Part shown: in pieces, positions 1 to 64,000 of the stretch
Layout of the letters: each line of letters begins with the position of its first letter
Numbering within the stretch: position 1 is the first letter of the stretch
NCBI RefSeq assembly: GCF_988243305.1
Contig: NZ_OZ547136.1
Reading direction: 5' to 3' (one strand)
Length of the DNA stretch: 64,000 nucleotides
Program-made: the position numbers and the translations under genes
The notes under the pieces: model-generated
Seen by the model: only the letters and a program-made list of their open reading frames with translations
What the model was told of the DNA's origin: nothing
Databases searched by the model: none

Positions 1-1241
1 AGTGGCGGCCAGGCATGACGATGGACAAAATCATTGAGGAACTGGATAACACCGTGCGTCTGCCGGGGCTGGCGAATCTGTGGGTGCCGCCAATTCGTAA
101 CCGTATCGATATGCTCTCAACCGGCATTAAAAGCCCCATCGGCATTAAAGTTTCCGGCACTGTGCTGGCGGATATCGACGCGATGGCGGAGCAAATTGAA
201 GAAGTGGCGCGAACGGTGCCAGGCGTAGCTTCTGCGCTTGCCGAGCGTCTGGAAGGTGGGCGCTATATCAACGTTGAGATTAACCGTGAAAAAGCCGCGC
301 GTTACGGTATGACGGTGGCGGATGTGCAATTGTTTGTGACATCTGCGGTGGGCGGGGCGATGGTTGGCGAAACGGTGGAAGGGATTGCCCGTTATCCAAT
401 TAATCTGCGTTATCCGCAAAGCTGGCGCGATAGTCCGCAGGCGCTGCGCCAGTTGCCGATTCTGACGCCGATGAAGCAGCAAATCACCCTGGCAGACGTG
501 GCTGACGTTAAAGTCTCTACCGGACCGTCGATGCTGAAAACCGAGAATGCGCGCCCGACGAGCTGGATTTATATCGATGCCCGCGATCGTGACATGGTGT
601 CGGTGGTTCACGATCTGCAAAAAGCGATAGCTGAAAAAGTACAGTTAAAACCGGGCACCAGCGTGGCATTCTCCGGGCAGTTCGAGCTACTGGAACGCGC
701 CAACCATAAGCTGAAACTCATGGTGCCGATGACGCTGATGATCATCTTCGTGCTGTTATATCTGGCGTTCCGTCGGGTGGGCGAAGCGTTGCTGATTATC
801 AGCAGCGTACCGTTTGCGCTGGTGGGCGGCATCTGGTTGCTGTGGTGGATGGGCTTTCATCTTTCCGTGGCGACGGGCACCGGTTTTATTGCCCTCGCCG
901 GGGTTGCCGCCGAATTTGGCGTGGTGATGCTGATGTATTTACGTCACGCCATAGAGGCCGAGCCGTCGTTGAATAATCCGCAAACATTCAGCGAGCAGAA
1001 GCTGGATGAGGCGTTGTATCACGGCGCGGTCCTGCGCGTGCGCCCGAAAGCGATGACGGTGGCGGTGATTATCGCTGGTCTGCTGCCGATTCTGTGGGGA
1101 ACGGGAGCAGGTTCAGAGGTGATGAGCCGGATTGCCGCGCCGATGATTGGCGGCATGATCACCGCGCCTTTGCTATCGCTGTTTATTATCCCGGCGGCAT
1201 ATAAGCTGATGTGGCTGCACCGACATCGGGTACGGAAATAA
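1..1241 (+). CDS. cusA: Cu(I)/Ag(I) efflux RND transporter CusA, C-terminal fragment (5' end lies upstream of the window)
   Basis: ORF 15..1241 in frame from the window edge; multi-TM RND C-terminal domain; ends ...[12 protein letters not shown]. Confidence 0.9.
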
Positions 1242-1342
1242 AAGCAGGATACCCGGTTTAACCGTGTGGATTGTGTCTTGCGACGATGGGCACTAAATGT
1301 TAAAAGGTGCCCCTCAACAAAAAAGACACACAGGGGAAAGGC

Positions 1343-2719
1343 GTGAAAAACGCGTCAACCGTATCGGAAGATACTGCGTCGAATCAAGAGCCGACGCTTC
1401 ATCGCGGATTACATAACCGTCATATTCAACTGATTGCGCTGGGTGGCGCAATTGGTACTGGTCTGTTTCTTGGCATTGGCCCGGCGATTCAGATGGCGGG
1501 TCCGGCTGTATTGCTGGGCTACGGCGTCGCCGGGATCATCGCTTTCCTGATTATGCGCCAGCTCGGCGAGATGGTGGTCGAAGAGCCGGTATCCGGTTCA
1601 TTTGCCCACTTTGCCTATAAATACTGGGGACCGTTTGCGGGCTTCCTCTCTGGCTGGAACTACTGGGTGATGTTCGTGCTGGTGGGAATGGCAGAGCTGA
1701 CCGCTGCGGGCATCTATATGCAGTACTGGTTCCCGGATGTTCCAACGTGGATTTGGGCTGCCGCCTTCTTTATTATCATCAACGCCGTTAACCTGGTGAA
1801 CGTGCGCTTATATGGCGAAACCGAGTTCTGGTTTGCGCTGATAAAAGTGCTGGCAATCATCGGTATGATCGGCTTTGGCCTGTGGCTGCTGTTTTCTGGT
1901 CACGGCGGCGAGAAAGCCAGTATCGACAACCTCTGGCGCTACGGTGGTTTCTTTGCCACCGGCTGGAATGGGCTGATTTTGTCGCTGGCGGTGATTATGT
2001 TCTCCTTCGGCGGTCTGGAGCTGATTGGGATTACTGCCGCTGAAGCGCGCGATCCGGAAAAAAGCATTCCGAAAGCGGTAAATCAGGTGGTGTATCGCAT
2101 CCTGCTGTTTTATATCGGTTCACTGGTAGTTTTACTGGCACTCTATCCGTGGGTGGAAGTGAAATCCAACAGTAGCCCGTTTGTGATGATTTTCCATAAT
2201 CTCGACAGCAACGTGGTAGCTTCTGCGCTGAACTTCGTCATTCTGGTAGCATCGCTGTCAGTGTATAACAGCGGGGTTTACTCTAACAGCCGCATGCTGT
2301 TTGGCCTTTCTGTGCAGGGTAATGCGCCGAAGTTTTTGACTCGCGTCAGCCGTCGCGGCGTGCCGATTAACTCGCTGATGCTTTCCGGAGCGATCACTTC
2401 GCTGGTGGTGTTAATCAACTATCTGCTGCCGCAAAAAGCGTTTGGTCTGCTGATGGCGCTGGTGGTAGCAACGCTGCTGTTGAACTGGATTATGATCTGC
2501 CTGGCGCATCTGCGTTTTCGCGCGGCGATGCGACGTCAGGGACGTGAAACACAGTTTAAGGCGCTGCTCTATCCGTTCGGCAACTATCTCTGCATCGCCT
2601 TCCTCGGCATGATTTTGCTGCTGATGTGCACGATGGATGATATGCGCTTGTCAGCGATTCTGCTGCCAGTGTGGATTGTATTCCTGTTTGTAGCGTTTAA
2701 AACGCTGCGTCGGAAATAA
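1343..2719 (+). CDS. pheP: Phenylalanine-specific APC-family permease
   Basis: ORF 1307..2719; 12-TM amino acid permease; GTG at 1343 gives the 458-aa PheP length and follows a purine-rich RBS. Confidence 0.9.
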   Translation: MKNASTVSEDTASNQEPTLHRGLHNRHIQLIALGGAIGTGLFLGIGPAIQMAGPAVLLGYGVAGIIAFLIMRQLGEMVVEEPVSGSFAHFAYKYWGPFAGFLSGWNYWVMFVLVGMAELTAAGIYMQYWFPDVPTWIWAAAFFIIINAVNLVNVRLYGETEFWFALIKVLAIIGMIGFGLWLLFSGHGGEKASIDNLWRYGGFFATGWNGLILSLAVIMFSFGGLELIGITAAEARDPEKSIPKAVNQVVYRILLFYIGSLVVLLALYPWVEVKSNSSPFVMIFHNLDSNVVASALNFVILVASLSVYNSGVYSNSRMLFGLSVQGNAPKFLTRVSRRGVPINSLMLSGAITSLVVLINYLLPQKAFGLLMALVVATLLLNWIMICLAHLRFRAAMRRQGRETQFKALLYPFGNYLCIAFLGMILLLMCTMDDMRLSAILLPVWIVFLFVAFKTLRRK

Positions 2720-2750
2720 GGCATTCACGCTACATCCGACAAAACGATGT

Positions 2751-2784
2751 CCGCTCTCATCCATTCGATGAGAGCGGTTTTTTT
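2751..2784. terminator. Intrinsic terminator between convergent pheP and ybdG
   Basis: Hairpin ccgctctcatc / gatgagagcgg followed by a 7-T run. Confidence 0.6.
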
Positions 2785-2786
2785 AA

Positions 2787-4082
<1,296 letters not shown>

Positions 4083-4141
4083 TTATGCAAATCAGGAGAA
4101 TCTGAGGGGAAATAGCCGGGCAGATGCCCGGCAAGAGAGAA

Positions 4142-4795
4142 TTACACTTCGGTTAAGGTGATGTTTTGCGGCAGACGAGATTTCGGCAGCGTAGCGTTAA
4201 AATCTTCAACGCTGTGATGACCTACCGGAACAACCACCAGACTGGTGTAGCCTTTCTCTTTCAGACCAAATTCTTCATCGAGGATGGCGGCGTCAAAACC
4301 TTCGATGGGTACCGCGTCCAGACCCAGAGCCGCCACGCCGAGCAGGAAGTTACCGACGTTGAGATAAACCTGTTTTGCCATCCACTGCGCATCATCATGC
4401 AGATCTTTACGGTGCATATCGGCGAAGAACTTGCGACCTTTATCGTTCGCGGCTTTCGCTTCCGGCGTGGCAAAGCGGCCATCGGCATCTTCCTGGTCAA
4501 CAACCAGCTTCAGCCAGGCATCGTCCATCGCGGTTTTTGCACAGAACACCACAACGTGCGAGGCATCAAGCATTTTACGCTCGTTGAACACGTAATTACC
4601 GGCAGCGGATTTGGCAACACGCGCTTTACCTTCTTCCGTGCTGGCAACAATAAAATGCCACGGCTGGGAGTTGGTGCTGGATGGGCTGTATTGCAGGAGA
4701 GTTTTGATCTGCTCGGCCTGTTCCGGGGTTAGTTTTTTGCTGGCATCAAATGCCTTAGTGGAATGACGCTTTAAGGCGACAGAAATGATATCCAT
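4142..4795 (-). CDS. nfsB: Oxygen-insensitive NAD(P)H nitroreductase
   Basis: ORF 4142..4846; start trimmed to [16 protein letters not shown] (217 aa); nitroreductase fold sequence. Confidence 0.9.
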
Positions 4796-4888
4796 AAAGA
4801 CTCCATGTGAAAGTAATTTTGCGTGCCAGCAGATTACAAGGTTCAACGAGAAATGGTAAGCGAGAAAAATGCGCTATAGATTTCCGCT

Positions 4889-5257
4889 TTAGCCTGGACG
4901 CACTCTTTTTTGATCGCGTTTAGCCAGACCATCAACCACCAGATTCCACGAATCGTTGATCAGATCGCGAAGTAACGCTTCGGAGATTTCCTCGCCGGGA
5001 TACACTGAAATCCAGTGCTTTTTATTCATGTGATATCCTGGCTTAATGCTCGGGTATATCTGCTGATTTAACAGGGATTTTTGTGGATCGGACTTCAAAT
5101 TGATAAAGGGAACGCCGCGCAGCTCTGACGACAACATAAAAATCTTGCCGCCAATTTTAAAAACATCGAACTCCGGCCCAAAAGGCCAGCAAAGCTCGAC
5201 AAAGGGTAACTCAAGGGCCAGGCGTTTCGCCGTTTCGTGCAGTGATTGCTTATCCAT
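4889..5257 (-). CDS. ybdF: Conserved protein YbdF
   Basis: ORF 4889..5377; start trimmed to [13 protein letters not shown] (122 aa). Confidence 0.85.
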
Positions 5258-5321
5258 AAACGTTCCTTTAGGCGAAGGAGAATAAGCAAAGTATGCCGCG
5301 AAGTTCGGCGATAATCGACGT

Positions 5322-5570
5322 TTAATCCGCCAGCGAGAACCAGCGTCGCCAGATAAAGCGCAGAACAAAATACTCAATAGCGCCCAGCACTAAAAACCAC
5401 AGACAAAACAATAAAGTGTAAAGCTGGCTAAGATCCATCAGATGGAACGTGGTCACCAGTTTTTGTGCCAGCGTCAGCCCCAATGCGGGGGCGGGAAGCA
5501 GCAGGCAAGAGAGGAAAGCCATCAGCAAAATGCCTGCTGCGGTGGTCAAGGTTTCTAAAGGGTGTTTCAT
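5322..5570 (-). CDS. ybdJ: Small membrane protein YbdJ
   Basis: 82-aa ORF with two hydrophobic segments. Confidence 0.85.
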
Positions 5571-5635
5571 AACATTGTTAAATGTAAGTTAAAACACCAT
5601 TGTCAGGGATATTCTTCTGTAAGGCAATTCCCGAC

Positions 5636-6763
<1,128 letters not shown>

Positions 6764-7045
6764 TTATGTTGGCGTTTTCTATTCAGTATAGAAGTGGGAG
6801 CGACTGGGCGAGATGCGGAAGTTCTGGAATGTTTTTTTTTGATGATGGTGACTGAAGCAAATTGGCTACATTTTGCAATATGACAAGTTATGGCAGTGCG
6901 GACTGGTGGCGAAGAATTTTGACGATTGAGGCATGCAGAAAAAACGGGTTCAGCTTCAGTTGATCAAATGAGGATTGAGAAGTCCGAAACAGGACTTACT
7001 GTATAAATAAACAGCTATTTTGCTAAGGAAGGGTAAGATAACGGC

Positions 7046-7110
7046 GGGTGCCTGAAGCTTTCCGGTTTCAGGTTTACTCTGAGGTCTGGAAAGATGAAGC
7101 CCCAGGACGA
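7046..7110 (-). ncRNA. sokE: Putative Sok antisense RNA, copy 1 (approximate coordinates)
   Basis: Inferred from hok/sok architecture: antisense to the mok translation-initiation region; candidate minus-strand -10 tagaaat at 7123..7117 and a weak -35. Confidence 0.3.
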
Positions 7111-7282
7111 TATTTCTATCAACCCTGGGGCTGCCACTCCAAACCCAAACAATTTGGATGGTAGTCCCTTCTTCGCATGGAGGCAATATAAACATGCTGA
7201 CGAAATATGCCCTTGCGGCAGTCATAGTGCTGTGTTTGACGGTGCTGGGATTTACGCTTCTGGTCGGAGACTCGCTGTGTGA
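7094..7282 (+). CDS. mokE: Mok (modulator of killing) overlapping reading frame, copy 1
   Basis: 62-aa ORF overlapping hok in another frame, as in hok/sok loci. Confidence 0.5.
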
Positions 7283-7346
7283 GTTTACGGTGAAGGAACG
7301 TAATATTGAGTTTAAGGCTGTTCTCGCTTACGAACCGAAGAAGTAG
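7194..7346 (+). CDS. hokE: Hok-family type I toxin (50 aa), copy 1
   Basis: [50 protein letters not shown]; single TM helix and conserved Hok C-terminus. Confidence 0.85.
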
Positions 7347-7418
7347 CCGTTGTGCGGGGAGTAATCCCCGCATATCCGGTTGTCAGGTCAGGGTGGTAAG
7401 GCACCTGCTTTACACTTT

Positions 7419-7446
7419 CGCCCGCGGTCAGCAATGGCTGCGGGCG
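7419..7446 (+). terminator. 3' stem-loop of hok mRNA copy 1 (terminator/fold-back region)
   Basis: cgcccgcggtcagcaatggctgcgggcg palindrome. Confidence 0.5.
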
Positions 7447-7549
7447 ATGTCGTTTTAAGGGCAATGATCAGTTTTGCCAACAGAAGTCCGAAACAGGATT
7501 CACTGTATAAATAAACAGCTATTTTGCTGAGGAAGGGTAAGATAACGGC

Positions 7550-7614
7550 GGGTGCCTGAAGCTTTCCGGTTTCAGGTTAACTCTGAGGTCTGGAAAGATG
7601 AAGCCCCAGGACGA
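7550..7614 (-). ncRNA. sokE: Putative Sok antisense RNA, copy 2 (approximate coordinates)
   Basis: Same position relative to mok/hok as copy 1. Confidence 0.3.
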
Positions 7615-7786
7615 TATTTCTATCAACCCTGGGGCTACCTACCCAAACCTGAACAATTTGGATGGTAGTCCCTTCTTCGCATGGAGGCAATATAAACATG
7701 CTGACGAAATATGCCCTTGTGGCAGTCATAGTGCTGTGTTTAACGGTGCTGGGATTTACGCTTCTGGTCGGAGACTCGCTGTGTGA
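7598..7786 (+). CDS. mokE: Mok overlapping reading frame, copy 2
   Basis: 62-aa ORF, 3 aa different from copy 1. Confidence 0.5.
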
Positions 7787-7850
7787 GTTTACGGTGAAGG
7801 AACGTAATATTGAGTTTAAGGCTGTTCTCGCTTACGAACCGAAGAAGTAG
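7698..7850 (+). CDS. hokE: Hok-family type I toxin (50 aa), copy 2
   Basis: [50 protein letters not shown]; one substitution (A8V) relative to copy 1. Confidence 0.85.
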
Positions 7851-7950
7851 CCGTTGTGCGGGGAGTAATCCCTTAAGTTAGCGCTTATGGGAGTAATCCC
7901 CGCATATCCGGTTGTCAGGTCAGGGTGGTAAGGCACCTGCTTTACACTTT

Positions 7951-7978
7951 CGCCCGCAGTCAGCATTGGCTGCGGGCG
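7951..7978 (+). terminator. 3' stem-loop of hok mRNA copy 2
   Basis: cgcccgcagtcagcattggctgcgggcg palindrome. Confidence 0.5.
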
Positions 7979-7999
7979 AATCGCTCCGGGTATTGTCAA

Positions 8000-8620
8000 T
8001 TAATCGTGTTGGCACAGCGTTATGACTATCTTTTCTTTTATCTGCCAGTGCACAGCAAACTGCTCATCCTCTAGTCGAATGATGATCTGCTGTTTATTCA
8101 AGCTAATTATCTGATAATCCAGAAATCCTGCATCAGTTTGTCTCTCCGATGCCTTAAATGCGCTCTCTTTGGCGGAAAATGCCAGTGTTAGCGCCAGAGA
8201 AAAGGTTAAACCGCATTCTGCGAGTCGCTCGTGTTCTGCTGGTGTAATAATGTTGTCTGTCAATTCTCTTGCGGTTTGTACAGAGAAAATCTCTTCGATA
8301 TCAATGCCAATCGGTTGACGAGATACCACGGCTAATGCCGTAGTCCCGCAGTGGCTAATACTGCCGTATACCTCCGCAGGCCACACAGGTTGGCGTAGCT
8401 CGCCGATAGCGGGCACATATTTATAGCCATATTCCCGCAAGGCATAAACAGCAGCGATTCGTCCAGCTAAATGCTCTGTTTTACGTTTACGTCCAGCGTG
8501 TTGCAGTTGTGCGTAGTGTGGCAGCCAGAGTAAATCCTGCTCGCGAAAACTCGCCGGATCGAACTTAACAAAATGCAGCGTATTTCCGGCAAAGGGGAGG
8601 GCGGTATGCGTAGTTTTCAT
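8000..8620 (-). CDS. entD: 4'-phosphopantetheinyl transferase for enterobactin synthase
   Basis: ORF 8000..8770; PPTase motifs PIGIDIEEI and FSAKESAFKA; start ambiguous (MKTTHT at 8620 or MVDMKTT at 8629). Confidence 0.85.
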   Translation of the reverse strand: MKTTHTALPFAGNTLHFVKFDPASFREQDLLWLPHYAQLQHAGRKRKTEHLAGRIAAVYALREYGYKYVPAIGELRQPVWPAEVYGSISHCGTTALAVVSRQPIGIDIEEIFSVQTARELTDNIITPAEHERLAECGLTFSLALTLAFSAKESAFKASERQTDAGFLDYQIISLNKQQIIIRLEDEQFAVHWQIKEKIVITLCQHD

Positions 8621-8655
8621 GTCGACCATATTAGAGACTGATGACAAACGCAAAA

Positions 8656-8755
8656 CTGCCTGATGCGCTACGCTTATCAGGCCTACGTGGTCCTGCAATA
8701 TATTGAATTGGCAAGATTTTTGTAGGCCGGATAAGGCGTTCACGCCGCATCCGGC
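8656..8755. repeat. REP/BIME element (two REP-type palindromic units) between entD and fepA
   Basis: gcctgatgcgctacgcttatcaggcctac and tgtaggccggataaggcgttcacgccgcatccggca match the enterobacterial REP consensus family. Confidence 0.75.
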
Positions 8756-8794
8756 ATGAACTACGCGCACTTTGTCAACAATCTGACGTTAGCA

Positions 8795-11035
8795 TCAGAA
8801 GTGAGTATTAATGCTCATATACCACGTACGTCCCGGCTCGTTATAGGTATATGCCCCGGCACCGGCGATATAGTTGGCTCCTGCCAGATCGCCTGTGGTC
8901 TGGGCATTACCCGCACGCCACAAACGTTTGTCGAACAGGTTGTCCACGCCGCCGGTCAGACTGACATTCTTCGTTACATCCCAGGTCGCGCTCAGGCCAA
9001 CAATGCTGTACGGGCTGATTTCTTTGGTTTCCGGTCCAACCGCTGGCTGACCTTTATAGTTGTACTTCTTCGGCTGCTGCTTGCCGTACCAGGTGAAGGT
9101 TGTTTGCATCGACAAATCTTCCCGTGCCTGCCAGCTCAGCGTTGAGTTCAACGTATACTCCGGGATGATCGACAAACGGTCGCCCGTGGTTTTGTTTTCA
9201 CTCTTCAGCATATAAGTGATGTTATTGGTCCACATCACCGTTTCGCTAACCGGTACGTTTAACGATCCTTCCAGACCTTCAACCACCGCTTTCGGTACGT
9301 TATCCCACTGATAGAGATCGGTGCCGACTGCGTTTTGCCCTACAGCCACATAGCCCGCTTCAATCTTATTGCGATAATCGTTACGGAACCAGGTGACGCC
9401 CGCCAGCCAGCCGTCGCGTTTGAACTCCAGACCAATCTCTTTGTTGATGCTGGTTTCTGCTTTCAGGTCATCATTACCTTGCAGATAGCAGCCGCCCGCG
9501 CTGGCATAGCAGCCCTGACCTTTACTGTAGAGAATGTAGTTCGGGTTAGTCTGGTACAGACTCGGCGCTTTATAAGCACGGGCAATGCCCATTTTCAGCG
9601 TGAAGTCATCGCCTAAACCTTGCGAGATGTTCAGCGCCGGACTCCAGTTATTGCCAACAATGCTGTGATGATCGAAACGCAGCCCCGGCGTTACGATGGT
9701 GCTGTCAGTCAGCTCCATATTGTTTTCGGCAAATAGCGAGAAAATTTCTGCTTTTGAATACGGGCTACGGTCGGTGGCACTCACGCCATCAATAGCACCG
9801 CCGGTATTCGTCCCAGTGAGCGCCTGGGTGTTGGAACTTAAATCCTTCATCCGCTGCTGATTCCACTCCGTACCCAGCGTCAGCGTCTGGTTAACGAGGA
9901 AATCAATCGGCAGGTTAACTTCGCTGTGCAGCATCACGTCATCGAGATCGATATCGACGAAATCCTGTGTCGCTTTTTCGTTAAATTTCCCTTCGGTACC
10001 GCCCGCCAGACCTTCCGGAATACGCGAGTTACGGGTGTGTTCGTACTGCACCCAGTTGCTGGTGGTCACGCCGTTATCCCAGCCGCCGTTCCATGTCAGC
10101 GAGTAGTTCTGGCGATACAGACGGTTGGTTTCATCGCCATATTTCGAGCGGGTATAGGAGTCAGAGTTGGTGTTCTGGGTGTCGCCCGCATACAGGTTAC
10201 CCTGGCGGCTGTAGCCCGCTTCCAGTTCGAGTGATTGCAGAGGCGCGAAGTCCCAGCGCACTACGCCATTAATATCTTTGTTAATTACCCCTTCGCGCCC
10301 GGCTGGTAACGTCGTGGCATACGTTCCGGCACGCGCGGACTGATGGCCCTGGTTGATATCCCACGCGTCAGCCTGGGTTTTGTCGAGGTTGCCATACAAG
10401 CGGAAGCTGAATTCGTCGCCCAGCGGACCGGTCAGGCTGAAGTTGGTGCGTTTAGTGGCACCTTCCTCTTTATGTTCTGGCGCATTGAAATAAGCGTCCC
10501 AGGAGCCGTGCCACTCACCGCTGCCTTTTTTGGTAATGATGTTAACCACGCCGCCCGCCGCGCCGTTGCCATAACGCGCAGCTGCCGGACCACGCAGAAC
10601 TTCAATACGTTCAATCATTTCAGGTGGCACCCAGGAAGTATCACCACGGGTATCGCGCTCGCCACGCCAGCCCTGACGCACCGAGTTACGGCTGCTTACC
10701 GGTTTGCCGTCAATCAAAATCAGCGTGTTTTCCGGACCCATGCCGCGAATATCAATCTGGCGGTTATTACCACGCTGACCACTGGTGGAGTTGCCGGTCA
10801 GGTTAACGCCTGGCATGGTACGGATGATCTCCGACACATCGCGGGCAACCGGGTTTTTGCGGATTTCATCTGCGGTGATGGTCGAAACGCCAGGTGCCTG
10901 CAAGTTCTGCTCGGCGGCGGTAACGACAATGGTATCGTCATGTGAAACAGGAGTATCGGTCGGCTCTTGTGCCTGTGCTACCCCATAAATCCCCAGATTG
11001 ACCAACAAGGCCAGGGAATGAATCTTCTTGTTCAT
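8795..11035 (-). CDS. fepA: TonB-dependent ferric enterobactin outer-membrane receptor
   Basis: ORF 8795..11092; start MNKKIHSLALL with signal peptide; TonB box DTIVVTA; C-terminal aromatic terminus ...NTHF. Confidence 0.95.
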   Translation of the reverse strand: MNKKIHSLALLVNLGIYGVAQAQEPTDTPVSHDDTIVVTAAEQNLQAPGVSTITADEIRKNPVARDVSEIIRTMPGVNLTGNSTSGQRGNNRQIDIRGMGPENTLILIDGKPVSSRNSVRQGWRGERDTRGDTSWVPPEMIERIEVLRGPAAARYGNGAAGGVVNIITKKGSGEWHGSWDAYFNAPEHKEEGATKRTNFSLTGPLGDEFSFRLYGNLDKTQADAWDINQGHQSARAGTYATTLPAGREGVINKDINGVVRWDFAPLQSLELEAGYSRQGNLYAGDTQNTNSDSYTRSKYGDETNRLYRQNYSLTWNGGWDNGVTTSNWVQYEHTRNSRIPEGLAGGTEGKFNEKATQDFVDIDLDDVMLHSEVNLPIDFLVNQTLTLGTEWNQQRMKDLSSNTQALTGTNTGGAIDGVSATDRSPYSKAEIFSLFAENNMELTDSTIVTPGLRFDHHSIVGNNWSPALNISQGLGDDFTLKMGIARAYKAPSLYQTNPNYILYSKGQGCYASAGGCYLQGNDDLKAETSINKEIGLEFKRDGWLAGVTWFRNDYRNKIEAGYVAVGQNAVGTDLYQWDNVPKAVVEGLEGSLNVPVSETVMWTNNITYMLKSENKTTGDRLSIIPEYTLNSTLSWQAREDLSMQTTFTWYGKQQPKKYNYKGQPAVGPETKEISPYSIVGLSATWDVTKNVSLTGGVDNLFDKRLWRAGNAQTTGDLAGANYIAGAGAYTYNEPGRTWYMSINTHF

Positions 11036-11196
11036 TGTTTTATTCCTGCATTTTTGCCACGAATTGCAACTGTCGGGCATGGTCGTCATCAATACGACGC
11101 ACCCCGCTACCGCGAAAACCTTTGATCCTGAAAGACACGCAGTGCAGTTGGTTAATTAATGTCCGCGCTTCCCACGGCGCGCCATTACGCTATTGC

Positions 11197-11232
11197 AAAT
11201 GCAAATAGTTATCAATAATATTATCAATATAT
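11197..11232. promoter_or_regulatory. Candidate Fur box(es) in the divergent fepA / fes-ybdZ-entF promoter region
   Basis: aaatagttatcaataatattatcaatat resembles overlapping GATAAT-type Fur hexamers. Confidence 0.55.
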
Positions 11233-11277
11233 TTCTGCAATCAATGAAAAATTGCACAGTAAACATGGGGTTATGGT

Positions 11278-12480
11278 GTGACGGCGTTAAAAGTAGGAAG
11301 TGAGAGCTGGTGGCAGTCGAAACATGGCCCGGAATGGCAGCGTCTGAATGACGAAATGTTTGAGGTCACTTTCTGGTGGCGTGATCCCCAAGGTTCTGAA
11401 GAATACTCGACGATAAAGCGCGTATGGGTCTACATCACTGGTGTGACCGATCACCATCAGAACAGCCAGCCCCAGTCGATGCAGCGAATTGCAGGTACCA
11501 ACGTCTGGCAGTGGACGACACAACTTAATGCCAACTGGCGCGGCAGCTACTGTTTTATTCCCACCGAACGCGATGACATTTTTTCTGCACCATCCCCCGA
11601 TCGCCTCGAATTACGTGAAGGCTGGCGAAAACTATTACCCCAGGCGATAGCCGATCCGCTGAATCCACAAAGCTGGAAAGGCGGGCGAGGGCACGCTGTT
11701 TCTGCACTCGAAATGCCGCAAGCGCCTCTGCAACCGGGATGGGATTGTCCGCAAGCGCCAGAAATACCTGTCAAAGAAATTATCTGGAAAAGTGAACAGT
11801 TGAAAAATTCACGCCGTGTATGGATTTTTACCACCGGCGATGCAACAGCAGAAGAACGCCCGCTGGCAGTTTTGCTTGATGGCGAATTTTGGGCGCAGAG
11901 TATGCCCGTCTGGCCTGCGCTGACTTCGCTGACCCATCGTCGGCAACTTCCTCCCGCCGTGTATGTGTTGATCGACGCTATCGACACCACGCACCGCGCT
12001 CACGAACTGCCGTGTAATGCGGATTTCTGGCTGGCAGTACAGCAAGAGTTATTACCCCTGGTGAAAGCTATTGCCCCTTTTAGCGATCGCGCCGATCGCA
12101 CCGTGGTCGCCGGGCAGAGTTTTGGTGGGCTTTCCGCGCTGTATGCCGGACTGCACTGGCCTGAACGCTTTGGCTGTGTATTAAGCCAGTCAGGATCGTA
12201 CTGGTGGCCGCATCGGGGCGGGCAGCAAGAAGGTGTTTTACTTGAGCAACTTAAAGCTGGTCAAGTTAGTGCCGAAGGTCTGCGCATTGTGCTGGAAGCG
12301 GGTATTCGCGAGCCGATGATCATGCAGGCCAATCAGGCGCTGTATGCGCAATTACACCCCATAAAAGAATCCATTTTCTGGCGTCAGGTTGACGGCGGAC
12401 ATGATGCGCTTTGTTGGCGCGGTGGCTTGATGCAGGGGCTAATCGACCTCTGGCAACCACTTTTCCATGACAGGAGTTGA
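11278..12480 (+). CDS. fes: Ferric enterobactin esterase
   Basis: 400-aa ORF with GTG start; esterase motif GQSFGG; MTALKVGSESWW... Confidence 0.9.
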   Translation: MTALKVGSESWWQSKHGPEWQRLNDEMFEVTFWWRDPQGSEEYSTIKRVWVYITGVTDHHQNSQPQSMQRIAGTNVWQWTTQLNANWRGSYCFIPTERDDIFSAPSPDRLELREGWRKLLPQAIADPLNPQSWKGGRGHAVSALEMPQAPLQPGWDCPQAPEIPVKEIIWKSEQLKNSRRVWIFTTGDATAEERPLAVLLDGEFWAQSMPVWPALTSLTHRRQLPPAVYVLIDAIDTTHRAHELPCNADFWLAVQQELLPLVKAIAPFSDRADRTVVAGQSFGGLSALYAGLHWPERFGCVLSQSGSYWWPHRGGQQEGVLLEQLKAGQVSAEGLRIVLEAGIREPMIMQANQALYAQLHPIKESIFWRQVDGGHDALCWRGGLMQGLIDLWQPLFHDRS

Positions 12481-12482
12481 AT

Positions 12483-12701
12483 ATGGCATTCAGTAATCCC
12501 TTCGATGATCCGCAGGGAGCGTTTTACATTTTGCGCAATGCGCAGGGGCAATTCAGTCTGTGGCCGCAACAATGCGCCTTACCGGCAGGCTGGGACGTTG
12601 TGTGTCAGCCGCAGTCACAGGCGTCCTGCCAGCAGTGGCTTGAAGCCCACTGGCGTACTCTGACACCGGCGAATTTCACCCAGTTGCAGGAGGCACAATG
12701 A
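12483..12701 (+). CDS. ybdZ: MbtH-like protein
   Basis: 72 aa from ATG at 12483; conserved Trp residues of the MbtH fold (SLWP, GWD); its stop overlaps the entF start. Confidence 0.9.
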   Translation: MAFSNPFDDPQGAFYILRNAQGQFSLWPQQCALPAGWDVVCQPQSQASCQQWLEAHWRTLTPANFTQLQEAQ

Positions 12702-15700
12702 GCCAGCATTTACCTTTGGTCGCCGCACAGCCCGGCATCTGGATGGCAGAAAAACTGTCGGATTTACCCTCCGCCTGGAGCGTGGCGCATTACGTTGAGT
12801 TAACCGGAGAGGTTGATGCGCCATTACTGGCCCGCGCGGTGGTTGCCGGATTAGCGCAAGCAGATACGCTGCGGATGCGTTTTACGGAAGATAACGGCGA
12901 AGTCTGGCAGTGGGTCGATGATGCGCTGACGTTCGAACTGCCAGAAATTATCGATCTGCGTACCAACATTGATCCGCACGGTACTGCGCAGGCATTAATG
13001 CAGGCGGATTTACAGCAAAATCTACGTGCCGACAGCGGCAAACCGCTGGTCTTTCATCAGCTCATTCAGGTGGCAGATAACCGCTGGTATTGGTATCAGC
13101 GTTATCACCATTTGTTGGTCGATGGCTTCAGTTTCCCGGCAATTACCCGCCAGATCGCCAATATTTACTGCGCATGGCTGCGTGGCGAACCAACGCCTGC
13201 TTCGCCGTTTACGCCTTTCGCTGATGTCGTGGAAGAGTACCAGCAATACCGCGAAAGCGAAGCCTGGCAGCGAGATGCGGCATTCTGGACGGAACAGCGT
13301 CGTCAACTGCCGCCGCCCGCGTCACTTTCTCCGGCACCTTTACCGGGGCGCAGCGTCTCGGCAGATATTCTGCGCCTGAAACTGGAGTTTACCGACGGGG
13401 AATTCCGCCAGCTGGCTATGCAACTTTCAGGTGTGCAGCGTACCGATTTAGCCCTTGCGCTGGCGGCTTTGTGGCTGGGGCGATTGTGCAATCGCATGGA
13501 CTACGCCGCCGGATTTATCTTTATGCGTCGACTGGGCTCGGCGGCGCTGACGGCTACCGGACCCGTGCTCAACGTTTTGCCGTTGGGGATTCACATTGCG
13601 GCACAAGAAACGCTGCCGGAACTGGCAACCCGACTGGCAGCACAACTGAAAAAAATGCGTCGTCATCAACGTTACGATGCCGAACAAATTGTCCGTGACA
13701 GCGGGCGAGCGGCAGGAGAGGAACCGCTGTTCGGTCCGGTACTCAATATCAAGGTATTTGATTACCAACTGGATATTCCTGGTGTTCAGACGCAAACCCA
13801 TACCCTGGCAACCGGTCCGGTTAATGACCTTGAACTGGCCCTGTTCCCGGATGAACACGGTGATTTGAGTATTGAGATCCTCGCCAATAAACAGCGTTAC
13901 GATGAGCCAACGTTAATTCAACACGCTGAACGCCTGAAAATGCTGATTGCCCAGTTCGCCGCGGATCCGGCGCTGTTGTGCGGCGATGTCGATATTATGC
14001 TGCCAGGTGAATATGCGCAGCTGGCGCAGATCAACGCCACTCAGGTTGAGATTCCAGAAACCACGCTGAGCGCGCTGGTGGCAGAACAAGCGGCAAAAAC
14101 GCCGCATGCTCCGGCGCTGGCAGATGCGCGTTACCAGTTCAGCTATCGGGAAATGCGCGAGCAGGTGGTGGCGCTGGCGAATCTGCTGCGTGAGCGCGGC
14201 GTTAAACCAGGGGACAGCGTGGCGGTGGCATTACCGCGCTCGGTCTTTTTGACCCTGGCGCTACATGCGATAGTTGAAGCTGGCGCGGCCTGGCTACCGC
14301 TGGATACCGGTTATCCGGACGATCGCCTGAAAATGATGCTGGAAGATGCGCGTCCGTCGCTGTTAATCACCACCGACGATCAACTGCCGCGCTTTGCCGA
14401 TGTTCCAGATTTAACCAACCTTTGCTATAACGCCCCGCTTACACCGCAGGGCAGTGCGCCGCTGCAGCTTTCACAACCGCACCACACGGCTTATATCATC
14501 TTCACCTCAGGTTCCACCGGCAGACCAAAAGGGGTAATGGTCGGGCAGACGGCTATCGTTAACCGCCTGCTTTGGATGCAAAACCACTACCCGCTTACAG
14601 GCGAAGATGTCGTTGCCCAAAAAACGCCGTGCAGTTTTGATGTCTCGGTGTGGGAGTTTTTCTGGCCGTTTATTGCCGGGGCTAAACTGGTGATGGCTGA
14701 ACCGGAAGCGCACCGCGACCCGCTCGCTATGCAGCAATTCTTTGCCGAATATGGTGTAACGACCACGCACTTTGTGCCGTCGATGCTGGCGGCATTTGTT
14801 GCATCGCTGACTCCGCAAACCGCTCGCCAGAATTGCGCGACGTTGAAACAGGTTTTCTGTAGTGGTGAGGCCTTACCCGCTGATTTATGCCGCGAATGGC
14901 AACAGTTAACCAGCGTGCCGTTGCATAATTTATATGGCCCGACGGAAGCGGTGGTAGATGTCAGCTGGTATCCGGCTTTTGGCGAGGAACTGGCACAGGT
15001 ACGCGGCAGCAGTGTGCCGATTGGTTATCCGGTGTGGAACACGGGCCTGCGTATTCTTGATGCAATGATGCATCCGGTGCCGCCGGGTGTGGCGGGAGAT
15101 CTCTATCTCACCGGTATTCAACTGGCGCAGGGGTATCTTGGACGACCCGATCTGACCGCCAGCCGCTTTATTGCCGATCCTTTTGCCCCAGGTGAAAGGA
15201 TGTACCGTACCGGAGACGTTGCCCGCTGGCTGGATAACGGCGCGGTGGAGTACCTCGGGCGCAGTGACGATCAGCTAAAAATTCGCGGGCAGCGTATTGA
15301 ACTGGGCGAAATCGATCGCGTGATGCAGGCACTGCCGGATGTCGAACAGGCCGTTACCCACGCCTGTGTGATTAACCAGGCGGCAGCCACTGGTGGTGAT
15401 GCGCGTCAGTTGGTGGGCTATCTGGTGTCGCAATCGGGCCTGCCGTTGGATACCAGCGCATTACAGGCGCAGCTTCGCGAAACATTGCCACCACATATGG
15501 TGCCAGTGGTTCTGCTGCAACTTCCACAGTTACCTCTTAGCGCCAACGGCAAGCTGGATCGCAAAGCCTTACCGTTGCCTGAACTGAAAGCACAAGCGCC
15601 GGGGCGTGCGCCGAAAGCGGGCAGTGAAACGATTATCGCCGCGGCATTCTCGTCGTTGCTGGGTTGTGACGTGCAGGATGCCGATGCTGATTTCTTTGCG

Positions 15701-16579
15701 CTTGGCGGTCATTCGCTACTGGCAATGAAACTGGCTGCGCAGTTAAGTCGGCAGTTTACCCGCCAGGTGACGCCGGGGCAGGTGATGGTCGCGTCAACTG
15801 TCGCCAAACTGGCAACGATTATTGATGGTGAAGAAGACAGCACCCAGCGCATGGGATTCGAAACCATTCTGCCGTTGCGTGAAGGTAATGGCCCGACGCT
15901 GTTTTGTTTCCATCCGGCATCCGGTTTTGCCTGGCAGTTTAGCGTGCTTTCGCGTTATCTCGATCCACAATGGTCGATTATCGGCATTCAGTCGCCGCGC
16001 CCTCATGGCCCCATGCAGACGGCGGCAAACCTGGATGAAGTCTGCGAAGCGCATCTGGCAACGTTACTTGAACAACAACCGCACGGCCCTTATTACCTGC
16101 TGGGGTATTCGCTGGGCGGTACGCTGGCGCAGGGCATTGCGGCGCGACTGCGTGCCCGTGGCGAACAGGTGGCATTTCTTGGCTTGCTGGATACCTGGCC
16201 GCCAGAAACGCAAAACTGGCAGGAAAAAGAGGCTAATGGTCTGGACCCGGAAGTGCTGGCGGAGATTAACCGCGAGCGCGAGGCCTTCCTGGCGGCACAA
16301 CAGGGAAGTACTTCAACGGATTTGTTTACCACCATTGAAGGCAACTACGCTGATGCTGTGCGCCTGCTGACGACTGCTCATAGCGTACCGTTTGAAGGTA
16401 AAGCGACGCTGTTTGTTGCTGAACGCACACTTCAGGAAGGTATGAATCCCGAACGCGCCTGGTCGCCGTGGATTGCGGAGCTGGATATCTATCGTCAGGA
16501 TTGTGCGCATGTGGATATTATCTCTCCAGGGGCGTTTGAAAAAATTGGGCCGATTATTCGCGCTACGCTAAACAGGTAA
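12698..16579 (+). CDS. entF: Enterobactin NRPS, serine-activating (C-A-PCP-TE)
   Basis: 1293 aa; condensation motif YHHLLVDGFS, adenylation motif FTSGSTGRPKGV, PCP motif LGGHSL, thioesterase motif GYSLGG. Confidence 0.95.
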   Translation: MSQHLPLVAAQPGIWMAEKLSDLPSAWSVAHYVELTGEVDAPLLARAVVAGLAQADTLRMRFTEDNGEVWQWVDDALTFELPEIIDLRTNIDPHGTAQALMQADLQQNLRADSGKPLVFHQLIQVADNRWYWYQRYHHLLVDGFSFPAITRQIANIYCAWLRGEPTPASPFTPFADVVEEYQQYRESEAWQRDAAFWTEQRRQLPPPASLSPAPLPGRSVSADILRLKLEFTDGEFRQLAMQLSGVQRTDLALALAALWLGRLCNRMDYAAGFIFMRRLGSAALTATGPVLNVLPLGIHIAAQETLPELATRLAAQLKKMRRHQRYDAEQIVRDSGRAAGEEPLFGPVLNIKVFDYQLDIPGVQTQTHTLATGPVNDLELALFPDEHGDLSIEILANKQRYDEPTLIQHAERLKMLIAQFAADPALLCGDVDIMLPGEYAQLAQINATQVEIPETTLSALVAEQAAKTPHAPALADARYQFSYREMREQVVALANLLRERGVKPGDSVAVALPRSVFLTLALHAIVEAGAAWLPLDTGYPDDRLKMMLEDARPSLLITTDDQLPRFADVPDLTNLCYNAPLTPQGSAPLQLSQPHHTAYIIFTSGSTGRPKGVMVGQTAIVNRLLWMQNHYPLTGEDVVAQKTPCSFDVSVWEFFWPFIAGAKLVMAEPEAHRDPLAMQQFFAEYGVTTTHFVPSMLAAFVASLTPQTARQNCATLKQVFCSGEALPADLCREWQQLTSVPLHNLYGPTEAVVDVSWYPAFGEELAQVRGSSVPIGYPVWNTGLRILDAMMHPVPPGVAGDLYLTGIQLAQGYLGRPDLTASRFIADPFAPGERMYRTGDVARWLDNGAVEYLGRSDDQLKIRGQRIELGEIDRVMQALPDVEQAVTHACVINQAAATGGDARQLVGYLVSQSGLPLDTSALQAQLRETLPPHMVPVVLLQLPQLPLSANGKLDRKALPLPELKAQAPGRAPKAGSETIIAAAFSSLLGCDVQDADADFFALGGHSLLAMKLAAQLSRQFTRQVTPGQVMVASTVAKLATIIDGEEDSTQRMGFETILPLREGNGPTLFCFHPASGFAWQFSVLSRYLDPQWSIIGIQSPRPHGPMQTAANLDEVCEAHLATLLEQQPHGPYYLLGYSLGGTLAQGIAARLRARGEQVAFLGLLDTWPPETQNWQEKEANGLDPEVLAEINREREAFLAAQQGSTSTDLFTTIEGNYADAVRLLTTAHSVPFEGKATLFVAERTLQEGMNPERAWSPWIAELDIYRQDCAHVDIISPGAFEKIGPIIRATLNR

Positions 16580-16794
16580 ATTAATATTATCCATAAACCC
16601 ATAATTACAGGAAATGATTATGGGTTTATCATTTATTTGATTTATAAGTTTGGTGGATATTTCTCTTAAATAGAGTGAATGTTGCATTCAGTGGAAGGAA
16701 TTTACAAACTTCAGCTTCGGATAATTCTCACCAACTGGTAAAGTGAGCGCCGTGGAGATTTCCCCCTATTGGACTCATTTTCAGGTTATACCCC

Positions 16795-17928
16795 ATGTCA
16801 TCACTGAATATTAAACAGGGAAGTGACGCTCATTTTCCCGAGTATCCTCTGGCGTCGCCCAGTAATAATGAAATTGATTTACTTAATCTAATCGCAGTTT
16901 TATGGCGGGCCAAAAAAACGGTCATGGCGGTCATTTTTGCATTTGCCTGCGCAGGTTTACTGATCTCTTTCATCCTGCCGCAAAAATGGACCAGCGCGGC
17001 GGTTGTCACGCCTCCAGAACCTGTTCAGTGGCAAGAGCTGGAGAAAACATTCACTAAGCTTCGAGTGCTGGATCTGGATATCAAAATTGATCGTACAGAA
17101 GCATTTAACCTGTTTATCAAGAAGTTTCAGTCGGTTAGCTTGCTGGAAGAGTACCTGCGTTCATCACCTTATGTGATGGACCAATTAAAAGAGGCGAAAA
17201 TCGACGAACTGGATTTGCATCGCGCAATTGTCGCATTGAGCGAAAAAATGAAAGCGGTTGATGACAATGCCAGTAAGAAAAAAGATGAACCGTCACTTTA
17301 TACCTCCTGGACGCTAAGTTTTACCGCGCCAACCAATGAAGAGGCGCAAACCGTTTTGAGCGGGTATATCGATTATATCTCTGCTCTGGTGGTGAAAGAG
17401 TCGATAGAAAATGAGCGCAATAGACTGGAGCTTAAAACCCAGTTTGAAAAAGAAAAACTGGCTCAGGACCGCATTAAAATGAAAAATCAACTTGATGCAA
17501 ACATTCAGCGCCTCAATTATTCACTCGACATTGCCAACGCGGCAGGAATTAAAAAGCCCGTTTACAGTAATGGTCAGGCCGTTAAAGATGACCCCGATTT
17601 CTCTATTTCTCTCGGCGCAGACGGTATTGAACGCAAACTGGAAATTGAAAAAGCGGTTACTGACGTTGCGGAACTGAACGGTGAATTACGTAATCGTCAG
17701 TATCTTGTCGAGCAATTAACAAAAGCAAATATCAACGATGTGAATTTTACGCCGTTTAAATATCAGTTAAGCCCGTCATTGCCAGTGAAAAAAGACGGTC
17801 CGGGTAAGGCGATTATTGTGATCCTTTCTGCGATGGTCGGCGGGATGGTGGCTTGTGGTGGCGTGCTGTTGCGCTATGCGATGGCATCCAGAAAACAGGA
17901 TGCCGTGATGGAAGAGCACTTAGTTTAA
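16795..17928 (+). CDS. fepE: Polysaccharide co-polymerase (Wzz-like) FepE
   Basis: 377 aa; N- and C-terminal TM segments flanking a coiled-coil periplasmic domain. Confidence 0.9.
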   Translation: MSSLNIKQGSDAHFPEYPLASPSNNEIDLLNLIAVLWRAKKTVMAVIFAFACAGLLISFILPQKWTSAAVVTPPEPVQWQELEKTFTKLRVLDLDIKIDRTEAFNLFIKKFQSVSLLEEYLRSSPYVMDQLKEAKIDELDLHRAIVALSEKMKAVDDNASKKKDEPSLYTSWTLSFTAPTNEEAQTVLSGYIDYISALVVKESIENERNRLELKTQFEKEKLAQDRIKMKNQLDANIQRLNYSLDIANAAGIKKPVYSNGQAVKDDPDFSISLGADGIERKLEIEKAVTDVAELNGELRNRQYLVEQLTKANINDVNFTPFKYQLSPSLPVKKDGPGKAIIVILSAMVGGMVACGGVLLRYAMASRKQDAVMEEHLV

Positions 17929-18740
17929 ATCTTGGCAGTTGAAGGTGCCGTTCGTCCGAGCGGCACCACGAGCGGAGTTCCGGCTACCGGATCGTCAATA
18001 ATCATGCAGCGCAGACCATAAATGCGCTCGATCAATTCAGCAGTGACAATCTCCTTCGGCGCTCCCTGAGCAACAATTTTCCCTTCCCGCAATGCAATCA
18101 AATGGCTGGCGTAACGACAGGCCTGATTAAGATCGTGCAGCACCGCCGCCAGGGTATAGCCTTTCTCGCGGTTCAGTTCGCTTAACAGTTCCAGCAAATC
18201 AATCTGATGACTGATATCCAGCCAGGTCGTTGGTTCATCGAGCAGCATAATTGCCGTTTCCTGGGCCAGCACCATTGCTATCCACGCTCGCTGGCGTTGT
18301 CCGCCAGAAAGGGTATCCACGCTTTGATCCGCCAGATGGGTGATTCCCGTGGCCTGCATCGCTTTTGTGACGGCCTCTTCATCTTCTTTGCGCCAGCGGG
18401 TAAACAGCGGTTGATGCGGGTAACGCCCACGCGCCACCAGCTCCTGCACGGTGATATCTCCCGGCGTGGTGGCGTTTTGCGCCAACAGGCCAATCCGGCG
18501 TGCAACCTCTTTACTGGCGTAATGTTGAATGTGCTCACCATCCAGCCAGACATGCCCGTGAGCAGGCGTCATCAGGCGGCTTAAGGTACGCAGTAACGTG
18601 GATTTACCGCAGCCATTTGGCCCGATAATTGCCGTGAAGTGACCATCAGGTATTTCTACAGTCAGATTTTCTGCAACGGTATATTTGCCATATCCGAGGG
18701 TTAACTGTTCGCCGCGCAAACGGGCTACTGATTCGGTCAT
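17925..18740 (-). CDS. fepC: Ferric enterobactin ABC transporter ATPase
   Basis: ORF 17925..18881; start MTESVARL; Walker A GPNGCGKST, signature LSGGQRQR, Walker B LLLDEP. Confidence 0.9.
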   Translation of the reverse strand: MTESVARLRGEQLTLGYGKYTVAENLTVEIPDGHFTAIIGPNGCGKSTLLRTLSRLMTPAHGHVWLDGEHIQHYASKEVARRIGLLAQNATTPGDITVQELVARGRYPHQPLFTRWRKEDEEAVTKAMQATGITHLADQSVDTLSGGQRQRAWIAMVLAQETAIMLLDEPTTWLDISHQIDLLELLSELNREKGYTLAAVLHDLNQACRYASHLIALREGKIVAQGAPKEIVTAELIERIYGLRCMIIDDPVAGTPLVVPLGRTAPSTAKI

Positions 18741-19729
18741 TTTTTGCGAGACTCCTGAATTAACAAGACGATAAGGTAAATACCACCGAGGCTGACGGTA
18801 ACGACGCCAACCGGAAGTTGATACGGCATAAACAGTTGTTGGGCGCATAGATCGGCCGCCAGCAGTAACAACGCCCCGCACAGCGCCGCCTGGGTCAGCC
18901 CCCAGCGAGCGGTGCCGCTAATGCGCCGGGCAATGTGTGGCGCGACTAAAGCAATAAAGGAAATCGGCCCGGCAAGCGCCGTTGCCGCAGCGGTGAGCAC
19001 CACTGCCACCAGCATCATTAACAGCCGCGAACGTTCGACGCTGACGCCCAACGCACACGCGGTATCATCGCCCATTTCCAGCAAGCGCATCCGGCGTACC
19101 AGTAAGGCGGCGGCAATGAGCATCAATATAATGATGGGCGCGGAAGGCGAGGTTTTTGCCCACGTCAGGCCGTTGAGCGATCCGGCATTCCACAAACCCG
19201 CTGTTAGCGCCGTTTCTAAAGACGCTTTCAGCAACAACCAGGTATTAAAGGCCACCAGCATGGCGCGAACACCGATACCGATAATAATCAACCGAAAGGT
19301 GTCGATACCGTTACGCCAGGCAAGCAGCCAGACCAGCAGCGAGGTGACAATGCCGCCCACCATTGCTGCCAGGGCGATAGCCGTCAGGTCCTGACCAAAC
19401 AGCACCATCGCCACCAGCACGCCGCTCCACGCCCCGGTGTTAAAGCCCATTACGTCAGGGCTGCCGAGCGGGTTACGCATCAGCGACTGAAAAATCGCGC
19501 CGCTGACGCCCAGAGCCGCGCCAATTAACAGCGCCATCAGCACGCGTGGTAAACGCCATTCGGTGACCACCATCGTCATACTGCGCGGCGCATCGCCCAT
19601 CAGCGCGGCGAATATCTGCGAGGTTTCCAGCGTGACGGCACCGCTGCGTAATCCCCAGATACCTGCAACCACACAGGCGGTAATTAGCAGCAAACAGGTG
19701 ATGATTAATCGGCGAGAGACGTAAATCAT
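18737..19729 (-). CDS. fepG: Ferric enterobactin ABC transporter permease
   Basis: 330-aa polytopic FecCD-family permease; 4-bp overlap with fepC. Confidence 0.9.
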   Translation of the reverse strand: MIYVSRRLIITCLLLITACVVAGIWGLRSGAVTLETSQIFAALMGDAPRSMTMVVTEWRLPRVLMALLIGAALGVSGAIFQSLMRNPLGSPDVMGFNTGAWSGVLVAMVLFGQDLTAIALAAMVGGIVTSLLVWLLAWRNGIDTFRLIIIGIGVRAMLVAFNTWLLLKASLETALTAGLWNAGSLNGLTWAKTSPSAPIIILMLIAAALLVRRMRLLEMGDDTACALGVSVERSRLLMMLVAVVLTAAATALAGPISFIALVAPHIARRISGTARWGLTQAALCGALLLLAADLCAQQLFMPYQLPVGVVTVSLGGIYLIVLLIQESRKK

Positions 19730-20730
19730 GCGCCACCTCGCGTTTTACGTCGCACGAGGAAGATCAGCACCGGTGCGCCAATAAAGGCACTGACTACAGA
19801 AACGCGCAGTTCGCCGGGCACAATCACCCGTCCGATGATATCGGCAAACAGCAGCAGGGCAGGGGTAGCAAGCAGCGTGACGGGCAGCGACCAGCGATGA
19901 TCGGCACCCACCAACCAACGTGCCATATGCGGCATCATCAGGCCAATAAAGGCAATCGGGCCAACTACCGCCGTCGCACTACCACAAAGCACGGTAATCG
20001 CCAGCAGACCAATCAACTGTGTGCGCGCCACGCGACTACCCAGCGCCGTCGCGGTGTCACTGCCGAGGCTTAAACTGTTCAGCGCGCGGCTCAGTAATAG
20101 CGCGGTTGCTCCGGCGATCAGCACCGGGATCAGCACCACTTTTAAGGTATGTAGATTGCGAATATCCAGCGAACCGGCTTGCCAGAAACGCAACTGATCG
20201 TAGACGTCAGGATTAAGCAGGGCGATGCCGCTGGTCAGCCCTTCCAGCACCGCCGCCAGTGCCACGCCCGCCAGGGTTAAACGCACCGGACTTAACTGCC
20301 CGCCGCCCTGGCTGCCGGTAAAGGCAACAATCAATGAGGCCACCAGCGCCCCGGCGAAGGCCATCGCCAGTTGTTCCTGTGCGGAAGAGTAACCAAACAG
20401 CGCCGCACCCAGCACAATGGCAAAGCTGGCTCCGGCGTTCACGCCAAGCAAGCCGGGGTCGGCAAGTGGGTTTCGGGTGAGGGTTTGCATCAGCGCCCCG
20501 GCAAGCCCAAGCGCACCGCCTGCCAGTAAACCGGCAAGGGTGCGCGGCAGACGGGCGTCGAGCACAATGGTGCAGTCGGCGCTCTGGCAGGTGCCGGAGA
20601 GCGCCTCCAGCACTACGGAAGCGGGGAGTGATTTTGCCCCAATGAGCAGGCTTAATGCCGTCGCGATAATCAGTAATAACAGCAATCCGGGCACGGCAAT
20701 GGCGCGTGTCACGGCAACAGAACCAGACAT
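19726..20730 (-). CDS. fepD: Ferric enterobactin ABC transporter permease
   Basis: ORF 19726..20742; start MSGSVAVT (334 aa); FecCD-family permease; 4-bp overlap with fepG. Confidence 0.9.
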   Translation of the reverse strand: MSGSVAVTRAIAVPGLLLLLIIATALSLLIGAKSLPASVVLEALSGTCQSADCTIVLDARLPRTLAGLLAGGALGLAGALMQTLTRNPLADPGLLGVNAGASFAIVLGAALFGYSSAQEQLAMAFAGALVASLIVAFTGSQGGGQLSPVRLTLAGVALAAVLEGLTSGIALLNPDVYDQLRFWQAGSLDIRNLHTLKVVLIPVLIAGATALLLSRALNSLSLGSDTATALGSRVARTQLIGLLAITVLCGSATAVVGPIAFIGLMMPHMARWLVGADHRWSLPVTLLATPALLLFADIIGRVIVPGELRVSVVSAFIGAPVLIFLVRRKTRGGA

Positions 20731-20742
20731 ACGAACTTCCAT

Positions 20743-20770
20743 GATAATGAAATTAATTATCGTTATCGAT
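20743..20770. promoter_or_regulatory. Candidate Fur box in the divergent fepD / entS promoter
   Basis: gataatgaaattaattatcgttatc. Confidence 0.5.
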
Positions 20771-20840
20771 CTTATTTGGATATGTTAGCATGTGCAGCCT
20801 AAGAATAGGTATTTAAAATATTTGATGGCAAGGCATTGTA

Positions 20841-22091
20841 ATGAATAAACAATCCTGGCTGCTTAACCTCAGCCTGTTGAAAACGCACCCGGCGTTTCGC
20901 GCAGTATTCCTCGCTCGTTTTATCTCAATTGTGTCTCTGGGTTTGCTCGGCGTCGCGGTGCCGGTGCAGATCCAGATGATGACGCATTCTACCTGGCAGG
21001 TGGGGCTTTCGGTAACGCTGACCGGCGGGGCGATGTTTGTTGGCCTGATGGTCGGCGGTGTGCTGGCGGATCGCTATGAGCGCAAAAAAGTGATTTTGCT
21101 GGCGCGCGGCACCTGTGGCATTGGCTTCATTGGACTGTGCCTGAACGCGCTGCTGCCGGAGCCATCTTTGCTGGCAATCTATTTACTCGGATTATGGGAT
21201 GGTTTTTTCGCATCGCTTGGCGTTACGGCGCTACTGGCGGCGACACCTGCACTGGTAGGGCGTGAAAACTTAATGCAGGCCGGGGCGATCACCATGTTGA
21301 CTGTGCGCCTGGGATCGGTGATTTCGCCTATGATTGGTGGTTTACTGCTGGCGACTGGCGGCGTAGCCTGGAACTACGGGCTGGCGGCGGCGGGCACGTT
21401 TATTACCTTGCTACCGTTGTTAAGCCTTCCGGCGTTACCACCACCACCGCAGCCGCGTGAGCATCCGTTGAAATCATTACTGGCAGGATTTCGTTTTCTA
21501 CTCGCCAGCCCGCTGGTAGGAGGGATTGCGCTGTTGGGGGGGTTATTGACGATGGCGAGCGCGGTGCGGGTACTGTATCCGGCGCTGGCTGACAACTGGC
21601 AGATGTCGGCGGCACAGATTGGTTTTCTCTATGCGGCGATCCCGCTCGGCGCGGCTATTGGCGCGTTAACCAGCGGGAAGCTGGCGCATAGCGCGCGACC
21701 AGGGTTATTGATGCTGCTCTCCACGCTGGGATCGTTCCTCGCCATTGGTCTGTTTGGCCTGATGCCGATGTGGATTTTAGGCGTGGTTTGTCTGGCGCTA
21801 TTCGGCTGGCTGAGCGCGGTCAGCTCGTTGCTGCAATACACAATGCTGCAAACGCAAACCCCGGAAGCGATGTTAGGGCGGATTAACGGTTTGTGGACGG
21901 CGCAAAACGTGACGGGCGATGCCATAGGCGCGGCGCTGCTGGGCGGTTTGGGCGCGATGATGACACCGGTTACTTCCGCAAGCGCGAGCGGTTTTGGATT
22001 GTTGATTATCGGCGTGTTGTTGTTGCTGGTGCTGGTGGAGTTGCGACGTTTTCGCCAGACGCCGCCGCAGGTGACAGCGTCCGACAGTTAA
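20841..22091 (+). CDS. entS: Enterobactin exporter (MFS)
   Basis: 416-aa 12-TM MFS protein. Confidence 0.9.
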
Positions 22092-22094
22092 TGC

Positions 22095-23051
22095 TTAAAA
22101 CAGCGCCTTAAGTCGTTCCAGCACTTGCATGGCGCTGTAGTAATCCAGTCGGAACGTCTCGGTTCCCAGCGCATAAACCTGCTTGTTTTGTACTGCGGGC
22201 AGGTGCGCGAGCAGTGGATTGGCATAAATAGCATCGGCATCTTTCTGATCACCGGCGAACAGGAATAGTGACTCGCCATTTAACCCTGCAGCCAGATTTT
22301 CTCCACCAAGCTGAATGATGTCATGGCGTTTGCCCTGGCTTTGGCTGGCGTTTAACCCTGCTGGCAACTTCGCCAGCGTAAAGCCGAGTTGTTCCAGCAT
22401 CTGCCCTTGTGCTGATTCCGGCGTCCAGAGATTGGCACTGTGCGCGGCGGCGGTATAGACAATGGCAGTGACCGGCTGCGGCGGTAATTTGATTTGCTCT
22501 TTCGCCGCTGCCAGTTGCTTATCAAACTGTGCAATCCGCTCTGCCGCTTGTTTCTCATGCCCGGTAATTTCGCCAAGTTGCGTTAACAGCGACTGCCAGC
22601 TTTTGTCGTCGTAATTGATGATTAATGTCGGGGCGATGGTGGAAAGCTGATCGTATAGCGCCAGCGCCGAATCGCCGCCGGTCGCGCTAATTAAAATCAG
22701 ATCCGGCATTTGCGCGGCAACGGCTTCGGCACTTGGTTCACCGATATAGAGTCGTTGCAATTTGCGTTCTTTCGCTACCTTGCTCCACTGGCGTAAAAAG
22801 CCCTGGTCATCCGCGACGCGGTTATTTGGCGTGGTCGCGCCGCTGGCAATCACCGGAGCATCAATCGCCAGCAGTGAGCCAGTCAGGGTGATGCTGGTGG
22901 AAACAATACGCTGCGGCTGGCTTTCCAGGGTATGAGTGCCCCGGCTGTCAGTAATCTGACGCGGCCAGTCGGCGGCCTGAACTGCGACTATTCCTGAAAG
23001 CAAAAGTCCTGTTAATAGAAGGGCGTTGCGGTAGAGCGAGGCGAGTCTCAC
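22095..23051 (-). CDS. fepB: Periplasmic ferric enterobactin-binding protein
   Basis: 318 aa with signal peptide; class III periplasmic binding protein. Confidence 0.9.
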
Positions 23052-23190
23052 AAATCAGCTTCCTGTTATTAATGAAGTTAATGCTTCTCATTTTCATTGT
23101 AACCACAACCAGATGCAACCCCGAGTTGCAGATTGCGTTACCTCAAGAGTTGACATAGTGCGCGTTTGCTTTTAGGTTAGCGACCGAAAA

Positions 23191-23210
23191 TATAAATGAT
23201 AATCATTATT
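23191..23210. promoter_or_regulatory. Fur box in the divergent fepB / entCEBAH promoter
   Basis: tataaatgataatcattatt matches the Fur consensus GATAATGATAATCATTATC at 15 of 19 positions. Confidence 0.65.
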
Positions 23211-23239
23211 AAAGCCTTTATCATTTTGTGGAGGATGAT

Positions 23240-24415
23240 ATGGATACGTCACTGGCTGAGGAAGTACAGCAGACCATGGCAACACTTGCGCCCAATCGCT
23301 TTTTCTTTATGTCGCCGTACCGCAGTTTTACGACGTCAGGATGTTTCGCCCGCTTCGATGAACCGGCTGTGAACGGGGATTCGCCCGACAGTCCCTTCCA
23401 GCAAAAACTCGCCGCGCTGTTTGCCGATGCCAAAGCGAAGGGCATCAAAAATCCGGTGATGGTCGGGGCGATTCCCTTCGATCCACGTCAGCCTTCATCG
23501 CTGTATATTCCTGAATCCTGGCAGTCGTTCTCCCGCCAGGAAAAACAAGCTTCCGCACGCCGTTTCACCCGCAGCCAGTCGCTGAACGTGGTGGAACGTC
23601 AGGCAATTCCGGATCAAACCACGTTTGAACAGATGGTTGCTCGCGCCGCCGCACTTACCGCCACGCCGCAGGTCGACAAAGTGGTGTTGTCACGGTTGAT
23701 TGATATCACCACTGACGCCGCCATTGATAGTGGCGTATTGCTGGAACGGTTGATTGCGCAAAACCCGGTTAGTTACAACTTCCATGTCCCGCTGGCTGAT
23801 GGTGGCGTTCTGCTGGGGGCCAGCCCGGAACTGCTGCTACGTAAAGACGGCGAGCGTTTTAGCTCCATTCCGTTAGCCGGTTCCGCGCGTCGTCAGCCGG
23901 ATGAAGTGCTCGATCGCGAAGCGGGTAATCGTCTGCTGGCGTCAGAAAAAGATCGCCATGAACATGAACTGGTGACTCAGGCGATGAAAGAGGTACTGCG
24001 AGAACGCAGCAGTGAGTTAAACGTTCCTTCCTCTCCACAATTGATTACCACGCCGACGCTGTGGCATCTCGCAACTCCCTTTGAAGGTAAAGCGAATTCG
24101 CAAGAAAACGCACTGACTCTGGCCTGTCTACTGCATCCGACCCCCGCGCTGAGCGGTTTCCCGCATCAGGCCGCGACTCAGGTTATTGCTGAACTGGAGC
24201 CGTTCGACCGCGAACTGTTTGGCGGCATTGTGGGTTGGTGTGACAGCGAAGGTAACGGTGAATGGGTGGTGACCATCCGCTGCGCGAAGCTGCGGGAAAA
24301 TCAGGTGCGTCTGTTTGCCGGAGCGGGGATTGTGCCTGCGTCCTCACCGTTGGGTGAGTGGCGCGAAACAGGCGTCAAACTTTCTACCATGTTGAACGTT
24401 TTTGGATTGCATTAA
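23240..24415 (+). CDS. entC: Isochorismate synthase
   Basis: ORF 23228..24415; start MDTSLAEEV (391 aa); chorismate-binding enzyme family. Confidence 0.9.
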
Positions 24416-24424
24416 GGAGTGAGG

Positions 24425-26035
24425 ATGAGCATTCCATTCACCCGCTGGCCGGAAGAGTTTGCCCGTCGCTATCGGGAAAAAGGCTACTGGCAGGATTTGC
24501 CGCTGACCGACATTCTGACCCGTCATGCCGCAAGCGACAGCATCGCGGTCATCGACGGCGAGCGGCAGTTGAGTTACCGGGAGCTGAATCAGGCGGCGGA
24601 TAACCTCGCGTGTAGTTTGCGCCGTCAGGGCATTAAACCTGGTGAAACTGCGCTGGTACAACTGGGTAACGTCGCTGAACTTTACATTACTTTTTTCGCG
24701 CTGCTGAAACTGGGCGTTGCGCCGGTGCTGGCGCTGTTCAGCCATCAGCGTAGTGAACTGAACGCCTATGCCAGCCAGATTGAACCGGCGTTACTGATTG
24801 CCGATCGCCAGCATGCGCTGTTTAGCGGAGATGATTTCCTCAATACATTTGTTGCAGAGCATTCCTCCATTCGCGTGGTGCAACTGCACAACGACAGCGG
24901 TGAGCATAATTTGCAGGATGCGATTAACCATCCGGCTGAGGATTTTACTGCCACGCCGTCACCTGCTGATGAAGTGGCCTATTTCCAGCTTTCCGGCGGC
25001 ACCACCGGCACACCGAAACTGATCCCGCGCACTCATAACGACTATTACTACAGCGTGCGTCGTAGCGTCGAGATTTGTCAGTTCACACAACAGACACGCT
25101 ACCTGTGCGCGATCCCGGCGGCTCATAACTACGCCATGAGTTCGCCAGGATCGCTGGGCGTATTTCTCGCTGGCGGCACTGTCGTTCTGGCTGCCGACCC
25201 CAGCGCCACGCTCTGCGTCCCATTGATTGAAAAACATCAGGTGAACGTCACCGCGCTGGTGCCACCCGCAGTCAGCCTGTGGTTACAGGCGCTGACCGAA
25301 GGCGAAAGCCGGGCGCAGCTTGCCTCGCTGAAACTGTTACAGGTCGGTGGTGCACGTCTTTCTGCCACGCTTGCGGCGCGTATTCCCGCAGAGATTGGCT
25401 GCCAGTTACAGCAGGTATTCGGCATGGCGGAAGGACTGGTGAACTACACCCGACTTGATGATAGCGCGGAGAAAATAATCCATACCCAGGGCTATCCAAT
25501 GTGTCCGGACGATGAAGTGTGGGTTGCCGATGCCGAAGGAAATCCACTGCCGCAAGGGGAAGTCGGACGCCTGATGACGCGCGGTCCGTACACCTTCCGC
25601 GGCTATTACAAAAGCCCGCAGCACAATGCCAGCGCCTTTGATGCCAACGGTTTTTACTGTTCTGGCGATCTGATCTCTATTGATCCAGAGGGGTACATCA
25701 CCGTGCAGGGGCGCGAGAAAGATCAGATCAACCGTGGCGGCGAGAAGATCGCTGCCGAAGAGATCGAAAACCTGCTGCTGCGCCATCCGGCGGTGATCTA
25801 CGCCGCACTGGTGAGTATGGAAGATGAGCTGATGGGCGAAAAAAGCTGTGCTTATCTGGTGGTAAAAGAGCCTCTACGCGCGGTGCAGGTGCGTCGTTTC
25901 CTGCGTGAACAGGGTATTGCCGAATTTAAATTACCGGATCGCGTGGAGTGTGTGGATTCACTTCCGCTGACGGCGGTCGGGAAAGTCGATAAAAAACAAT
26001 TACGTCAGTGGCTGGCGTCACGCGCATCAGCCTGA
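24425..26035 (+). CDS. entE: 2,3-dihydroxybenzoate-AMP ligase
   Basis: ORF 24419..26035; start MSIPFTRW (536 aa); adenylation motif SGGTTGTPK. Confidence 0.9.
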
Positions 26036-26048
26036 AGGAGAGAACACG

Positions 26049-26906
26049 ATGGCTATTCCAAAATTACAGGCTTACGCACTGCCGGAGTCTCACGATATTC
26101 CGCAGAATAAAGTTGACTGGGCCTTTGAACCGCAACGTGCCGCGTTGTTAATCCATGATATGCAGGACTATTTTGTCAGCTTCTGGGGCGAGAACTGCCC
26201 AATGATGGAGCAGGTGATCGCGAATATTGCGGCACTACGCGACTACTGCAAACAGCACAATATCCCGGTTTATTACACCGCCCAGCCGAAAGAGCAGAGC
26301 GATGAAGATCGGGCGCTGTTGAATGATATGTGGGGGCCTGGCCTGACCCGTTCGCCGGAACAGCAAAAGGTGGTGGATCGCCTGACGCCAGATGCCGACG
26401 ACACGGTGCTGGTGAAGTGGCGCTACAGCGCGTTTCATCGTTCTCCGCTGGAGCAAATGCTCAAAGAGAGTGGACGTAACCAGCTGATTATTACCGGGGT
26501 ATATGCCCACATTGGCTGTATGACCACCGCAACCGACGCATTTATGCGCGATATTAAACCGTTTATGGTGGCGGATGCGCTGGCCGATTTCAGCCGTGAC
26601 GAGCATTTGATGTCGCTGAAATATGTGGCCGGACGTTCTGGCCGGGTGGTGATGACCGAAGAATTACTGCCAGCACCTATCCCCGCCAGCAAAGCGGCGC
26701 TGCGTGAGGTGATCCTGCCGTTGCTGGACGAGTCCGATGAACCGTTCGATGACGACAACCTGATCGACTACGGTCTGGATTCGGTGCGCATGATGGCGCT
26801 GGCGGCGCGCTGGCGCAAAGTGCATGGCGATATCGACTTTGTCATGCTGGCGAAAAACCCGACCATCGACGCCTGGTGGAAGCTACTTTCCCGCGAGGTG
26901 AAATAA
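26049..26906 (+). CDS. entB: Isochorismatase / aryl carrier protein
   Basis: 285 aa; isochorismatase N-domain; carrier-protein Ser motif GLDSVRMMAL. Confidence 0.9.
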   Translation: MAIPKLQAYALPESHDIPQNKVDWAFEPQRAALLIHDMQDYFVSFWGENCPMMEQVIANIAALRDYCKQHNIPVYYTAQPKEQSDEDRALLNDMWGPGLTRSPEQQKVVDRLTPDADDTVLVKWRYSAFHRSPLEQMLKESGRNQLIITGVYAHIGCMTTATDAFMRDIKPFMVADALADFSRDEHLMSLKYVAGRSGRVVMTEELLPAPIPASKAALREVILPLLDESDEPFDDDNLIDYGLDSVRMMALAARWRKVHGDIDFVMLAKNPTIDAWWKLLSREVK

Positions 26907-27652
26907 TGGATTTCAGCGGTAAAAATGTCTGGGTAACTGGCGCAGGGAAAGGTATCGGCTACGCCACGGCGCTGGCGTTTGTTGAGGCGGGAGCGAAAGT
27001 CACTGGTTTTGATCAAGCGTTCGCTCAGGAGCAATATCCCTTTGCGACCGAAGTGATGGATGTTGCCGATGCTGCGCAGGTGGCGCAGGTATGTCAGCGA
27101 CTGTTAGCTGAAACGGAGCGACTGGACGTGCTGGTCAATGCGGCGGGAATTTTGCGCATGGGCGCGACCGATCAGCTCAGTAAGGAGGACTGGCAGCAGA
27201 CTTTTGCGGTCAATGTCGGTGGTGCGTTTAACCTGTTCCAGCAGACCATGAACCAGTTTCGCCGTCAGCGGGGCGGGGCGATTGTTACTGTTGCGTCCGA
27301 CGCCGCACACACGCCGCGCATTGGTATGAGTGCTTATGGCGCGTCGAAAGCGGCGCTGAAAAGCCTGGCGTTGAGCGTTGGGCTGGAACTGGCGGGTAGC
27401 GGCGTGCGCTGTAATGTGGTTTCGCCGGGTTCCACCGACACCGATATGCAACGCACGCTGTGGGTGAGCGATGACGCCGAAGAGCAGCGTATTCGCGGCT
27501 TTGGCGAGCAGTTTAAACTCGGCATTCCGCTGGGGAAAATCGCCCGTCCACAGGAGATCGCCAATACGATTTTGTTCCTCGCCTCTGATCTCGCCAGCCA
27601 TATCACCCTACAGGATATTGTGGTCGATGGCGGCTCAACGCTGGGGGCATAA
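26906..27652 (+). CDS. entA: 2,3-dihydro-2,3-dihydroxybenzoate dehydrogenase (SDR)
   Basis: ORF 26876..27652; start MDFSGKNV (248 aa); Rossmann motif TGAGKGIG; catalytic YGASK; start overlaps entB stop by 1 nt. Confidence 0.9.
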
Positions 27653-27654
27653 GC

Positions 27655-28068
27655 ATGATCTGGAAACGCCATTTAACGCTCGACGAGCTGAACGCCACCA
27701 GCGATAACACAATGGTGGCGCATCTGGGAATCGTTTACACCCGTCTGGACGATGATGTGCTGGAAGCCGAAATGCCGGTTGATACCCGTACTCATCAGCC
27801 GTTTGGCCTGCTGCATGGCGGCGCGTCGGCGGCGCTGGCGGAAACGCTGGGATCGATGGCCGGATTTATGATGACCTGCGACGGACAGTGTGTGGTGGGC
27901 ACGGAACTTAACGCCACCCATCATCGCCCGGTGTCTGAAGGCAAGGTACGTGGCGTCTGCCAGCCGCTGCATCTTGGGCGGCAAAATCAGAGTTGGGAAA
28001 TTGTTGTTTTCGATGAACAGGGGCGGCGTTGCTGCACCTGTCGGCTGGGTACGGCAGTTTTGGGATGA
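27655..28068 (+). CDS. entH: Hotdog-fold proofreading thioesterase
   Basis: 137 aa, [13 protein letters not shown]... Confidence 0.9.
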
Positions 28069-28248
28069 GCCCGACAGAATTAAATGAGATTGCAGGAAAA
28101 CTCGGTTAACGGAGTGATCGAGTTAACATTGTTAAGTTAAATATTGGTTTCAACTCCGATTTACATGGTTGCTGTGTTGTTAAATTGCACAAAGATGTTA
28201 TAGAAACAAAATGTAACATCTCTATGGACACGCACACGGATAACAACT

Positions 28249-30354
28249 ATGAACAAATCAGGGAAATACCTCGTCTGGACAGTGCTCTCTGTAATGGGAG
28301 CATTTGCTCTGGGATATATTGCTTTAAATCGTGGGGAACAGATCAATGCGCTGTGGATTGTGGTGGCGTCGGTCTGTATCTATCTGATCGCTTACCGTTT
28401 TTATGGTCTGTATATCGCCAAAAATGTGCTGGCGGTTGACCCGACGCGTATGACGCCCGCGGTGCGCCATAACGACGGGCTGGACTATGTGCCGACGGAC
28501 AAGAAAGTGCTGTTCGGTCACCATTTTGCGGCCATCGCCGGAGCAGGTCCATTGGTGGGGCCGGTGCTGGCAGCGCAAATGGGCTACCTGCCGGGGATGA
28601 TCTGGCTGCTCGCTGGGGTGGTTCTCGCCGGTGCGGTGCAAGATTTCATGGTGCTGTTTGTTTCTACGCGCCGCGATGGTCGCTCGCTGGGTGAGTTGGT
28701 CAAAGAAGAGATGGGGCCAACCGCCGGGGTGATTGCGCTGGTGGCCTGCTTTATGATCATGGTCATTATCCTTGCCGTGCTGGCGATGATCGTGGTGAAA
28801 GCCCTGACTCATAGCCCGTGGGGAACGTATACCGTTGCGTTCACCATTCCGCTGGCGCTGTTCATGGGGATCTACCTGCGCTATTTGCGTCCGGGGCGTA
28901 TTGGCGAAGTGTCGGTGATTGGTCTGGTGTTCCTGATTTTCGCCATTATCTCTGGCGGCTGGGTGGCAGAAAGTCCGACCTGGGCACCGTACTTTGACTT
29001 TACCGGCGTGCAGCTGACCTGGATGCTGGTGGGTTACGGTTTTGTGGCGGCGGTGCTGCCGGTGTGGTTGCTGCTGGCTCCGCGTGACTACCTCTCTACC
29101 TTCCTGAAAATCGGGACTATCGTCGGTCTGGCGGTGGGCATTTTGATTATGCGCCCGACGCTGACCATGCCTGCGCTAACTAAATTTGTCGATGGCACTG
29201 GCCCGGTATGGACCGGTAACCTGTTCCCGTTCCTGTTTATCACCATCGCCTGTGGCGCGGTGTCTGGCTTCCATGCGCTGATCTCTTCCGGCACCACGCC
29301 GAAGATGCTGGCGAACGAAGGGCAGGCGTGCTTTATCGGCTACGGTGGGATGTTGATGGAATCCTTCGTGGCGATTATGGCGCTGGTTTCCGCCTGTATC
29401 ATCGATCCAGGTGTGTACTTCGCCATGAACAGCCCGATGGCGGTGCTGGCTCCTGCAGGGACGGCGGATGTAGTCGCTTCTGCCGCGCAGGTGGTGAGTA
29501 GCTGGGGCTTTAGCATTACACCAGATACGCTCAACCAGATTGCCAGCGAAGTGGGTGAACAGTCGATCATTTCCCGTGCGGGCGGTGCGCCGACGCTGGC
29601 GGTGGGGATGGCCTACATTCTGCACGGCGCGCTGGGCGGCATGATGGATGTGGCGTTCTGGTATCACTTCGCCATTTTGTTTGAAGCACTGTTTATTCTG
29701 ACGGCGGTGGATGCAGGTACGCGTGCTGCGCGCTTTATGTTGCAGGATCTGCTGGGCGTGGTGTCTCCGGGCCTGAAACGGACCGATTCACTGCCTGCTA
29801 ACCTGCTGGCAACGGCGCTGTGCGTACTGGCGTGGGGCTATTTCCTCCATCAGGGTGTGGTCGATCCGCTGGGCGGTATTAACACCTTGTGGCCGCTGTT
29901 TGGTATTGCCAACCAGATGCTGGCAGGGATGGCGCTGATGCTCTGTGCTGTGGTGCTGTTCAAAATGAAACGTCAACGTTACGCCTGGGTGGCGCTGGTA
30001 CCAACGGCCTGGCTGCTGATTTGTACCCTGACCGCAGGCTGGCAGAAAGCGTTTAGCCCGGATGCGAAAGTCGGCTTCCTGGCCATTGCTAATAAGTTCC
30101 AGGCAATGATCGACAGCGGCAATATTCCGTCGCAGTATACTGAGTCACAGCTGGCGCAACTGGTGTTCAACAACCGTCTGGATGCCGGGTTAACCATCTT
30201 CTTTATGGTGGTCGTGGTGGTTCTGGCGCTGTTCTCGATTAAGACGGCACTGGCGGCATTGAAAGAGCCGAAGCCAACGGCGAAAGAAACGCCGTATGAG
30301 CCAATGCCGGAAAATGTCGAGGAGATCGTGGCGCAGGCGAAAGGCGCGCACTAA
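28249..30354 (+). CDS. cstA: Carbon starvation protein A (peptide/pyruvate transporter family)
   Basis: 701-aa polytopic membrane protein. Confidence 0.9.
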   Translation: MNKSGKYLVWTVLSVMGAFALGYIALNRGEQINALWIVVASVCIYLIAYRFYGLYIAKNVLAVDPTRMTPAVRHNDGLDYVPTDKKVLFGHHFAAIAGAGPLVGPVLAAQMGYLPGMIWLLAGVVLAGAVQDFMVLFVSTRRDGRSLGELVKEEMGPTAGVIALVACFMIMVIILAVLAMIVVKALTHSPWGTYTVAFTIPLALFMGIYLRYLRPGRIGEVSVIGLVFLIFAIISGGWVAESPTWAPYFDFTGVQLTWMLVGYGFVAAVLPVWLLLAPRDYLSTFLKIGTIVGLAVGILIMRPTLTMPALTKFVDGTGPVWTGNLFPFLFITIACGAVSGFHALISSGTTPKMLANEGQACFIGYGGMLMESFVAIMALVSACIIDPGVYFAMNSPMAVLAPAGTADVVASAAQVVSSWGFSITPDTLNQIASEVGEQSIISRAGGAPTLAVGMAYILHGALGGMMDVAFWYHFAILFEALFILTAVDAGTRAARFMLQDLLGVVSPGLKRTDSLPANLLATALCVLAWGYFLHQGVVDPLGGINTLWPLFGIANQMLAGMALMLCAVVLFKMKRQRYAWVALVPTAWLLICTLTAGWQKAFSPDAKVGFLAIANKFQAMIDSGNIPSQYTESQLAQLVFNNRLDAGLTIFFMVVVVVLALFSIKTALAALKEPKPTAKETPYEPMPENVEEIVAQAKGAH

Positions 30355-30466
30355 AGTCAGAGTGAGGGGGGATGTGCTGAGCGTTCCCCTTACTCTCAGC
30401 CCGAGCGTGTTGATAGCAATTAAGCCCTCTTAATTCAGGAGGGCATTTGTATTACCGGAGGTTTAG

Positions 30467-30664
30467 ATGTTTGATTCACTGGCAAAAGCCGGAAAATATT
30501 TAGGTCAGGCGGCGAAACTGATGATTGGTATGCCTGATTACGACAACTATGTCGAACATATGCGGGTTAACCATCCCGATCAAACGCCGATGACCTACGA
30601 GGAGTTTTTCCGTGAGCGGCAGGACGCGCGCTACGGTGGAAAAGGCGGCGCGCGCTGCTGCTAA
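30467..30664 (+). CDS. ybdD: Small protein YbdD (DUF466), partner of cstA
   Basis: 65 aa, [32 protein letters not shown]... Confidence 0.85.
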
Positions 30665-30673
30665 ATATGTACG

Positions 30674-31762
30674 TCAGGCTTTAAACGATTCCACTTTTTC
30701 GAACGCTGCACGCAACGTATCCGGTGTCAGCGTGACCGGCAGGTAATGAATGGATTCCACCGGACGCAAGGTGTGGGCAATCACTTTGTCGATCTCCGCC
30801 TGATTATTGATATCCACTTCCAGCTCCGCCAGCGTAGTCGGCAGATGAAAACGCTGATACGCTCCAGTTAATTGCGCCAGCACATCATCCTGACCCAGCA
30901 AGGCGCTTTGCACCAGAATTCCGTAGGCGACTTTGGTGCCGTGAAGAAACTTCTCGGTTTGCGGCAGCACGGTTAGACCGTTATGCACGGCATGGGCCGC
31001 CGCCACACGCGTAAAACGATCGCCCAGACCACCGACCATTCCACCTCCGGCGATAATCGCATCCACCACATCGCAAAATGATTGCGTTAACTGGTGATTT
31101 TGCTGATCGCTCAGCGCCTGTTCGCTACTGTTTAACAAGACGTCGCGAATAGCCTGCGCATTATTGATCCCTAGCCGCACGGTTAGCGGCAACGTTTCTG
31201 GTTGCGGAGCCAGCACCACCGCTTCATACCATTTCGCCAGCGTGTCACCGATCCCCGCCAGCAGATATTCTTGCGGCGCATTGAGGATAATCTCCGGTTC
31301 CACCAGCACCATAAAATTGGCGTCGTCGAAAATCTCATAATGCAGCGCCTGTCCGGCATCGTTATACCAGACGGAGAGCGGTGTCCAGGCGGCGCAGGTG
31401 GCGGCGATCGTCGGAACGGCAACAAACGGCAGACCGAGACGGCGGGCGAGGGCTTTCGCGGTGTCGAGCAGTGCGCCGCCGCCGACGCCAATCACCACGC
31501 TGCGATCGTCACCGGACTCAGCCGCCAGTTGTTGTACATCGCTTTCGCTGCAATGGCCGCGAAACAAAATATGCTTTGCCCCTGGCAGTTCAAACGCTGG
31601 CGGAAGTTTTGTTTGCGCCGCAGCAATGGCGCGTTCGCCGTAGATCCACACCGCGCGAGAAAGTTGTTCATCAGTGAAAAAATCGTGCAGGTGATTGAAA
31701 CTTCCTGGATGTGAAAAGTAGTTAGCCGGGCCGACGACCACGCGGATAGGATTGTGAGGCAT
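30674..31762 (-). CDS. ybdH: Iron-containing alcohol dehydrogenase family oxidoreductase (hydroxycarboxylate dehydrogenase)
   Basis: 362 aa; glycerol dehydrogenase-like motif GVGGGALLDTAKA. Confidence 0.85.
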   Translation of the reverse strand: MPHNPIRVVVGPANYFSHPGSFNHLHDFFTDEQLSRAVWIYGERAIAAAQTKLPPAFELPGAKHILFRGHCSESDVQQLAAESGDDRSVVIGVGGGALLDTAKALARRLGLPFVAVPTIAATCAAWTPLSVWYNDAGQALHYEIFDDANFMVLVEPEIILNAPQEYLLAGIGDTLAKWYEAVVLAPQPETLPLTVRLGINNAQAIRDVLLNSSEQALSDQQNHQLTQSFCDVVDAIIAGGGMVGGLGDRFTRVAAAHAVHNGLTVLPQTEKFLHGTKVAYGILVQSALLGQDDVLAQLTGAYQRFHLPTTLAELEVDINNQAEIDKVIAHTLRPVESIHYLPVTLTPDTLRAAFEKVESFKA

Positions 31763-31871
31763 GTTGTGTTGTCCCTATTGTTTTATTTAGACATCTAAAC
31801 GTCTTGATTGCCAAATACTAGCATCGTGTTATAGTGCCTTCAACACGCAACTTCGTCAGGCACAATAAAAA

Positions 31872-33032
31872 ATGACAAATAACCCTCTGATTCCACAAAG
31901 CAAACTTCCACAACTTGGCACCACTATTTTCACCCAGATGAGCGCGCTGGCGCAGCAACACCAGGCGATTAACCTGTCGCAAGGCTTTCCTGATTTTGAT
32001 GGTCCGCGCTATTTGCAGGAGCGGCTGGCGTACCATGTTGACCAGGGGGCAAACCAATACGCGCCTATGACTGGCGTGCAGGCCTTGCGCGAGGCGATTG
32101 CTCAGAAAACGGAACGTCTGTATGGCTATCAACCGGATGCCGATAGCGATATCACCGTAACGGCAGGGGCGACGGAAGCGTTATATGCAGCGATTACCGC
32201 ATTGGTGCGCAATGGTGATGAAGTGATCTGCTTTGATCCCAGCTATGACAGTTACGCGCCCGCCATCGCGCTTTCGGGGGGAATAGTGAAACGTATTGCA
32301 CTGCAACCACCGCATTTTCGCGTGGACTGGCAGGAATTTGCCGCATTGTTAAGCGAGCGCACCCGACTGGTGATCCTCAACACCCCGCATAACCCCAGTG
32401 CAACTGTCTGGCAGCAGGCTGATTTCGCCGCTTTGTGGCAGGCAATTGCCGGGCACGAGATTTTTGTCATTAGCGATGAAGTTTACGAGCACATCAACTT
32501 TTCACAACAGGGCCATGCCAGCGTGCTGGCGCATCCGCAGCTGCGTGAGCGGGCGGTGGCAGTTTCTTCATTTGGCAAGACCTATCATATGACCGGCTGG
32601 AAAGTGGGTTATTGCGTTGCGCCAGCGCCCATCAGCGCTGAAATTCGCAAGGTACACCAGTATCTGACCTTTTCGGTGAATACCCCGGCACAGCTGGCAC
32701 TTGCGGATATGCTACGTGCAGAACCTGAGCATTATCTTGCGTTACCGGACTTTTATCGCCAAAAACGCGATATTCTGGTGAATGCCTTAAGTGAGAGTCG
32801 GCTGGAGATTTTACCGTGCGAAGGCACTTACTTTTTGCTGGTGGATTACAGCGCGGTTTCTTCGCTGGATGACGTTGAGTTTTGCCAGTGGCTGACGCGG
32901 GAGCACGGTGTAGCGGCGATCCCGCTGTCGGTATTTTGCGCCGATCCCTTCCCCCATAAACTGATTCGTCTCTGTTTTGCCAAGAAGGAATCGACGTTGC
33001 TGGCAGCAGCTGAACGCCTGCGCCAGCTGTAG
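31872..33032 (+). CDS. ybdL: PLP-dependent aminotransferase (methionine aminotransferase)
   Basis: 386 aa; class I aminotransferase; PLP-lysine region SFGKTYHMTGWKVGY. Confidence 0.85.
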   Translation: MTNNPLIPQSKLPQLGTTIFTQMSALAQQHQAINLSQGFPDFDGPRYLQERLAYHVDQGANQYAPMTGVQALREAIAQKTERLYGYQPDADSDITVTAGATEALYAAITALVRNGDEVICFDPSYDSYAPAIALSGGIVKRIALQPPHFRVDWQEFAALLSERTRLVILNTPHNPSATVWQQADFAALWQAIAGHEIFVISDEVYEHINFSQQGHASVLAHPQLRERAVAVSSFGKTYHMTGWKVGYCVAPAPISAEIRKVHQYLTFSVNTPAQLALADMLRAEPEHYLALPDFYRQKRDILVNALSESRLEILPCEGTYFLLVDYSAVSSLDDVEFCQWLTREHGVAAIPLSVFCADPFPHKLIRLCFAKKESTLLAAAERLRQL

Positions 33033-33662
33033 TTATTTGACAGTCCAGGCACGGGAATATTGACGGTCGGCAAACAACTCTTGCAGGCCATTAATTTGTT
33101 TCAGGCGCAGCACCTCGTCGCTGTCCATTCCCAGCTCTTTGCCAATTTTATTATCGTCCCATCCCAACTGGCTGAGTTCACGGACGATTTCTGACATGGC
33201 AGTGATTTGGTGACGTCCACGGGCGCGATTATGACGAATAGTCGCGGCGATGCGTTGATTACGCGTACCTTCCAGACAGGTCACCGGCAAATAACCTTTT
33301 AAGCGTAATTTTAACGATGATGAGCCTTTACCAATTTCATGGCGGTGAAAACCATCCACGATTTCCAGGGCATTTTTATCCGTATGCGTGACCACAATGG
33401 GTTGGGTAAAACCATCTATTTCAATGGATTTTTTCAGCAGTTTTTTTTCGGGTGGTGCCACGTTGTTTGGGTTGTAATCATTAGGCATAAGTTGGCTGTT
33501 TTTAACCCACAGAACGCAATCCACTGGCTCTTCTCGAAAGGGGCTAACCTGATGGATCGCCATGCGGATTTCATTAATCGCTTTGATGCGATCGTCTTCC
33601 GGCAAGCTGGCGAGAAATTGGGTTAAATCCTGCGTTAATCGTTGTTGCATAGTATCCCCCAT
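33033..33662 (-). CDS. ybdM: ParB/sulfiredoxin-like domain protein
   Basis: 209 aa; DGxHR-type motif in IVDGFHRHEIGK; 28-bp overlap with ybdN. Confidence 0.8.
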   Translation of the reverse strand: MGDTMQQRLTQDLTQFLASLPEDDRIKAINEIRMAIHQVSPFREEPVDCVLWVKNSQLMPNDYNPNNVAPPEKKLLKKSIEIDGFTQPIVVTHTDKNALEIVDGFHRHEIGKGSSSLKLRLKGYLPVTCLEGTRNQRIAATIRHNRARGRHQITAMSEIVRELSQLGWDDNKIGKELGMDSDEVLRLKQINGLQELFADRQYSRAWTVK

Positions 33663-34855
33663 TCCTGACGTTTTCCTTTTATTCGTTCGTTATAACGCTG
33701 ATAGTTCTTCGCTTTGGTCGGGCTAAATGATAATGCCCGACACCAGTAATCGTTATTGAGTAAAACTTTGCATATTCGCCGCCAGGAGGGGATATCTTTC
33801 GCGCCAATGTCCCCTTGCTGGGTTTGTGGAACCTCGATGCCTTTTTTCTGATACCAGTGCAAATAAATGGCGATTTTATTGCGATAATGCTCAGCTGTTT
33901 TCTCCGGCATGCTGTTGAGTAGCAATAATGCATACTCCTGCCAGTCTAAATGTTCGGGCTTGAGGATTTTCCGATGACCATAAAAATGGTTGTCATGTCC
34001 GGCGTAAATGCCGCCACTTTTTACCCCGCTGACTCGTGCGCACATAGCAGCCCAGCGATCCGGTTCGATAACGTGATAGAGCCATAATCCTTGCCGTTGT
34101 TCCGGACCAAAAGGTTCGCAAATTCGCATATGACGTAGAGGAACGCCTGCCTGATACATTATATTATACAGTGGGTTACAGAGGCGTTGATGGCTAGCAT
34201 ACCAGGTCCAGATATCAGCGACTTTCCAGTCGTAGATGGGGTAAATGTACCAGCTATGACCGCCTGGTGCGGCAGTGGTCCAGGGCTTATCATCGGCAAA
34301 ACGTTGTTTATTTAAACTGGCGATGGCGACAAAACGGTTGTAGGACTCATCCGCACGGATGCCGATCATCATCGCCGCCGGACGTTTTTGTGAAAACCAT
34401 TCGGCAAACTCACGCACAAATTGTTCGAAGGTCATGCCTGGCTGGTAAAAGGAGAAAAAGTCAGGATCGGTTATCGCATCTTGCGGAGGCTGACGTACCC
34501 ATTCGACATCAGGTTCCCAGCACTGCCATTCGGGTTGGTATTGTGATAGGGAATTTTGCGTTGTAAGCGGGAGCGCAACCCAGTAAAACTCTTCGATGAC
34601 ATCGGTGTACAACTCGCGCAGGGACTGAACATAGTTAATGGTGCAAGAGAACTGAGCTTCCCAGTCGATAAATAAAACACAAATTTTTTTGCCCATTTGT
34701 CGGGCAAGTTCGGCGGTCAGATGCAGCATTAATCCGGAATCTTTACCACCCGAAAAAGAAACGCAGACGCGGGGTAGGGTGTTAAGTGTCCAGGTAATAC
34801 GTTCTTTTGCAGCTTCCAGAATATTCAGTGGAAGCGGGATTTTATAAATAGACAT
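33635..34855 (-). CDS. ybdN: PAPS-reductase-like PP-loop ATP pyrophosphatase family protein
   Basis: 406 aa; PP-loop motif SFSGGKDSGLM near the N-terminus. Confidence 0.8.
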   Translation of the reverse strand: MSIYKIPLPLNILEAAKERITWTLNTLPRVCVSFSGGKDSGLMLHLTAELARQMGKKICVLFIDWEAQFSCTINYVQSLRELYTDVIEEFYWVALPLTTQNSLSQYQPEWQCWEPDVEWVRQPPQDAITDPDFFSFYQPGMTFEQFVREFAEWFSQKRPAAMMIGIRADESYNRFVAIASLNKQRFADDKPWTTAAPGGHSWYIYPIYDWKVADIWTWYASHQRLCNPLYNIMYQAGVPLRHMRICEPFGPEQRQGLWLYHVIEPDRWAAMCARVSGVKSGGIYAGHDNHFYGHRKILKPEHLDWQEYALLLLNSMPEKTAEHYRNKIAIYLHWYQKKGIEVPQTQQGDIGAKDIPSWRRICKVLLNNDYWCRALSFSPTKAKNYQRYNERIKGKRQEWGILCNND

Positions 34856-35001
34856 CTGAAAACGCTCTCTGAACGTTACGGGGTGACTCGTGAGATGAAT
34901 CCGCTAATTATAGGGTAAACGAAGCAAGATAGAGCACATTATTTTATATTCACACAATGAATCAATTGATGCGTAATATAACATTTATCAGTGGTAATAA
35001 A

Positions 35002-35904
35002 TCAGAAGCTATCATTTAAACGATCTATGAATCGTGAGAAGACAAGGTTGTTCAACGAAGCCTTGTTATAGGAAATATAAAGTTTAACCGCAGGAAGTGG
35101 TTGTTCCAGTTTTATCTCTTGTAACTTCAAAAAATCACGATGTAAATCGTACAGTTCGGTGGGCACAATGCCCAATAAGTCAGTAACAGAAATACTATTA
35201 ATTATCGTCAACAAAGAAGAACTGCGAAATGAAACTTTACGGTTCATAAAACGTTCATCTATGTCCATTTGAATTTCGTCAATCCCTGCTGATTTAGATA
35301 TCAACAAGGTGAATTCTTCGGCGATAATTTGTTCATAGTTACTGGTATCGGTAATACGAGGATGTTTGTTGCTACATATAAGAGAATTGCGAATAGTATG
35401 TAACGGCATGCAGATGACAGAGCGGCTAATTACTGGTTGTAGTGTAATTGCCAGGTCAGTTTTGCGTTGAACCAACAGTTCTTCGGCATTTTCAGCTGAA
35501 AGCAGTATGTCATGGCATTCTATATCGATTGAAGTATCTTGTCTAAGACAGCGGATTAGCATGTTGTTATTAGTACAAGAAATAAGCTGAGGACCGTAGA
35601 TAATAAAATTTTTCTTTAGCTCAGACTTATTAACAATATTGATCGTTTGTTCAAGGCCTCTGAGATTTTTCTCAAGATGATGATGCAGATTTAACCCTGT
35701 CGTAGTCGGCGCGATACCTTTCCCTGAGCGAATGAATAACGGGTCATTAAATTGCGCACGTAAACGTTGTAACGACTGACTAACAGCAGAGGGCGTTATA
35801 TATAATGATTCTGCTGCTTTGCTAATGCTGAGGTGTTGATAAATGCACTCAAATATGACCAGTAAATTCAGATCAAATTTTTTTAGGTCATAAAGATTCG
35901 CCAT
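35002..35904 (-). CDS. ybdO: LysR-family transcriptional regulator
   Basis: ORF 35002..35940; start MANLYDLKKFDLNLLVIFE (300 aa); N-terminal HTH; AT-rich gene. Confidence 0.8.
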   Translation of the reverse strand: MANLYDLKKFDLNLLVIFECIYQHLSISKAAESLYITPSAVSQSLQRLRAQFNDPLFIRSGKGIAPTTTGLNLHHHLEKNLRGLEQTINIVNKSELKKNFIIYGPQLISCTNNNMLIRCLRQDTSIDIECHDILLSAENAEELLVQRKTDLAITLQPVISRSVICMPLHTIRNSLICSNKHPRITDTSNYEQIIAEEFTLLISKSAGIDEIQMDIDERFMNRKVSFRSSSLLTIINSISVTDLLGIVPTELYDLHRDFLKLQEIKLEQPLPAVKLYISYNKASLNNLVFSRFIDRLNDSF

Positions 35905-36111
35905 AACATACTCCGTTATATTATCTCTTCTATAAATCATTCATTTGTTCAATAATGTTGCTGTTGTATTTATTTGTATTATGTTTTTTTGCTTAACTCA
36001 GAATTAAGTTTTTCTAAAATAGCACAGCCACTTAGGGCAGAGCGAGCAATTCATGCTTTTTTAGGATGGTTGAAAAACAGGGATATATTTCAACCATCCA
36101 TGAATTATCTT

Positions 36112-36858
36112 TTATTTATTCCCCATAATGATATTAAGCGTTTTCTGATCGGGCAACCCCACGGCCTGTTGCAGTGTATTTTCCTTACTCATGTAGTAGA
36201 TAGCTGGTGTGACATTTGCCCCCAGATCGTCCATGAGTTTCTCGTTGTCGCTTAACACTTTCATTTGCTCTGTACTTACGTTTGCAGGCACGTTTAGCTT
36301 AAGCTTGCCACCAGAGGCTTCATATTCTTGCCAGGTTTTTGCGGGATCTTTGGCGGCAAGAATTGCCGCTGCTGTCGCCGGGCTTTCTGGCTTGATAACC
36401 CCAACCAACAATGTTCTTAATTGCACTTTGCCAGAATCTACCCACGGGCGCGCCTGCTGCCAGAACTGTTTACAATATGGGCAGAACGGATCGGCGAAGA
36501 CGTAAACAATGACCGGCGCGTCTTTTTTACCGTCGAGGAGCCAGTGGGATTGTTCCATCCGTTGCCACATTTCGCGTCCGGCTGGTGCGTAAATTTCTTT
36601 TTCGATAAGTGTGTTACTCAGGTTTTCACCTTTCTCGTTGTACATGTAACCAGAGATAGCGTGCTTACCATCTGGAGTCAGGTAGATGGTGACGCCCATA
36701 TCCTGATACTTTCCGAGATAACCTTTCATTCCTCCGGGGGCATCGAACGTTTTGATGATTGTAATGCCCTGTTTTTCAATCGCTTTTACTGGAGCGGGAA
36801 GTTCCTCTGCGAAGGCGATTGCAGGAAGCAGAGCCAGTAAAAGTATCTTTTTTAACAT
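36112..36858 (-). CDS. dsbG: Periplasmic thiol:disulfide isomerase
   Basis: ORF 36112..36918; start [17 protein letters not shown] (signal peptide); thioredoxin-fold active site CPYC. Confidence 0.9.
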
Positions 36859-37139
36859 TAATTTGTCCTTTTCAGTCAGTGCAAAAGTCGGGTAAAAGGC
36901 ATAACCTATCACTGTCATAGGTAAGAGCTTAGATCAGGTGATTGCCCTTTGTTTATGAGGGTGTTGTAATCCATGTCGTTGTTGCATTTGTAAGGGCAAC
37001 ACCTCAGCCTGCAGGCAGGCGCTGAAGATACCAAAGGGTAGTTCAGATTACACGGTCACCTGGAAAGGGGGCCATTTTACTTTTTATCGCCGCTGGCGGT
37101 GCAAAGTTCACAAAGTTGTCTTACGAAGGTTGTAAGGTA

Positions 37140-37195
37140 AAACTTATCGATTTGATAATGGAAACGCATTAGCCGAATCGGCAAAAATTGGTTAC
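37140..37195. promoter_or_regulatory. Probable OxyR-responsive ahpC promoter region (approximate)
   Basis: Position upstream of ahpC plus the known OxyR control of ahpCF; the motif was not resolved base by base. Confidence 0.3.
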
Positions 37196-37229
37196 CTTAC
37201 ATCTCATCGAAAACACGGAGGAAGTATAG

Positions 37230-37793
37230 ATGTCCTTGATTAACACCAAAATTAAACCTTTTAAAAACCAGGCATTCAAAAACGGCGAATTCATCGAAAT
37301 CACCGAAAAAGATACCGAAGGCCGCTGGAGCGTCTTCTTCTTCTACCCGGCTGACTTTACTTTCGTATGCCCGACCGAACTGGGTGACGTTGCTGACCAC
37401 TACGAAGAACTGCAGAAACTGGGCGTAGACGTATACGCAGTATCTACCGATACTCACTTCACCCACAAAGCATGGCACAGCAGCTCTGAAACCATCGCTA
37501 AAATCAAATATGCGATGATCGGCGACCCGACTGGCGCCCTGACCCGTAACTTCGACAACATGCGTGAAGATGAAGGTCTGGCTGACCGTGCGACCTTCGT
37601 TGTTGACCCGCAGGGTATCATCCAGGCAATCGAAGTTACCGCTGAAGGCATTGGCCGTGACGCGTCTGACCTGCTGCGTAAAATCAAAGCAGCACAGTAC
37701 GTAGCTTCTCACCCAGGTGAAGTTTGCCCGGCTAAATGGAAAGAAGGTGAAGCAACTCTGGCTCCGTCTCTGGACCTGGTTGGTAAAATCTAA
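37230..37793 (+). CDS. ahpC: Alkyl hydroperoxide reductase peroxiredoxin subunit C
   Basis: 187 aa; peroxidatic Cys in FTFVCPTE, resolving Cys in EVCPAKW. Confidence 0.95.
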
Positions 37794-37814
37794 ATTTCCT
37801 TCGTCTTTCACGCC

Positions 37815-37910
37815 ATAGCGGCGTTGGCGTCGCCCGCTCACCCCGGTCACTTACTTGTGTAAGCTCCCGGGGATTCACAGGCTAGCCGCCTTGCTCTGGC
37901 GTGAAATACT
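37815..37910. repeat. ERIC/IRU-like repetitive palindromic element in the ahpC-ahpF spacer
   Basis: cgctcaccccggtcacttacttgtgtaagctcccggggattcac resembles the ERIC core as I recall it (AAGTAAGTGACTGGGGTGAGCG ... GTAAGCTCCTGGGGATTCAC). Confidence 0.55.
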
Positions 37911-38037
37911 TCGGAAATTCACCTAATTCTTCGGGTGCTGCGGCACCCGATTTTCTTCCCCGCACCATGATGCAAGCTGCATCCAGGTAGCCGCAGAGGC
38001 CGCTTGCATGATGATGTTTAAAGCCCAGGAGATAAAC

Positions 38038-39603
38038 ATGCTCGACACAAATATGAAAACTCAACTCAAGGCTTACCTTGAGAAATTGACCAAGCCTGTT
38101 GAGTTAATTGCCACGCTGGATGACAGCGCTAAATCGGCAGAAATCAAGGAACTGTTGGCTGAAATCGCAGAACTGTCAGACAAAGTCACCTTTAAAGAAG
38201 ATAACAGCTTGCCGGTGCGTAAGCCGTCTTTCCTGATCACTAACCCAGGTTCTAACCAGGGGCCACGTTTTGCAGGTTCCCCGCTGGGCCACGAGTTTAC
38301 CTCGCTGGTACTGGCGTTGTTGTGGACCGGTGGTCATCCGTCGAAAGAAGCGCAGTCTCTGCTGGAGCAGATTCGCCATATTGACGGTGATTTTGAATTC
38401 GAAACCTATTACTCGCTCTCTTGCCACAACTGCCCGGACGTGGTGCAGGCGCTGAACCTGATGAGCGTACTGAACCCGCGCATCAAGCACACTGCAATTG
38501 ACGGCGGCACCTTCCAGAACGAAATCACCGATCGCAACGTGATGGGTGTTCCGGCAGTGTTCGTAAACGGGAAAGAGTTTGGTCAGGGTCGCATGACGTT
38601 GACTGAAATCGTCGCCAAAATTGATACTGGCGCGGAAAAACGTGCGGCAGAAGAGCTGAACAAGCGTGATGCTTATGACGTATTAATCGTCGGTTCCGGC
38701 CCGGCGGGTGCAGCGGCAGCAATTTACTCCGCACGTAAAGGCATCCGTACCGGTCTGATGGGCGAACGTTTTGGTGGTCAGATCCTCGATACCGTTGATA
38801 TCGAAAACTACATTTCTGTACCGAAGACCGAAGGCCAGAAACTGGCAGGTGCGCTGAAAGTTCACGTTGATGAATACGACGTTGATGTGATCGACAGCCA
38901 GAGCGCCAGCAAACTGATCCCGGCAGCGGTTGAAGGTGGCCTGCATCAGATTGAAACAGCTTCTGGCGCGGTACTGAAAGCACGCAGCATTATCGTGGCG
39001 ACCGGTGCAAAATGGCGCAACATGAACGTTCCGGGCGAAGATCAGTATCGCACCAAAGGCGTGACCTACTGCCCGCACTGCGACGGCCCGCTGTTTAAAG
39101 GTAAACGCGTAGCGGTTATCGGCGGCGGTAACTCCGGCGTGGAAGCGGCAATTGACCTGGCGGGTATCGTTGAGCACGTAACGCTGCTGGAATTTGCGCC
39201 AGAAATGAAAGCCGACCAGGTTCTGCAGGACAAACTGCGCAGCCTGAAAAACGTCGACATTATTCTGAATGCGCAAACCACGGAAGTGAAAGGCGACGGC
39301 AGCAAAGTCGTTGGTCTGGAATATCGCGATCGTGTCAGCGGCGATATTCACAACATCGAACTGGCCGGTATTTTCGTGCAGATTGGTCTGCTGCCGAACA
39401 CCAACTGGCTGGAAGGCGCAGTCGAACGTAACCGCATGGGTGAGATTATCATTGATGCGAAATGCGAAACCAACGTGAAAGGCGTGTTCGCAGCGGGTGA
39501 CTGTACAACGGTTCCGTACAAGCAGATCATCATCGCCACTGGCGAAGGTGCCAAAGCCTCTCTGAGTGCTTTTGACTACCTGATTCGCACCAAAACAGCA
39601 TAA
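38038..39603 (+). CDS. ahpF: Alkyl hydroperoxide reductase flavoprotein subunit F
   Basis: ORF 38008..39603; start [13 protein letters not shown] (521 aa); redox CxxC pairs CHNCPD and CPHCDGP; FAD motif GSGPAG. Confidence 0.95.
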
Positions 39604-39632
39604 GAAGAAGTAAGATTCACCTGCAATTGCTT

Positions 39633-39664
39633 AGCCGCCGGGGTCAAACCTGGCGGCTTTTTTA
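39633..39664 (+). terminator. Intrinsic terminator of ahpCF
   Basis: agccgcc...ggcggct hairpin followed by a T run. Confidence 0.7.
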
Positions 39665-39671
39665 TGGCAAT

Positions 39672-39712
39672 AAAAAGCCCCGCCGGGATGGCTCCGGGCA
39701 GGGCGGGATATT
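39672..39712 (-). terminator. Intrinsic terminator of uspG
   Basis: GC-rich hairpin (cccgcc...ggcggg) followed on the minus strand by a T run. Confidence 0.6.
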
Positions 39713-39723
39713 TATTCTGGCAA

Positions 39724-40152
39724 TTAACGCACAACCAGCACCGGCAGATTGGCGTGGCGGATCACGCTCGAGGCGTTAGAACCTAACAGATGGGTCGAAA
39801 TCGATGGGTTGCGAGAACCGATAACTACAACATCAGCCCCCAGTTCTTCTGCCAACTCATTGACTTCATCCCGCACGCTACCAAAACGGACATGTTGCTT
39901 AATGCGGGAAGGATCGATGGTGAAGTGGCTGACCATCGTTTGCAGACGTTCTTCTGCTTCATGTTGCAGATGCTCTTCAAAACGACGCACATCAGCGGCA
40001 AAACGGTGCAGGCTCAGGCTGGCTGACCCCGGTAGTACGTGAAGTAGATGAATAACTCCGTCATCCTGGGCGAGGAATTCAGCGTGGCGAACCGCTTTGT
40101 CGCTCAATTCCATTTCGAAAACATCCACTGGCATGATGATTGTTTTGTACAT
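39724..40152 (-). CDS. uspG: Universal stress protein G
   Basis: ORF 39724..40185; start [11 protein letters not shown] (142 aa); Usp fold. Confidence 0.9.
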
Positions 40153-40275
40153 AAGCATTCTCTCCTTGTTTTTGCATGTATACATAACAGCACATTATTG
40201 GTTATGAATCTATGATTTGCGAGGCTGATTTGATCTGAATTTGCTATTGAGCTGGAAAATAAATAAAACCAGGCG

Positions 40276-40365
40276 CTACCAGCGTTGTTCAAGGTATAGC
40301 ACTGCAGCAACAATAATTGCTGCTATGAATATATAAAATGCAGTGATACCGAGAGCTTCGCTCAT
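40276..40365 (-). CDS. Hypothetical 29-aa hydrophobic small ORF (unverified)
   Basis: Translation MSEALGITAFYIFIAAIIVAAVLYLEQRW; one predicted TM helix; weak RBS; below the 60-aa cutoff of the supplied ORF track. Confidence 0.2.
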   Translation of the reverse strand: MSEALGITAFYIFIAAIIVAAVLYLEQRW

Positions 40366-40507
40366 ATGAGGTTCCGCAGATGAATAACCAGTTCAGATTA
40401 GAATGCTGCGCTTAAGAGCAAAATGATAAATCTGGTTGATATTTGAGCGGAAAGAGGATGCGAGTGCATCCTCTGGGCAAAGCGAGTTATCGCTTGTGCA
40501 GATGGGA

Positions 40508-40918
40508 TTAAAGCAGGTAGTCGCCAGCAGCTTCTGGCTGGTATTCGAGTTCCAGCACTTCAAGGTGGGTTGCAACGCCGCCCGGAAGTTCCCAGTGAAT
40601 GGAATCGCCAACGCGCAGCCCCAGCAGTGCAGCACCTACCGGAGCCATAACGGAAAGCTGAGTATTGCTGTCGGTCATTTTTGCCGGATACACCAGCGTG
40701 CGCACACGCACTTCGCCATCGCTAAGATTGCGGAATTTAACCCGGCTGTTCATTGTCACCACGTCGTGTGGCATCTCTTCTGGCGAACACATTTGGGCGC
40801 GATCCAACTCTGCGTTTAACGCGTCGGCGATTGGCAAACCAGCATAGGCGGGTTGCTCCAGCAGAATATCGATGCGTTCGGCATCCAGGTCGTTAATGAT
40901 GATAGTTGGTCTGGACAT
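40508..40918 (-). CDS. rnk: Regulator of nucleoside diphosphate kinase (GreA/GreB-like)
   Basis: 136 aa, [22 protein letters not shown]... Confidence 0.9.
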
Positions 40919-41147
40919 TTTTACTCCATGTCGTCGGTACTGCGAGTGTCGCAGATAAACATACCCAAAAGAAAACCCTCACCGTCAGGCGGCGAGGGTT
41001 TAACTCACATGATGATACTGACTGTTGCTCACTCTTTGAAGTGATTTGCGTCACATTCAGGGAATTCCTCAATGTAGCGCATTATGTATAAATCTTAATC
41101 GTCATGGTTTATGGAAGACGAATTAGCGTGTTTTGTAAATCAGAGGA

Positions 41148-41954
41148 TTAATAACCTGCTTTATCAATCACAAAGGTTTTGCCACAGTTGCCTGGGTGTG
41201 GTTGTGGCAAGAATGAGTTGGCAGAAAGCGGAGCGTTGATGGCGTCAGCTTTGATCGAGATCTGAATTTCAGTCAAATACGCAGGGTTACCCTGGCACGT
41301 TAGCTTAACTGCTTTCACGTTCTCTTTTCCCCAGCTTTTGGCAAAGGCGGCATCAAAGTCACGGCGGCTCACTGTGTTACCGTAGTTATCCGCAAGGAAT
41401 TTTCCGGCTTCGCTCTCTTTAATTTCTTGATTCAGACGTACCATCGTGCCGAAGTATGCGTCTGGATCAAAACCAAAGCAGGCACCGTGTTTGGCATATT
41501 CGTAGCGTTCCAGGCAGGAACGTCCGCCAGCTCCTGGCATGACTTCACTTAGTTTAGCTGCCGTTTCCAGCGATAACCCGGTTTCCGGCGATGAACACAT
41601 CCGGCTGGCACGTGCTTCTGGCAGATTCGGGATTGGGCGAGTAGCGCAACCGAAGCGCATCCAGCGGCGTTCATCAACACCACGGGCAGCAACCGATTTA
41701 GGCAATCCTGGCCACAGACCATGTACGGTCAGAAAATCAGCTTTGTTGGTCGTTTCGGTTTGCAGGCGACATTCATCTCGTTCGTTACGATTTCGATCGT
41801 GTTGACTCTGGCAAAATCCGGTTTGCCAGGAGAGGGCCAGGACATAGCGATCAAAATCGCCATACTGTTTTGCCTGCAACGCCACGGCGTTGGCAGAAGA
41901 GAAGGGAAGCAGAGAAACCGCGAGCAACGCGGCGTTACGCCAGAATGCTTTCAT
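41148..41954 (-). CDS. rna: Periplasmic ribonuclease I (RNase T2 family)
   Basis: ORF 41148..41972; start MKAFWRNAALLAVSLLPFSSANA (signal peptide); T2 active-site region FLTVHGLWPG. Confidence 0.9.
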   Translation of the reverse strand: MKAFWRNAALLAVSLLPFSSANAVALQAKQYGDFDRYVLALSWQTGFCQSQHDRNRNERDECRLQTETTNKADFLTVHGLWPGLPKSVAARGVDERRWMRFGCATRPIPNLPEARASRMCSSPETGLSLETAAKLSEVMPGAGGRSCLERYEYAKHGACFGFDPDAYFGTMVRLNQEIKESEAGKFLADNYGNTVSRRDFDAAFAKSWGKENVKAVKLTCQGNPAYLTEIQISIKADAINAPLSANSFLPQPHPGNCGKTFVIDKAGY

Positions 41955-42002
41955 AATGGGTGTGGAACTCATACATATACTGAATACTATCTATTAAATC
42001 AT

Positions 42003-42038
42003 AAAAAAGCCCGCCAGGTGGGCTTACCTGGCGGGCGT
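42003..42038 (-). terminator. Intrinsic terminator downstream of citT
   Basis: gcccgccagg / cctggcgggc hairpin followed on the minus strand by a T run. Confidence 0.6.
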
Positions 42039-42067
42039 GATGATTTATTCAGCGTTTGGCGAACGTA

Positions 42068-43531
42068 TTAGTTCCACATGGCGAGAATCGGCCAGCCAAC
42101 CAACAGCAGCATAGAGATGTAAATCACCCCGAAGATTGCACCAAGTCGCCAGTAATCTTTTGATTTCACATAGCCACAGCCGTAAATAATCACCCCAGGA
42201 CCGGTTGCATACGGCGTCAGACAGCCCATGATACCGATAGACAGCACCAGCAGGATACACAGTTGTTCCATTGGTACGCCCGGAATACCTTTACCGACGG
42301 CCAGAATAACCGGCAGCATGGTTGCGGTGTGCGCAGACAGGCTAGCAAACAGGTAGTGTGCAAAGTAGAACACCAGAACCAGTACAATCACCGTTGCGTT
42401 TGGTGAGAATCCTTCCAGGTGCGTACTCATGGTACCGGCGAACCAGTCAATAAAACCAGAACGAGTCAGGCCATTAGCCATCACAACCAGAGTTGCCAGG
42501 TTGACCAGTGTGTTCCATGCGCTGTTATAGCGGGTAATGTCTTTCCACGGCACAACGTGCAGGGCCAGCATTAGCGAAACTGCCAGCAGACCTACCGCAG
42601 TAGCATTAATGACTTCACTGCCAAATACCCACAAACCTAAGCTGAGCAATACAAGACCAATCAGCGTCCACTCTCTGCGTGTCAGCGCACCCATGGTTTT
42701 TAGTTCATCACCCGCCCAGGTTGCCACTTCTTCACTGTGTGTGATTTCCGGTTTGTACAGCACGTAGGAAAGCCACGGCGCAATGATAAGCAAGATAACC
42801 CCAACCGGCAGGAAGCAGAGGAACCACTGCAACCAGCTAATCTGGATACCGGCAATTTTGCTGACGAACTCCAGACCCAGTACGTTTGGTGCCGCACCGG
42901 TGACAAACATGGACGAACTCAGACTGGTACTAATGACCATCATCCACATCAAATAGCCGCCAATACGACGCGCGGACGGATCGTTCGGGAATGATTTAAA
43001 CAGCGGCGGCAGGTTTTTAATGACCGGAAAAACCGTACCCCCGGTACGCGCGGTGTTGGACGGTGTAAACGGTGCCAGCAGAATGTCGATAATGACAATC
43101 GCATAACCCAACGTCAGCGTGCGTTTGCCCATGAATTTCACCAGGAAAAGGGCAATGCGACGACCTAACCCGGAAACTTCATACCCTAATGCAAAAATAA
43201 ATGCGCCAAATACCAGCCATACCGTGGTGCTGGAAAAACCAGCCAGACCCCATTTCAGCGCCTGTTTTTGCGCATTAAACGCTGGGTCAGCTAATTCTTT
43301 GGCATCAAAGAGAAGGTAATTACTGCCAATAACGCAAATAGTAACCGCAATAAAACTGATCGCTGTTGCCGGAATTGGCTCAAGGATCATGCCGACAATC
43401 ATTGCCACAAACACAGCGAAGTAATGCCATGCCTGCGGTGGCATACCGTCGGGGACAGGGATAAGAAACATGACGCCCATCACCACCAGTGGGGCCAATA
43501 GTTTCCATATATTATCTTTTGCTAAAGACAT
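42068..43531 (-). CDS. citT: Citrate:succinate antiporter (DASS family)
   Basis: 487-aa polytopic transporter. Confidence 0.9.
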   Translation of the reverse strand: MSLAKDNIWKLLAPLVVMGVMFLIPVPDGMPPQAWHYFAVFVAMIVGMILEPIPATAISFIAVTICVIGSNYLLFDAKELADPAFNAQKQALKWGLAGFSSTTVWLVFGAFIFALGYEVSGLGRRIALFLVKFMGKRTLTLGYAIVIIDILLAPFTPSNTARTGGTVFPVIKNLPPLFKSFPNDPSARRIGGYLMWMMVISTSLSSSMFVTGAAPNVLGLEFVSKIAGIQISWLQWFLCFLPVGVILLIIAPWLSYVLYKPEITHSEEVATWAGDELKTMGALTRREWTLIGLVLLSLGLWVFGSEVINATAVGLLAVSLMLALHVVPWKDITRYNSAWNTLVNLATLVVMANGLTRSGFIDWFAGTMSTHLEGFSPNATVIVLVLVFYFAHYLFASLSAHTATMLPVILAVGKGIPGVPMEQLCILLVLSIGIMGCLTPYATGPGVIIYGCGYVKSKDYWRLGAIFGVIYISMLLLVGWPILAMWN

Positions 43532-43581
43532 ACGGGTTCTCCGAAAATTAATATTTCCAAATTTATCAAGTGCTTAAATAA

Positions 43582-44986
<1,405 letters not shown>

Positions 44987-44989
44987 GGC

Positions 44990-46522
44990 TTATTCCTTCA
45001 CCTGATGCACAACATCGATCACCGAGCCATCGCGGTAACGCACAACGGCAACGACGCGGTCGGTGAATTCAATCGGCTGTGGTTCACCGGTCAGCAGACG
45101 CGCACGTTCACGCAGCCACTCAATAGAAACCACTTTGATCCCCGCTTCCTGCAGACGTTCTGCCAGTTCCGGACGTGCCGGGTTAACTGCGATACCGTGG
45201 TCTGTGACCAGAATATCGACACTGGAGCCCGGGGTGATGCAGGTCAGCACGTTATCCACCAGAGTCGGAATACGACCGCGTACCAGCGGTGCGACGATGA
45301 TGGAAAGTGCAGAGGCAATCGCGGTATCGCAGTGACCACCGGAAGCGCCACGCAGTACGCCGTCAGAGCCGGTCAGCACGTTAACGTTGAACTGGGTGTC
45401 AATTTCCAGCGCGCTCAGTACCACCACGTCGAGACGATCAACCGATGCGCCTTTTGAACCCCAGTTAGCGTACTGGTTGGCGCTGATTTCGATGTGATTG
45501 GGGTTACGGGCCAGCGATTGTGCAGCGTGGCTGTCAAAGCTCTGTACATCCAGCAGTTTGCGGATCAGACCTTTTTCGTGCAGATCAACCATCGTTGCAG
45601 TAATACCGCCAAGGGCGAAGTCGGCGCGAATATCGCGGCTACGCATTTTGTCTTCCAGGAAACGGGTTACTGCCAGCGATGCGCCACCGGTGCCGGTTTG
45701 CATGGAGAAACCTTCTTTGAAGTAGCCAGAGTTGACAATCACATCCGCAGCGCTACGGGCAATAAGCAGTTCGCGCGGGTTAGTGGTCATACGGGTCGCG
45801 CCAGCGCCGATTTTCGCGGCATCGCCAACGCGATCAACTTTGACGATCAGATCCACCTGATCTTGCTCAATGCTTGCCGGATTATGCGGATAAGGCAGCA
45901 GTTCTTCAGTGAGCATCACAACCTGTTTCGCGTTGTCGGCATCAACCATTGCATAGCCGAGGGAGCCGCAGCAGGCTTTACCGGTGTAGCCGTTGGCATT
46001 ACCGAATTCATCACAGGACGGGACGCCGAGGAAAGCCACGTCGATATTCAGTTCGCCGCTCTGTACCAGATGCACACGTCCGCCGTGAGAGTGGATTTGC
46101 ACCGGTTCCGCCAGCAGACCACGGGAGATCTCTTCCGCCAGCGGACCGCGCAGGCCGGAGGTATAAATGCGGGTAACCACGCCCTGGCGAATGTGTTCTA
46201 CCAGCGGCGCATGGCAATCACTCAGGGAGCTGGAGGCCAGAGTCAGGTTTTTAAAGCCCATTTTCGCGATGACGTCCATCACCATATTGACGGTCAGGTC
46301 ACCGCCACGGAAAGCGTGATGGAAGGAAACCGTCATACCGTCCTGTAAACCCGAGCGACGAATCGCTTCTTCCAGGTTGGCGCACAGTTTGCGATCGCGC
46401 GCTTTTTCAGCCTGGTAGGTTTGCTTTGGCGAGTTCTGGAAAGCGGCAAGATCGCATTCAGCGCGACGATTCCAGGCCGCTACCCGTTCTTGTCGTTGAG
46501 ATTGTTCAATTTTCTGCGTCAT
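44990..46522 (-). CDS. citF: Citrate lyase alpha subunit (citrate CoA-transferase)
   Basis: ORF 44990..46618; start MTQKIEQSQRQ (510 aa). Confidence 0.9.
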   Translation of the reverse strand: MTQKIEQSQRQERVAAWNRRAECDLAAFQNSPKQTYQAEKARDRKLCANLEEAIRRSGLQDGMTVSFHHAFRGGDLTVNMVMDVIAKMGFKNLTLASSSLSDCHAPLVEHIRQGVVTRIYTSGLRGPLAEEISRGLLAEPVQIHSHGGRVHLVQSGELNIDVAFLGVPSCDEFGNANGYTGKACCGSLGYAMVDADNAKQVVMLTEELLPYPHNPASIEQDQVDLIVKVDRVGDAAKIGAGATRMTTNPRELLIARSAADVIVNSGYFKEGFSMQTGTGGASLAVTRFLEDKMRSRDIRADFALGGITATMVDLHEKGLIRKLLDVQSFDSHAAQSLARNPNHIEISANQYANWGSKGASVDRLDVVVLSALEIDTQFNVNVLTGSDGVLRGASGGHCDTAIASALSIIVAPLVRGRIPTLVDNVLTCITPGSSVDILVTDHGIAVNPARPELAERLQEAGIKVVSIEWLRERARLLTGEPQPIEFTDRVVAVVRYRDGSVIDVVHQVKE

Positions 46523-46532
46523 TTTGATTGCC

Positions 46533-47441
46533 TTATTCTTCGCGGATGCCGGAAAGTTCTGCGCGGGAGAGCACCAGACGGGCGCGATCGATAACCGGAC
46601 CGTCCACCATCTTGCCATTCAGGGAAACCACGCCGAGGCCTTCGCGAGCGGCGGCTTCAGCGGCTTCTACGACGCGGCGGGCGTGATCCACTTCTTTCTG
46701 GGTCGGTGCGTAGAGGTTGTGCAGCAGATCAATCTGACGCGGGTTGATCAGCGATTTGCCGTCAAAGCCCAGCTGTTTGATGTGGGCGGCTTCTTGCAGG
46801 AATCCGGCTTCGTTGTTAGCGTCGGAATAGACGGTATCGAACGCCTGAATGCCCGCAGAGCGCGCGGCCTGCAAAATGGAACAGCGTGCGAACAGCAGTT
46901 CAGTTCCTTCCGGGGAGCGTTCTGTACGCAGGTTGCGCACATAGTCTTCTGCACCGAGGGCGATACCGATCAAACGCTCGGAAGCGTGAGCGATTTCCAC
47001 TGCGCGGGTAATCCCCAGCGGAGATTCAATCGCCGCCAGCAGGCCGGTGCTGCCGGGTTCACGACCACAGGCTTTTTCGATACGCAGGATCTCTTTTTCG
47101 ATATCCAGAACATCCTGAGCGGTATCGGTTTTCGGCAGACGCACAACGTCCGCACCACCGCGAACGACGGCTTCCAGGTCGTTAACACCCCATTCGGAAT
47201 CCAGCGCGTTTACACGCACAATGGTTTCAATATCGCGATACAGCGGATGTTGCAGCGCGTGGTAAACCATGCGACGGGCGGTGTCTTTTTCACGTAATGC
47301 CACGGAGTCTTCGAGGTCAAACATCAGGGCATCAGCCGGGTAGATGAAGGAGTTGCTGACCATCGCGGCATTGGCACCAGGCACAAACAACATGCTGCGG
47401 CGGGTGCGAGTTTTACGTTGTTGCAGCGAAGCGGAAATCAT
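46533..47441 (-). CDS. citE: Citrate lyase beta subunit (citryl-CoA lyase)
   Basis: ORF 46533..47456; start [10 protein letters not shown] (302 aa); HpcH/HpaI aldolase fold. Confidence 0.9.
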
Positions 47442-47734
47442 TGGCAATCCTCCCATGGCAGAGCCGGGATACCGCTGGCGCGTGCCAGCAGGGCTTCCAG
47501 TCGTGCACGTAAAATGCAGTCCAGTGCGCCTTTGTCATCGACATTCAGCTGTACGCCGCGCACGTTGTAGCGGGCGAGAACGTCCAGAATGGTGGTGCGA
47601 ATGGCATCGCCAAACTGTTTCTCAACGCTGCTGTTGATTTGCAGGTCGATATCCTGCGTATCGAGTGGGGCGATGCGTATCATCACATCCCCAGACTCAA
47701 GGGTGCCTGCAACGGCGGGCTGGTTTATTTTCAT
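47438..47734 (-). CDS. citD: Citrate lyase acyl carrier protein (gamma subunit)
   Basis: 98 aa; 4-bp overlap with citE. Confidence 0.9.
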
Positions 47735-47748
47735 TTTTCACCTGTTTC

Positions 47749-48807
47749 TCATGCGGGGGTCTTTTGACGAGCTGCCGCGTCCTGGCGGGAGTGCTCAAGC
47801 AGGTTCTGCAAATAATGCAGCGTGACTGCAGGGACCAGCGGCGCGATAGCCGTGAGATCGTTTTTCGCCAGCAGTTGACGTACCCGGGAAGCGGATATCG
47901 GCATCTCCTGGTAACGCAGCCGCTCAATTTCAACCAGTTCGATGGGCGGTGCGGAGATAGTCGGCGTTTCCAGCCAGTAGCGCATATCCTGGTTGTACTG
48001 GGCGGTAACGCGACAAAAGGGTTCAGTACCGACAAAGCGGTGAGTTACACCCAGCGCGGGAGCGAGGTACTGACGGAAAATCTTCAGATCAATTTCGGTG
48101 TAACAATGGTTAATGACGCTCTGTTCTTTAATGAAGTAGCAAGGGAACGTAGCGCGGGAGATGATGTATTCGGAGCCGCGATGCACAGTCAGGCGTGGAA
48201 TATCGGCGGTGCCTTTTAACACCAGATCCAGCCGGTCTTCATAGGGAAAGCGTGAAGAATCTTCTTTAACTAAAAACAGATGCAACCAGTCGCACTGTGC
48301 TGCAGCCTGTTGAATCAGATAACGGTGACCATTCGTAAAGGGATTGGCGTTCATCACAATGCAGCCAATCTTGTTCCCTGGATGACGAAATTTTTTCAGC
48401 GATTCGGCATAGCGTTTCAGTCGCGTGGCGCTGTTTTCCATCAGCACCATCACGCCGGGTACACTGGTCAGCGTGGAAAAACCGCACTGGCGGAACAGCG
48501 CCTCGTATTCGGTTTTGGTATAAATAAACAGATGCGTGCTGTGCCACTCATAGGCGAGGTTAATTAGCTCGGTGGCTAATGTCAGCGCCAGTCCTTCACC
48601 GCGAACGGATTCACTGATAGCAACGCATTTAATAATATTTCCGGCAATTCCACCGCACGCGATAAGCTTTTCATCGCGGGTTACGGTAATAAATACTTCG
48701 ACTGTGGTGTCAACGCTCAAATCATTTTCATGCAGGAATTGGGCGATTTCCGCCATTTTTTTATTTTCTGAACGTTTTACACGGGTGAAAATATCATTGC
48801 CGAACAT
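47749..48807 (-). CDS. citC: [Citrate (pro-3S)-lyase] ligase
   Basis: ORF 47749..48894; start MFGNDIFTRVKRSE (352 aa). Confidence 0.9.
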   Translation of the reverse strand: MFGNDIFTRVKRSENKKMAEIAQFLHENDLSVDTTVEVFITVTRDEKLIACGGIAGNIIKCVAISESVRGEGLALTLATELINLAYEWHSTHLFIYTKTEYEALFRQCGFSTLTSVPGVMVLMENSATRLKRYAESLKKFRHPGNKIGCIVMNANPFTNGHRYLIQQAAAQCDWLHLFLVKEDSSRFPYEDRLDLVLKGTADIPRLTVHRGSEYIISRATFPCYFIKEQSVINHCYTEIDLKIFRQYLAPALGVTHRFVGTEPFCRVTAQYNQDMRYWLETPTISAPPIELVEIERLRYQEMPISASRVRQLLAKNDLTAIAPLVPAVTLHYLQNLLEHSRQDAAARQKTPA

Positions 48808-49186
48808 AATAAATAGTATCCTGAAGGTGCATGTTGTTATCGATTTGCAACGAATGTTGTTCGATGTTGCAAACTGATAACCTTTTATTTTCACTTGGGA
48901 GAAAGGGGGGCGATCGAGGTATATCTTTTTCTCCTTTCGCTATACATCCTAAGGAGTATTGCAGCGTGAAATTTTGATTTATTTCACATAGAGTTAGTGG
49001 TTTTTTATTTATTTAATGGTTTTAAGTTTTTTAATTAATGTAATTACGAAATGACCCGCAGGTTTAAGTGATTTAATTGATTTAATGAATAAAATTTGCC
49101 ACGATTATATTTAATATCTATGTATTTTGATTCAACATTTTAATTACATCCGTCAAAGAGGCTCGGGACAACCCGCAAGGAAAACA
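48808..49186. promoter_or_regulatory. AT-rich divergent citC / citAB control region
   Basis: Long AT-rich spacer with reiterated ttaat/atttaa blocks between divergent operons; DpiA/CRP control is from established knowledge and sites were not mapped. Confidence 0.4.
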
Positions 49187-50845
49187 ATGTTGCAGCTTAA
49201 CGAGAATAAACAGTTTGCATTTTTCCAAAGACTGGCATTTCCGCTGCGTATCTTTTTGCTGATTCTGGTGTTCTCAATATTTGTCATTGCAGCCCTGGCG
49301 CAATATTTTACGGCCAGTTTTGAGGACTATTTAACGCTTCATGTGCGCGACATGGCAATGAATCAGGCAAAAATTATTGCTTCTAATGACAGTATCATCA
49401 GCGCAGTGAAAACGCGTGACTACAAGAGGCTGGCGACCATCGCTAACAAATTACAAAGAGATACTGATTTCGATTATGTGGTGATTGGCGATCGGCACTC
49501 GATTCGTCTTTACCATCCTAATCCGGAGAAAATTGGTTATCCTATGCAGTTCACCAAACCGGGCGCGCTGGAGAATGGGGAGAGCTACTTCATCACCGGG
49601 AAAGGGTCAATTGGCATGGCGATGCGTGCCAAAACGCCAATCTTTGATGACGATGGAAAAGTCATCGGCGTGGTGTCGATTGGCTACCTGGTGAGTAAAA
49701 TCGATAGCTGGCGGGCTGAGTTTTTATTACCGATGGCTGGCGTGTTTGTCGTGCTGTTAGGGATTCTGATGTTGCTATCGTGGTTCCTGGCCGCGCATAT
49801 CCGTCGGCAGATGATGGGCATGGAGCCAAAGCAAATCGCACGCGTGGTCCGTCAGCAAGAGGCGCTGTTTAGTTCGGTTTATGAAGGGCTCATTGCGGTG
49901 GATCCGCATGGTTACATTACCGCCATCAATCGTAACGCAAGAAAGATGCTGGGTCTGAGTTCCCCCGGACGGCAATGGTTGGGTAAACCCATTGCTGAAG
50001 TGGTCAGGCCCGCCGATTTCTTTACCGAACAGATTGATGAAAAACGTCAGGATGTGGTGGCGAACTTTAACGGTCTGAGCGTTATTGCCAACCGGGAAGC
50101 TATTCGTTCAGGTGATGATTTGCTGGGGGCCATTATCAGCTTTCGTAGTAAAGACGAAATATCCACCCTCAATGCGCAACTGACGCAAATTAAACAATAC
50201 GTCGAGAGCCTGCGCACATTGCGACACGAGCATCTCAATTGGATGTCGACGCTCAATGGTCTGTTGCAGATGAAAGAGTATGATCGCGTGTTGGCGATGG
50301 TGCAGGGGGAGTCTCAGGCCCAGCAACAGCTTATTGATAGCCTGCGCGAGGCGTTTGCCGATCGCCAGGTGGCGGGGCTGCTTTTTGGTAAAGTGCAGCG
50401 CGCCCGCGAACTGGGGCTAAAAATGGTCATCGTCCCCGGAAGTCAGCTTTCGCAACTGCCGCCAGGACTGGACAGCACCGAGTTTGCAGCCATTGTTGGC
50501 AATTTACTTGATAACGCCTTCGAAGCCAGCCTGCGTAGCGATGAAGGAAACAAGATCGTTGAATTATTCCTCAGCGATGAAGGCGATGATGTGGTGATTG
50601 AAGTCGCCGATCAGGGCTGCGGCGTTCCAGAGTCTCTACGAGACAAAATATTTGAGCAGGGTGTCAGTACGCGTGCTGACGAGCCCGGCGAACATGGCAT
50701 TGGGTTGTACTTGATTGCCAGCTACGTAACGCGCTGCGGTGGTGTTATCACTCTCGAAGATAATGATCCCTGCGGTACCTTATTTTCAATCTATATTCCG
50801 AAAGTGAAACCTAATGACAGCTCCATTAACCCTATTGATCGTTGA
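49187..50845 (+). CDS. dpiB: Citrate-sensing histidine kinase
   Basis: ORF 49127..50845; start MLQLNENKQF (552 aa); two TM helices flanking a periplasmic domain; phospho-His region RTLRHEHLNWMSTL; ATPase G-box DQGCGV. Confidence 0.9.
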   Translation: MLQLNENKQFAFFQRLAFPLRIFLLILVFSIFVIAALAQYFTASFEDYLTLHVRDMAMNQAKIIASNDSIISAVKTRDYKRLATIANKLQRDTDFDYVVIGDRHSIRLYHPNPEKIGYPMQFTKPGALENGESYFITGKGSIGMAMRAKTPIFDDDGKVIGVVSIGYLVSKIDSWRAEFLLPMAGVFVVLLGILMLLSWFLAAHIRRQMMGMEPKQIARVVRQQEALFSSVYEGLIAVDPHGYITAINRNARKMLGLSSPGRQWLGKPIAEVVRPADFFTEQIDEKRQDVVANFNGLSVIANREAIRSGDDLLGAIISFRSKDEISTLNAQLTQIKQYVESLRTLRHEHLNWMSTLNGLLQMKEYDRVLAMVQGESQAQQQLIDSLREAFADRQVAGLLFGKVQRARELGLKMVIVPGSQLSQLPPGLDSTEFAAIVGNLLDNAFEASLRSDEGNKIVELFLSDEGDDVVIEVADQGCGVPESLRDKIFEQGVSTRADEPGEHGIGLYLIASYVTRCGGVITLEDNDPCGTLFSIYIPKVKPNDSSINPIDR

Positions 50846-51494
50846 GGACGAAACGCCGCTGGCAGAGATGCATGCGGAATATATTCGTCACATTCCCGGA
50901 TTCAGTCAGATATTACTGGCGGGAAACCTGGCGCAGGCCCGAATGATGATCGAGCGTTTTAAGCCGGGGCTAATCTTGCTTGATAACTATCTTCCTGACG
51001 GTAGAGGGATTAATTTACTGCATGAACTGGTGCAGGCGCATTATCCCGGCGACGTGGTGTTTACCACTGCAGCCAGCGATATGGAAACGGTGTCTGAAGC
51101 CGTACGTTGTGGTGTATTTGATTATCTCATTAAGCCAATTGCCTATGAACGGCTGGGGCAAACGCTAACCCGTTTCCGCCAGCGTAAACATATGCTGGAA
51201 AGTATTGATAGCGCCAGCCAGAAGCAAATTGATGAGATGTTTAATGCCTATGCTCGCGGTGAACCCAAAGACGAACTGCCGACCGGCATTGACCCCTTGA
51301 CGCTAAACGCGGTGCGAAAACTGTTTAAAGAGCCTAGTGTGCAACATACGGCAGAAACGGTGGCGCAGGCACTGACTATCAGCCGCACCACTGCCAGACG
51401 TTATCTTGAATATTGCGCCAGCCGCCATCTGATTATTGCTGAAATTGTTCACGGCAAAGTTGGCAGACCGCAACGCATATACCACAGTGGGTGA
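50814..51494 (+). CDS. dpiA: Response regulator (CitB family)
   Basis: 226 aa; receiver domain (LLIVEDE ... LLDNYLPDG) plus C-terminal HTH; 32-bp overlap with dpiB. Confidence 0.9.
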   Translation: MTAPLTLLIVEDETPLAEMHAEYIRHIPGFSQILLAGNLAQARMMIERFKPGLILLDNYLPDGRGINLLHELVQAHYPGDVVFTTAASDMETVSEAVRCGVFDYLIKPIAYERLGQTLTRFRQRKHMLESIDSASQKQIDEMFNAYARGEPKDELPTGIDPLTLNAVRKLFKEPSVQHTAETVAQALTISRTTARRYLEYCASRHLIIAEIVHGKVGRPQRIYHSG

Positions 51495-51503
51495 CATGAT
51501 AAA

Positions 51504-51526
51504 GCCGGAGGAAACTTGCCTCCGGC
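51504..51526. terminator. Hairpin between convergent dpiA and dcuC (possible bidirectional terminator)
   Basis: gccggagg aaacttg cctccggc stem-loop; no strong U tract on either side. Confidence 0.35.
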
Positions 51527-51534
51527 ATGACTAT

Positions 51535-52920
51535 TTACTTGCCTGTGACCGCGGCTGCCGTTCCTGGCACCATCAGCTCTGTAGCAACGATAACAATCAC
51601 CAGCCCAACAAGCACCGGCACCGAGGTGCGTTTTACGACTTCAAATGGTGAGATTTTCGCCATCCCGGCAACCGCAACGACTACGCCAGAAACGGGTGAC
51701 AGGGTACGGCCGAGGTTTGACGCCTGCAGCATTGGGATAGTCAAATACGCCGGGTTAATGCCGGAAGAGTGCGCCAGTTTCGGGATCATCTCAACAAACG
51801 CATAAAACGGCGCATTGCCTGAACCGGTCGTGACTGCCGCCAGCATTGTCAGGATCACTAATACCAGCATCAGGATGATACTCGCCGAACCAAACGAGGT
51901 GGCGATAGAAATCAGACTTTGAATAAAGCCGATGGTGCTAAGCCCCTGAGCGAATACCCCAGCGGCAACCAGCAGCATCACCACGTTAGCAAACGCATCG
52001 GCCATCCCGCGATAAGCCACTTCCAGACCAGAGAAAACTTTCTGGGTATTAAAGCTGCGGATGAACTCCAGAATGGAGGCAATCAGCATACAAATCACCA
52101 GAATAGTGATGATGTGTAATTGCGGACCCCATTTGCCGTCAAAAATCAGCACTCCGATGATCGGCGTGAACGGCAAAATGGCATAAAACGCAGGAGCAGT
52201 GGTGGTGATTTCACTGACATCTAACATTTCATGAGAGATGTGCTCTTTTTTATCCAGATAACGTTGCCAGAAGAAGTGGGCGATCGCCATGCCGATAATT
52301 GCAGCAATTGAGATAGGCAGCGTCGTTTTGAAGGCGAAGTCAATCAGCGACATTTCGGAAGCCTGCGCCGCCAGCACCACATCCCCTGAAGTCGGTGCGA
52401 GAATAATCGCCGCCGGGGAGGCACAAATAGCAGCAGCTGCACCACGGCTGATACCAACGTTTACCATCACCGGAAACAGGGTTGCCATCAGCAAAACACC
52501 CAGACCGGTCGCGGAAGAGACGGCCAGAGACATCAGACAGGCGACAAAATAGGCGGCAATCATCAGCAGGTAAGGGGAGTTAATATACTGCAATGGTTTT
52601 GACGCCAGCTTGACCACCATATCATTAGCGCCGATATGGGTCATGTAAGCGGCAAAGCCACACAGCATCATAATCATCATGCCGAGGTCGCCGCCGCGGC
52701 TCATTAGCAATATTTTAACGTATTCAACGATATCCGTGGCGCTGTAGCCTGTTGAAGCCTGGCTGGACGGTAACACTTTGTGCCCCATAATGGCACTGAT
52801 AATCAACAATAACAGGCCACCGACAAATAACACGCCAGTGGCGGAATACCCTTTAATGATGTAGCGAGCTACACCCACAATAACCACAACCCCAATAAGG
52901 AGTTCAATGAATGTCAGCAT
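51535..52920 (-). CDS. dcuC: Anaerobic C4-dicarboxylate transporter
   Basis: 461-aa polytopic membrane protein. Confidence 0.9.
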   Translation of the reverse strand: MLTFIELLIGVVVIVGVARYIIKGYSATGVLFVGGLLLLIISAIMGHKVLPSSQASTGYSATDIVEYVKILLMSRGGDLGMMIMMLCGFAAYMTHIGANDMVVKLASKPLQYINSPYLLMIAAYFVACLMSLAVSSATGLGVLLMATLFPVMVNVGISRGAAAAICASPAAIILAPTSGDVVLAAQASEMSLIDFAFKTTLPISIAAIIGMAIAHFFWQRYLDKKEHISHEMLDVSEITTTAPAFYAILPFTPIIGVLIFDGKWGPQLHIITILVICMLIASILEFIRSFNTQKVFSGLEVAYRGMADAFANVVMLLVAAGVFAQGLSTIGFIQSLISIATSFGSASIILMLVLVILTMLAAVTTGSGNAPFYAFVEMIPKLAHSSGINPAYLTIPMLQASNLGRTLSPVSGVVVAVAGMAKISPFEVVKRTSVPVLVGLVIVIVATELMVPGTAAAVTGK

Positions 52921-53508
52921 AATTTTCCCTGTCTCCAGGCCCCAAAGTAAATAATAAAAAATTCCTAAAGCTTAAGGAAAAAATATGCCCAATAAATTGG
53001 CGATGAATGCTGATTAAAATCAAGAAAAACTGCCATTAAGACATTGAATTTGCTGTTTTTATACATAGATAACAAAACGCATATTTAGCGGTTGGCAATT
53101 ATCACATAATAATGTGTGTAAATTGATGGTGGATTGATGCAAATTTGTTAATTGCAATGGTGTTAGTTGCGGCTGTGCGCTCAAAAAATAATCTAACATG
53201 AGCATGGGTTGACGATATATAATATATTTTTCGTTAAGGAATTTTTTGTATCTTATTAAAAAATAAAGTAATTTTTTCTTGATTGCATTTTGTTATCAAA
53301 AAAGACTTGGTTTTTCTTTTTTGACTATTCCCATCGCAGAAAACGACGCATCATCTTTAATCGATGCGCGGAAATATTTAACTTAAACAAGCGGAAATAA
53401 ATAGAGCAGCTATTCAGATTATTCTTTATGTTGGGGCTATTAAGGTTATGTTAATTGTAGCTTTGCTATGCTAGTAGTAGATTTTTGATAAATGTTTTAT
53501 GGTCACAA

Positions 53509-54069
53509 ATGAACGTGAGTAAATATGTCGCTATCTTTTCCTTTGTTTTTATTCAGTTAATCAGCGTTGGTAAAGTTTTTGCTAACGCAGATGAGTGGAT
53601 GACAACGTTTGGAGAAAATATTGCACAAACCTGGCAACAGCCTGAACATTATGATTTATATATTCCTGCCATCACCTGGCATGCACGTTTCGCTTACGAC
53701 AAAGAAAAAACCGATCGCTATAACGAGCGACCGTGGGGTGGCGGTTTTGGTCAGTCGCGATGGGATGAAAAAGGAAACTGGCATGGCCTGTATGCCATGG
53801 CATTTAAGGACTCGTGGAACAAATGGGAACCGATTGCCGGATACGGATGGGAAAGTACCTGGCGACCGCTGGCAGATGAAAATTTTCATTTAGGACTGGG
53901 ATTCACCGCTGGCGTAACGGCACGCGATAACTGGAATTACATCCCTCTCCCGGTTCTACTGCCATTGGCCTCTGTGGGTTATGGTCCAGTGACTTTTCAG
54001 ATGACCTACATTCCGGGTACCTATAACAATGGCAATGTGTACTTTGCCTGGATGCGCTTTCAGTTTTGA
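53509..54069 (+). CDS. pagP: Lipid A palmitoyltransferase (outer-membrane beta-barrel)
   Basis: ORF 53485..54069; start [25 protein letters not shown] (signal peptide), 186 aa; C-terminal ...WMRFQF. Confidence 0.9.
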
Positions 54070-54243
54070 GACAAATGAAATTTTAGTAAACTCTTTAAAA
54101 TCAATGAGTAAAATAATTAACATCAAAAATAACGCGACTTTTATCACTTTTTAGTAAAGTTGCACTGGACAAAGCGTACCACAATTGGTGTACTGGTAAC
54201 CGACACAGCATTTGTGTCTATTTTTCATGTAAAGGTAATTTTG

Positions 54244-54453
54244 ATGTCTAAGATTAAAGGTAACGTTAAGTGGTTTAATGAGTCCAAAGGATTCGGTTTC
54301 ATTACTCCGGAAGACGGCAGCAAAGACGTGTTCGTACACTTCTCTGCAATCCAGACTAATGGTTTTAAAACTCTTGCTGAAGGTCAGCGCGTAGAGTTCG
54401 AAATCACTAACGGTGCCAAAGGCCCTTCTGCTGCAAACGTAATCGCTCTGTAA
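54244..54453 (+). CDS. cspE: Cold-shock domain protein
   Basis: 69 aa from [12 protein letters not shown]; RNP motifs KGFGFI and VFVHF. Confidence 0.9.
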
Positions 54454-54471
54454 GATACGTCAGCAAGAATT

Positions 54472-54501
54472 CAAAACCCGCTTAATCAGCGGGTTTTTTT
54501 T
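54472..54501. terminator. Bidirectional intrinsic terminator between cspE and crcB
   Basis: aaaacccgc ttaatca gcgggtttttttt. Confidence 0.7.
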
Positions 54502-54506
54502 GGTCT

Positions 54507-54890
54507 TTAGTGTGCGGTTGAGGCGGAAAACAGCCAGAAAGCCAGTGCGGTCATGGCAAAAGACCCCAAAAGGTTGACGAAAACGTTCAGTAACGCCCAG
54601 CCAAAGCGGCCCTCTTGTAACAAAAACACCACTTCTGCCGAAAATGTTGAGAAGGTTGTTAGACCGCCACAAAATCCGGTGGTGATTAATACTTTCCACA
54701 CTGGATCAATGTTCGTCATCCTGCTAAACCAGGCGAATCCCATTCCTATGATGAATGCCCCAATCAGGTTTGCAGCCAGCGTCCCCAACGGAATCGCTTG
54801 ATGCAGCGGGTTAAATCGCATACTTAACAGCCATCTCGCCACGCTTCCCGTACCACCGCCAATAAAAACTGCTAAAAGAAGTTGTAACAC
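54507..54890 (-). CDS. crcB: Fluoride ion channel (CrcB/Fluc)
   Basis: 127 aa, four TM helices. Confidence 0.9.
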
Positions 54891-54985
54891 TGCAAAATCC
54901 TGCTATTTGATTTGTATGAGTGATAAGTGTAACGCCGAATAATCGCCGTTGGCGAATTTTACGACTCTGACAGGAGGAGGTGGCA

Positions 54986-55774
54986 ATGCTGGTTGCCGCA
55001 GGACAGTTTGCTGTTACATCTGTGTGGGAAAAGAACGCTGAGATTTGTGCCTCGTTGATGGCGCAGGCGGCGGAAAACGACGTATCGCTGTTTGTCCTGC
55101 CGGAAGCATTGCTGGCGCGCGATGATCATGATGCAGATCTATCGGTTAAATCAGCACAGCTGCTGGAAGGCGAATTCCTCGGACGTTTACGGCGAGAAAG
55201 TAAACGTAACATGATGACGACAATTCTGACGATTCATGTTCCTTCAACGCCGGGGCGCGCATGGAATATGCTGGTGGCGCTACAGGCAGGAAACATCGTC
55301 GCCCGTTATGCCAAACTGCATCTCTATGATGCATTTGCCATTCAGGAATCACGCCATGTTGATGCTGGTAATGAAATAGCTCCGTTACTGGAGGTGGAAG
55401 GGATGAAGGTCGGTCTGATGACCTGTTATGACTTACGCTTTCCAGAGCTGGCGCTGGCACAGGCATTACAGGGAGCTGAAATCCTGGTACTTCCTGCCGC
55501 CTGGGTTCGCGGGCCGCTCAAAGAGCATCACTGGTCAACGTTGCTTGCCGCTCGTGCGCTGGATACCACCTGTTATATGGTGGCGGCGGGGGAGTGCGGG
55601 AACAAAAATATCGGGCAAAGCCGGATTATAGATCCCTTTGGCGTCACCATTGCGGCAGCGTCAGAAATGCCTGCACTCATTATGGCGGAAGTGACGCCCG
55701 AACGTGTGCGTCAGGTGCGCGCGCAACTGCCCGTCTTAAACAACCGTCGCTTTGCGCCGCCGCAATTATTATGA
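54986..55774 (+). CDS. ybeM: Nitrilase-superfamily C-N hydrolase (Nit1-like amidase), apparently intact
   Basis: Uninterrupted 262-codon frame (ORF track starts at GTG 54980); GGAGG RBS upstream; catalytic-Cys region [12 protein letters not shown]; conserved Glu and Lys regions present. Confidence 0.8.
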
Positions 55775-55902
55775 TGTTTTTTTACTCGGCGCTTGATTCA
55801 CCTTGTTACAGATTGCTATTGTGTGCGCGCGTCGAATGACCGTTAATATTCTCTGGTTTTTAAGGCGCGTTCTGTTGCCGGTTATATGTCAAGAAGGTAT
55901 CT

Positions 55903-56106
55903 ATGGGTGAGATTAGTATTACCAAACTGCTGGTAGTTGCGGCGCTGGTCGTTCTGCTGTTTGGGACTAAGAAGTTACGTACGCTGGGCGGAGACCTTGG
56001 AGCGGCCATTAAAGGGTTCAAGAAGGCGATGAATGATGACGATGCTGCGGCGAAAAAAGGCGCAGACGTTGATCTTCAGGCTGAAAAGCTCTCTCATAAA
56101 GAGTGA
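55903..56106 (+). CDS. tatE: Twin-arginine translocase subunit (TatA paralogue)
   Basis: 67 aa; N-terminal TM helix and FGTKKLR motif. Confidence 0.9.
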
Positions 56107-56146
56107 CGTGGCGAGCAGGACGCTCCCTCAATATCTTGTTCGATAC

Positions 56147-56177
56147 AAAAAACCCGCTTCAAAAAGCGGGTTTTTTA
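56147..56177. terminator. Bidirectional intrinsic terminator between tatE and lipA
   Basis: aaaaaacccgcttcaaaaagcgggtttttt. Confidence 0.7.
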
Positions 56178-56206
56178 TCAGACAGATGTAAGTAATTATT
56201 ACAGGA

Positions 56207-57172
56207 TTACTTAACTTCCATCCCTTTCGCCTGCAAATCGGCGTGGTAAGACGAGCGGACAAACGGACCGCATGCAGCATGGGTAAAGCCCATCGCCAGC
56301 GCTTCGGCTTTCATTTCGTCGAACTCATCCGGGCTAACGTAACGTTGAACCGGCAGGTGATGGCGGCTTGGCTGCAAATATTGCCCCAGCGTTAGCATCG
56401 TCACACCATGACGGCGCAGGTCGCGCATTACCTCAATAATTTCTTCATTGGTTTCACCCAGACCCACCATCAGACCAGACTTGGTCGGGATTTCCGGATG
56501 CGCTTCTTTAAAGCGTTCCAGCAGCTTCAGCGACCAGTTGTAATCTGCACCAGGCCGTACCTGACGGTAAATACGCGGTACGTTTTCCAGGTTATGGTTG
56601 AACACATCTGGTGGTGTGGCGGTCAGAATATCCAGAGCACGATCCATACGACCGCGGAAATCCGGCACCAGAGTTTCAATTTTGATTTGCGGGCTTTTTT
56701 CCCGAATGGCAGTAATGCAATCCGCAAAGTGCTGGGCACCGCCATCGCGCAGGTCATCACGGTCAACGGAGGTGATAACCACATAACGCAGCGCCATATC
56801 GGCAATGGTCTGCGCCAGTTTCACTGGTTCATTGGCATCCGGAGCTACCGGGCGACCGTGGGCAACGTCACAGAACGGACAACGGCGGGTACAAATAGCG
56901 CCGAGGATCATAAACGTTGCTGTGCCGTGGTTGAAGCATTCCGCCAGGTTAGGGCAGGAGGCTTCCTCGCAGACAGAATGCAGGCCATTTTTGCGCATTG
57001 CGGCTTTGATGCCCTGGATACGTGTAGAGTCCGCTGGAAGCTTGATTTTCATCCATTCCGGCTTGCGCAGCAGGGCTTCGCGCTCTGTTGCCACGTTTTT
57101 AACCGGGATAAGGGCCATCTTATCGGCATCGCGGTATTTAACACCGCGTTCCATCACAATGGGTTTACTCAT
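56207..57172 (-). CDS. lipA: Lipoyl synthase (radical SAM)
   Basis: 321 aa; radical-SAM cluster CTRRCPFC and auxiliary cluster motif [12 protein letters not shown]. Confidence 0.95.
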
Positions 57173-57380
57173 AGCGTGCGTGTTCCAGTTGCGAATTACG
57201 AAGGAAAGCGTTTCAATTCAATAGATTGTTGTAATTATCAACTATTTTTGAATTAACGACTGGCAGTATATCATTGAAACGGACCTGAAAGCAGCCAAAG
57301 CGGTCGCGAAAATGTAAAATTGTTGTTGGATTGTGCCATTTTTTCGCTCTTCGCTGTGATCTGGCTGTAACAATACTTTT

Positions 57381-58334
57381 TCAAAATGCATTACGGATAA
57401 CATCTATTACCCCGTGCAGGATGGGATCACGCAGGCTGAATTTGTTGTAGTGGATAGAGAAATCTATTTGCTCCTCATTTAAGGACGGAAAAGGCAGTTT
57501 TTCCAGCGGCCAACAACGGCTAAACAGGTTATAAAAACGGCTGGGAATAATCGCTAACATGTCACTGTTGGCAACCAGTGCAGCGATTGTCAAAATGTTG
57601 TAGCTGGTGAAACTGATTTGCCGGTCCGGAAACATCTCTTGAACTCTCTGCCGCAGACCGCTGAAATTTTGCCCTTCCGGTAACAGGAGTATATGCGCAG
57701 CGTTGTCGATAGTCTCCCTGTCATCTTCTAAAGAGAGTAGTGGATTTCCCTCACGGCAAATTAACACCATATTGTCGGTGAACAGAACATGATGTTGCAC
57801 CGTACGATTGGTGCAAAACATGTTATCGATGATGAGATCGGTTTGAAACTGACTGAGTTGGTTTTCCGCGTCGCTGATGGGGGGGTTGCGCAGTAAAAGC
57901 TGCGGATAGTGAGATTTAATCGCCCGATAGATGACAGGAAGGACCAGGGCTCCGACCGAGGGGGTGGTCGCAATGGTTATCGTTCGTTGCTTATCATAGC
58001 TTCCTTCGATATCCAGCGCGCCAAGAATGGACTCAAGGCCCTGACTGATATACTCATGTAGATGCATCGCAAATGCGGTAGGAGTGACACCCTGGCCTTT
58101 GCGAATAAACAATGGGTCAGGGAATATAACGCGCAGTTTCTGAATAGACTGACTGATTGCCGAGGGTGTCAGATTAAGCACTTTCGCTGCATTAACGATC
58201 CCTTTATGTACATATACAGCTTCAAAAATAGTCAGAAGGTTAAGATCAATATTTCGTAAGGTTGTAAATATTTGTGGTTTATCTTCTGACGACTTTCTGC
58301 TTAAACAGGTTTCAATTTGATTATTACTATCCAC
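57381..58334 (-). CDS. ybeF: LysR-family transcriptional regulator
   Basis: 317 aa; N-terminal HTH; AT-rich gene. Confidence 0.8.
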   Translation of the reverse strand: MDSNNQIETCLSRKSSEDKPQIFTTLRNIDLNLLTIFEAVYVHKGIVNAAKVLNLTPSAISQSIQKLRVIFPDPLFIRKGQGVTPTAFAMHLHEYISQGLESILGALDIEGSYDKQRTITIATTPSVGALVLPVIYRAIKSHYPQLLLRNPPISDAENQLSQFQTDLIIDNMFCTNRTVQHHVLFTDNMVLICREGNPLLSLEDDRETIDNAAHILLLPEGQNFSGLRQRVQEMFPDRQISFTSYNILTIAALVANSDMLAIIPSRFYNLFSRCWPLEKLPFPSLNEEQIDFSIHYNKFSLRDPILHGVIDVIRNAF

Positions 58335-58593
58335 GCACTTACTCCAATTTTATTCATGGAAAAATAATATTAAAAAAAATTACAATAATCTTATGTCTAA
58401 TTGGAACGGAACGCTTTTGCTCACCATAATCAACTATTTCAATAAGTTAATCAATGGGGTGAGTTACGGAGCAAGGCGTAGCATCGCATTTCTGCAAGTG
58501 ATAAAGAAAATATACAAACGCGAAGGAGATGTAAAGCATTAGCAGGTATTATGAGTAATGACCCAGTGTAAATTGGGCCATTGATGTATGCAA

Positions 58594-59235
58594 TTAAGCG
58601 GTAATATATTCGAAGTCAGGATTGTTTAGTAGCGCTAAAATATTTTCCAGTAAACGCGGTGCAATATTATTAGTCGTCGCTTCGGGTTTCCATTGTGATA
58701 TTTTAGCCATTTCCATTCCGGCATACCCACAAGGATTAATACGTAAAAATGGTGAAAGATCCATATTGACGTTTAATGCCAGACCGTGGAATGAACAACC
58801 GCGTCGAATACGTAAACCCAGTGAGCAAATTTTCTTTTCCCCGACATAGACACCAGGCGCGTCAGCCCGAGGATGCGCTTCTATACCCAGTTCAGCCAGG
58901 GTATTCACCACTGTTTGCTCAAGCAAGGTCACCAGTTCACGCACACCGAGTTTACGGCGTTTCAGGTTAAGCAACACATACATCACCTGTTGCCCCGGCC
59001 CGTGATAAGTCACCTGCCCACCGCGATCGCTCTGAATCACCGGAATATCACCCGGCATTAAAATGTGCTCCGCTTTTCCTGCCTGCCCTTGGGTAAATAC
59101 CGGATAGTGCTCGACCAGCCAGATTTCATCAAGGGTACTTTCATCGCGGGTATCGGTGAATTCATGCATAGCCTGGGAGATTGGCTCGTAAGGCTGAAGA
59201 CCGAGCTGGCGGACAAGAATTTTATCCTGATACAA
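58594..59235 (-). CDS. lipB: Octanoyltransferase
   Basis: 213 aa; active-site Cys region KICSLGLRI. Confidence 0.9.
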
Positions 59236-59335
59236 AACGGCATCTCCGTGGAGAATGAGTAAAAGTGGGGGAAAAGTATATCACAGCGAGGAGAGGGGAG
59301 TTACCCGACCAGGAGCCGGGTAACGGAGAAGCGAG

Positions 59336-59599
59336 TTACAGAACCATGCGGACAATATCGATTTTGCCCAGTTCTTCATACAGTGTTTCAACCTGCTCGA
59401 TATGAGTAGCGTTGATAGTGATAGATACCGAGTGGTAGTTGCCTTTGCTGCTTGGTTTTACCGTTGGGGTGTAGTCACCTGGCGCATGGCGCTGTACCAC
59501 TTCAACCACCTGATCAACCAGCTCAGGTAACGCCTGCCCCATAACTTTGTAAGTAAAAGGAGTAGGGAATTCAAGCAGTTCGTTAAGTTTGGTTTTCAT
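59336..59599 (-). CDS. ybeD: UPF0250 protein YbeD
   Basis: 87 aa, [21 protein letters not shown]... Confidence 0.9.
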
Positions 59600-59630
59600 G
59601 TCAGCTCCGGCGTAACGTAATTAAATAGCA

Positions 59631-59656
59631 ACTCCCGCCAGAAGGCGGGAGTTTTT
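59631..59656. terminator. Hairpin between dacA and ybeD
   Basis: ctcccgcc agaa ggcgggag followed by tttttt on the plus strand; the flanking genes are both on the minus strand, so its role is uncertain. Confidence 0.4.
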
Positions 59657-59708
59657 TACTGATGCTTAGTATATGGGGACGGAAATTACACTTTCAAGTG
59701 TTCGATTT

Positions 59709-60920
59709 TTAACCAAACCAGTGATGGAACATTAATTTAATGTAATCAATGATTTTGCCGAAGAAGTTGCCTTCCGGGATTTCTTGCAGCACAACCAGCG
59801 GGCGTTGTTCGATCGTTTTGCCATCAAGCTGGAAGTTGATAGTACCGACGACCTGATTCTTTTGCAGCGGCGCATGCAATTCACTGCTGTTCAGCACATA
59901 GCTGGCTTTCAGATCTTTCATGCGGCCACGCGGAATGGTCAGATACACGTCTTTATCAACACCTAACGAAGCGCGATCAGAATCACCAAACCAAACCGGT
60001 TCAGAGGCGAACTCTTTACCTACTTTCAGTGGGTTAACGGTTTCGAAGAAACGGAAGCCCCAGGTCAGCAGTTTTTTACTTTCGGCTTCACGGCCTTTAA
60101 AAGTACGTCCGCCCATCACCGCAGAGATCAAGCGCATCTGGCCTTCAGTCGCAGAAGCAACAAGGTTGTAACCTGCTTTGTCAGTGTGTCCGGTTTTGAT
60201 GCCGTCGACATTCAGGCTGTTATCCCATAACAGACCGTTACGGTTCAGCTGGCGAATACCGTTAAACGTAAATTCTTTTTCTTTATAGATCGAGTATTCA
60301 TTCGGTACGTCACGGATCAACGCCTGGCCGATCAGCGCCATATCTCGCGCGGAGCTGTACTGACCATCAGCATCCAGACCATGTACCGTCTGGAAGTGGG
60401 TATTTTTCAGGCCCAGCGCGTTAACGTAGCTGTTCATCAAGCCAACAAAAGCGTCCTGGCTACCAGCGGCAAAATCGGCCATGGCGACACAAGCATCGTT
60501 ACCCGATTGCAGGTTAATACCGCGGATCAGCTGAGAAACCGGAACCTGCATGCCCGGTTTGAGGAACATCAGCGAAGAACCTTTAAATACCGGGTTACCG
60601 GTGGCCCATGCGTCGTTGCCGATGGTGACTAAATCAGTTTCTTTAAATTTACCGGCTTTCATTGCCTGGCCGATAACGTAACTGGTCATCATTTTGGTCA
60701 GGCTGGCAGGATCGCGGCGGACATCTGCGTTCTGTTCGGCGAGCACTTTGCCGGAGTTATAGTCAATCAGGATGTAGGACTCCGCATCGATCTGCGGTAC
60801 ACCCGGGATCATAGTTTTGATATTCAGGTCATCGGCATGTGCAGCAGAGATAAAGGCTGTGCAAAGAGCCGTGGTGAGCGCCAGGCGCTTCATGATACGA
60901 GCGGAAAAAATGGTATTCAT
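59709..60920 (-). CDS. dacA: D-alanyl-D-alanine carboxypeptidase (PBP5)
   Basis: 403 aa; SxxK (SLTK), SxN (SGN) and KTG motifs; signal peptide. Confidence 0.95.
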
Positions 60921-61059
60921 GGTCTGAACTACGACATCCGTGATGGAATTAAAAAAAGTGCCCTACTATAGCAAATGCACTACCGGCAGGCATCTGACTT
61001 TCCGCGTGACTTTGTTAACGTCATTTACAGAAATTGACACATCAGATGCCTGCTTTACG

Positions 61060-62148
61060 CTACTGCGCGGTGGTAATAAATGACTGTAATTGGGCTTCGG
61101 TTTGCAAACGTTGCTGCAAGGTACTGGCTTCGGCTTTGCTGGTGAATGGGCCAAGCTGGATCCGCCAGACCGCGCCATTTTGAGTTACGCGACCGGGGAC
61201 GCCGAACTTCTGTCCCAGTTGCTGTTGGTACTGTTGCGCACGAGCCTGATCGCTAACGGCCCCGACTTGCACCATAAAGTTGCCGCTGGCGCTTTGTGAG
61301 GCGGCTTGCGGTGTCACCATTGCAGGCGAGGTTGCAGGCGTTGTCGAGGGGGCTGTAACAACGGGCTGTGGCGCAGGTGTTGGTTCGCTGCCTTCCAGCA
61401 CACCAGGCGCTAACGTCGTTGGTGCACCGAGGAAACCGCTGCTGATTACCGGCGCGCCGGTCGGATCTTCGCTTTTTAGCGTCGAATTACTGACCGGAAG
61501 AATGTCACCCTGCGGGCCAGACACTGAACTTGTTCCTGCGCCGCCGCTTAAATCGGGAGGTGCAGGCAGGGCGTAAGTCTGTTTGGCGACTGTGGTACAA
61601 GCCATACCAGGACCAAAAAGCGAACCATCCTGGGCGACAATAATCGGATCGATACGAACTTTGGTGTTGTTTGACGTGTTAAGACGGTCAGCTGCCGCGC
61701 GAGAAAGCGAAATAACGCGGTCGTTGCCGTAAGGACCGCGATCATTAATGCGCACCACGATCATTCGCCCGTTAGCCAGGTTAGTAATTCTGGCGTAGCT
61801 GGGGATCGGAAGCGTTGGATGGGCCGCTGTCAGCTGTGTCGGATCGAATGCTTCGCCAGAGGCCGTCAGGTTACTGCCGGGTTCGGCATCATAGATTGCC
61901 GCCAGTCCCGCCTGGCTAAATCGAGACGGATCCTGCACGATTTTGTAGCTTTTACCGTCGCGCTGGTAATCCTGATTTGCCGTCGCGTTCAGTGGTTCGA
62001 AACGCGGGTCCGCCCCGCTAATTTCAACTATGGGGCCGTTACATACCGCAGGCTGCGGTACACTTACCGTCTGTTGCTGACCATCATCGCTTGTACATGC
62101 CGCGAGCATTCCTGCCGCGATGCAGATCCCGAGCCACTGCTTACGCAT
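61060..62148 (-). CDS. rlpA: Septal lytic transglycosylase / rare lipoprotein A
   Basis: 362 aa; lipobox LAAC; Pro/Ala/Thr-rich linker; C-terminal SPOR-type domain. Confidence 0.9.
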   Translation of the reverse strand: MRKQWLGICIAAGMLAACTSDDGQQQTVSVPQPAVCNGPIVEISGADPRFEPLNATANQDYQRDGKSYKIVQDPSRFSQAGLAAIYDAEPGSNLTASGEAFDPTQLTAAHPTLPIPSYARITNLANGRMIVVRINDRGPYGNDRVISLSRAAADRLNTSNNTKVRIDPIIVAQDGSLFGPGMACTTVAKQTYALPAPPDLSGGAGTSSVSGPQGDILPVSNSTLKSEDPTGAPVISSGFLGAPTTLAPGVLEGSEPTPAPQPVVTAPSTTPATSPAMVTPQAASQSASGNFMVQVGAVSDQARAQQYQQQLGQKFGVPGRVTQNGAVWRIQLGPFTSKAEASTLQQRLQTEAQLQSFITTAQ

Positions 62149-62158
62149 TGCGCACCTC

Positions 62159-63271
62159 TTACACGCTTTTCGACAACATTTTCCTGTGGGTGTGGATTGA
62201 CATTACAATCCCGAACCCAGCCATCAGCACAATTAGCGCCGATCCTCCATAACTGACCAGTGGGAGCGGAACCCCTACAACCGGCAGAATACCGCTTACC
62301 ATACCAATATTTACGAAGACATAAACGAATAATATCAGCATTAAGCCGCCAGCCATGACGCGACCAAAGGTGGTTTGCGCTCTGGCGGCTATCCACAGCC
62401 CGCGCATGATCAGCAGAATGTAGAGAGCGAGCAGAATCAAAATGCCCACTAATCCCAGCTCTTCCGCCAGTACCGCGAAGATAAAGTCGGTATGGCGTTC
62501 GGGGAGAAATTCAAGTTGTGACTGAGTGCCATGCAGCCAGCCTTTGCCGCGTAATCCGCCGGAGCCAATAGCAATTTTAGACTGAATAATGTGATAGCCC
62601 GCGCCGAGTGGGTCTGATTCCGGGTCCAGGAGCATCATTACGCGCTGGCGCTGGTAATCATGCATCAGGAAGAACCACAGAATCGGAATGAACGCCGCTA
62701 CCAGCACTACTGCGACGCCAATCAGACGCCAGCTAAGGCCAGAGAGGAACAGTACAAACAGACCGGAAAGCGCAACGAGGATTGATGTTCCCAGGTCAGG
62801 CTGTGCAGCCACCAGCAGCGTGGGCATAAATATCAGCACCAGCGCGATGCCAGTGTTCTTCAACGATGGCGGGCAAACGTCGCGGTTGATAAAGCGCGCT
62901 ACCATCAGTGGTACGGCTATTTTGGCAATTTCCGACGGCTGAAAACGAACGATACCGAGGTCCAGCCAGCGTTGAGCGCCTTTAGAGATGGCACCAAAAG
63001 CATCTACTGCCACCAGCAAAATAATACAGATGATATAGAGATAGGGGGCCCAGCCTTCATAAACGCGTGGAGGAATTTGCGCCATCACCACCATGATGAC
63101 CAGACCCATCGCGATTTGGCCGATTTTACGCTCCATCATGCCAATATCCTGACCGCTGGCGCTCCAGATAACCAGGGCGCTGTAAACCAGCAATGCCAGT
63201 AAGATCAGCAGCATTGTGGGATCGAGATGGACTTTATCCCAGAATGTTTTTTTATTCGGATTATCCGTCAT
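62159..63271 (-). CDS. mrdB: Peptidoglycan glycosyltransferase RodA (SEDS family)
   Basis: 370-aa polytopic SEDS protein. Confidence 0.95.
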
Positions 63272-63273
63272 GA

Positions 63274-64000
63274 TTAATGGTCCTCCGCTGCGGCAACCGC
63301 TGGATTTTCCGCAGGCAGATCGGTGTTGTTATCACCCAGCATAATGTGGTCGAGGATCTGGCGCATCAGCGTACCAACCGCCGGACCCGCACCGCCGTTC
63401 TCCAGAATCATGGCGACAGCGACTTGCGGATTGTTGTATGGCGCAAAGGCGGTCATCAGTTTGTGGTCACGTAAACGCTCGGCAATTTTGTGCGCATTAT
63501 AGGTTTCGTTCGCTTTCAGACCGAAGACCTGAGCGGTACCAGATTTCGCCGCAATTTTGTACGGTGCGCTGGCAAAGTATTTATGCGCCGTACCGTTAGG
63601 GCGGTTAGCAACACCGTACATACCGTCTTTTGCCAGCTCCCAGTAACCGGAATGAATATCGCCGACGGGCGGTTCATGCGGTTGTACCCATGGCACCTGT
63701 TTGCCGTCTTCGGCGGTGCTCATCAGCAAATGCGGAACCTTCACGATACCGTCATTAATCAGGATCATCAGTGCCTTACTCATCTGGATTGGGGTCGCTG
63801 TCCAGTAACCCTGACCGATACCAACCGGAATGGTGTCACCCTGATACCACGGTTTTTTAAAGCGTTTCTGTTTCCATTCGCGGGTAGGCATGTTGCCGGA
63901 ACGTTCTTCCGCCAGGTCGATACCGGTGTAATGACCATAACCGAATTTACCCATCCATTCGGAGAGGCGATCGATTCCCATATCGTAGGCCACCTGATAG
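63274..64000 (-). CDS. mrdA: Penicillin-binding protein 2, C-terminal part (5' end lies beyond the window)
   Basis: ORF open to the window edge; transpeptidase motif KSGTAQ; ends ...AAAEDH. Confidence 0.9.

Follow-up and report, generated by a model that had tools for sequence, protein, structure and literature searches.

The ybdK-entD intergenic region of this E. coli chromosome was predicted to contain two copies of the hokE/sokE type I toxin-antitoxin module, which raises the questions of whether the duplication is real and peculiar to the strain, whether both copies are intact, and whether the Sok RNA of one unit can act on the hok mRNA of the other. From analysis of the window (the whole 64,000-nucleotide stretch of DNA that was examined) and comparison with other genomes, we conclude that the locus is very probably the two-unit form of a hokE/sokE array that varies in copy number, a common and old Escherichia polymorphism; its units would be complete type I modules, similar in the hok centre and diverged in their Sok leaders, and unit 2 would have lost an IS186 element.

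A tandem hokE/sokE array between ybdK and entD

The two units lie head to tail (Table 1), and a repeat search identifies them as two sets of direct repeats, 6978-7277 with 7482-7781 (96%, spacing 504) and 7357-7447 with 7889-7979 (98%, spacing 532). MAFFT alignment joins these into one continuous homology that ends abruptly on both sides, with 14 substitutions and a single 28-bp insertion in unit 2. TRF reports no repeat over 5000-10000, a result that is not evidence against the duplication, as it is probably explained by the 504-bp period exceeding the 500-bp limit of the program. In each unit hok is intact at 50 codons, mok spans 62 codons, and none of the hok-family RNA elements is missing. 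The original prediction of a diverged, head-to-tail duplication of intact modules, each with an overlapping mok and a 3' palindrome (7418-7447 and 7950-7979), is therefore upheld by the repeats, the alignment and the open reading frames, and the ORF translations confirm the A8V difference between the Hok copies; the Mok frames differ at four residues (A14T, T15Y, P18L and D49N) rather than the three that had been claimed.

Table 1. Features of the hokE/sokE array and its flanks (window coordinates)
Feature	Coordinates	Strand	Remarks
ybdK (flank)	5636-6754	-	
hokE/sokE unit 1	6978-7447	+	470 bp; repeat family and alignment
LexA (SOS) box core, unit 1	6999-7014		CTGTATAAATAAACAG; CTGT-N8-ACAG
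Predicted hok mRNA-1 5' end, tac element	7043-7053	+	GGCGGGUGCCU; pairs with 7399-7409 in MFE and centroid folds; 5' end by analogy with R1
ucb (anti-SD)/mok Shine-Dalgarno stem, unit 1	7058-7093	+	closed in full-length fold
Predicted SokE-1	7090-7150	-	61 nt; register from curated K-12 sokE (607733-607792, minus strand), 44 nt upstream of hokE
mok-1 frame	7094-7282	+	62 codons; overlaps hok start; ORF list
Substitution cluster	7133-7147		6 of 14 unit 1/unit 2 substitutions; Sok nt 4-18
Putative Sok promoter, unit 1	7158-7186	-	-10 TACCAT 7163-7158; -35 TTGCCT 7186-7181; 17-bp spacer; read by eye
hokE-1	7194-7346	+	50 aa from inner ATG; identical to K-12 HokE, WP_000956455.1
Codon 46 UAC within GCUUACGAA	7329-7331	+	candidate TadA A-to-I editing site, Tyr to Cys
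Post-stop hairpin GGGG-AGTAAT-CCCC, unit 1	7356-7369		unoccupied IS186 insertion hot spot
3' partner of Sok-target segment, and fbi, unit 1	7386-7409	+	partner 7386-7397, fbi 7399-7409; long-range pairing, MFE
Terminator-like hairpin and T-run, unit 1	7418-7457	+	only terminator-like site in scan; palindrome 7418-7447
Unique spacer between units	7448-7481		34 bp; diagnostic of tandem allele; diverged between species
hokE/sokE unit 2	7482-7979	+	498 bp; repeat family and alignment
LexA box core, unit 2	7503-7518		CTGT-N8-ACAG
Predicted SokE-2	7594-7654	-	register with unit 1 and K-12 sokE
mok-2 frame	7598-7786	+	62 codons; ORF list
hokE-2	7698-7850	+	50 aa; A8V; WP_000956465.1; commonest HokE variant in sample
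IS186 scar, unit 2	7862-7899		GGAGTAATCC 7862-7871; right inverted repeat CTTAAGTTAGCGCTTATG 7872-7889 (18 nt); second GGAGTAATCC 7890-7899
fbi, unit 2	7931-7941	+	pairs with 7547-7557 in MFE fold despite scar
3' hairpin, unit 2	7950-7979	+	without T-run; abuts convergent entD
entD (flank)	from 8000	-	

Distribution in Escherichia

Tandem repeats of ~500 bp are prone to short-read misassembly, a concern raised with the prediction itself. It is extremely improbable, though, that the array arose in assembly or is a very recent duplication confined to this strain, as the copies are distinguished by their 14 substitutions and 28-bp indel and are separated by a unique spacer, and 2389 of 5426 complete E. 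coli genomes (~44%) share the unit-to-unit junction, with a RefSeq annotation that reads "hokE (x2)". Arrays of one, two and three units exist, and the array occupies the same locus in E. whittamii, in Escherichia sp. MOD1-EC7003 and in a third lineage, labelled 'E. coli' but divergent, with no more than 91.5% identity in ybdK; the spacers have diverged between these species. The unit 1 sequences of the window and of strain Z1323HEC0462 are 100% identical. The shared junction thus establishes that the tandem arrangement is real, but not that it is a peculiarity of this strain; it is an ordinary and already annotated state and not a discovery.

Comparison with K-12 MG1655 hokE/sokE (b4415/b4835) reveals the same ybdK-entD site, LexA box, Sok position and post-stop hairpin. 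K-12 contains one hokE followed by IS186B, as stated in the original prediction, with the full 1.3-kb IS186 in the hairpin severing hok from fbi and the terminator; in the window there are two units, the first with its hairpin unoccupied and the second retaining just an 18-nt IS186 remnant and a target duplication. In K-12 a 1-nt deletion places the ATG equivalent to the mok start in the hok frame. The K-12 state is simply another allele, and the main value of these observations is as a correction: the reference arrangement of one hokE and IS186 is not the norm, and almost half of the complete E. coli genomes have two or three intact hokE modules. Escalera-Maurer et al. describe 'Hok islets' of 2-6 copies arising by local duplication and accounting for 10% of Hok genes (bioRxiv 10.1101/2025.08.07.668861); the hokE array itself and its leader haplotypes (a term not itself used as a query) are unnamed in the hokE-related literature examined.

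Hok, Mok and folding of the hok mRNAs

The predicted products of both hokE genes are members of the Hok/Gef family of small hydrophobic toxins; HokE-2 matches Pfam PF01848 (HOK_GEF) over residues 5-46 (E = 2.5e-8), and there are matches to the NCBIfam Hok models, although these fall under the curated cut-offs. MG1655 HokE was used as a control that had earlier been shown to be toxic, and editing of the Cys46 codon is stated for hokC, hokD and hokE (bioRxiv 10.1101/2025.08.07.668861). A PGAP-annotated antisense ORF of 89 aa is without a family match and is set aside as probably spurious.

Both mok frames start after a GAGG Shine-Dalgarno sequence and stop 88 nt into hok, the overlap expected of the family. 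Among 45 natural units, mok is 83, 62, 22 or 2 codons long, with the two shortest forms in 14 of them. The coupling of hok to mok translation may therefore fail for some alleles, since the frame is not conserved.

The plasmid R1 hok/sok (parB) system shares with this locus a Hok/Gef toxin, a mok overlap, a Sok with a single-stranded leader, tac/fbi closure and refolding, and the predicted folds agree with the R1 model of closure and refolding (PMC9841398). There are also differences, in that the hokE locus is chromosomal, tandem and has a LexA box, and Sok covers its mok start with the 3' part and not, as in R1, with the leader. Post-segregational killing is known for the R1 system rather than for hokE. 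By analogy with R1, each hok mRNA would be ~400-430 nt long and made untranslatable by an 11-bp stem between its 5' and 3' ends (tac/fbi). Trimming of the 3' end to the post-stop hairpin would allow the leader to refold into a tac/ucb stem, freeing the mok ribosome-binding site, and translation of mok across the hok start would then permit that of hok. The 61-nt Sok would block this by using its single-stranded 5' leader to pair with the region of the mok start.

Folding of the two hok mRNAs and Sok RNAs had been suggested with the original prediction, and it returns tac/fbi closure for hok and a leader plus hairpin for Sok. For either unit, the 11-bp stem is present in the MFE fold as well as in the centroid fold, and the full-length folds containing it have z-scores of -6.7 (unit 1) and -9.8 (unit 2) relative to shuffled sequences; the Rfam model starts on unit 1 at position 7046. 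When the 3' end of the unit 1 mRNA is cut in silico to 7372, a tac/ucb hairpin supplants the ucb/SD stem and the mok Shine-Dalgarno is opened. Long-range closure and refolding after 3' trimming are thus reproduced in the modelled RNAs.

An IS186 scar in unit 2

The original prediction held that the locus has no IS element. This is inaccurate, as the 28-bp insertion in unit 2 comprises the 18-nt IS186 right end and a 10-bp target duplication, with junctions that are identical base for base to those of K-12 IS186B, including the site, the orientation and the length of the duplication. The 18-mer has no other match in the window, where none is expected by chance. A complete IS186 (both ends and a transposase gene) is absent from the window, as is any other IS186 end, and the unit 2 feature is a scar and not an IS. 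It is a rare one, the contiguous form being present in 2 of 5426 genomes; the search returned 18 genomes at a coverage of at least 80%, but in 16 of them the match is joined from two pieces of an IS186-occupied array.

Slippage would also give a direct repeat of GGAGTAATCC, and the insertion could be envisaged as a hairpin arm duplicated locally, with chance filler. We regard this as very improbable: the filler is the outermost right end of IS186 and abuts the duplication just as in K-12, an 18-mer of this kind is expected zero times in the window, the 10-bp repeat matches the IS186B target duplication in both length and position, and hokE-type hairpins are occupied by IS186 in 1919 of the 5426 genomes. 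IS186 is present in the equivalent hairpin in K-12 (at the exact site), in unit 1 of L004 and in a hokX-like locus. The target consensus of IS186, reportedly defined by SaiSree in 2001, we take to be G4-N6-C4, and four IS186-occupied hairpins examined here agree with it.

We therefore return to IS186 as the source of the scar, and propose that unit 2 once carried the element in its GGGG-N6-CCCC post-stop hairpin and lost all but 18 nt and the target duplication, probably by nearly precise excision across the CCC(A/T)TAAG repeat. The term 'nearly precise excision' was reportedly applied to Tn10/IS10 by Foster et al. in 1981. Like the event proposed here, Tn10/IS10 excision involves deletion between short direct repeats near the inverted ends and leaves a terminal remnant with the target duplication; the hokE scar differs in that the element is IS186 (IS4 family), in the repeat used, and in that the mechanism is deduced from the product alone. 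Loss of the element would have rejoined hok to fbi and the terminator, so that this strain provides an example in which IS186 insertion appears almost cleanly reversible and the mRNA architecture restored.

Divergence of the Sok leaders

Both units exceed the gathering threshold of the Rfam sok model (RF01794), with 82.4 and 84.1 bits, and the predicted SokE-1 folds into a leader of ~11 nt and a hairpin. The putative Sok promoter matches the consensus at 8 of 12 positions, and its implied start at ~7150 coincides with the 5' end of K-12 sokE. A sigma-70 scan identifies no hok or Sok promoter with at least 9 of 12 consensus matches, so both are to be taken as weak matches recognized by eye and by analogy. 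Transcription of the predicted hok and Sok RNAs from both units is presumed.

Diversity was calculated from 37 units, frames and motifs were surveyed in 45, and 20 adjacent pairs were compared. Across 45 units, variation peaks in this part of the predicted Sok RNA. The most variable 21-nt window of the unit alignment starts at 7133 and overlaps the Sok leader, and nucleotide diversity (pi) in the leader (7130-7150) is 0.188 as compared to 0.0375 for the whole unit, about 5-fold higher (permutation p = 0.0002). All 20 adjacent pairs differ in the leader, with a per-site difference of 0.238 as against 0.022 in the centre; the corresponding random-pairing probability of 0.02 is not a true P value, the sampled arrays being phylogenetically related. 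The similarity of the units in the hok-coding centre is probably maintained by gene conversion.

This concentration of differences in the leader leads to the prediction that cross-repression is weakened. Cognate duplexes of the 21-nt leaders have energies of -42 and -41 kcal/mol, and non-cognate ones -24. Weakening would fall short of abolition because the non-cognate Sok still shares an identical 40-nt 3' part, and the Sok1 leader can also pair with hok2 through G.U pairs. It is likely that the two modules are partially and asymmetrically insulated, with each Sok predicted to be most effective against the mRNA of its own unit. Near-identical modules within one intergenic region also occur in zorO-orzO/zorP-orzP of EHEC and in ibs-sib and ldr-rdl of E. 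coli (PMC2887945, PMC3919570), and these resemble the hokE array in having few nucleotide differences in the RNA pairing region. Antitoxin discrimination is a trait of these tandem systems; for the hokE Sok copies it is predicted.

We raise tentatively the possibility that selection keeps the Sok leader and its target different among co-resident units, with discrete leader haplotypes shared across Escherichia species, and that the rest of the unit is homogenised by gene conversion. If so, each extra unit would add an independently controlled, SOS-linked dose of toxin that is not buffered by the antitoxin of its neighbour. The recognition leader of Sok, as the hypervariable part of the module and one that differed in every adjacent pair sampled, offers a concrete and testable case of antisense-specificity divergence in a natural tandem array.

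Active modules or relics

The same variation could arise by neutral drift or at a mutational hot spot if the units were decaying, functionless relics. Chromosomal hok loci have failed tests for post-segregational killing, hokA, hokB and hokC among them, which were judged inactive (Pedersen and Gerdes 1999, summarised in bioRxiv 10.1101/2025.08.07.668861), and K-12 hokE is not SOS-induced (0.47-fold with AZT; PMC11228462). The 22- and 2-codon mok frames noted above point the same way, as does the position of the leader within mok codons, where conservation of the protein sequence is not required. Nor do the leader and its 3' partner (7386-7397) covary clearly: type C leaders go with the partner variant G7392A, but the pairings cannot be told apart by duplex energy.

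Decay is nevertheless difficult to reconcile with the hok frames, which are intact in 45 of 45 units with few amino acid changes, or with retention of the LexA box in 44 and of the TadA motif GCUUACGAA in all 45. The bin 7167-7187, which holds the Sok -35 element, is invariant across 37 units, and the predicted RNAs fold far more stably than shuffled sequences. Drift or a hot spot has likewise to account for a leader diversity that exceeds, by a factor of 4-5, that of the unit's own non-coding 5' and 3' parts and not just that of coding sequence, for the persistence of leader haplotypes across species, and for leaders that differ even where the flanking 100-270 nt are identical between units. 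On balance it seems rather unlikely that the units are relics, and we favour the reading of the array as complete modules.

The LexA boxes

The sequence CTGT-N8-ACAG has only two matches in the 64-kb window, and these are the boxes of the two units. hokE is included in a list of the LexA regulon, where its box has a heterology index of 4.9 (PMC6590174, PMC11228462), and in each unit the box would overlie a weak hok promoter, making SOS control of the hokE units a candidate form of regulation. We considered TGTATAAAT (7000-7008) as an extended -10 element and rejected it, as it is the centre of the LexA box. The K-12 hokE allele used in the AZT experiment is the one interrupted by IS186.

Tandem hokE/sokE units between ybdK and entD

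The repeat search identifies two families of direct repeats, 6978-7277 with 7482-7781 (96%) and 7357-7447 with 7889-7979 (98%), which pairwise alignment unites in a single homology of 6978-7447 with 7482-7979. The homology has sharp edges at its start and at its stop, and unit 2 departs from unit 1 by 14 substitutions and one 28-bp insertion. TRF reports no tandem repeat for the array, likely because the 504-bp period exceeds its 500-bp limit. The tandem, diverged hokE/sokE units at 6961-7980 are as described in the original prediction, each with an intact hok and an overlapping mok, but the two Mok sequences differ at four residues rather than three. Both units match Rfam RF01794 above threshold, and the Hok peptide matches Pfam HOK_GEF.

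Coordinates of features in the two-unit hokE/sokE array
Feature	Coordinates	Strand	Remarks
LexA box, unit 1	6999-7014		perfect CTGT-N8-ACAG
5'-3' stem, unit 1	7043-7053 with 7399-7409		fold z-score -6.7
Predicted Sok, unit 1	7090-7150	-	register from K-12 sokE
mok, unit 1	7094-7282		62 codons, overlapping hok
hok, unit 1	7194-7346		intact, 50 codons
Inter-unit spacer	7448-7481		34 bp, without counterpart
LexA box, unit 2	7503-7518		perfect CTGT-N8-ACAG
5'-3' stem, unit 2	7547-7557 with 7931-7941		fold z-score -9.8
Predicted Sok, unit 2	7594-7654	-	register from K-12 sokE
mok, unit 2	7598-7786		62 codons, overlapping hok
hok, unit 2	7698-7850		intact, 50 codons, A8V
28-bp insertion site, unit 2	7862-7899		reads GGAGTAATCC-CTTAAGTTAGCGCTTATG-GGAGTAATCC
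Array neighbours			ybdK on one side, entD on the other

Comparison of the whole intergenic region with 5426 complete E. coli genomes shows that RefSeq already annotates two hokE genes in many records, and the unit-to-unit junction (query 7410-7530, at least 80% query coverage) is present in 2389 of these genomes (44%). Other E. coli loci show a single unit without an IS (L009-L011), a single unit followed by IS186 as in K-12 (L003, L015), two units with IS186 in the first (L004), and three units (L006). When one genome per bacterial species is scanned for exact patterns, the two-unit array turns up, again flanked by ybdK and entD, in three further lineages: E. whittamii, Escherichia sp. MOD1-EC7003 and a divergent 'E. 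coli' with a ybdK identity of just 91.5%. The 34-bp spacers of these three lineages diverge roughly as their flanking genes do, and in both E. albertii and Escherichia sp. E1V33 one hokE unit adjoins entD. This distribution makes the array a copy-number polymorphism that is both old and widespread, and neither an assembly artefact nor a strain-specific event. The tandem state is a common, already annotated allele. Locally duplicated 'islets' with 2-6 copies are reported to hold 10% of Hok genes (bioRxiv 10.1101/2025.08.07.668861), and type I systems are also known to occur as tandem repeats (PMC2887945).

The spacer has only faint similarity, around TGATCA, to the sequence upstream of unit 1 (6944-6977) and little to that downstream of unit 2 (7980-8013), whereas the units on either side are ~97% identical; the junction of the duplication thus looks far older than one would judge from unit similarity, which is consistent with concerted evolution of the units. 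In four E. coli loci (L013, L017, L018, L022) an SDR-family oxidoreductase gene, instead of entD, directly follows the two-unit array, which suggests that the hokE-entD junction has a further structural variant.

An IS186 scar in unit 2

The original prediction held that the array contains no IS, but the 28-bp insertion is an IS186 scar. It matches the K-12 IS186B junctions (left, ...GGGGAGTAATCC|CATAAGCGCTAACTTAAGGG...; right, ...CCCTTAAGTTAGCGCTTATG|GGAGTAATCCCCGC), and therefore preserves the terminal 18 nt at the right end of IS186, together with the 10-bp target duplication in both its copies, with site, orientation and duplication all identical to those of IS186B. The 18-mer has no second occurrence in the 64-kb window, where chance alone would yield no match. 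The deletion has its ends in CCC(A/T)TAAG, a sequence found at the left junction and again inside the right inverted repeat, which suggests, from the product, that IS186 was lost by slippage-type 'nearly precise excision'. The contiguous scar is found in only two complete E. coli genomes, Z1323HEC0462, whose sequence in the region has 99.9% identity with that of the window, and 2012C-4221, which has it in the third unit. The GGGG-N6-CCCC hairpin is a genuine IS186 hot spot, because IS186 occupies a hokE-type hairpin in 1919 of the 5426 genomes and, at a hokX-like locus, the equivalent hairpin as well.

At the cysH-cas3 (hokX) site of strain CFSAN061770 (L005; NZ_CP023142.1, 900-4200) the order is a hokX-like hok, IS186, the 3' end of a hokE unit, the 34-bp spacer, 391 nt from the start of the next hokE unit, and a second IS186. 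By this order a piece of hokE array between two IS186 copies is now at another hok locus; IS186-mediated recombination, or movement as a composite transposon, could account for the transfer.

Predicted Sok RNAs and hok mRNA folding

The 5' end of the curated K-12 sokE (607733-607792, minus strand) is 44 nt upstream from hokE. A putative promoter (-35 TTGCCT, 17-bp spacer, -10 TACCAT) fits the predicted Sok start but is weak (8/12 consensus positions), and a generic promoter scan with a threshold of 9/12 found none. In the folds of both predicted Sok RNAs, ~11 nt of single-stranded leader precede a hairpin, as in R1 Sok.

Full-length hok mRNAs, from GGCGGG through the 3' hairpin, are both closed by an 11-bp 5'-3' stem in predicted folds, with the mok Shine-Dalgarno region stem-bound and the Sok-target segment paired with the 3' UTR beside fbi, the 3' partner of tac. 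When the 3' end is trimmed in silico to the post-stop hairpin, the tac/ucb hairpin forms and the mok Shine-Dalgarno stem opens, matching the closed-to-open switch described for R1 hok (PMC9841398). The IS186 scar only lengthens the unit 2 post-stop hairpin, and these pairings are left undisturbed.

Divergence of the Sok leader

Six of the 14 substitutions between the units fall at 7133-7147, corresponding to nt 4-18 of the predicted Sok and to the mRNA segment that it would contact first. The 21-nt leader duplexes are predicted at -42 and -41 kcal/mol for cognate pairs and -24 for non-cognate pairs; over the first 12 nt, Sok1 keeps its pairing on hok2 through G.U pairs (-16.8), and Sok2 has true mismatches on hok1 (-12.0). 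This clustering yields a testable prediction, that insulation between the two modules is partial and asymmetric.

In an alignment of 37 units from 22 E. coli genomes, later extended by 8 units from other species, diversity (pi) in the leader (7130-7150) is 0.188 against a unit mean of 0.0375, and the 21-nt window of peak diversity starts at 7133 (permutation test for clustering, p = 0.0002). The leader variants form discrete haplotypes (A1-A4, B and C) that are independent of array position and recur in other species. Leaders differ in all 20 adjacent pairs sampled, and the per-site difference is 0.238 there, compared with 0.022 for the unit centre (7151-7377), where 0-2 differences are often seen within an array and 3-12 between genomes. 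Homogenisation everywhere but in the antisense recognition segment fits selection that keeps the Sok specificities of co-resident modules distinct; such distinct specificities are known for zor/orz and ibs/sib, and only predicted for the hokE array. Recombination, too, would remove identical repeats. Because of this, because the sampled arrays are not independent of one another, and because the 3' partner of the Sok-target segment shows no clear compensatory changes among the aligned units, we regard insulation between the two modules as likely and not as proven. The concentration of differences in the Sok leader is the sole part of these observations beyond what we found described.

Conservation of the units and other features

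The LexA boxes of units 1 and 2 are the only CTGT-N8-ACAG matches in the 64-kb window. hokE is on LexA-regulon lists (PMC6590174, PMC11228462), and the K-12 allele, interrupted by IS186, shows no induction by AZT (PMC11228462). In all units examined, codon 46 lies within a GCUUACGAA motif, a candidate site for TadA editing (bioRxiv 10.1101/2025.08.07.668861).

Among 45 natural units, the frame from the ATG equivalent to 7094 has 83, 62, 22 or 2 codons, depending on 1-nt indels at two positions, 7108 and 7144 in the coordinates of unit 1. In the window each unit carries the canonical mok of 62 codons, and the 83-codon K-12 frame is in frame with hok, giving a Mok-Hok fusion; with such indel-altered frames, canonical mok-hok coupling may not apply to all natural hokE alleles. 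The hok frame is intact in 45/45 units, and conservation is also high in the LexA box, the Sok promoter and the TadA motif, which argues against simple decay; from their sequences both window units look functional. Chromosomal hok loci failed post-segregational-killing tests (summarised in bioRxiv 10.1101/2025.08.07.668861).

An 89-aa ORF antisense to the hok leader (6956-7225, minus strand; equivalent 7577-7729) is called a 'hypothetical protein' by PGAP in many genomes, often flagged as frameshifted or with an internal stop; it has no NCBIfam match, and the gene call, which overlies sok/hok, is probably spurious.

ARAGORN predicts no tRNA genes in the window. STnc70, rnk leader and cspA-type thermoregulator matches from Rfam, all above gathering score, lie at 36992-37085, 40964-41072 and 54143-54501. 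In the stretch from the annotated start of entD to fepA, 8679-8761 matches Rfam ES036 (CssrF; 42.2 bits, above gathering score) and partially a REP-like naRNA4; the entD ORF listed here (8000-8770, 256 aa) is longer than the 621-nt RefSeq entD of near-identical genomes.

Follow-up and report, generated by a model that had tools for sequence, protein, structure and literature searches.

Translation of hok toxin mRNAs is governed by a structural switch, in which the 5′ end of the mRNA refolds after truncation of the 3′ end (PMC9841398). In the truncated, translatable hok mRNA of plasmid R1, the 3′ terminal stem is a GC-rich stem-loop located after the stop codon, which protects the RNA against 3′ exonucleases; 19 of 22 loss-of-function substitutions in the R1 hok 3′ UTR break C-G pairs of this stem-loop, and the truncated RNA vanishes (PMC9841398). 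Hok genes also occur in tandem, such as the hok-2.1/2.2 pair in strain NRG857c (PMC7232551), and islets of two to six genes hold ~10% of Hok genes (bioRxiv 10.1101/2025.08.07.668861). According to Pedersen and Gerdes (1999, cited in PMC7232551), IS insertions, point mutations, or rearrangements have left the hok loci of Escherichia coli K-12 non-functional, and the preferred target of IS186 is given as 5′-GGGG(N6/N7)CCCC (PMC6925257, which cites Chong 1985 and SaiSree 2001). In K-12, a single hokE gene is followed by a complete IS186 of 1339 bp with an annotated IS4-like IS421-family transposase. The two junctions read ...GTGCGG GGAGTAATCC|CATAAGCGCTAACTTAAGGGTTG... and ...CAACCCTTAAGTTAGCGCTTATG|GGAGTAATCC CCGCAT..., and the two ends of the element are identical over 23 bp.

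The window analyzed here is a 64,000-nucleotide stretch of contig NZ_OZ547136.1, which over positions 5000–10000 shares 100% identity with E. coli Z1323HEC0462. The gene order around the locus is nfsB-ybdF-ybdJ-ybdK-hokE-hokE-entD-fepA, and hokE is annotated twice at the identical locus in RefSeq. A tandem hokE/sokE duplication occupies 6978–7980 (+), as delineated by the repeat families D1 and D2, the pairwise alignment A1, and Rfam sok matches. The two units start at ~6978 and ~7482, and their spacing of 504 bp increases to 532 bp downstream of the insertion described below. Each copy encodes an intact 50-aa Hok/Gef protein (Pfam PF01848, HOK_GEF, 32.1 and 34 bits for copies 1 and 2, cut-off 22); the coding sequences, supported by the ORF list, Pfam, and RefSeq, lie at 7194–7346 (+) and 7698–7850 (+), the latter comprising 50 codons and the stop codon at 7848–7850. 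Mok-like leader frames of 62 aa in the ORF list, at 7094–7282 and 7598–7786, overlap the hok starts, and Rfam RF01794 (sok) matches at 7046–7202 and 7550–7706 with 82.4 and 84.1 bits (gathering score 59). This 157-nt model matches the plus strand, which is the sense of the hok mRNA, and not the antisense strand expected for Sok transcription. The other Rfam matches in the window are unrelated to the insertion: the rnk leader (40964–41072, −), a cspA-type thermoregulator (54143–54501, +), STnc70 (36992–37085, +), and ES036 (8679–8720, −).

Two-copy hokE arrays are common, with at least 80% of a two-copy query covered in 3373 of 5426 complete E. coli genomes. As in the tandem hok islets, the duplication beside ybdK and entD is therefore an ordinary arrangement, and the only rare part of this locus is the insertion in the distal copy. 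When the two units are aligned, they differ by one 28-nt gap, and the rest of the 470-nt unit is ~97% identical. Six of the 14 substitutions between the units crowd into 15 nt, at 7133–7147 (GCTGCCACTCCAAACCCAAAC) in copy 1 and 7637–7651 (GCTACCTACCCAAACCTGAAC) in copy 2. This cluster overlaps both the mok leader and the presumed target region of Sok, and it might make each antisense RNA specific to its own hokE copy.

The hairpin region of copy 1 (7352–7373) reads gtgcggggagtaatccccgcatatccgg, whereas the corresponding region of copy 2 reads gtgcggggagtaatcccttaagttagcgcttatgggagtaatccccgcatatccgg; the strings quoted for both copies in the initial annotation are exact on re-reading of the sequence. 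That annotation placed an insertion of ~26 bp at 7874–7899. The insertion itself holds, but its size and limits do not: it measures 28 bp, and its natural parse, 7872–7899, is two bases longer at the left. The exact placement of the gap is ambiguous because of the flanking repeat. The motif said to be reiterated around the insert, GGGAGTAATCC, indeed stands on both sides of it; it occurs three times in the window (7357, 7861, and 7889) and not once in 100 shuffles. What the annotation missed is the identity of the inserted segment and of the reiterated motif, which are part of an IS186 terminal inverted repeat and an IS186 target-site duplication, respectively. The complete string in copy 2 is GTGCGG GGAGTAATCC CTTAAGTTAGCGCTTATG GGAGTAATCC CCGCAT. 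Its left 10-bp duplication (7862–7871) is identical to the duplication at the IS186 in K-12 hokE, as is the right copy (7890–7899), and between them lies CTTAAGTTAGCGCTTATG (7872–7889), which corresponds to the final 18 bp of the 23-bp inverted repeat at the IS186 termini. The 10 bp of duplication and 18 bp of remnant account for the entire 28-bp insertion. The remnant, whose minus strand reads CATAAGCGCTAACTTAAG, matches both K-12 IS186 ends at 18 of 18 positions; of the 23 positions of the repeat CATAAGCGCTAACTTAAGGGTTG, 18 are present and the inner 5 bp are deleted. It is the sole match to an IS186 end in the window, in which 0.03 matches would be expected even with three mismatches allowed.

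The window thus holds a single 18-bp end, with no transposase gene and no second IS186 end, and the segment is therefore a footprint and not an insertion sequence. Because both IS186 ends share the same 23 bp, the remnant does not reveal which way round the element once lay. Taken as a whole, the 28 bases are very probably the footprint of an IS186 (IS4 family) that hit its preferred hairpin target and was later almost wholly deleted. The short direct repeat flanking the extra bases would also be expected from local slippage, that is, a tandem duplication of GGGAGTAATCC with random filler and no mobile element. We rejected this explanation as having almost no chance of being correct, since the supposed filler matches the IS186 terminal repeat at 18 of 18 positions and abuts the duplication exactly as the full element does at the same position in ~2570 genomes. 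A MITE derived from IS186 was likewise considered and rejected: there is a single partial end, which occurs once in the window and among genomes is found only at this locus.

The site of the IS186 footprint is also the one expected for this element. The intact hairpin of copy 1 (GUGCGGGGA-GUAA-UCCCCGCAU, 7352–7373, +), with the overall form GCGGGGA-GUAA-UCCCCGC, begins eight bases past the hokE stop codon and represents an empty IS186 target; the empty site reads GGGGAGTAATCCCC, and its core GGGG-AGTAAT-CCCC fits GGGG(N6)CCCC. The full IS186 in K-12 hokE occupies the same nucleotide position as the footprint and is flanked by the same duplication GGAGTAATCC. Compared with K-12, only 18 bp of one terminal repeat is left in the window, and hokE is again contiguous with its own 3′ elements. 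The homologous hairpin is occupied in K-12 hokC (NZ_CP009644.1, 14800–17600), in which an IS186 with junctions at ~590 and ~1930 of that segment interrupts the post-stop hairpin GGCGGGGA-GUGA-UCCCCGCC. The 10-bp duplication at hokC is GGAGTGATCC, and the orientation of the element relative to hok is opposite to that at hokE. In addition, an IS186 with a frameshifted transposase adjoins a hokD-like gene in plasmid NZ_CP100960.1 (1170–2545). Its flanks, GGATCTCTCC and GGAGTAATCC, differ from each other, which suggests recombination between IS186 copies.

We surveyed the hokE site in 5426 complete E. coli genomes and found IS186 in either orientation in ~47%, an empty site in ~53%, and the footprint in two. 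The right junction of IS186 in the K-12 orientation was present in 1730 of these genomes and the opposite orientation in 842, for example in ST540 (NZ_CP007391.1, IS at ~2690–4030), while the entD-proximal site was empty in 2898. The occurrence of both orientations at one nucleotide position implies that IS186 inserted here independently at least twice. The occupation of this hairpin in many genomes and in both orientations, together with the hokC insertion, identifies the post-stop hairpin of chromosomal hok genes as an IS186 hot spot. A full IS186 here splits the post-stop stem and separates hok from its fold-back element, which fits the view of the K-12 hok loci as non-functional. The comparison with hokE loci of other strains, which had been suggested as a way to recognize the ancestral state, points to a polarity in which hairpins without the element represent the ancestral state, the occupied state arose from these, and the footprint arose in turn from an occupied site.

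The two complete genomes with the footprint are Z1323HEC0462 and 2012C-4221. The latter (NZ_CP027437.1, 346–1505) contains three tandem hokE copies with slightly different Hok proteins, and the footprint is present only in the entD-proximal copy. In a third carrier, the metagenome contig OGTB01002231.1 (8607–8644), hokE is present as a single copy that bears the footprint and is followed by a downstream flank resembling that of K-12. In this contig the 5′ arm of the hairpin carries a C-to-T change (GTGTGGGGA), C-to-U in the RNA, and the stem pair is kept as G-U. The footprint is identical in all three carriers, on three different flank and copy-number backgrounds. Insertion sequences are a classic source of assembly errors, and one complete genome, HS-02 (discussed below), has an odd, artefact-like T17 run in its hokC hairpin, so that a full IS186 collapsed during assembly was considered as the source of the footprint. 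This is very improbable: two complete genomes that were sequenced independently and differ in hokE copy number share the same footprint with an unrelated metagenome contig, and the ends of IS186 are inverted, not direct, repeats, whose collapse would not leave just one 18-bp end.

The differences in copy number among the carriers of the footprint are easily explained by unequal crossing-over upstream of it, and their differing downstream haplotypes require recombination or recurrence. Among the sampled occupied genomes, we found no IS186-occupied allele with the downstream flank haplotype of the window (the best reached 94.8%), so that the direct parent of the footprint allele was not seen; VCSW5 and VCSW7, the closest relatives at the locus, have empty sites. 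At the hokC IS186 site, we searched for a comparable footprint in each of its two possible forms and found none. The sole full-length match in that search, HS-02 (NZ_CP172818.1, 176–205), has a hairpin broken by CA + T17 + GGGAGA, which reflects an assembly artefact or a scar of another kind, and the hokC site of 97-3250 is empty. A mirror-image footprint at hokE was likewise not seen among the best 12 of 24 full-coverage matches, all of which are two-piece joins ~535 bp apart. The lack of a footprint at hokC and of a mirror image among these 12 matches at hokE tentatively favors a single origin of the footprint followed by recombination.

Nearly precise excision, known from composite transposons (Tn10/IS10), removes the DNA between two short direct repeats located within, or at the edge of, the terminal inverted repeats, and the remnant left by Tn10/IS10 is small, palindromic, and flanked by the target duplication. 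In the footprint, the deletion end-points likewise lie in short direct repeats (CCC) at or within the terminal inverted repeats, and both copies of the duplication are kept. The deletion type thus appears similar, although the repeat is only 3 bp here and the remnant consists of one partial end. We infer the following order of events. IS186 would have inserted into the GGGG(N6)CCCC hairpin past the hokE stop codon, duplicating 10 bp (GGAGTAATCC), and 1321 of its 1339 bp would later have been lost between two CCC microhomologies. The left CCC would be formed by the end of the left duplication and the first base of the IS (TCC|C), and the right CCC would lie inside the right inverted repeat (ACC|C, within CAACC|CTTAAG). 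Such a deletion would leave 18 bp of one inverted repeat between both copies of the duplication and would rejoin the hokE-2 reading frame to the fold-back element and the terminal stem-loop.

The likely route of the deletion is replication slippage, in the sense of a slipped-strand or microhomology-mediated deletion, with the 23-bp terminal inverted repeats bringing the ends together. It is the simplest route. Canonical cut-and-paste excision would remove the IS entirely, and recombination between inverted ends does not produce a deletion. The microhomology is just 3 bp, and the mechanism is therefore weakly constrained. All IS186 duplications follow the pattern GG-N6-CC, and AACCC|TTAAG is part of the inverted repeat, so that the CCC microhomology is built into every insertion. 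The footprint could instead stem from the IS186 transposase, if an aberrant or one-ended cut was repaired by microhomology-mediated end joining. Given the 3-bp ambiguity, one end of the deletion can be placed exactly at the left tip of the IS, and an identical footprint on three backgrounds could mean a stereotyped reaction. Against this, canonical excision by the transposase would leave zero IS sequence, and the aberrant reaction needs 0 bp of resection of one flank and 1321 bp on the IS side. An equivalent 18-bp footprint is also missing at the hokC IS186 site, as is a mirror image at hokE among the best 12 of 24 matches, all two-piece joins. We therefore regard a transposase-made footprint as unlikely, at perhaps one chance in several, and slippage or microhomology-mediated deletion as the better account.

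We then considered the footprint in the context of the hokE mRNA and folded this mRNA and, separately, an R1-like locus. A consensus promoter scan of 6900–8050 found no sigma-70 sites, and the transcript starts were therefore placed by homology and pairing. The modelled transcripts start at GGCGGGUGCC (7043 and 7547) and run past the terminal stem-loop. From the pair probabilities, the 5′ pairing element and the fold-back element of the copy 1 mRNA are predicted at 7043–7052 (+) and 7400–7409 (+). The predicted counterparts in copy 2 are the 5′ element at 7547–7556 (+; GGCGGGUGCC, pair probabilities 0.75–1.0, with a putative 5′ end) and the fold-back inhibitory element at 7932–7941 (+; GGCACCUGCU), 33 nt 3′ of the footprint. 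A terminal GC-rich stem-loop follows at 7949–7980 (+; inverted repeat I4 and folds), terminator-like in shape but without a U tract. This stem-loop is convergent with entD, and its copy 1 counterpart at 7417–7447 is followed by a short T run and has a terminator-like score.

In the R1-like locus, the stem-loop GGCGGGC-GCAG-GCCCGCC begins 10 nt past the hok stop codon. The stem-loops of R1 and hokE share a GC-rich stem of 7–9 bp, a tetraloop, and a position 8–10 nt past the stop codon; in both cases an outer helix surrounds the stem-loop, and the fold-back element lies further downstream. By this position, the hokE hairpin may have a protective role like that of R1. In contrast to R1, the stem-loop of copy 2 bears a 28-nt apical extension. 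In the minimum-energy fold, the extended hairpin of copy 2 (7856–7905, +) keeps the outer stem GUGCGGGGA/UCCCCGCAU, and the footprint is predicted to form an extra upper stem, UCCC.UAAGU-UAGC-GCUUA.GGGA, in the apical loop, leaving the basal stem untouched. The minimum energy of the hairpin is −16.7 kcal/mol in copy 1 and −28.9 kcal/mol in copy 2 with the footprint, and this extended hairpin recurs whether the region is folded locally or as part of the full-length or truncated mRNA.

Both full-length mRNAs are predicted to adopt the same closed fold, in which GGCACCUGCU is paired with the first ten nucleotides of the transcript. For these ten tac/fbi pairs, the predicted probabilities (0.75–1.0) do not differ between copy 1, copy 2, and copy 2 minus the 28 nt. 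When the mRNA is truncated before the fold-back element, the 5′ end refolds to a local hairpin in all three versions, as the hok switch predicts. Outside the hairpin, the minimum-energy structures of the full-length and truncated mRNAs are unchanged with and without the 28 nt. The footprint sits at the hairpin tip and is predicted only to lengthen the hairpin; the closed and open conformations of the mRNA are therefore predicted to be unchanged, and the 5′–3′ fold-back switch is predicted to remain intact. As contiguity is restored and the base of the stem is kept, hokE-2 is predicted to be structurally competent.

These folds bear on the functional proposal of the initial annotation, that the insertion alters the hok 3′ region and its fold-back inhibition, so that copy 2 would be activated with kinetics different from those of copy 1. 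The segment does lie, as had been stated, in the 3′ region of the copy 2 transcript, within the predicted 3′ UTR between the stop codon (7848–7850) and the predicted fold-back element (7932–7941). It is also part of the stem-loop that, in R1, must be intact for truncated hok mRNA to accumulate (PMC9841398). The predicted gain in hairpin stability, 12 kcal/mol, could make 3′ exonucleolytic trimming slower or alter the half-life of the mRNA. The predicted tac/fbi pairing, on the other hand, does not respond to the 28 nt, the folds change nowhere beyond the hairpin tip, and the protective stem keeps its base. The comparison of full-length and truncated mRNAs for both copies that the annotation had proposed was thus carried out, and it returned the outcome named there as contradicting the idea, namely predicted 5′–3′ pairing that is unaffected by the insertion. 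Moreover, a transposon scar can arise without any selection for function, and the allele is very rare (2 of 5426 genomes). An altered regulation of copy 2 is thus improbable, and we infer that the footprint is functionally neutral. Because it sits in the protecting stem-loop, the footprint may still affect 3′ processing, 3′ trimming, or the stability of the truncated mRNA.

The footprint is an ordinary mobile-element scar, a fresh instance of a well-known kind at an already known IS186 target site. The IS186 hot spot is the structured 3′ stem-loop of the chromosomal hok mRNA, which is occupied in about half of E. coli genomes, and it helps explain why so many chromosomal hok loci are disrupted by IS elements. 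In K-12 the full IS186 separates hokE from its 3′ regulatory elements, and the footprint rejoins them. A more far-reaching reading, doubtful when its parts are taken together, is that the footprint records the natural resurrection of an IS-inactivated toxin–antitoxin locus, that the lengthened hairpin changes the stability or processing of the truncated hokE-2 mRNA, and that the 18-bp footprint may be a stereotyped exit route of IS186. If true, a stereotyped exit via the built-in CCC/GGG microhomology would explain the occurrence of the footprint on three haplotype backgrounds. The footprint allele also provides a ready natural variant for gauging how much apical extension is tolerated by the protective hok 3′ stem-loop.

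Follow-up and report, generated by a model that had tools for sequence, protein, structure and literature searches.

A BIME-1 element nearly fills the fepA-entD intercistronic spacer of Escherichia coli and probably limits expression towards entD

FepA is an abundant outer-membrane receptor and EntD a catalytic phosphopantetheinyl transferase; their genes lie next to each other on the same strand. The locus raises the question of what occupies the spacer between them, where EntD begins, and whether the intervening sequence sets how much is made on its distal side. The DNA analysed here (the window, 64,000 nucleotides of contig NZ_OZ547136.1, assembly GCF_988243305.1) is the ybdK–hokE–entD–fepA–fes region of E. 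coli. The fepA call is based on the list of open reading frames and on the RefSeq annotations of strain VCSW7 (100% identical) and MG1655, with the start placed at 11035. Judged by homology, the entD product is EntD, a predicted Sfp-type 4'-phosphopantetheinyl transferase: its homologues carry PF01648 and PF17837, are named enterobactin synthase subunit EntD and show at least 90% identity to Escherichia EntD. The order of the two genes is kept in 76 of 80 loci, and the spacer has the length of that of MG1655 (610080-610253), with 4 of its 174 positions differing between K-12 and the window. The pair is treated as one Fur-regulated operon, whose expression a fepA promoter-up mutation is described as increasing (PMC10763504); the effect of CsrA on entD is described as indirect (PMC5694010).

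8795..11035, minus strand: fepA coding sequence, 746 aa (MNKKIHSL... to ...NTHF), stop TGA at 8797-8795
8621..8794, minus strand: fepA-entD intercistronic spacer, 174 nt
8000..8620, minus strand: entD coding sequence, 206 aa (MKTTHT), best-supported start ATG at 8620-8618

A first-pass annotation of this DNA placed two REP-type palindromes at 8656..8755, inside the presumed fepA-entD transcript. The palindromes are found at 8657-8686 and 8722-8756, so that the earlier coordinates are right to within 1 nt; the REP/BIME identification is likewise right, and the element lies within the known operon transcript (PMC10763504). The parts of the element, to which no strand is assigned, are as follows, the complete unit first and then its parts in the order of transcription.

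8631..8786: complete BIME-1 unit, 156 nt (K-12 610090-610245), made up of right flank, Y REP, L linker, Z1 REP and left flank
8757..8786: right flank motif, first transcribed, in part complementary to the left flank
8722..8756: Y-type REP, GTAGGCCGGATAAGGCGTTCACGCCGCATCCGGCA on the plus strand, palindrome I3
8687..8721: L linker of BIME-1, 35 nt, with an IHF-like core ATTCAATATATTG at 8708-8696 (minus strand)
8657..8686: Z1-type REP, GCCTGATGCGCTACGCTTATCAGGCCTAC on the plus strand, palindrome I4, a short form of the z-type
8631..8656: left flank motif, last transcribed, holding the in-frame TTG codons at -9 and -11, and also present in the yqjF-yqjG copy

Both palindromes are REP sequences, or palindromic units (PU), a class of imperfect palindromes some 30-40 nt long with a conserved GTAG...CTAC end, extragenic and highly repeated. 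The REP tail motif CTTATCMGGCCTAC occurs on both strands, shuffled sequences gave 0 REP matches, and a 401-nt query holding the REPs matched most E. coli genomes (4645 records) at 40 or more places each. The Y and Z1 REPs stand head to head (arms I1) between the fepA stop and the entD start, and a second inverted repeat, I2, joins flank to flank (8635-8648 with 8771-8784). For the Y REP the match is to the first hairpin of Rfam naRNA4, and for the linker to Rfam ES036, at 8679-8720 on the minus strand (42.2 bits; gathering score 37.6). Per E. coli genome, the linker and the right flank motif each have a median of 5 occurrences, and a paralogue in the yqjF-yqjG spacer is 93% identical over exactly 8631..8786. 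Unique sequence is confined to 10 nt (8621-8630) and 8 nt (8787-8794) at the two ends of the spacer, which is thus essentially one BIME-1 (also RIP or RIB), with Y and Z1 arranged around the L linker between two flank motifs, which presumably are those labelled 'A' and 'B'. BIME-1 is defined by z1 plus y, a long conserved L, a frequent IHF site and single copy (PMC3333891). No structural difference separates the present element from the BIME-1, RIP and RIB described earlier (Gilson et al., 1991; Boccard and Prentki, 1993; Oppenheim et al., 1993; summarised in PMC3333891): like them it pairs y with an inverted z1, has a long conserved L with an IHF-like core, is an untandemed single copy, and lies extragenically at the 3' end of a gene inside a transcription unit, with further copies elsewhere in the genome. 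The choice of z1 over z2 follows what we take to be the consensus, together with the definition in PMC3333891. The fepA-entD BIME-1 is already known biology and the REP-barrier idea is textbook matter; the observation is genuine but ordinary.

The first-pass annotation also regarded the entD start as ambiguous, because the frame extends 50 codons upstream of MKTTHT and was said to contain MVDMKTT and further Met codons. The frame is open for 56 codons, to a TAA at 8791-8789, and the first start-type codon in it, a GTG at 8770, indeed yields the 50-codon extension as a 256-aa open reading frame (8000..8770). MVDMKTT is present (ATG 8629-8627 and ATG 8620-8618), but the further Met codons are not: the MVD ATG is the sole one upstream of MKTT, and the remaining in-frame candidates are TTG at -9, -11 and -26 and GTG at -41 and -50.

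8627..8629, minus strand: alternative in-frame ATG (MVD-MKTT, 209 aa), 1 nt outside the repeat
8621..8770, minus strand: non-coding 'N-terminal extension' of the mechanical open reading frame, a translation of the BIME

An open stretch of 56 codons has a probability of ~0.07 in random sequence and is unremarkable; among Escherichia, 1-nt indels in the spacer make its length vary between 23 and 56 codons. The open frame is a by-product of a repeat that has no stop codon in that frame. The start itself is best placed by comparison across genera. An ATG is aligned to the MKTT Met in 73 of the 75 entD loci with fepA upstream (about 25 enterobacterial genera), and many genera have an in-frame stop 1-3 codons upstream of it; the canonical ATG is therefore the conserved start. 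The MKTT Met is also invariant in the EntD protein alignment, and the annotations of MG1655 b0583 and VCSW7 use the same codon. On this comparative evidence, ATG 8620-8618 is the best-supported start of EntD. A coding N-terminal extension was rejected: it would be translated repeat, 1-nt indels break its frame in other Escherichia (L003, L004 and L005), and it is missing from other genera, which carry the upstream stops just mentioned. A fepA-entD read-through fusion was rejected too; the two genes share a frame here (with TGA TGC TAA between), but this is coincidental, as three Escherichia lineages have a spacer of 173 nt.

It is nevertheless conceivable, though very doubtful, that EntD is wholly or partly extended at its N-terminus, to 209 aa from ATG 8629 or further from the TTG and GTG codons of the repeat. 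Within Escherichia both ATGs are invariant, ATG 8629 in all 7 sequences compared, and the nearby substitutions (TCT/TCG and GAC/GAT) both fall at third positions of the MVD frame, but two such synonymous-looking changes are not significant (~0.11 by chance). Outside Escherichia no ATG stands at -3. ATG 8629 lacks a Shine-Dalgarno sequence (SD energy +0.9 kcal/mol), and the SD energies of the candidate starts reach -3.3 kcal/mol at best, where random sequence gives -1.7 +/- 2.3. Among the extensions, only the three-codon MVD variant could conceivably be used. No entD initiation peak was seen at either ATG in the INRI-seq and Meydan data tabulated in PMC9825163 (fepA 194-254 in INRI-seq), a table in which many genes are peakless, so that the missing peak says nothing on which ATG serves. 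No entD entry was found in the TRAINSPOTTER N-terminomics supplements, a search for a solved structure of E. coli EntD from which to read the N-terminus returned none (top match 7BCZ, E = 4e-20), and literature searches on entD with REP, on its start codon or UUG, and on ES036 gave nothing relevant.

The ambiguity is real in automated annotation, where EntD clusters at 206, 209, 217, 222, 236, 247 and 260 aa, but the comparative evidence settles on the canonical ATG. In the known re-annotation (b0583, NP_415115.2, 206 aa), K-12 and PGAP use the same ATG as here, whereas older or automated annotations differ, with 209 aa or longer forms. The original 1989 entD sequence paper reportedly gave 209 aa, and the original papers are said to have used either 209 aa or a UUG start, which would suit an extended protein, as would the many database entries with 209, 217 or 247 aa. 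In the 247-aa form, however, gene callers begin at a GTG in the loop of the Y REP, and the longer forms generally are translations of the repeat. Thousands of public EntD entries accordingly bear false N-terminal extensions that translate a REP. The importance of the case is small and mostly a matter of annotation housekeeping.

With the start placed, the remaining question is what the element does in the transcript. The spacer RNA has a predicted minimum free energy of -76.4 kcal/mol (z = -6.15), and the hairpins of the Y and Z1 REPs are predicted at -21.3 and -12.9 kcal/mol. An RNA 3' end mapped by Term-seq in K-12 lies within it.

8667, minus strand: equivalent of the Term-seq RNA 3' end at K-12 610126, inside the Z1 REP

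This end, 610126(-), comes from the M63 minimal-medium data only, with 31,462 reads and the class 'orphan' (Adams, 2021, PMC7815308), and is placed by supplementary files 1 and 3 of PMC7815308 at -47 from the entD start; it falls 128 nt past the fepA stop. The first-pass annotation, which suggested that REPs can stabilise upstream mRNA and attenuate downstream expression, had held that the idea would fail if no transcript ended at the REP element; in K-12 one does, in Z1. The position is not the simplest one, as the end falls inside the Z1 hairpin, after GCGUAGC, whereas a simple barrier model predicts it just downstream of the REP stem. In the folding model the position would fit a barrier only with the 3' arm of Y pairing the 5' arm of Z1. 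By prediction, such Y:Z1 inter-REP pairing gains 4.7 kcal/mol over separate hairpins, but in E. albertii one pair at the base of the Z1 stem has gone from G-C to A-U, a compensatory change that favours the intra-Z1 hairpin over Y:Z1 pairing.

As to expression, entD mRNA tracks fepA only partly (log2FC -0.98 for entD versus -3.37 for fepA; PMC8910356). For the stabiliser and attenuator roles suggested earlier, the 3' end in Z1 and this partial uncoupling give genuine though indirect support; an effect of the BIME on the level of fepA or entD, the latter in particular, is plausible by analogy with other REP loci. The mechanism would run as follows. Carried in the Fur-regulated fepA-entD mRNA, the BIME-1 is transcribed from Y through L to Z1. 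In RNA it would fold into very stable hairpins that block 3'-to-5' exonucleases, perhaps with some partial termination as well; RNA covering fepA would then build up in a stable form with its 3' end in the BIME, and entD would be covered by less, or less stable, RNA. Together with an entD start region devoid of a Shine-Dalgarno sequence, the BIME would keep EntD far below FepA. Overall, the most satisfactory explanation, which we hold to be probably right, is that a BIME-1 fills the spacer and limits RNA or expression towards entD, with EntD starting at ATG 8620-8618. The locus would then make a teaching case of a gene for an abundant receptor and one for a low-abundance enzyme that share a promoter and are uncoupled by a structured intercistronic repeat.

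The same uncoupling could arise if entD were transcribed mostly from a weak promoter of its own in or near the spacer, the BIME being the true end of a monocistronic fepA unit. The far smaller response of entD to Fur-linked repression, the discrete 3' end in the BIME and the canonical terminator that follows fepA in some genera all suit such an arrangement. However, pattern scans found no sigma-70-like match on either strand of 7850-9000, and the view of fepA-entD as one Fur-regulated operon raised by the promoter-up mutation (PMC10763504) also speaks against it; the chances of a separate entD unit appear slim. The scan of the minus strand over 7850-9000 found no intrinsic terminator either, Z1 being followed by AGUUUUGCGUUUG, which is below the T-run criterion of the scan, and both a terminator and a separate sigma-70 promoter in the spacer were set aside. 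Neither fepA nor entD appears in the SMRT-Cappable-seq tables.

The preferred reading, a BIME limiting expression towards entD, has precedents. REPs are said to act as mRNA stabilisers in polycistronic operons, notably malE-malF and hisJ-hisQ, in accounts attributed to Higgins in 1982 and Newbury in 1987, and Espeli, Moulin and Boccard reportedly described BIME-associated transcription attenuation in 2001. As in malE-malF and hisJ-hisQ, the fepA-entD element is intercistronic, between a strongly expressed proximal envelope gene and a weakly expressed distal gene, and it has, like the stabilisers and attenuators, a stable RNA structure with an internal mapped 3' end; unlike in them, that end is inside the second REP and not at the foot of a REP stem. 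A REP hairpin starting within ~15 nt of the upstream stop codon reportedly acts on translation, according to Liang and colleagues in 2015. Here the distance from the fepA stop to the Y REP is 38 nt (8794-8757), beyond that limit, although the predicted helix of the whole element begins 11 nt past the stop.

Whether the element is maintained can be read from its conservation. In E. coli the BIME at this junction is single-copy and constant in length, and each of the five further Escherichia lineages sampled has it too, with spacers of 173-174 nt. For E. coli this rests on 58 and 29 sampled rows and on coverage statistics from 5,426 complete genomes: in 5346 of the 5426, at least 80% of the query was covered at one place, and all 58 of the 58 sampled loci spanned 241-242 nt in one piece. 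About 80 genomes gave no contiguous match, and in one looked at (H97) the top match was the yqjF-yqjG paralogue, at a different locus. A comparison of REP copy number among strains, which the first-pass annotation had proposed, was thus run, and no variation was seen. Among 7 Escherichia sequences, variation affects 16 of the 177 columns of the spacer, compared with 103 of 200 third-codon positions of the genes on either side (Fisher p = 5e-20), so that the spacer changes at about a fifth of the rate of nearby synonymous sites. Bases diagnostic of this locus are kept relative to the yqjF-yqjG paralogue. By these alignments the fepA-entD BIME-1 is under purifying selection.

The slow evolution could stem in part from a role at the DNA level, such as IHF or gyrase binding, instead of RNA. 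In its stronger form this would make the element mainly an IHF-binding and/or gyrase or topology site (RIB/RIP) at the end of the highly transcribed fepA. The IHF-like core ATTCAATATATTG agrees with WATCAANNNNTTR, the IHF core consensus, at 12 of 13 positions, the L of BIME-1 often has an IHF site, and REPs bind IHF, Pol I and gyrase and insulate topologically (PMC3333891). Against this, a comparable match arises by chance ~0.2 times per 200 nt, and the linker varies more than any other part of the element (in 8 of its 35 columns, versus 0 of 35 in Y), though the IHF-like core is itself invariant. A mainly DNA-level function is quite unlikely, but DNA-level and RNA roles of the BIME-1 are compatible.

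The same junction in other genera extends the picture. The spacer measures 38-70 nt in most Citrobacter, Salmonella and Kluyvera, and a perfect hairpin of at least 7 bp is found in 58 of the 69 non-Escherichia loci scanned; nearly all genera examined have a structured element between fepA and entD. The hairpins of other Enterobacteriaceae are GC-rich and share operon position and orientation with the BIME-1, lying 7-27 nt before the entD ATG in the 38-70 nt spacers, but are unrelated to it in sequence (CCCTCTCC...GGAGAGGG). Citrobacter, Salmonella and Kluyvera have one small hairpin, whereas Enterobacter, Kosakonia and Lelliottia have arrays reaching 657 nt plus a canonical terminator, which in several genera of the Enterobacter group stands immediately 3' of fepA. 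We assume that these non-Escherichia elements are those called 'boxC'. Comparison of the spacers indicates that Escherichia put a BIME-1 in place of an ancestral small hairpin. The retention of a hairpin at the junction, its replacement in Escherichia and the roughly fivefold slower evolution are the modestly new points of this analysis.

These data also weigh on the view of the BIME-1 as a passive, selfish or neutral repeat, of the 3' end as an inconsequential decay intermediate, and of low EntD as due solely to a weak start and codon usage. Such a view draws on the occurrence of the element at other loci, e.g. yqjF-yqjG, on the lack of a Shine-Dalgarno sequence at any candidate start of entD, and on the missing in-vitro entD initiation peak, even with a REP-less template. 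The slow spacer evolution with its locus-specific bases, the compensatory change in Z1 and the structured junctions of nearly all genera argue against it, and we consider it unlikely. At the other extreme, RNA structure at the junction might be a selected, family-wide setter of the receptor:enzyme ratio, with BIME-1 swapped in and acting either as a Y:Z1-helix exonuclease barrier or as part of a functional fepA 3'UTR fragment; this is a long shot. If it were true, the barrier implied by a 3' end inside Z1 would be a long inter-REP helix of Y with Z1 and not two separate REP hairpins; alternatively, a fepA 3'UTR fragment ending in Z1 would be a stable ES036-like RNA with its own function.

A further small structure lies at the fepA end of the spacer.

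8782..8799, minus strand: small predicted hairpin UCUGAUG-CUAA-CGUCAGA over the fepA stop codon (minimum free energy fold)

This predicted hairpin is invariant among the 7 Escherichia sequences.

The window covers the Escherichia coli enterobactin region in the K-12 gene order, and the genes that concern us are taken from the ORF list:

5636-6754, minus strand, ybdK
8000-8620, minus strand, entD
8795-11035, minus strand, fepA
start 11278, plus strand, fes

The K-12 annotation places entD (b0583, 206 aa) at 609459-610079 and the end of fepA at 610254, with a spacer of 174 nt, as in the window (8621-8794). The closest match to window 8500-8900 is the soil isolate VCSW7 (100% identical). Only 15 of 5,426 complete E. 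coli genomes reach at least 99% identity over this segment, most lying at 95-99%, so the window comes from a less-sampled lineage.

Two REP palindromes, located between the fepA stop and the entD start by the first-pass annotation, are indeed found there (8657-8686 and 8722-8756), arranged head to head with 35 nt of linker between them. The REP at 8722-8756 corresponds to the naRNA4 hairpin of the y type. The linker scores above the gathering score of Rfam ES036 (consensus AAAuUUGUGCAAAUUCAAUAAAUUGCAGGA...ACGUAGGCCU), has a median of five copies per E. coli genome and contains ATTCAATATATTG, a sequence match to 12 of the 13 positions of the IHF core consensus. BIME-1 elements consist of a z1 and a y REP with a long conserved L linker, frequently with an IHF site, and occur in single copy (PMC3333891). 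The spacer element has this architecture, and everything agrees with what is known of the BIME-1/RIP/RIB family and with the classical model of intercistronic REPs. One genome whose best match was not the fepA-entD locus brought to light a paralogue in the yqjF-yqjG spacer, with 93% identity across window 8631-8786. This sets the repeat unit at 156 nt, including flank motifs of ~26 and 30 nt beyond the REPs; the right one has a median of five copies per genome. Only 10 nt beside the entD ATG and 8 nt beside the fepA stop are unique. The 156-nt paralogue itself (fetched locus L083:1501-1656, E. coli 21AR0303) likewise separates two genes of the same orientation; its order of transcription is Y-L-Z1, and terminator-like hairpins flank it. 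The finding is real and already known. The 1989 entD sequence papers are reported to mention REP sequences in the fepA-entD spacer and a 209-aa product. A 129-aa mechanical ORF (8756-9145, plus strand), antisense to the fepA 3' end and with the end of the Y REP as its ATG, is almost certainly not a gene.

In the entD frame the minus strand reads NTHF* C * RQIVDKVRVVHAGCGVNALSGLQKSCQFNILQDHVGLISVAHQAVLRLSSVSNMVDMKTTHT. The 50-codon upstream extension corresponds to a mechanical ORF from GTG 8770, the frame being open for 56 codons upstream of MKTT, and MVDMKTT lies in frame as described. The further in-frame Met codons are the one error in an otherwise correct observation, as there is no ATG besides that of MVD, the rest being TTG (-9, -11, -26) and GTG (-41, -50). 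The upstream open frame is the BIME read by chance in a stop-free frame (chance probability ~0.07), and 1-nt spacer indels in three Escherichia lineages break it. In the window strain fepA and entD share one reading frame, TGA TGC TAA (8789-8797) being followed by the open BIME frame; given the 173-nt spacer of three Escherichia lineages, this is coincidental and not conserved.

The proposed ambiguity of the entD start holds for gene callers, which disagree (Escherichia EntD clusters of 206, 209, 217, 222, 236, 247 and 260 aa), but comparison across genera resolves it in favour of the conserved MKTT ATG, the long forms being artefacts. The 247-aa form (2,481 member sequences) starts at a GTG in the y REP loop (window 8743). 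Thousands of public EntD sequences carry a false 41-residue N-terminal extension (MNALSGLQKSCQFNILQDHVGLISVAHQAVLRLSSVSNMVD...; proteins P0001, P0003, P0029, P0031), which is a translation of the BIME. Among 80 entD loci fetched, one genome per species, fepA lies immediately upstream in 76, and 73 of the 75 analysable loci have an ATG in alignment with the MKTT Met of E. coli. Many genera have an in-frame stop 1-3 codons upstream of this ATG, making an extension impossible there, and the MKTT Met is invariant in EntD protein alignments. Only Escherichia has an ATG at -3 (MVD), and within it neither of the two ATGs varies. The conserved EntD start is ATG 8620-8618, already taken by current K-12 and PGAP annotations; the 209-aa form may be a minor product. 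A Shine-Dalgarno sequence is absent at every candidate entD start (best -3.3 kcal/mol vs random -1.7 +/- 2.3), the energy at the fepA start being -4.3 kcal/mol. The annotated entD start has no peak in five INRI-seq replicates (fepA, 194-254) or in the in-vivo data of Meydan (PMC9825163 Table S2). The missing peaks fit a very weak start but favour neither ATG.

At least 80% of a 241-nt spacer-centred query is covered in one place in 5,346 of the 5,426 complete E. coli genomes. REP copy number, suggested as a point of comparison among strains, does not vary in the 58 loci sampled, all single pieces of 241-242 nt, as expected of BIME-1. Five further Escherichia lineages, E. albertii and E. whittamii among them, carry the same element (spacer 173-174 nt). 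An alignment of seven Escherichia sequences has 16 variable columns among the 177 of the spacer and none among the 35 of the y REP; in the neighbouring 300 nt of fepA and entD, 103 of 200 third-codon positions vary (p = 5e-20 vs spacer). Since orthologues retain the bases that set this copy apart from the yqjF-yqjG paralogue, purifying selection, not gene conversion, is indicated.

The fepA-entD genes are treated as one Fur-regulated operon (PMC10763504), which places the REPs inside the transcript, as had been supposed. Folding predicts a highly stable spacer RNA (-76.4 kcal/mol, z = -6.15). A transcript that ends at the REP element is also on record: in the Term-seq data of Adams et al., 2021 (PMC7815308), a 3' end at 610126(-), 47 nt upstream of the entD start, has 31,462 reads, is classed as "orphan" and is listed for M63 only. 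The corresponding window position, 8667, falls within z1, 128 nt past the fepA stop. It lies 3 nt past a helix predicted to form between the y 3' arm and the z1 5' arm, and would fit exonuclease trimming to this inter-REP helix. The inter-REP fold is predicted at -44.8 kcal/mol vs -40.1 for separate hairpins. Against it, E. albertii (L006:1324-1500) carries a G-C to A-U compensatory double substitution at the base of the Z1 stem (GTAGACC...GGTGG vs GTAGGCC...GGCAG), a covariation that favours the intra-z1 hairpin. On a microaerobic shift, log2 RNA changes were -3.37 for fepA and only -0.98 for entD (PMC8910356), so entD RNA is partly uncoupled from fepA. A pattern scan of the spacer found no intrinsic-terminator or sigma-70 promoter pattern. 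The identity of the element, its conservation and the RNA 3' end are shown; by analogy with other REP/BIME loci, for which such effects are reported (Higgins 1982; Newbury 1987; Espeli 2001), it would stabilise fepA RNA and reduce entD expression.

Outside Escherichia the spacer is usually 38-70 nt, with a single GC-rich hairpin (CCCTCTCC...GGAGAGGG) that lies 7-27 nt ahead of the ATG. The spacer reaches 657 nt in Enterobacter, Kosakonia, Lelliottia and relatives, where it contains tandem REP-like units and often, ahead of them, a canonical AAAACGGC...GCCGTTTT terminator hairpin. Of the 69 non-Escherichia loci scanned, 58 have a perfect stem of 7 bp or more. From these junction hairpins, a structured element appears to be ancestral, BIME-1 having taken its place in Escherichia. 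Mildly new are this replacement, the family-wide persistence of a hairpin at the junction, the slow evolution of the fepA-entD copy and the odd placement of the mapped RNA 3' end. In Huaxiibacter, Pseudenterobacter, Enterobacter and Lelliottia (L064, L067, L074, L080-L082), a canonical bidirectional terminator hairpin (AAAACGGCAAC...GTTGCCGTTTT) directly follows fepA, and then 1-4 tandem units of a CCCTCTCCC...GGGAGAGGG(CC/TT)GGGGTGAGGG repeat; spacers are 200-657 nt in the Enterobacter group and Kosakonia oryzendophytica (L054).

Downstream of entD, the hokE/sokE locus, a type I toxin-antitoxin system, is present as a tandem duplication (7046-7346 and 7550-7850, period ~504 nt): Rfam sok matches twice (82-84 bits), and there are two pairs of hokE/mok ORFs; VCSW7 is likewise annotated with two hokE genes. 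K-12 has a single copy followed by IS186B, which is missing from the window. The last ~40 EntD residues (window 8000-8140) are mosaic among E. coli and Shigella (P0029, P0036, P0015), and some EntD clusters (219-260 aa) differ in C-terminal length with unrelated sequence; such patterns suggest recombination or rearrangement at the entD 3' end, beside the hokE/IS186 region. Elsewhere in the window, Rfam matches above the gathering score are the STnc70 sRNA (36992-37085), the rnk leader (40964-41072) and a cspA-type thermoregulator (54143-54501).

Follow-up and report, generated by a model that had tools for sequence, protein, structure and literature searches.

The window, by which we mean the whole 64,000-nucleotide stretch of DNA analysed here, carries what we judge, with a probability of roughly 95%, to be a canonical, intact E. 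coli cluster for enterobactin synthesis, export, uptake, and hydrolysis, organised by three divergent Fur-controlled regions. The complete ent/fep/fes cluster occupies positions 8000–28068 and is colinear in gene order with E. coli K-12, and its divergent spacers lie where the first-pass annotation had placed them: between fepA and fes (11036–11277), fepD and entS (20731–20840), and fepB and entC (23052–23239). One Fur box had been proposed for each; these boxes (11197–11232, 20743–20770, and 23191–23210) all fall inside clusters that we detected, but a further operator at 23077–23095 had been missed. The three spacers thus hold four operators in total, one of them belonging to fepB and separate from that of entC.

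Mapped by alignment to annotated E. coli genomes together with an open reading frame listing, all 16 genes match K-12 in length, start, and stop, with no internal stop codons and with ungapped, colinear alignments. On the minus strand, the fepA-entD unit comprises the outer-membrane ferric enterobactin receptor gene fepA (8795–11035; 99.5% amino acid identity to K-12) and, as its second gene, entD, an annotated phosphopantetheinyl transferase ortholog (8000–8620) whose 206-residue product, free of internal stops, is 92.8% identical to that of K-12 and identical to that of strain H1. Divergently on the plus strand lie fes (enterochelin esterase, GTG start; 11278–12480), the MbtH-like ybdZ (12483–12701), the NRPS gene entF (12698–16579), and fepE, or wzz(fepE), placed by alignment and NCBIfam (16795–17928). 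The fepD-fepG-fepC operon (17925–20730, minus strand; fepD 19726–20730, fepG 18737–19729, fepC 17925–18740) faces the enterobactin exporter gene entS (20841–22091, plus), and fepB, encoding the periplasmic binding protein from a GTG start (22095–23051, minus), faces the entC-entE-entB-entA-entH operon (23240–28068, plus; entC 23240–24415, entE 24425–26035, entB 26049–26906, entA 26906–27652, entH 27655–28068). Both the biosynthetic set (entC, entB, entA, entE, entF, and entD, with ybdZ and entH) and the export, uptake, and release set (entS, fepA, fepB, fepD, fepG, fepC, and fes, all above curated cut-offs) are thus present at full length, as the first-pass annotation had held.

Curated NCBIfam cut-offs were passed full-length by 14 of the 16 proteins, 13 of them as equivalogs and FepA by a FepA-family subfamily model (1281 bits, cut-off 493). 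The equivalogs include EntC, EntE, EntA, EntH, EntD (415 bits, cut-off 169), EntF (2804 bits over its full length, cut-off 2400), Fes (707, cut-off 222), EntS (716, cut-off 324), FepB (519, cut-off 205), and all three FepDGC proteins. EntB and YbdZ gave no NCBIfam match at E ≤ 1e-20; they are 100% and 96% identical, respectively, to their K-12 counterparts. A search of the 16 genes against K-12 for inactivating lesions (frameshift, premature stop, IS insertion, or deletion) found none; such a lesion was what the first-pass annotation had named as refuting its reading. Across the locus, dN/dS is 0.061 at a dS of 0.129, indicating purifying selection. The cluster is colinear with annotated ent loci in 5411 of 5426 E. 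coli genomes. We also considered a non-coli Escherichia source, as the best match of the FepC query was an E. albertii representative locus (99%, E = 0), and rejected it: the window is 98.5–99.3% identical in nucleotide sequence to, and colinear with, an E. coli genome.

The tight packing described previously for fes-ybdZ-entF, fepD-fepG-fepC, and entB-entA was also borne out. Gaps of 2 nt separate fes from ybdZ and entA from entH, 4-nt ATGA overlaps join ybdZ/entF, fepD/fepG, and fepG/fepC, and entB and entA overlap by 1 nt. At these junctions (−4, −4, −4, −1, +2, and +2 nt), AGGAG-, GGAGG-, or GAGG-type motifs lie 6–10 nt 5′ of the starts, inside the upstream gene, and the stop/start overlaps with internal Shine-Dalgarno motifs probably couple translation within the operons. 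The end of fepE converges on that of fepC with a 4-nt overlap; fepE is not simply under the three control regions, because a 215-bp gap precedes it that holds a terminator-like hairpin (16593–16629, plus strand; 15-bp stem and T run) directly 3′ of entF.

To score Fur sites, we used a position weight matrix (PWM) from 14 non-ent K-12 sites, rebuilt from the K-12 sequence at published coordinates; each training site was the best consensus match near those coordinates, so that the matrix is biased towards the consensus, and leave-one-out scores of the training sites ranged from 3.3 to 22.7 bits. The four best sites in the 64 kb all fell in the spacers, at 23192 (20.3 bits), 20749 (20.2), 20743 (19.7), and 23077 (18.7), with the next-best hit anywhere reaching 14.3 bits. 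They are also the only sites matching the consensus GATAATGATAATCATTATC at 15 or more of 19 positions (16 at 20743; 15 at 20749, 23077, and 23192). Consequently, the earlier designation of the entC box as the best match stands by PWM, nearly tied with fepD/entS, whereas by raw consensus count the site at 20743 is better. In whole-window dinucleotide shuffles, 0.03 sites of at least 18.7 bits were expected (4 observed) and 0.8 of at least 13.2 bits (7 observed). When the positive scores of four sites spaced at 6-bp steps were summed into a cluster score, the three spacers ranked first to third in the window (49.9, 48.9, and 38.4; next, 23.5), and even 38.4 was attained in only 1 of 200 whole-window shuffles. 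Other Fur-like hits (16864, 58313, 3945, 35188, 52786, and 49460), whose positions were compared with the annotation of the H1 genome by mapping, were set aside as lying in coding sequence or scoring at most 14.3 bits, with no comparable cluster. The PWM scan proposed in the first-pass annotation thus favours its three spacers, which hold the top four sites and top three clusters, with the reservation that fepA/fes is weak as a single site.

The fepA/fes spacer (242 bp, with two differences from K-12) contains a predicted operator array common to both genes at 11195–11231, made up of four overlapping 19-mers 6 bp apart that score 10.8, 13.2, 7.3, and 7.0 bits and match GATAATGATAATCATTATC at 13, 12, 12, and 12 of 19 positions (11195, 11201, 11207, and 11213). 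Its best single site, 13.2 bits at 11201, is of a strength expected about 0.8 times per window by chance, and the box persuades only when taken as an array and combined with its conservation and the K-12 DNase I footprint, which maps to 11186–11233, where the window is identical at 48 of 48 positions (PMC2189734 Table 3). The core motif occurs in 62 of 64 species, and a 45-bp block is invariant within an otherwise indel-rich alignment of 14 genera. Adjoining the operator is an inverted repeat, GCGCTTCCCACGGCGC (11165–11180, minus strand), conserved in most genera; GC in composition, it is not Fur-like, lacks covariation, and may possibly form a 5′ hairpin of the fepA mRNA.

The 110-bp fepD/entS spacer, identical to that of K-12 and 107–112 bp long in most of 78 species, gave the top cluster of the window. 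Its predicted array, common to fepDGC and entS (20743–20773; 19.7, 20.2, and 8.3 bits), has two strong sites, at 20743–20761 and 20749–20767; the best site of this spacer scores 22.0 bits in most genera versus 20.2 in Escherichia, and 76 of 78 species have the motif. The region footprinted in K-12 corresponds to 20712–20780, with 69 of 69 bases identical (PMC2189734 Table 3). Chen et al. (2007) located this cluster downstream of the promoters, ahead of the start codons, and suggested only weak repression (PMC2189734); Beauchene et al., on the contrary, described fepDGC and entS as strongly repressed (PMC4676285). A leaderless fepD transcript from TCGATA-17-TATCAT as the main promoter was considered and rejected, as such a transcript would lack the GGAAG Shine-Dalgarno motif.

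In the fepB/entC spacer, present here in a short form of 188 bp (374 bp in K-12), the predicted entC array (23186–23222; 11.6, 20.3, 13.2, and 3.9 bits) lies just downstream of a putative promoter (−35 TTGACA, 23149–23154; −10 TAGGTT, 23173–23178). At this operator, TGATAATCATTATTA agrees with the 7-1-7 motif in 13 of the 14 positions that the motif specifies, and the K-12 footprint maps to 23186–23234 with all 49 bases identical (PMC2189734 Table 3); the motif and the GTTGACA element each occur in 74 of 75 species. The predicted fepB operator, at 23077–23095, comprises a strong site along with a weak one and overlaps the putative fepB −10 element (GAAAAT, 23095→23090; −35 TTGCAT, 23118→23113). 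Here the K-12 footprint maps to 23071–23101 with 23 of 31 bases identical (PMC2189734 Table 3), the eight differing bases all falling within a K-12-specific insertion, and, of 75 species, 72 retain TCTCATTTTCA and 74 have TGCAA.

Conservation of the operators extends well beyond E. coli. Among species-representative loci, Fur clusters scoring above a threshold reached by only 5% of shuffled windows were kept in 64 of 64 species for fepA/fes, 78 of 78 for fepD/entS, and 73 of 75 for fepB/entC. Blocks in the spacers are near-invariant in about 20 genera of Enterobacteriaceae, in contrast to the diverging spacer sequence around them, and they coincide with the operators and with plausible −35/−10 hexamers. 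The cross-genus comparison yields a clean phylogenetic footprint that marks out all four operators and the predicted promoters. Over 513 aligned bp, the three spacers differ from K-12 by 2 substitutions, compared with a dS of 0.129 in the genes. Conserved hexamers with 17–18 bp spacing can be placed over or beside each operator; a generic sigma-70 scan of the three spacers found promoter-like sites no more frequently than in shuffles and also missed the conserved TTGACA/TAGGTT entC promoter, and we therefore regard that scan as uninformative. An Rfam search of the three spacers found nothing.

These features suggest a model in which, when iron is sufficient, Fe2+-Fur dimers would occupy arrays in which 19-bp sites overlap at 6-bp intervals and would exclude or block RNA polymerase, because the arrays coincide with the predicted sigma-70 hexamers or follow directly downstream. 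One array would serve both fepA-entD and fes-ybdZ-entF and another both fepDGC and entS, while in the fepB/entC spacer two back-to-back promoters would have one operator each; when iron is scarce, Fur would depart and six transcripts would be made. The analysis establishes which genes are present and that they are intact and, for the Fur-box arrays, their positions, statistical significance, conservation among genera, and identity to the footprinted sequence of K-12; from these we infer the exact promoter hexamers, start sites, Fur occupancy in the source strain, and siderophore production.

We weighed this model against the idea that the Fur-box matches arose by chance from the AT-rich composition of promoter DNA and are thus uninformative on regulation. 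The Fur consensus is itself AT-rich, as are the spacers (GC content 0.31–0.43; 0.23–0.33 in their cores), the fepA/fes single-site score is within reach of chance at the scale of the window, and other AT-rich places (for example, 58313, 16864, and 35188) reach 11–14 bits. However, when each spacer or core was dinucleotide-shuffled on itself, the observed cluster scores were rarely or never obtained (p ≤ 0.0015), and exact blocks that resist change while neighbouring AT-rich spacer diverges, and that coincide with K-12 DNase I footprints, make a chance origin scarcely credible. Another possibility is that the deep conservation of these blocks comes mainly from promoter elements that overlap them, or from further signals in the DNA or RNA, such as other regulators or mRNA 5′ structures, rather than from Fur binding. 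At fepA/fes, conservation extends to nearly all bases of a block of about 45 bp, beyond the needs of a degenerate Fur matrix; the block holds plausible −35/−10 hexamers for both directions, and the conserved inverted repeat beside it does not resemble a Fur site. Such signals would nevertheless be compatible with Fur control, given that the same bases are Fur-footprinted in K-12, and overlap of operator and promoter is the expected mechanism of repression. Moreover, positive scores recur in a 6-bp register at all three arrays (11195/11201/11207/11213, 20743/20749/20755, and 23186/23192/23198/23204), a hallmark of Fur, and we consider it unlikely that the other signals predominate.

Intact-looking genes might also belong to a system that is non-functional or not Fur-regulated, through a missense change or a defect in trans; fur, tonB, and exbBD are located outside the 64-kb window. 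Function is not readable from sequence alone, and EntD, Fes, EntF, and FepE are the most divergent proteins (15 of 206, 10 of 400, 31 of 1293, and 18 of 377 residues differ from K-12, respectively), with the fes-entF-fepE segment the most different from the nearest genome. Against this, per-gene dN/dS is only 0.02–0.31, with no frameshift or stop found in the 16 genes relative to K-12, another complete genome carries identical EntD and FepA alleles, and full-length matches exceed curated equivalog cut-offs, all of which leaves such a defect very unlikely and favours the reading of an intact, Fur-controlled cluster.

A separate observation concerns the fepB leader, the one feature of the locus that departs from the textbook, where the source strain lacks a 186-bp palindromic insertion that K-12 shares with about half of E. 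coli genomes. In K-12 and this half of the species, the element, which is highly structured, sits a few bases downstream of the putative fepB start site; the short spacer is found in the source strain, in about half of complete E. coli genomes, and in nearly all other Enterobacteriaceae, and leaves about 30 nt between the Shine-Dalgarno motif and the predicted promoter and Fur operator of fepB. If the element alters the stability, translation, or termination of fepB mRNA, K-12 control of fepB through a long structured leader could be a derived, strain-variable state, an interpretation that we offer tentatively and think rather unlikely; were it true, FepB dosage relative to the remaining uptake system would differ between E. 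coli lineages. The insertion polymorphism indicates in any case that K-12 regulatory maps are not always ancestral or universal.

An ent locus with conserved Fur operators is already known, and the three-divergent-region Fur architecture, described at first pass as expected, is indeed the textbook K-12 arrangement and present in the literature (PMC4911079). The source strain carries the E. coli default, an enterobactin system that is complete and, apparently, selectable, with its Fur control intact, a result of little import beyond annotation. The locus shares with K-12 its gene order, orientations, lengths, start and stop codons, and overlaps, the identical sequence at the footprinted fepA-fes, fepD-entS, and entC operators, and two separate operators in the fepB/entC spacer (PMC2189734). 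It differs from K-12 in a synonymous divergence of about 13% (coding nucleotide identity 94–99%) and in lacking IS186 beside entD, where two tandem hok/sok copies are found instead. In K-12, fes, fepDGC, entS, and entCEBAH are strongly Fur-repressed (PMC4676285), and mutation of fur in Salmonella derepresses fepA, fes, and entC (PMC3212961). The ent/fep loci of Salmonella, Citrobacter, Klebsiella, Enterobacter, Kosakonia, and related genera have the same three divergent spacers and Fur-box blocks, whereas spacer flanks and lengths vary (fepA/fes, 133–379 bp), and the fepD/entS or fepB/entC spacer carries an insertion in some species. Footprinted Fur operators elsewhere in E. coli, among them those of fhuF, cir, fecI, sodA, ryhB, and iucA, have been described as overlapping sites that cluster at 6-bp spacing (Chen et al. 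2007, PMC2189734). The ent operators resemble them in being AT-rich and in joining two to four overlapping 19-mers in a 6-bp phase, over or beside what are here predicted promoter elements, and the ent scores are within the range of the training sites. Unlike these other operators, two of those at the ent locus each serve two divergent promoters, and the fepA/fes array has no strong single site.

An ORF listing and a megablast search of 5,426 complete E. coli genomes placed the enterobactin locus at window positions 8000-28068; this 20-kb query was matched over at least 80% of its length in 5,411 of those genomes, with strain Z1323HEC0462 (H1, the closest annotated genome) as the top match at 98.5% identity. 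By annotation transfer from H1 and from the reference strain K-12 MG1655, we mapped entD (8000-8620, -), fepA (8795-11035, -), fes (11278-12480, +), ybdZ (12483-12701, +), entF (12698-16579, +), fepE (16795-17928, +), fepC (17925-18740, -), fepG (18737-19729, -), fepD (19726-20730, -), entS (20841-22091, +), fepB (22095-23051, -), entC (23240-24415, +), entE (24425-26035, +), entB (26049-26906, +), entA (26906-27652, +), and entH (27655-28068, +). This map bears out three divergent spacers, fepA/fes, fepD/entS, and fepB/entC, which therefore span 11036-11277, 20731-20840, and 23052-23239. The flanks are ordinary E. coli chromosome, with cusA, pheP, and ybdG to the left of the locus and cstA through mrdA to its right, and they align colinearly with H1 at 99.1-99.3% identity.

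Several other features of the window were recorded. Two tandem hok/sok (hokE-type) toxin-antitoxin copies (7046-7202 and 7550-7706, in repeat units at ~6978-7368 and ~7482-7872) adjoin entD, whereas K-12 has one hokE copy and then IS186 at this place. REP/BIME-type palindromes occupy the fepA-entD intergenic region (8621-8794), and an Rfam match to ES036 (CssrF) at 8679-8720(-) scores 42 bits, just over the gathering score. The ahpC-ahpF intergenic region (37814-37893) has ~80 bp more than in H1, and at ~39658-39675 the window lacks an IS200C copy present in H1 between uspG and ahpF. Rfam also identified STnc70 in the dsbG-ahpC spacer (36992-37085, +), the rnk leader (40964-41072, -), and a cspA-type thermoregulator upstream of cspE (54143-54501, +).

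Aligned to K-12, all 16 genes of the locus proved ungapped, with the same start and stop codons and no internal stops. Amino-acid identity ranged from 92.8 to 100%, and dN/dS from 0.00 to 0.31 per gene (0.061 for the locus). Full-length matches above curated NCBIfam cut-offs were obtained for fourteen proteins (13 equivalogs, and FepA via a FepA-family subfamily model); at the threshold used, NCBIfam gave no match for EntB, which is 100% identical to K-12, or YbdZ (70/72 residues identical). As far as sequence can tell, these intact genes and family matches support the first-pass annotation in regarding the system as complete and probably functional; the window does not include fur, tonB, or exbBD. 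Within the locus, divergence from H1 is greatest over fes-ybdZ-entF-fepE (11278-17928; 8, 1, 18, and 13 amino-acid differences), and entD, fepA, fepG, and fepD are identical to H1, a pattern that suggests a recombination mosaic.

The tight packing described for fes-ybdZ-entF, fepD-fepG-fepC, and entB-entA was likewise evident, with junctions of +2 nt (fes/ybdZ), -4 nt (ATGA; ybdZ/entF, fepD/fepG, and fepG/fepC), and -1 nt (entB/entA). The remaining junctions measure +2 nt (entA/entH), +9 nt (entC/entE), and +13 nt (entE/entB); each of the eight has a Shine-Dalgarno-like motif upstream, and translational coupling would be a reasonable reading of this spacing. entF and fepE are separated by 215 bp, a gap that opens, directly past the entF stop, with a terminator-like hairpin (16593-16629; a 15-bp stem, then a T run). 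Together, gap and hairpin mean that fepE is not obviously under the fes promoter, and cast doubt on fepE as a plain part of the fes-entF transcript.

Matches to the Fur consensus GATAATGATAATCATTATC at 15 or more of 19 bases occur at just four positions in the 64 kb—20743 (16 matches), 20749, 23077, and 23192—all inside two of the spacers for which Fur boxes had been claimed; fepA/fes reaches 13, 12, 12, and 12 of 19 at 11195, 11201, 11207, and 11213. We then scored the window with a symmetric log-odds matrix (PWM) from 14 K-12 Fur sites (fhuA, gpmA, fur, tonB, sufA, cir, mntH, exbB, bfd, ryhB, sodA, fhuF, fecA, and fecI), all taken outside the ent locus to avoid circularity. For coordinates we relied on Chen et al. 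2007 (PMC2189734), taking as each training site the sequence closest to consensus no more than 22 bp from the published centre (20 bp off for fhuF), so the matrix is biased towards consensus. The four highest scores belong to the entC operator (23192-23210, 20.3 bits), the fepD/entS operator (20749-20767, 20.2 bits; 20743-20761, 19.7 bits), and the fepB operator (23077-23095, 18.7 bits), and the next, 14.3 bits, falls at no operator; across 200 dinucleotide-preserving window shuffles, 0.03 sites of at least 18.7 bits are expected versus the 4 observed. The entC box, put forward as the best match, is so by PWM, marginally (20.3 versus 20.2), but 20743-20761 leads when raw consensus matches are counted.

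The best fepA/fes site (11201-11219) scores 13.2 bits, a level reached by 7 sites versus 0.8 expected in the same shuffles, and is therefore unconvincing taken singly. Since the literature depicts a Fur operator as a group of overlapping sites repeated every 6 bp (PMC2189734), we summed positive scores over four positions in this register, an ad hoc statistic devised for the present analysis. By this cluster score the three spacers rank 1, 2, and 3 in the window (49.9, 48.9, and 38.4; next, 23.5), and 38.4 was attained anywhere in just 1 of 200 shuffled windows. Because the Fur consensus is AT-rich, each spacer and each AT-rich core was also shuffled on itself; the observed scores were attained in at most 0.15% of 2,000 shuffles. 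A Fur box per divergent spacer thus stands as single sites for fepD/entS and fepB/entC, and for fepA/fes as an array and not singly. Elsewhere, the best non-ent matches are a weak site at the 5' end of ybeF (58313-58331, 14.3 bits) and a cluster in the ybeF-lipB spacer (58360-58396, 23.3), both within reach of shuffles. A single Fur-like 13.9-bit site lacking a strong cluster lies in fepE codons 24-29 (16864-16882), identical in K-12 and H1.

K-12 DNase I footprints are known for all of these operators (PMC2189734 Table 3), and we converted their coordinates to the window, checking the conversion against gene starts. Bases are identical at 48/48 positions for fepA-fes (11186-11233), 69/69 for fepD-entS (20712-20780), 49/49 for entC (23186-23234), and 23/31 for fepB (23071-23101), where all eight mismatches fall within a K-12-specific insertion. 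Over the three spacers, the window and K-12 differ by 2 substitutions in 513 aligned bp, against a locus synonymous divergence of 0.129. For a cross-genus set we searched with FepC, one genome per species, and took the best 80 of 487 matches; being the most FepC-similar, these cover Enterobacteriaceae alone (Escherichia, Citrobacter, Salmonella, Klebsiella, Raoultella, Enterobacter, Kosakonia, Leclercia, Lelliottia, Yokenella, Trabulsiella, and others). Two clear Enterobacteriaceae-type loci carry the titles 'Chryseobacterium sp. 18061' (L064) and 'Proteobacteria bacterium' MAG (L094), and are probably contaminated or mislabelled assemblies. Among these best 80 matches the Fur array is kept in every recoverable spacer, with lowest cluster scores of 31.4 (fepA/fes, n=64), 43.6 (fepD/entS, n=78), and 28.0 (fepB/entC, n=75) and core motifs in 62/64, 76/78, and 74/75 loci, respectively. 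In alignments of 14 genera, near-invariant blocks coincide exactly with the operators—fepA/fes at 11187-11231 (ACGCTATTGCAAATGCAAATAGTTATCAATAATATTATCAATA), fepD/entS at 20742-20798, fepB at 23079-23096, and entC at 23186-23222—and the remaining spacer is full of substitutions and indels. An inverted repeat, GCGCTTCCCAC(A/G)GCGC (11165-11180), adjoins the fepA/fes block, is kept in most genera, and shows no covariation; it would form the extreme 5' end of the predicted fepA transcript, possibly as a hairpin.

Promoter hexamers and start sites were predicted from conservation and spacing. The predicted starts are ~11228 for fes, ~11180 for fepA, ~23185 for entC, and ~23083 for fepB, with those of entS and fepD ambiguous near 20793-20795. 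For entC (-35 TTGACA 23149-23154, 18 nt, -10 TAGGTT 23173-23178) the operator would begin at ~+1, and for fepB (TTGCAT 23118->23113, 17 nt, GAAAAT 23095->23090) it would span the -10 and +1. The putative fes (TTGCAA 11193-11198, 17 nt, TAATAT 11216-11221) and fepA (TTGATA 11215->11210, 17 nt, TAGCGT 11192->11187) promoters would interdigitate under a single array. The conserved TATGTT at 20781-20786 is likely the entS -10, placing the array over its -35 region; the fepD promoter position is ambiguous, and a candidate, TTGCCA-18-TATTCT (20831->20802), would leave the array in the leader, the placement concluded by Chen et al. for fepD-entS (PMC2189734). These positions argue for promoter occlusion or promoter-proximal block by Fur multimers, and we infer Fur occupancy and repression in the source strain. 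fes, fepDGC, entS, and entCEBAH are counted as strongly Fur-repressed (PMC4676285), and a fur mutation in Salmonella relieves repression of fepA, fes, and entC (PMC3212961). The three spacers hold four operators rather than three, because each promoter in fepB/entC has a separate one, the two lying ~90 bp from each other, in agreement with K-12 (PMC2189734).

The architecture is that of K-12, already known and, as anticipated, well described; only polymorphism of the fepB leader offers a novel lead, and a modest one at that. This leader is the one structural difference from K-12: the fepB/entC spacer measures 188 bp here versus 374 bp in K-12, whose fepB 5' leader contains a 186-bp GC-rich palindromic element (17539-17724 of the K-12 comparison locus, L002; folding at -100 kcal/mol, z = -4.8) that the window lacks. 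Its insertion point, between 23078 and 23079, would lie a few bases downstream of the predicted fepB start. The long form occurs in 2,755 of 5,425 E. coli genomes, and the short form, as here, in the rest. Among the best 80 of 487 FepC matches, this spacer is lengthened in other ways in seven species and measures 166-189 bp in 68 of 75 other species, which makes the short form shared by the window ancestral to that of K-12.

Follow-up and report, generated by a model that had tools for sequence, protein, structure and literature searches.

A CitR-repressed core gene pair of Escherichia coli belongs to a mainly phage-borne family of IbrA/IbrB type and may act on nucleic acid

The window analysed here, a 64,000-nucleotide stretch of contig NZ_OZ547136.1 (RefSeq assembly GCF_988243305.1), carries on its minus strand ybdN (positions 33635–34855; 406 amino acids) and ybdM (33033–33662; 209 amino acids), flanked by ybdL and by ybdO, also called citR. 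The open reading frame list bears out the coordinates of the original prediction and the 28-nt overlap that it had reported between the two genes (33635–33662, minus strand). A second in-frame ybdM ATG lies at 33650, preceded by a GGGGGA Shine–Dalgarno-like run; a YbdM starting there has 205 amino acids, the same length as its Citrobacter orthologues, and the overlap then shortens to 16 nt. The neighbours had been read as an aminotransferase gene and an AT-rich LysR gene, and both readings were confirmed: ybdL matched the methionine aminotransferase model NF006569 (708 bits, cutoff 420), and ybdO (35002–35940, minus strand, upstream of ybdN) matched the CitR model NF047710 (453 bits, cutoff 400) and has a GC content of 0.37 against 0.516 window-wide. 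The CitR alignment begins at residue 13, and the true start of ybdO/citR is probably 35904. A single weak sigma-70-like site (34965 to 34938) lies in the 146-nt ybdO–ybdN intergenic region (34856–35001, minus strand), and when the locus was scanned for promoters and terminators, sites were not more numerous than in shuffled controls.

The pair was found in 5,420 of 5,426 complete E. coli genomes, matching at 7,851 places, about 2,400 of them additional chromosomal copies, and is thus a core gene pair of the species. Comparison with a Citrobacter-like orthologue gave pN of about 0.11 and pS of 0.64–0.77; ybdN and ybdM are real, maintained genes under purifying selection rather than chance open reading frames. 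Coding-region identity is 95–99% in most E. coli genomes. We considered unusually divergent E. coli alleles and rejected them, as the apparent 90–95% identity stemmed from the flanks.

Both genes were known before. CitR gives a ChIP–exo peak upstream of citR–ybdNM, the only such peak matched by an expression change, and deletion of citR raises ybdN by log2 5.5 and ybdM by log2 2.5 (PMC9068703). The pair is therefore repressed by CitR and is nearly silent in E. coli. Expression of 86 genes in all is altered when citR is mutated; with ybdNM derepressed, the whole CysB sulfur-starvation regulon is up, and a flagellar change is seen that also occurs in a ybeF mutant and may for that reason be a strain artefact (PMC9068703). 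The original prediction, which presented the pair as a candidate for an undescribed activity, overstated its novelty in so far as earlier work had already described the genes with their domains and shown that CitR represses them (PMC9068703). It was right that the biochemical activity has not been established: YbdM has been described as 'completely uncharacterized' (PMC8764527), and we found no report in the accessible literature of enzymatic activity, complex formation or DNA binding for any member of the family.

YbdN carries an adenine nucleotide alpha-hydrolase fold of the PAPS-reductase type (residues 30–234; 34154–34768, minus strand) followed by a helical DUF3440 domain (residues 237–383; 33707–34147, minus strand). 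Pfam assigned PF01507 (PAPS_reduct) at 2.4e-13 and PF11922 (DUF3440) at 5e-23 and 2e-6, and the DUF3440 region matched phrog_15645 at 9e-86. In the AlphaFold2 model (mean pLDDT 93.8) this region is all-helical at high confidence, and a search by sequence returned no solved homologue of it. The PP-loop motif SFSGGKDSGLM occupies residues 33–43 (34727–34759, minus strand), as originally noted; its S35-G-G-K-D-S40 segment is kept in at least 92% of family members, and in the family alignment the ATP-pyrophosphatase signature is intact. Residues D64, E66, G165xRxxES..R174, D214 and Y230 are invariant and specific to the family, and three conserved aromatics, W110, W113 and W119, sit in a family-specific insert. 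The family has no conserved cysteine: no cysteine column exceeded 50% among 74–77 members, and Cys403 of YbdN falls in a column with a gap in half of the sequences.

This absence bears directly on the name under which YbdN is filed. CysH uses a C-terminal catalytic cysteine (ECGLH-type), to which no conserved residue of the YbdN family corresponds. Against the NCBIfam models of CysH, CysD and FAD synthase YbdN scored only 24–37 bits, with cutoffs of 154–397; for CysH these were TIGR02057 (34.1 against 254.2 bits), NF002537 (33.3 against 154) and TIGR00434 (23.8 against 165.1). The RefSeq name 'phosphoadenosine phosphosulfate reductase' is therefore a domain label and not a function. The nearest solved relatives by sequence are CysD (1e-10) and FAD synthase, although YbdN, unlike CysD, has no CysN partner.

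The original prediction had also likened the pair to DndC/DndB of DNA phosphorothioation systems. At the level of superfamilies the likeness holds, and extends to SspD and BrxP: a PP-loop enzyme of PAPS-reductase fold stands with a ParB/Srx protein bearing a DGxHR-type motif, and YbdN gave weak matches to DndC (2e-5 in PADLOC, 8e-5 for TIGR03183) and BrxP (1e-4). It does not extend further. DndC holds a 4Fe-4S cluster on three cysteines and has in addition a cysteine dyad, and DndB is described as a regulator (PMC10853773). YbdN, in whose family cysteine conservation peaks at 50%, has neither Fe-S nor relay cysteines and carries DUF3440 instead; it scored 21.7 bits against the DndC model TIGR03183, whose cutoff is 290.4; and YbdM matched no DndB model (NCBIfam at E up to 0.01, PADLOC at E up to 0.1). 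Neither the window nor the conserved neighbours of 80 viral loci included DndA, DndD, DndE, Ssp components such as SspB or SspC, or a desulfurase. Without conserved cysteines YbdN is neither a PAPS reductase nor DndC-like, and phosphorothioation of a Dnd- or Ssp-like kind, with a desulfurase borrowed from the housekeeping set, is largely refuted and keeps hardly any credibility.

YbdM combines a ParB/sulfiredoxin-fold nucleotide-binding domain (residues ~46–150; 33213–33527, minus strand) with a C-terminal helix-turn-helix resembling sigma region 4 and LuxR/GerE (residues ~153–198; 33069–33206, minus strand), and its AlphaFold2 model has a mean pLDDT of 84. Profile and structure searches thus place both proteins in the superfamilies first proposed for them. 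The VDGFHRHE stretch noted earlier spans residues 102–109, with DGFHR at residues 103–107 (33342–33356, minus strand); D103, G104, H106 and R107 are invariant in the family alignment, and the motif aligns with GERR at the box II position of ParB and Noc. YbdM matches ParB, Noc, KorB and VirB in the N-terminal fold and in the positions of boxes I, II and III, followed by the helix-turn-helix. Regulators are known among ParB/Srx proteins, SbnI and the transcription regulators KorB and VirB being examples. ParB and Noc have GERRxR in box II where YbdM has DGFHR, and YbdM scored 15.8 bits against TIGR00180 (cutoff 58.45) and 20.4 bits against TIGR04285 (cutoff 315). In contrast to the CTP-dependent ParB clamps, YbdM ends about 10 residues past the helix-turn-helix, and its model has no evident C-terminal dimerization domain; a Pfam search of the long form of IbrB found no domain match in the C-terminal extension. 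Similarity to sulfiredoxin, SerK and SbnI is marginal (E of 6e-4 to 0.35), the position of the sulfiredoxin catalytic cysteine is Phe105 in YbdM, and the partner enzyme and gene context of these proteins differ from those of YbdM. Judged by match coordinates, its closest PHROG and PADLOC matches beyond its own family fall in the ParB-like regions of protein families that carry a DNA methyltransferase annotation (7e-4 for the ParB region of PADLOC MTase_II).

The helix-turn-helix of YbdM is almost invariant across phyla, from actinobacterial phages to E. coli. Such near-invariance would not be expected of an operator-specific regulator, an observation that also counts against the reading that we favour below.

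Comparison with known systems placed the pair closest to IbrA/IbrB, the immunoglobulin-binding regulators of E. coli ECOR-9, which are co-activators of prophage eib genes. PMC7649339, citing Sandt 2002, states that genomic ibrB enhances Eib expression. YbdN has the PAPS_reduct domain followed by DUF3440 that marks the IbrA side, and YbdM, encoded by an adjacent, co-oriented and overlapping gene, has the ParB-like domain with helix-turn-helix of the IbrB side. RefSeq calls YbdM an 'IbrB-like domain-containing protein' and a 74%-identical YbdN orthologue an 'IbrA family prophage gene co-activator', and YbdN and YbdM matched phrog_2302 (1e-76) and phrog_2159 (4e-69) over their full length, in agreement with the IbrA/IbrB-type pairing first proposed. 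Unlike IbrA/IbrB, ybdNM is core chromosomal and has a LysR repressor of its own, and the open reading frame list of the window shows no adhesin gene adjoining it.

Searches of phage and plasmid genomes showed that the YbdN/YbdM family is mainly phage-borne and of phage origin. Relatives of the pair occur in hundreds of phage genomes and on 855 plasmids; YbdN homologues were found in 224 phage records and YbdM homologues in 226, and the two counts were almost equal within the main virus groups and hosts. The pairing is obligate: the two genes were adjacent on one strand, in either gene order, at 75 of 79 informative viral loci, and among phage and plasmid homologues overlaps of 4–22 nt recur, start and stop codons usually overlapping. 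We found no natural YbdN–YbdM fusion among the 150 best family representatives, in which longer proteins carried unrelated or artefactual extensions. Across 80 viral loci no third gene was conserved beside the pair, and the recurrent annotated neighbour clusters were helicases, exonucleases and an acetyltransferase. Lytic and temperate phages alike carry the pair, which lies among helicases, DnaB, primase, recombination exonucleases and DNA methyltransferases. An exact k-mer search of low sensitivity found no shared parS-like DNA word near the pair at 74 viral loci, returning only an A/T-rich background that was the same in distant flanks.

These contexts allow several accounts of the pair to be weighed. 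YbdM might serve only as an auto-regulator or sensor of its operon, as DndB and SbnI do, with YbdN an independent small-molecule adenylyltransferase or an APS/PAPS-binding protein that acts on a metabolite or nucleotide. CysD and FAD synthase both adenylate small molecules, the ParB/Srx small-molecule kinases SbnI and SerK are structural neighbours of YbdM, and the rise of the CysB regulon when ybdNM is derepressed would fit. We nevertheless regard this account as improbable: no transporter or metabolic gene is linked to the pair, phages retain these two genes alone inside modules of DNA metabolism, and DUF3440 is left unexplained. An operator-specific helix-turn-helix should moreover co-vary with its sites, whereas that of YbdM is invariant across hosts and no conserved site was found.

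A small-terminase-like role of the pair in recognizing phage DNA for packaging, or a role in partition, is suggested by Pipefish-type mycobacteriophages such as Gadjet, whose ParB-like gene overlaps the beginning of the gene for the large terminase. Terminase is absent, however, from the recurrent neighbour clusters of the 80 viral loci; neither packaging genes nor a ParA gene lie near ybdNM in the window or near the inspected plasmid copies. Such a role would also leave the PP-loop enzyme with nothing to do, and we give it next to no weight.

That phages themselves, both lytic and temperate, carry the genes argues against a toxin–antitoxin or abortive-infection pair directed at phages, as do the PADLOC defence-system models, which yielded only weak partial matches to YbdN and YbdM and none above noise. 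What had pointed that way was a two-gene operon, tightly repressed and set in an AT-rich island, together with the flagging by TASmania of the Listeria core pair lmo1309/lmo1310 through guilt by association. Over-expression of YbdM slows growth by 10%, but deletion of ybdM changes fitness by only 1–2% (PMC8764527); neither effect resembles toxin–antitoxin behaviour, and the small deletion effect is unlike loss of an antitoxin. Both proteins are, besides, highly conserved enzymes under purifying selection, and we consider this account very improbable.

The same contexts lend more to the possibility that YbdN and YbdM together modify DNA or RNA covalently: YbdM would load onto nucleic acid, YbdN would adenylate a base carbonyl or backbone oxygen, and an amine or other non-sulfur group would then take its place; the primary role would be to mark phage or plasmid DNA against host restriction, any effect on transcription being secondary. 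The position of the pair within replication and recombination modules, sometimes beside DNA methyltransferases, is consistent with this, as are the methyltransferase-annotated families to which YbdM is closest outside its own and the three tryptophans of the YbdN insert, and a substrate common to all cells and phages, such as DNA or RNA, would suit the strong conservation between phyla. No cognate restriction, reader or base-synthesis genes are linked to the pair at the 80 viral loci, however, and a core chromosomal copy under a dedicated repressor would be odd for self-marking. To our knowledge no unusual nucleosides have been described in the DNA of E. coli K-12, which also speaks against modification, though the operon is silent in the laboratory. 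On balance we think modification as the primary role unlikely.

Plasmid copies point to a regulatory role. Plasmids with relatives of the pair include Klebsiella virulence-type plasmids, Shigella pINV and Ralstonia megaplasmids. Adhesin, autotransporter or fimbrial genes adjoin the paralogues in six of seven inspected enterobacterial plasmid contexts and siderophore genes in the seventh, an association drawn from seven contexts only, on plasmids rich in adhesin-type genes. The adhesin-type neighbours are YadA-like, autotransporter, inverse-autotransporter and fimbrial; one paralogous pair, about 58% identical, adjoins a YadA-like gene on one plasmid and, on others, autotransporter genes. In Ralstonia, IbrAB is upregulated together with the adhesin RadA. 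The LysR–ybdN–ybdM arrangement itself is also found at locus L086.

Three candidates for the original ibrAB island, sought by DNA similarity, were examined and rejected. The ybdL–ybdM–ybdN region of 'Escherichia phage ECO95 1-6-1' (L004) shares only about 75% identity with any E. coli genome and probably derives from another enterobacterium; a second candidate (P0006) is a LysR–ybdN–ybdM locus of another enteric; and the K99B plasmid copy is a degraded ibrB remnant that occurs on only 11 plasmids.

We favour, at a probability of roughly 0.4, the reading that ybdNM is an IbrA/IbrB-type module in which YbdM brings the ATP-dependent, adenylating YbdN to nucleic acid and silent acquired genes are thereby activated in trans. 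In this proposal ybdN–ybdM would be the chromosomal enterobacterial copy of a module carried mainly by phages and plasmids, which the adjacent CitR/YbdO would hold nearly silent in E. coli. The cysteine-less YbdN most likely cleaves ATP to AMP and pyrophosphate and would pass the AMP to a substrate oxygen, so that a non-sulfur nucleophile could then attack the activated substrate. YbdM, as its obligate partner, would form a physical complex with it, most likely bind nucleic acid in a nucleotide-gated manner, and there bring in or switch on YbdN. The regulatory output, by analogy with IbrAB, may be de-silencing in trans of acquired genes such as those of prophages, adhesins and autotransporters. 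De-silencing cannot be the ancestral role, because H-NS-type silencing is not universal among phage hosts.

A broader conjecture, which we rate as unlikely but worth stating, is that the IbrA/IbrB family is an undescribed, sulfur-independent and ATP-dependent two-protein machine in which a ParB/Srx loader and a PP-loop adenylating enzyme jointly mark DNA or RNA covalently; the mark would serve phages in replication, and enterobacteria and their virulence plasmids would have turned it into an epigenetic switch that activates silenced foreign genes.

New here are the phage-borne nature of the family, its pairing at 75 of 79 viral loci with no conserved third gene, the cysteine-less YbdN family, the near-invariant YbdM helix-turn-helix and the plasmid paralogues beside virulence genes. 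Both genes still belong to the E. coli y-genes to which no function has been assigned, and with the PAPS reductase name and the phosphorothioation analogy ruled out, their chemistry is narrowed to cysteine-independent adenylation. Should the pair act enzymatically to control adhesin or prophage genes, it would represent a novel type of regulator for virulence genes gained by horizontal transfer, and a common but puzzling gene pair of phages would be accounted for.

The open reading frames of ybdN (33635..34855, minus strand, 406 aa) and ybdM (33033..33662, minus strand, 209 aa) lie on E. coli chromosomal DNA in the gene order cstA-ybdD-ybdH-ybdL-ybdM-ybdN-ybdO-dsbG-ahpC and overlap by 28 nt; positions and overlap are exactly those of the original prediction. 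Starting ybdM at a second in-frame ATG (33650), just after a GGGGGA run, gives a protein of 205 aa, as in Citrobacter orthologues, and an overlap of 16 nt. The neighbours named in that prediction were also recovered, ybdL matching the methionine aminotransferase model with 708 bits and the LysR gene ybdO the NCBIfam CitR model with 453 bits (cutoff 400). The GC content of ybdO (0.37) marks an AT-rich island that includes ybdN and ybdM (0.47; window, 0.516). The first-ATG frame of ybdO/citR (35002-35940) encodes 312 aa, and its true start is probably 35904, because alignments with both the CitR model and a Citrobacter-like orthologue begin at residue 13 (MANLYDL...). Similarly, about 20 extra residues precede a typical signal peptide in the dsbG frame (36112-36918, 268 aa), the first ATG of which is probably not the true start. 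The stop of ybdL at 33032 abuts the convergent ybdM stop codon (33033-33035), leaving zero intergenic bases at the junction (33030-33035) and no room for terminators; ybdL-ybdM appears in a listing of convergent 'excludons' (PMC12288877).

The motif SFSGGKDSGLM is present at residues 33-43 of YbdN, and a profile-to-sequence search placed the protein in the PP-loop superfamily, as predicted, with CysD (1e-10) and FAD synthase as its nearest solved relatives. Comparison of YbdN scored 15.5 with the PAPS domain of human FAD synthase, 15.4 with APS reductase, 14.4 with CysD and 12.3 with TilS. The family is compact, with only 218 clusters below 1e-30 in a representative library of 1.84 billion proteins. 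At least 92% of its members keep the PP-loop S35-G-G-K-D-S40; D64, E66, D214 and Y230 are invariant, and G165xRxxES..R174 and a tryptophan-rich insert (W110, W113, W119, R121) are nearly so. A family-wide search for a conserved cysteine found none, the best column reaching 50%, which rules out both a CysH-type thiol mechanism and the hallmark of DndC, three Fe-S cysteines and a cysteine dyad (PMC10853773). Scores against curated NCBIfam models were all far below cutoff (24-37 bits versus 154-397 for CysH-, CysD- and FAD synthase-type models). The proposed likeness to DndC thus does not hold beyond the superfamily level, and the RefSeq name 'phosphoadenosine phosphosulfate reductase' describes a domain rather than a function. 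Phosphorothioation, to whose DndC/DndB partnership the pair had been likened, is hardly credible. An intact PP-loop in a family lacking a conserved cysteine points to cleavage of ATP between its alpha and beta phosphates: YbdN would place the adenylyl group on an oxygen, from which a non-sulfur nucleophile would displace AMP, as in TilS, GMP synthase and NAD synthetase; alternatively, the reaction could stop at adenylyl transfer, as it does in CysD and FAD synthase.

YbdM carries VDGFHRHE at residues 102-109, again as predicted. Srx, SerK and DndB typically carry DGxHR-like motifs, and the box II position holds DGFHR in YbdM whereas ParB has GERR. Among 48 sequences from phages of several phyla, 24 positions are invariant, including N61, N64-P65-N66, E72, D103-G104-x-H106-R107 and T141..N145.A147.G149.H151, together with G178, E183 and Q189 of the helix-turn-helix. 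Outside the family, YbdM most closely matches ParB-like regions in families that are annotated as DNA methyltransferases. In some homologues an N-terminal HNH endonuclease or an N-terminal, ectoine-synthase-like cupin is fused to the IbrB core, and forms of 375-416 aa are extended at the C-terminus by some 170 aa that include conserved Cys, His and Trp, an extension that had zero family matches in Pfam; fused or extended forms lie at homologue loci L065 (7271-8275), L071 (7290-8189) and L036 (4800-5990).

Both proteins gave full-length matches to phage families (YbdN, phrog_2302, 1e-76; YbdM, phrog_2159, 4e-69). GenBank phage records held 224 with a YbdN homologue and 226 with a YbdM homologue, in equal numbers within each main group (Flavobacterium 90, Mycobacterium 60, Streptococcus 21, Arthrobacter 12, Bacillus 8). 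In 75 of 80 IMG/VR loci retrieved with the YbdN profile, a co-oriented YbdM homologue lay directly beside the YbdN gene, before or after it; four others held YbdN alone and one was cut by the contig end. The solo homologues (viral loci L073, L074, L076 and L075) are exceptions to otherwise strict pairing, and the family HMM found no IbrB-like gene in their flanks of up to 6 kb on each side. Obligate pairing, the start/stop codon overlap and strong conservation of both proteins argue for a two-subunit machine, not an enzyme with a casual regulator.

No conserved third gene was found beside the pair in the 80 loci. Its phage neighbours encode SNF2 and DEAD helicases, DnaB, primase, YqaJ and PD-(D/E)XK exonucleases, a GNAT and DNA methyltransferases, a DNA replication and recombination module. 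In Pipefish-type mycobacteriophages (for example, Gadjet) the pair directly precedes the large terminase gene; a role in packaging, which this position would suit, seems most improbable, with no terminase among the recurrent neighbours in the 80 loci. Three features suggest that the pair acts on nucleic acid: these DNA-metabolism modules, the ParB/Srx nucleotide pocket joined to a helix-turn-helix in YbdM, and the methyltransferase-associated relatives of YbdM. The modules and the methyltransferase-associated relatives would also suit a protective modification of DNA or RNA with only a secondary effect on transcription, which we regard as unlikely, though the strongest of the alternatives. A search for a DNA word shared near the pair found none, and this, together with a near-invariant helix-turn-helix across phyla, does not fit a classical operator-binding factor. 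The partner could be a universal one, for example generic DNA, RNA polymerase, a stable RNA or the DUF3440 domain of YbdN.

Of 5426 complete E. coli genomes, 5420 carry the pair, and in most of these its coding region shows 95-99% identity. Comparison with a Citrobacter-like orthologue gives a divergence of 0.11 at non-synonymous sites and of 0.64-0.77, near saturation, at synonymous ones, indicating that both genes are kept by selection. The ybdNM query found 7851 places in the 5420 genomes (up to five per genome), implying some 2400 further copies of greater divergence that presumably belong to ibrAB islands and prophages. Chromosomal copies occur across Enterobacteriaceae, one in another enteric also with a LysR gene upstream, and a Listeria core pair has been reported (PMC7020466).

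A paralogous pair sharing about 58% identity is carried by 855 plasmids (Klebsiella 323, Escherichia 204, Ralstonia 129, Shigella 123). In all seven enterobacterial IncF contexts inspected, the pair lay within one to three annotated genes of a virulence locus: a YadA-like gene and a SPATE; an inverse autotransporter and type IV pilus; a chaperone-usher fimbrial operon; an autotransporter; HyxB and a SPATE; F4 fimbria, cdt and cnf2; and fec and iro siderophore loci. Six thus involve adhesin, autotransporter or fimbrial genes and one siderophore genes. EAL-domain genes recur near the plasmid pairs (loci L091, L092, L093, L095, L096, L097, L005 and L098). On Shigella pINV, IS2 destroys the enzyme gene and the ParB-like gene is intact.

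CitR binds upstream of citR-ybdNM, and its deletion raises ybdN by log2 5.5 and ybdM by log2 2.5; other CitR ChIP-exo peaks lack matching differentially expressed genes (PMC9068703). In the K-12 deletion strain the entire CysB sulfur-starvation regulon, citCDEF and the flagellar regulon also rise (PMC9068703 Table 1), and CitR binding was not found at those genes (PMC9068703). Some of these changes may be effects of YbdNM; a ybeF mutant shows the flagellar one too (PMC9068703), which may be an artefact of the strain. A small-molecule enzyme with YbdM only as its auto-regulator, a reading that we consider distinctly unlikely, would be compatible with the cys-regulon response. A CTX-M-15 plasmid raises the YbdM protein, termed 'completely uncharacterized', 29-fold, and over-expression slows growth by 10% while deletion changes fitness by 1-2% (PMC8764527). 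A toxin-antitoxin or defence pair, which the two-gene arrangement might recall, is very unlikely. A Keio ybdM mutant is reported to resist peptide N-104.

Genes, domain content, kinship to IbrA/IbrB and repressor all stand in the literature and RefSeq; the kinship was rightly predicted, the pair is already known, and ybdNM itself would not surprise a specialist. A literature search turned up no biochemical work on any member of the family. What is added here is the exclusion of sulfur chemistry for YbdN, a tally of how strictly the two genes pair across phage loci, the derivation of the family from phages and the link between plasmid copies and virulence loci, adhesin loci among them. Genomic ibrB enhances Eib expression (Sandt 2002, as summarised in PMC7649339), and in STEC ibrB adjoins perC (PMC7649339); IbrAB rises jointly with the adhesin RadA in a Ralstonia rprR mutant. 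On the summarised account, trans activation of silent prophage-borne adhesin genes is the sole phenotype known for the family, and this, with plasmid copies adjoining such genes, leads us to favour de-silencing, tentatively and at a probability of roughly 0.4: nucleotide-gated YbdM would bring YbdN to nucleic acid, where ATP-dependent adenylation would release acquired genes from silencing, the module itself being held off by CitR in E. coli K-12.
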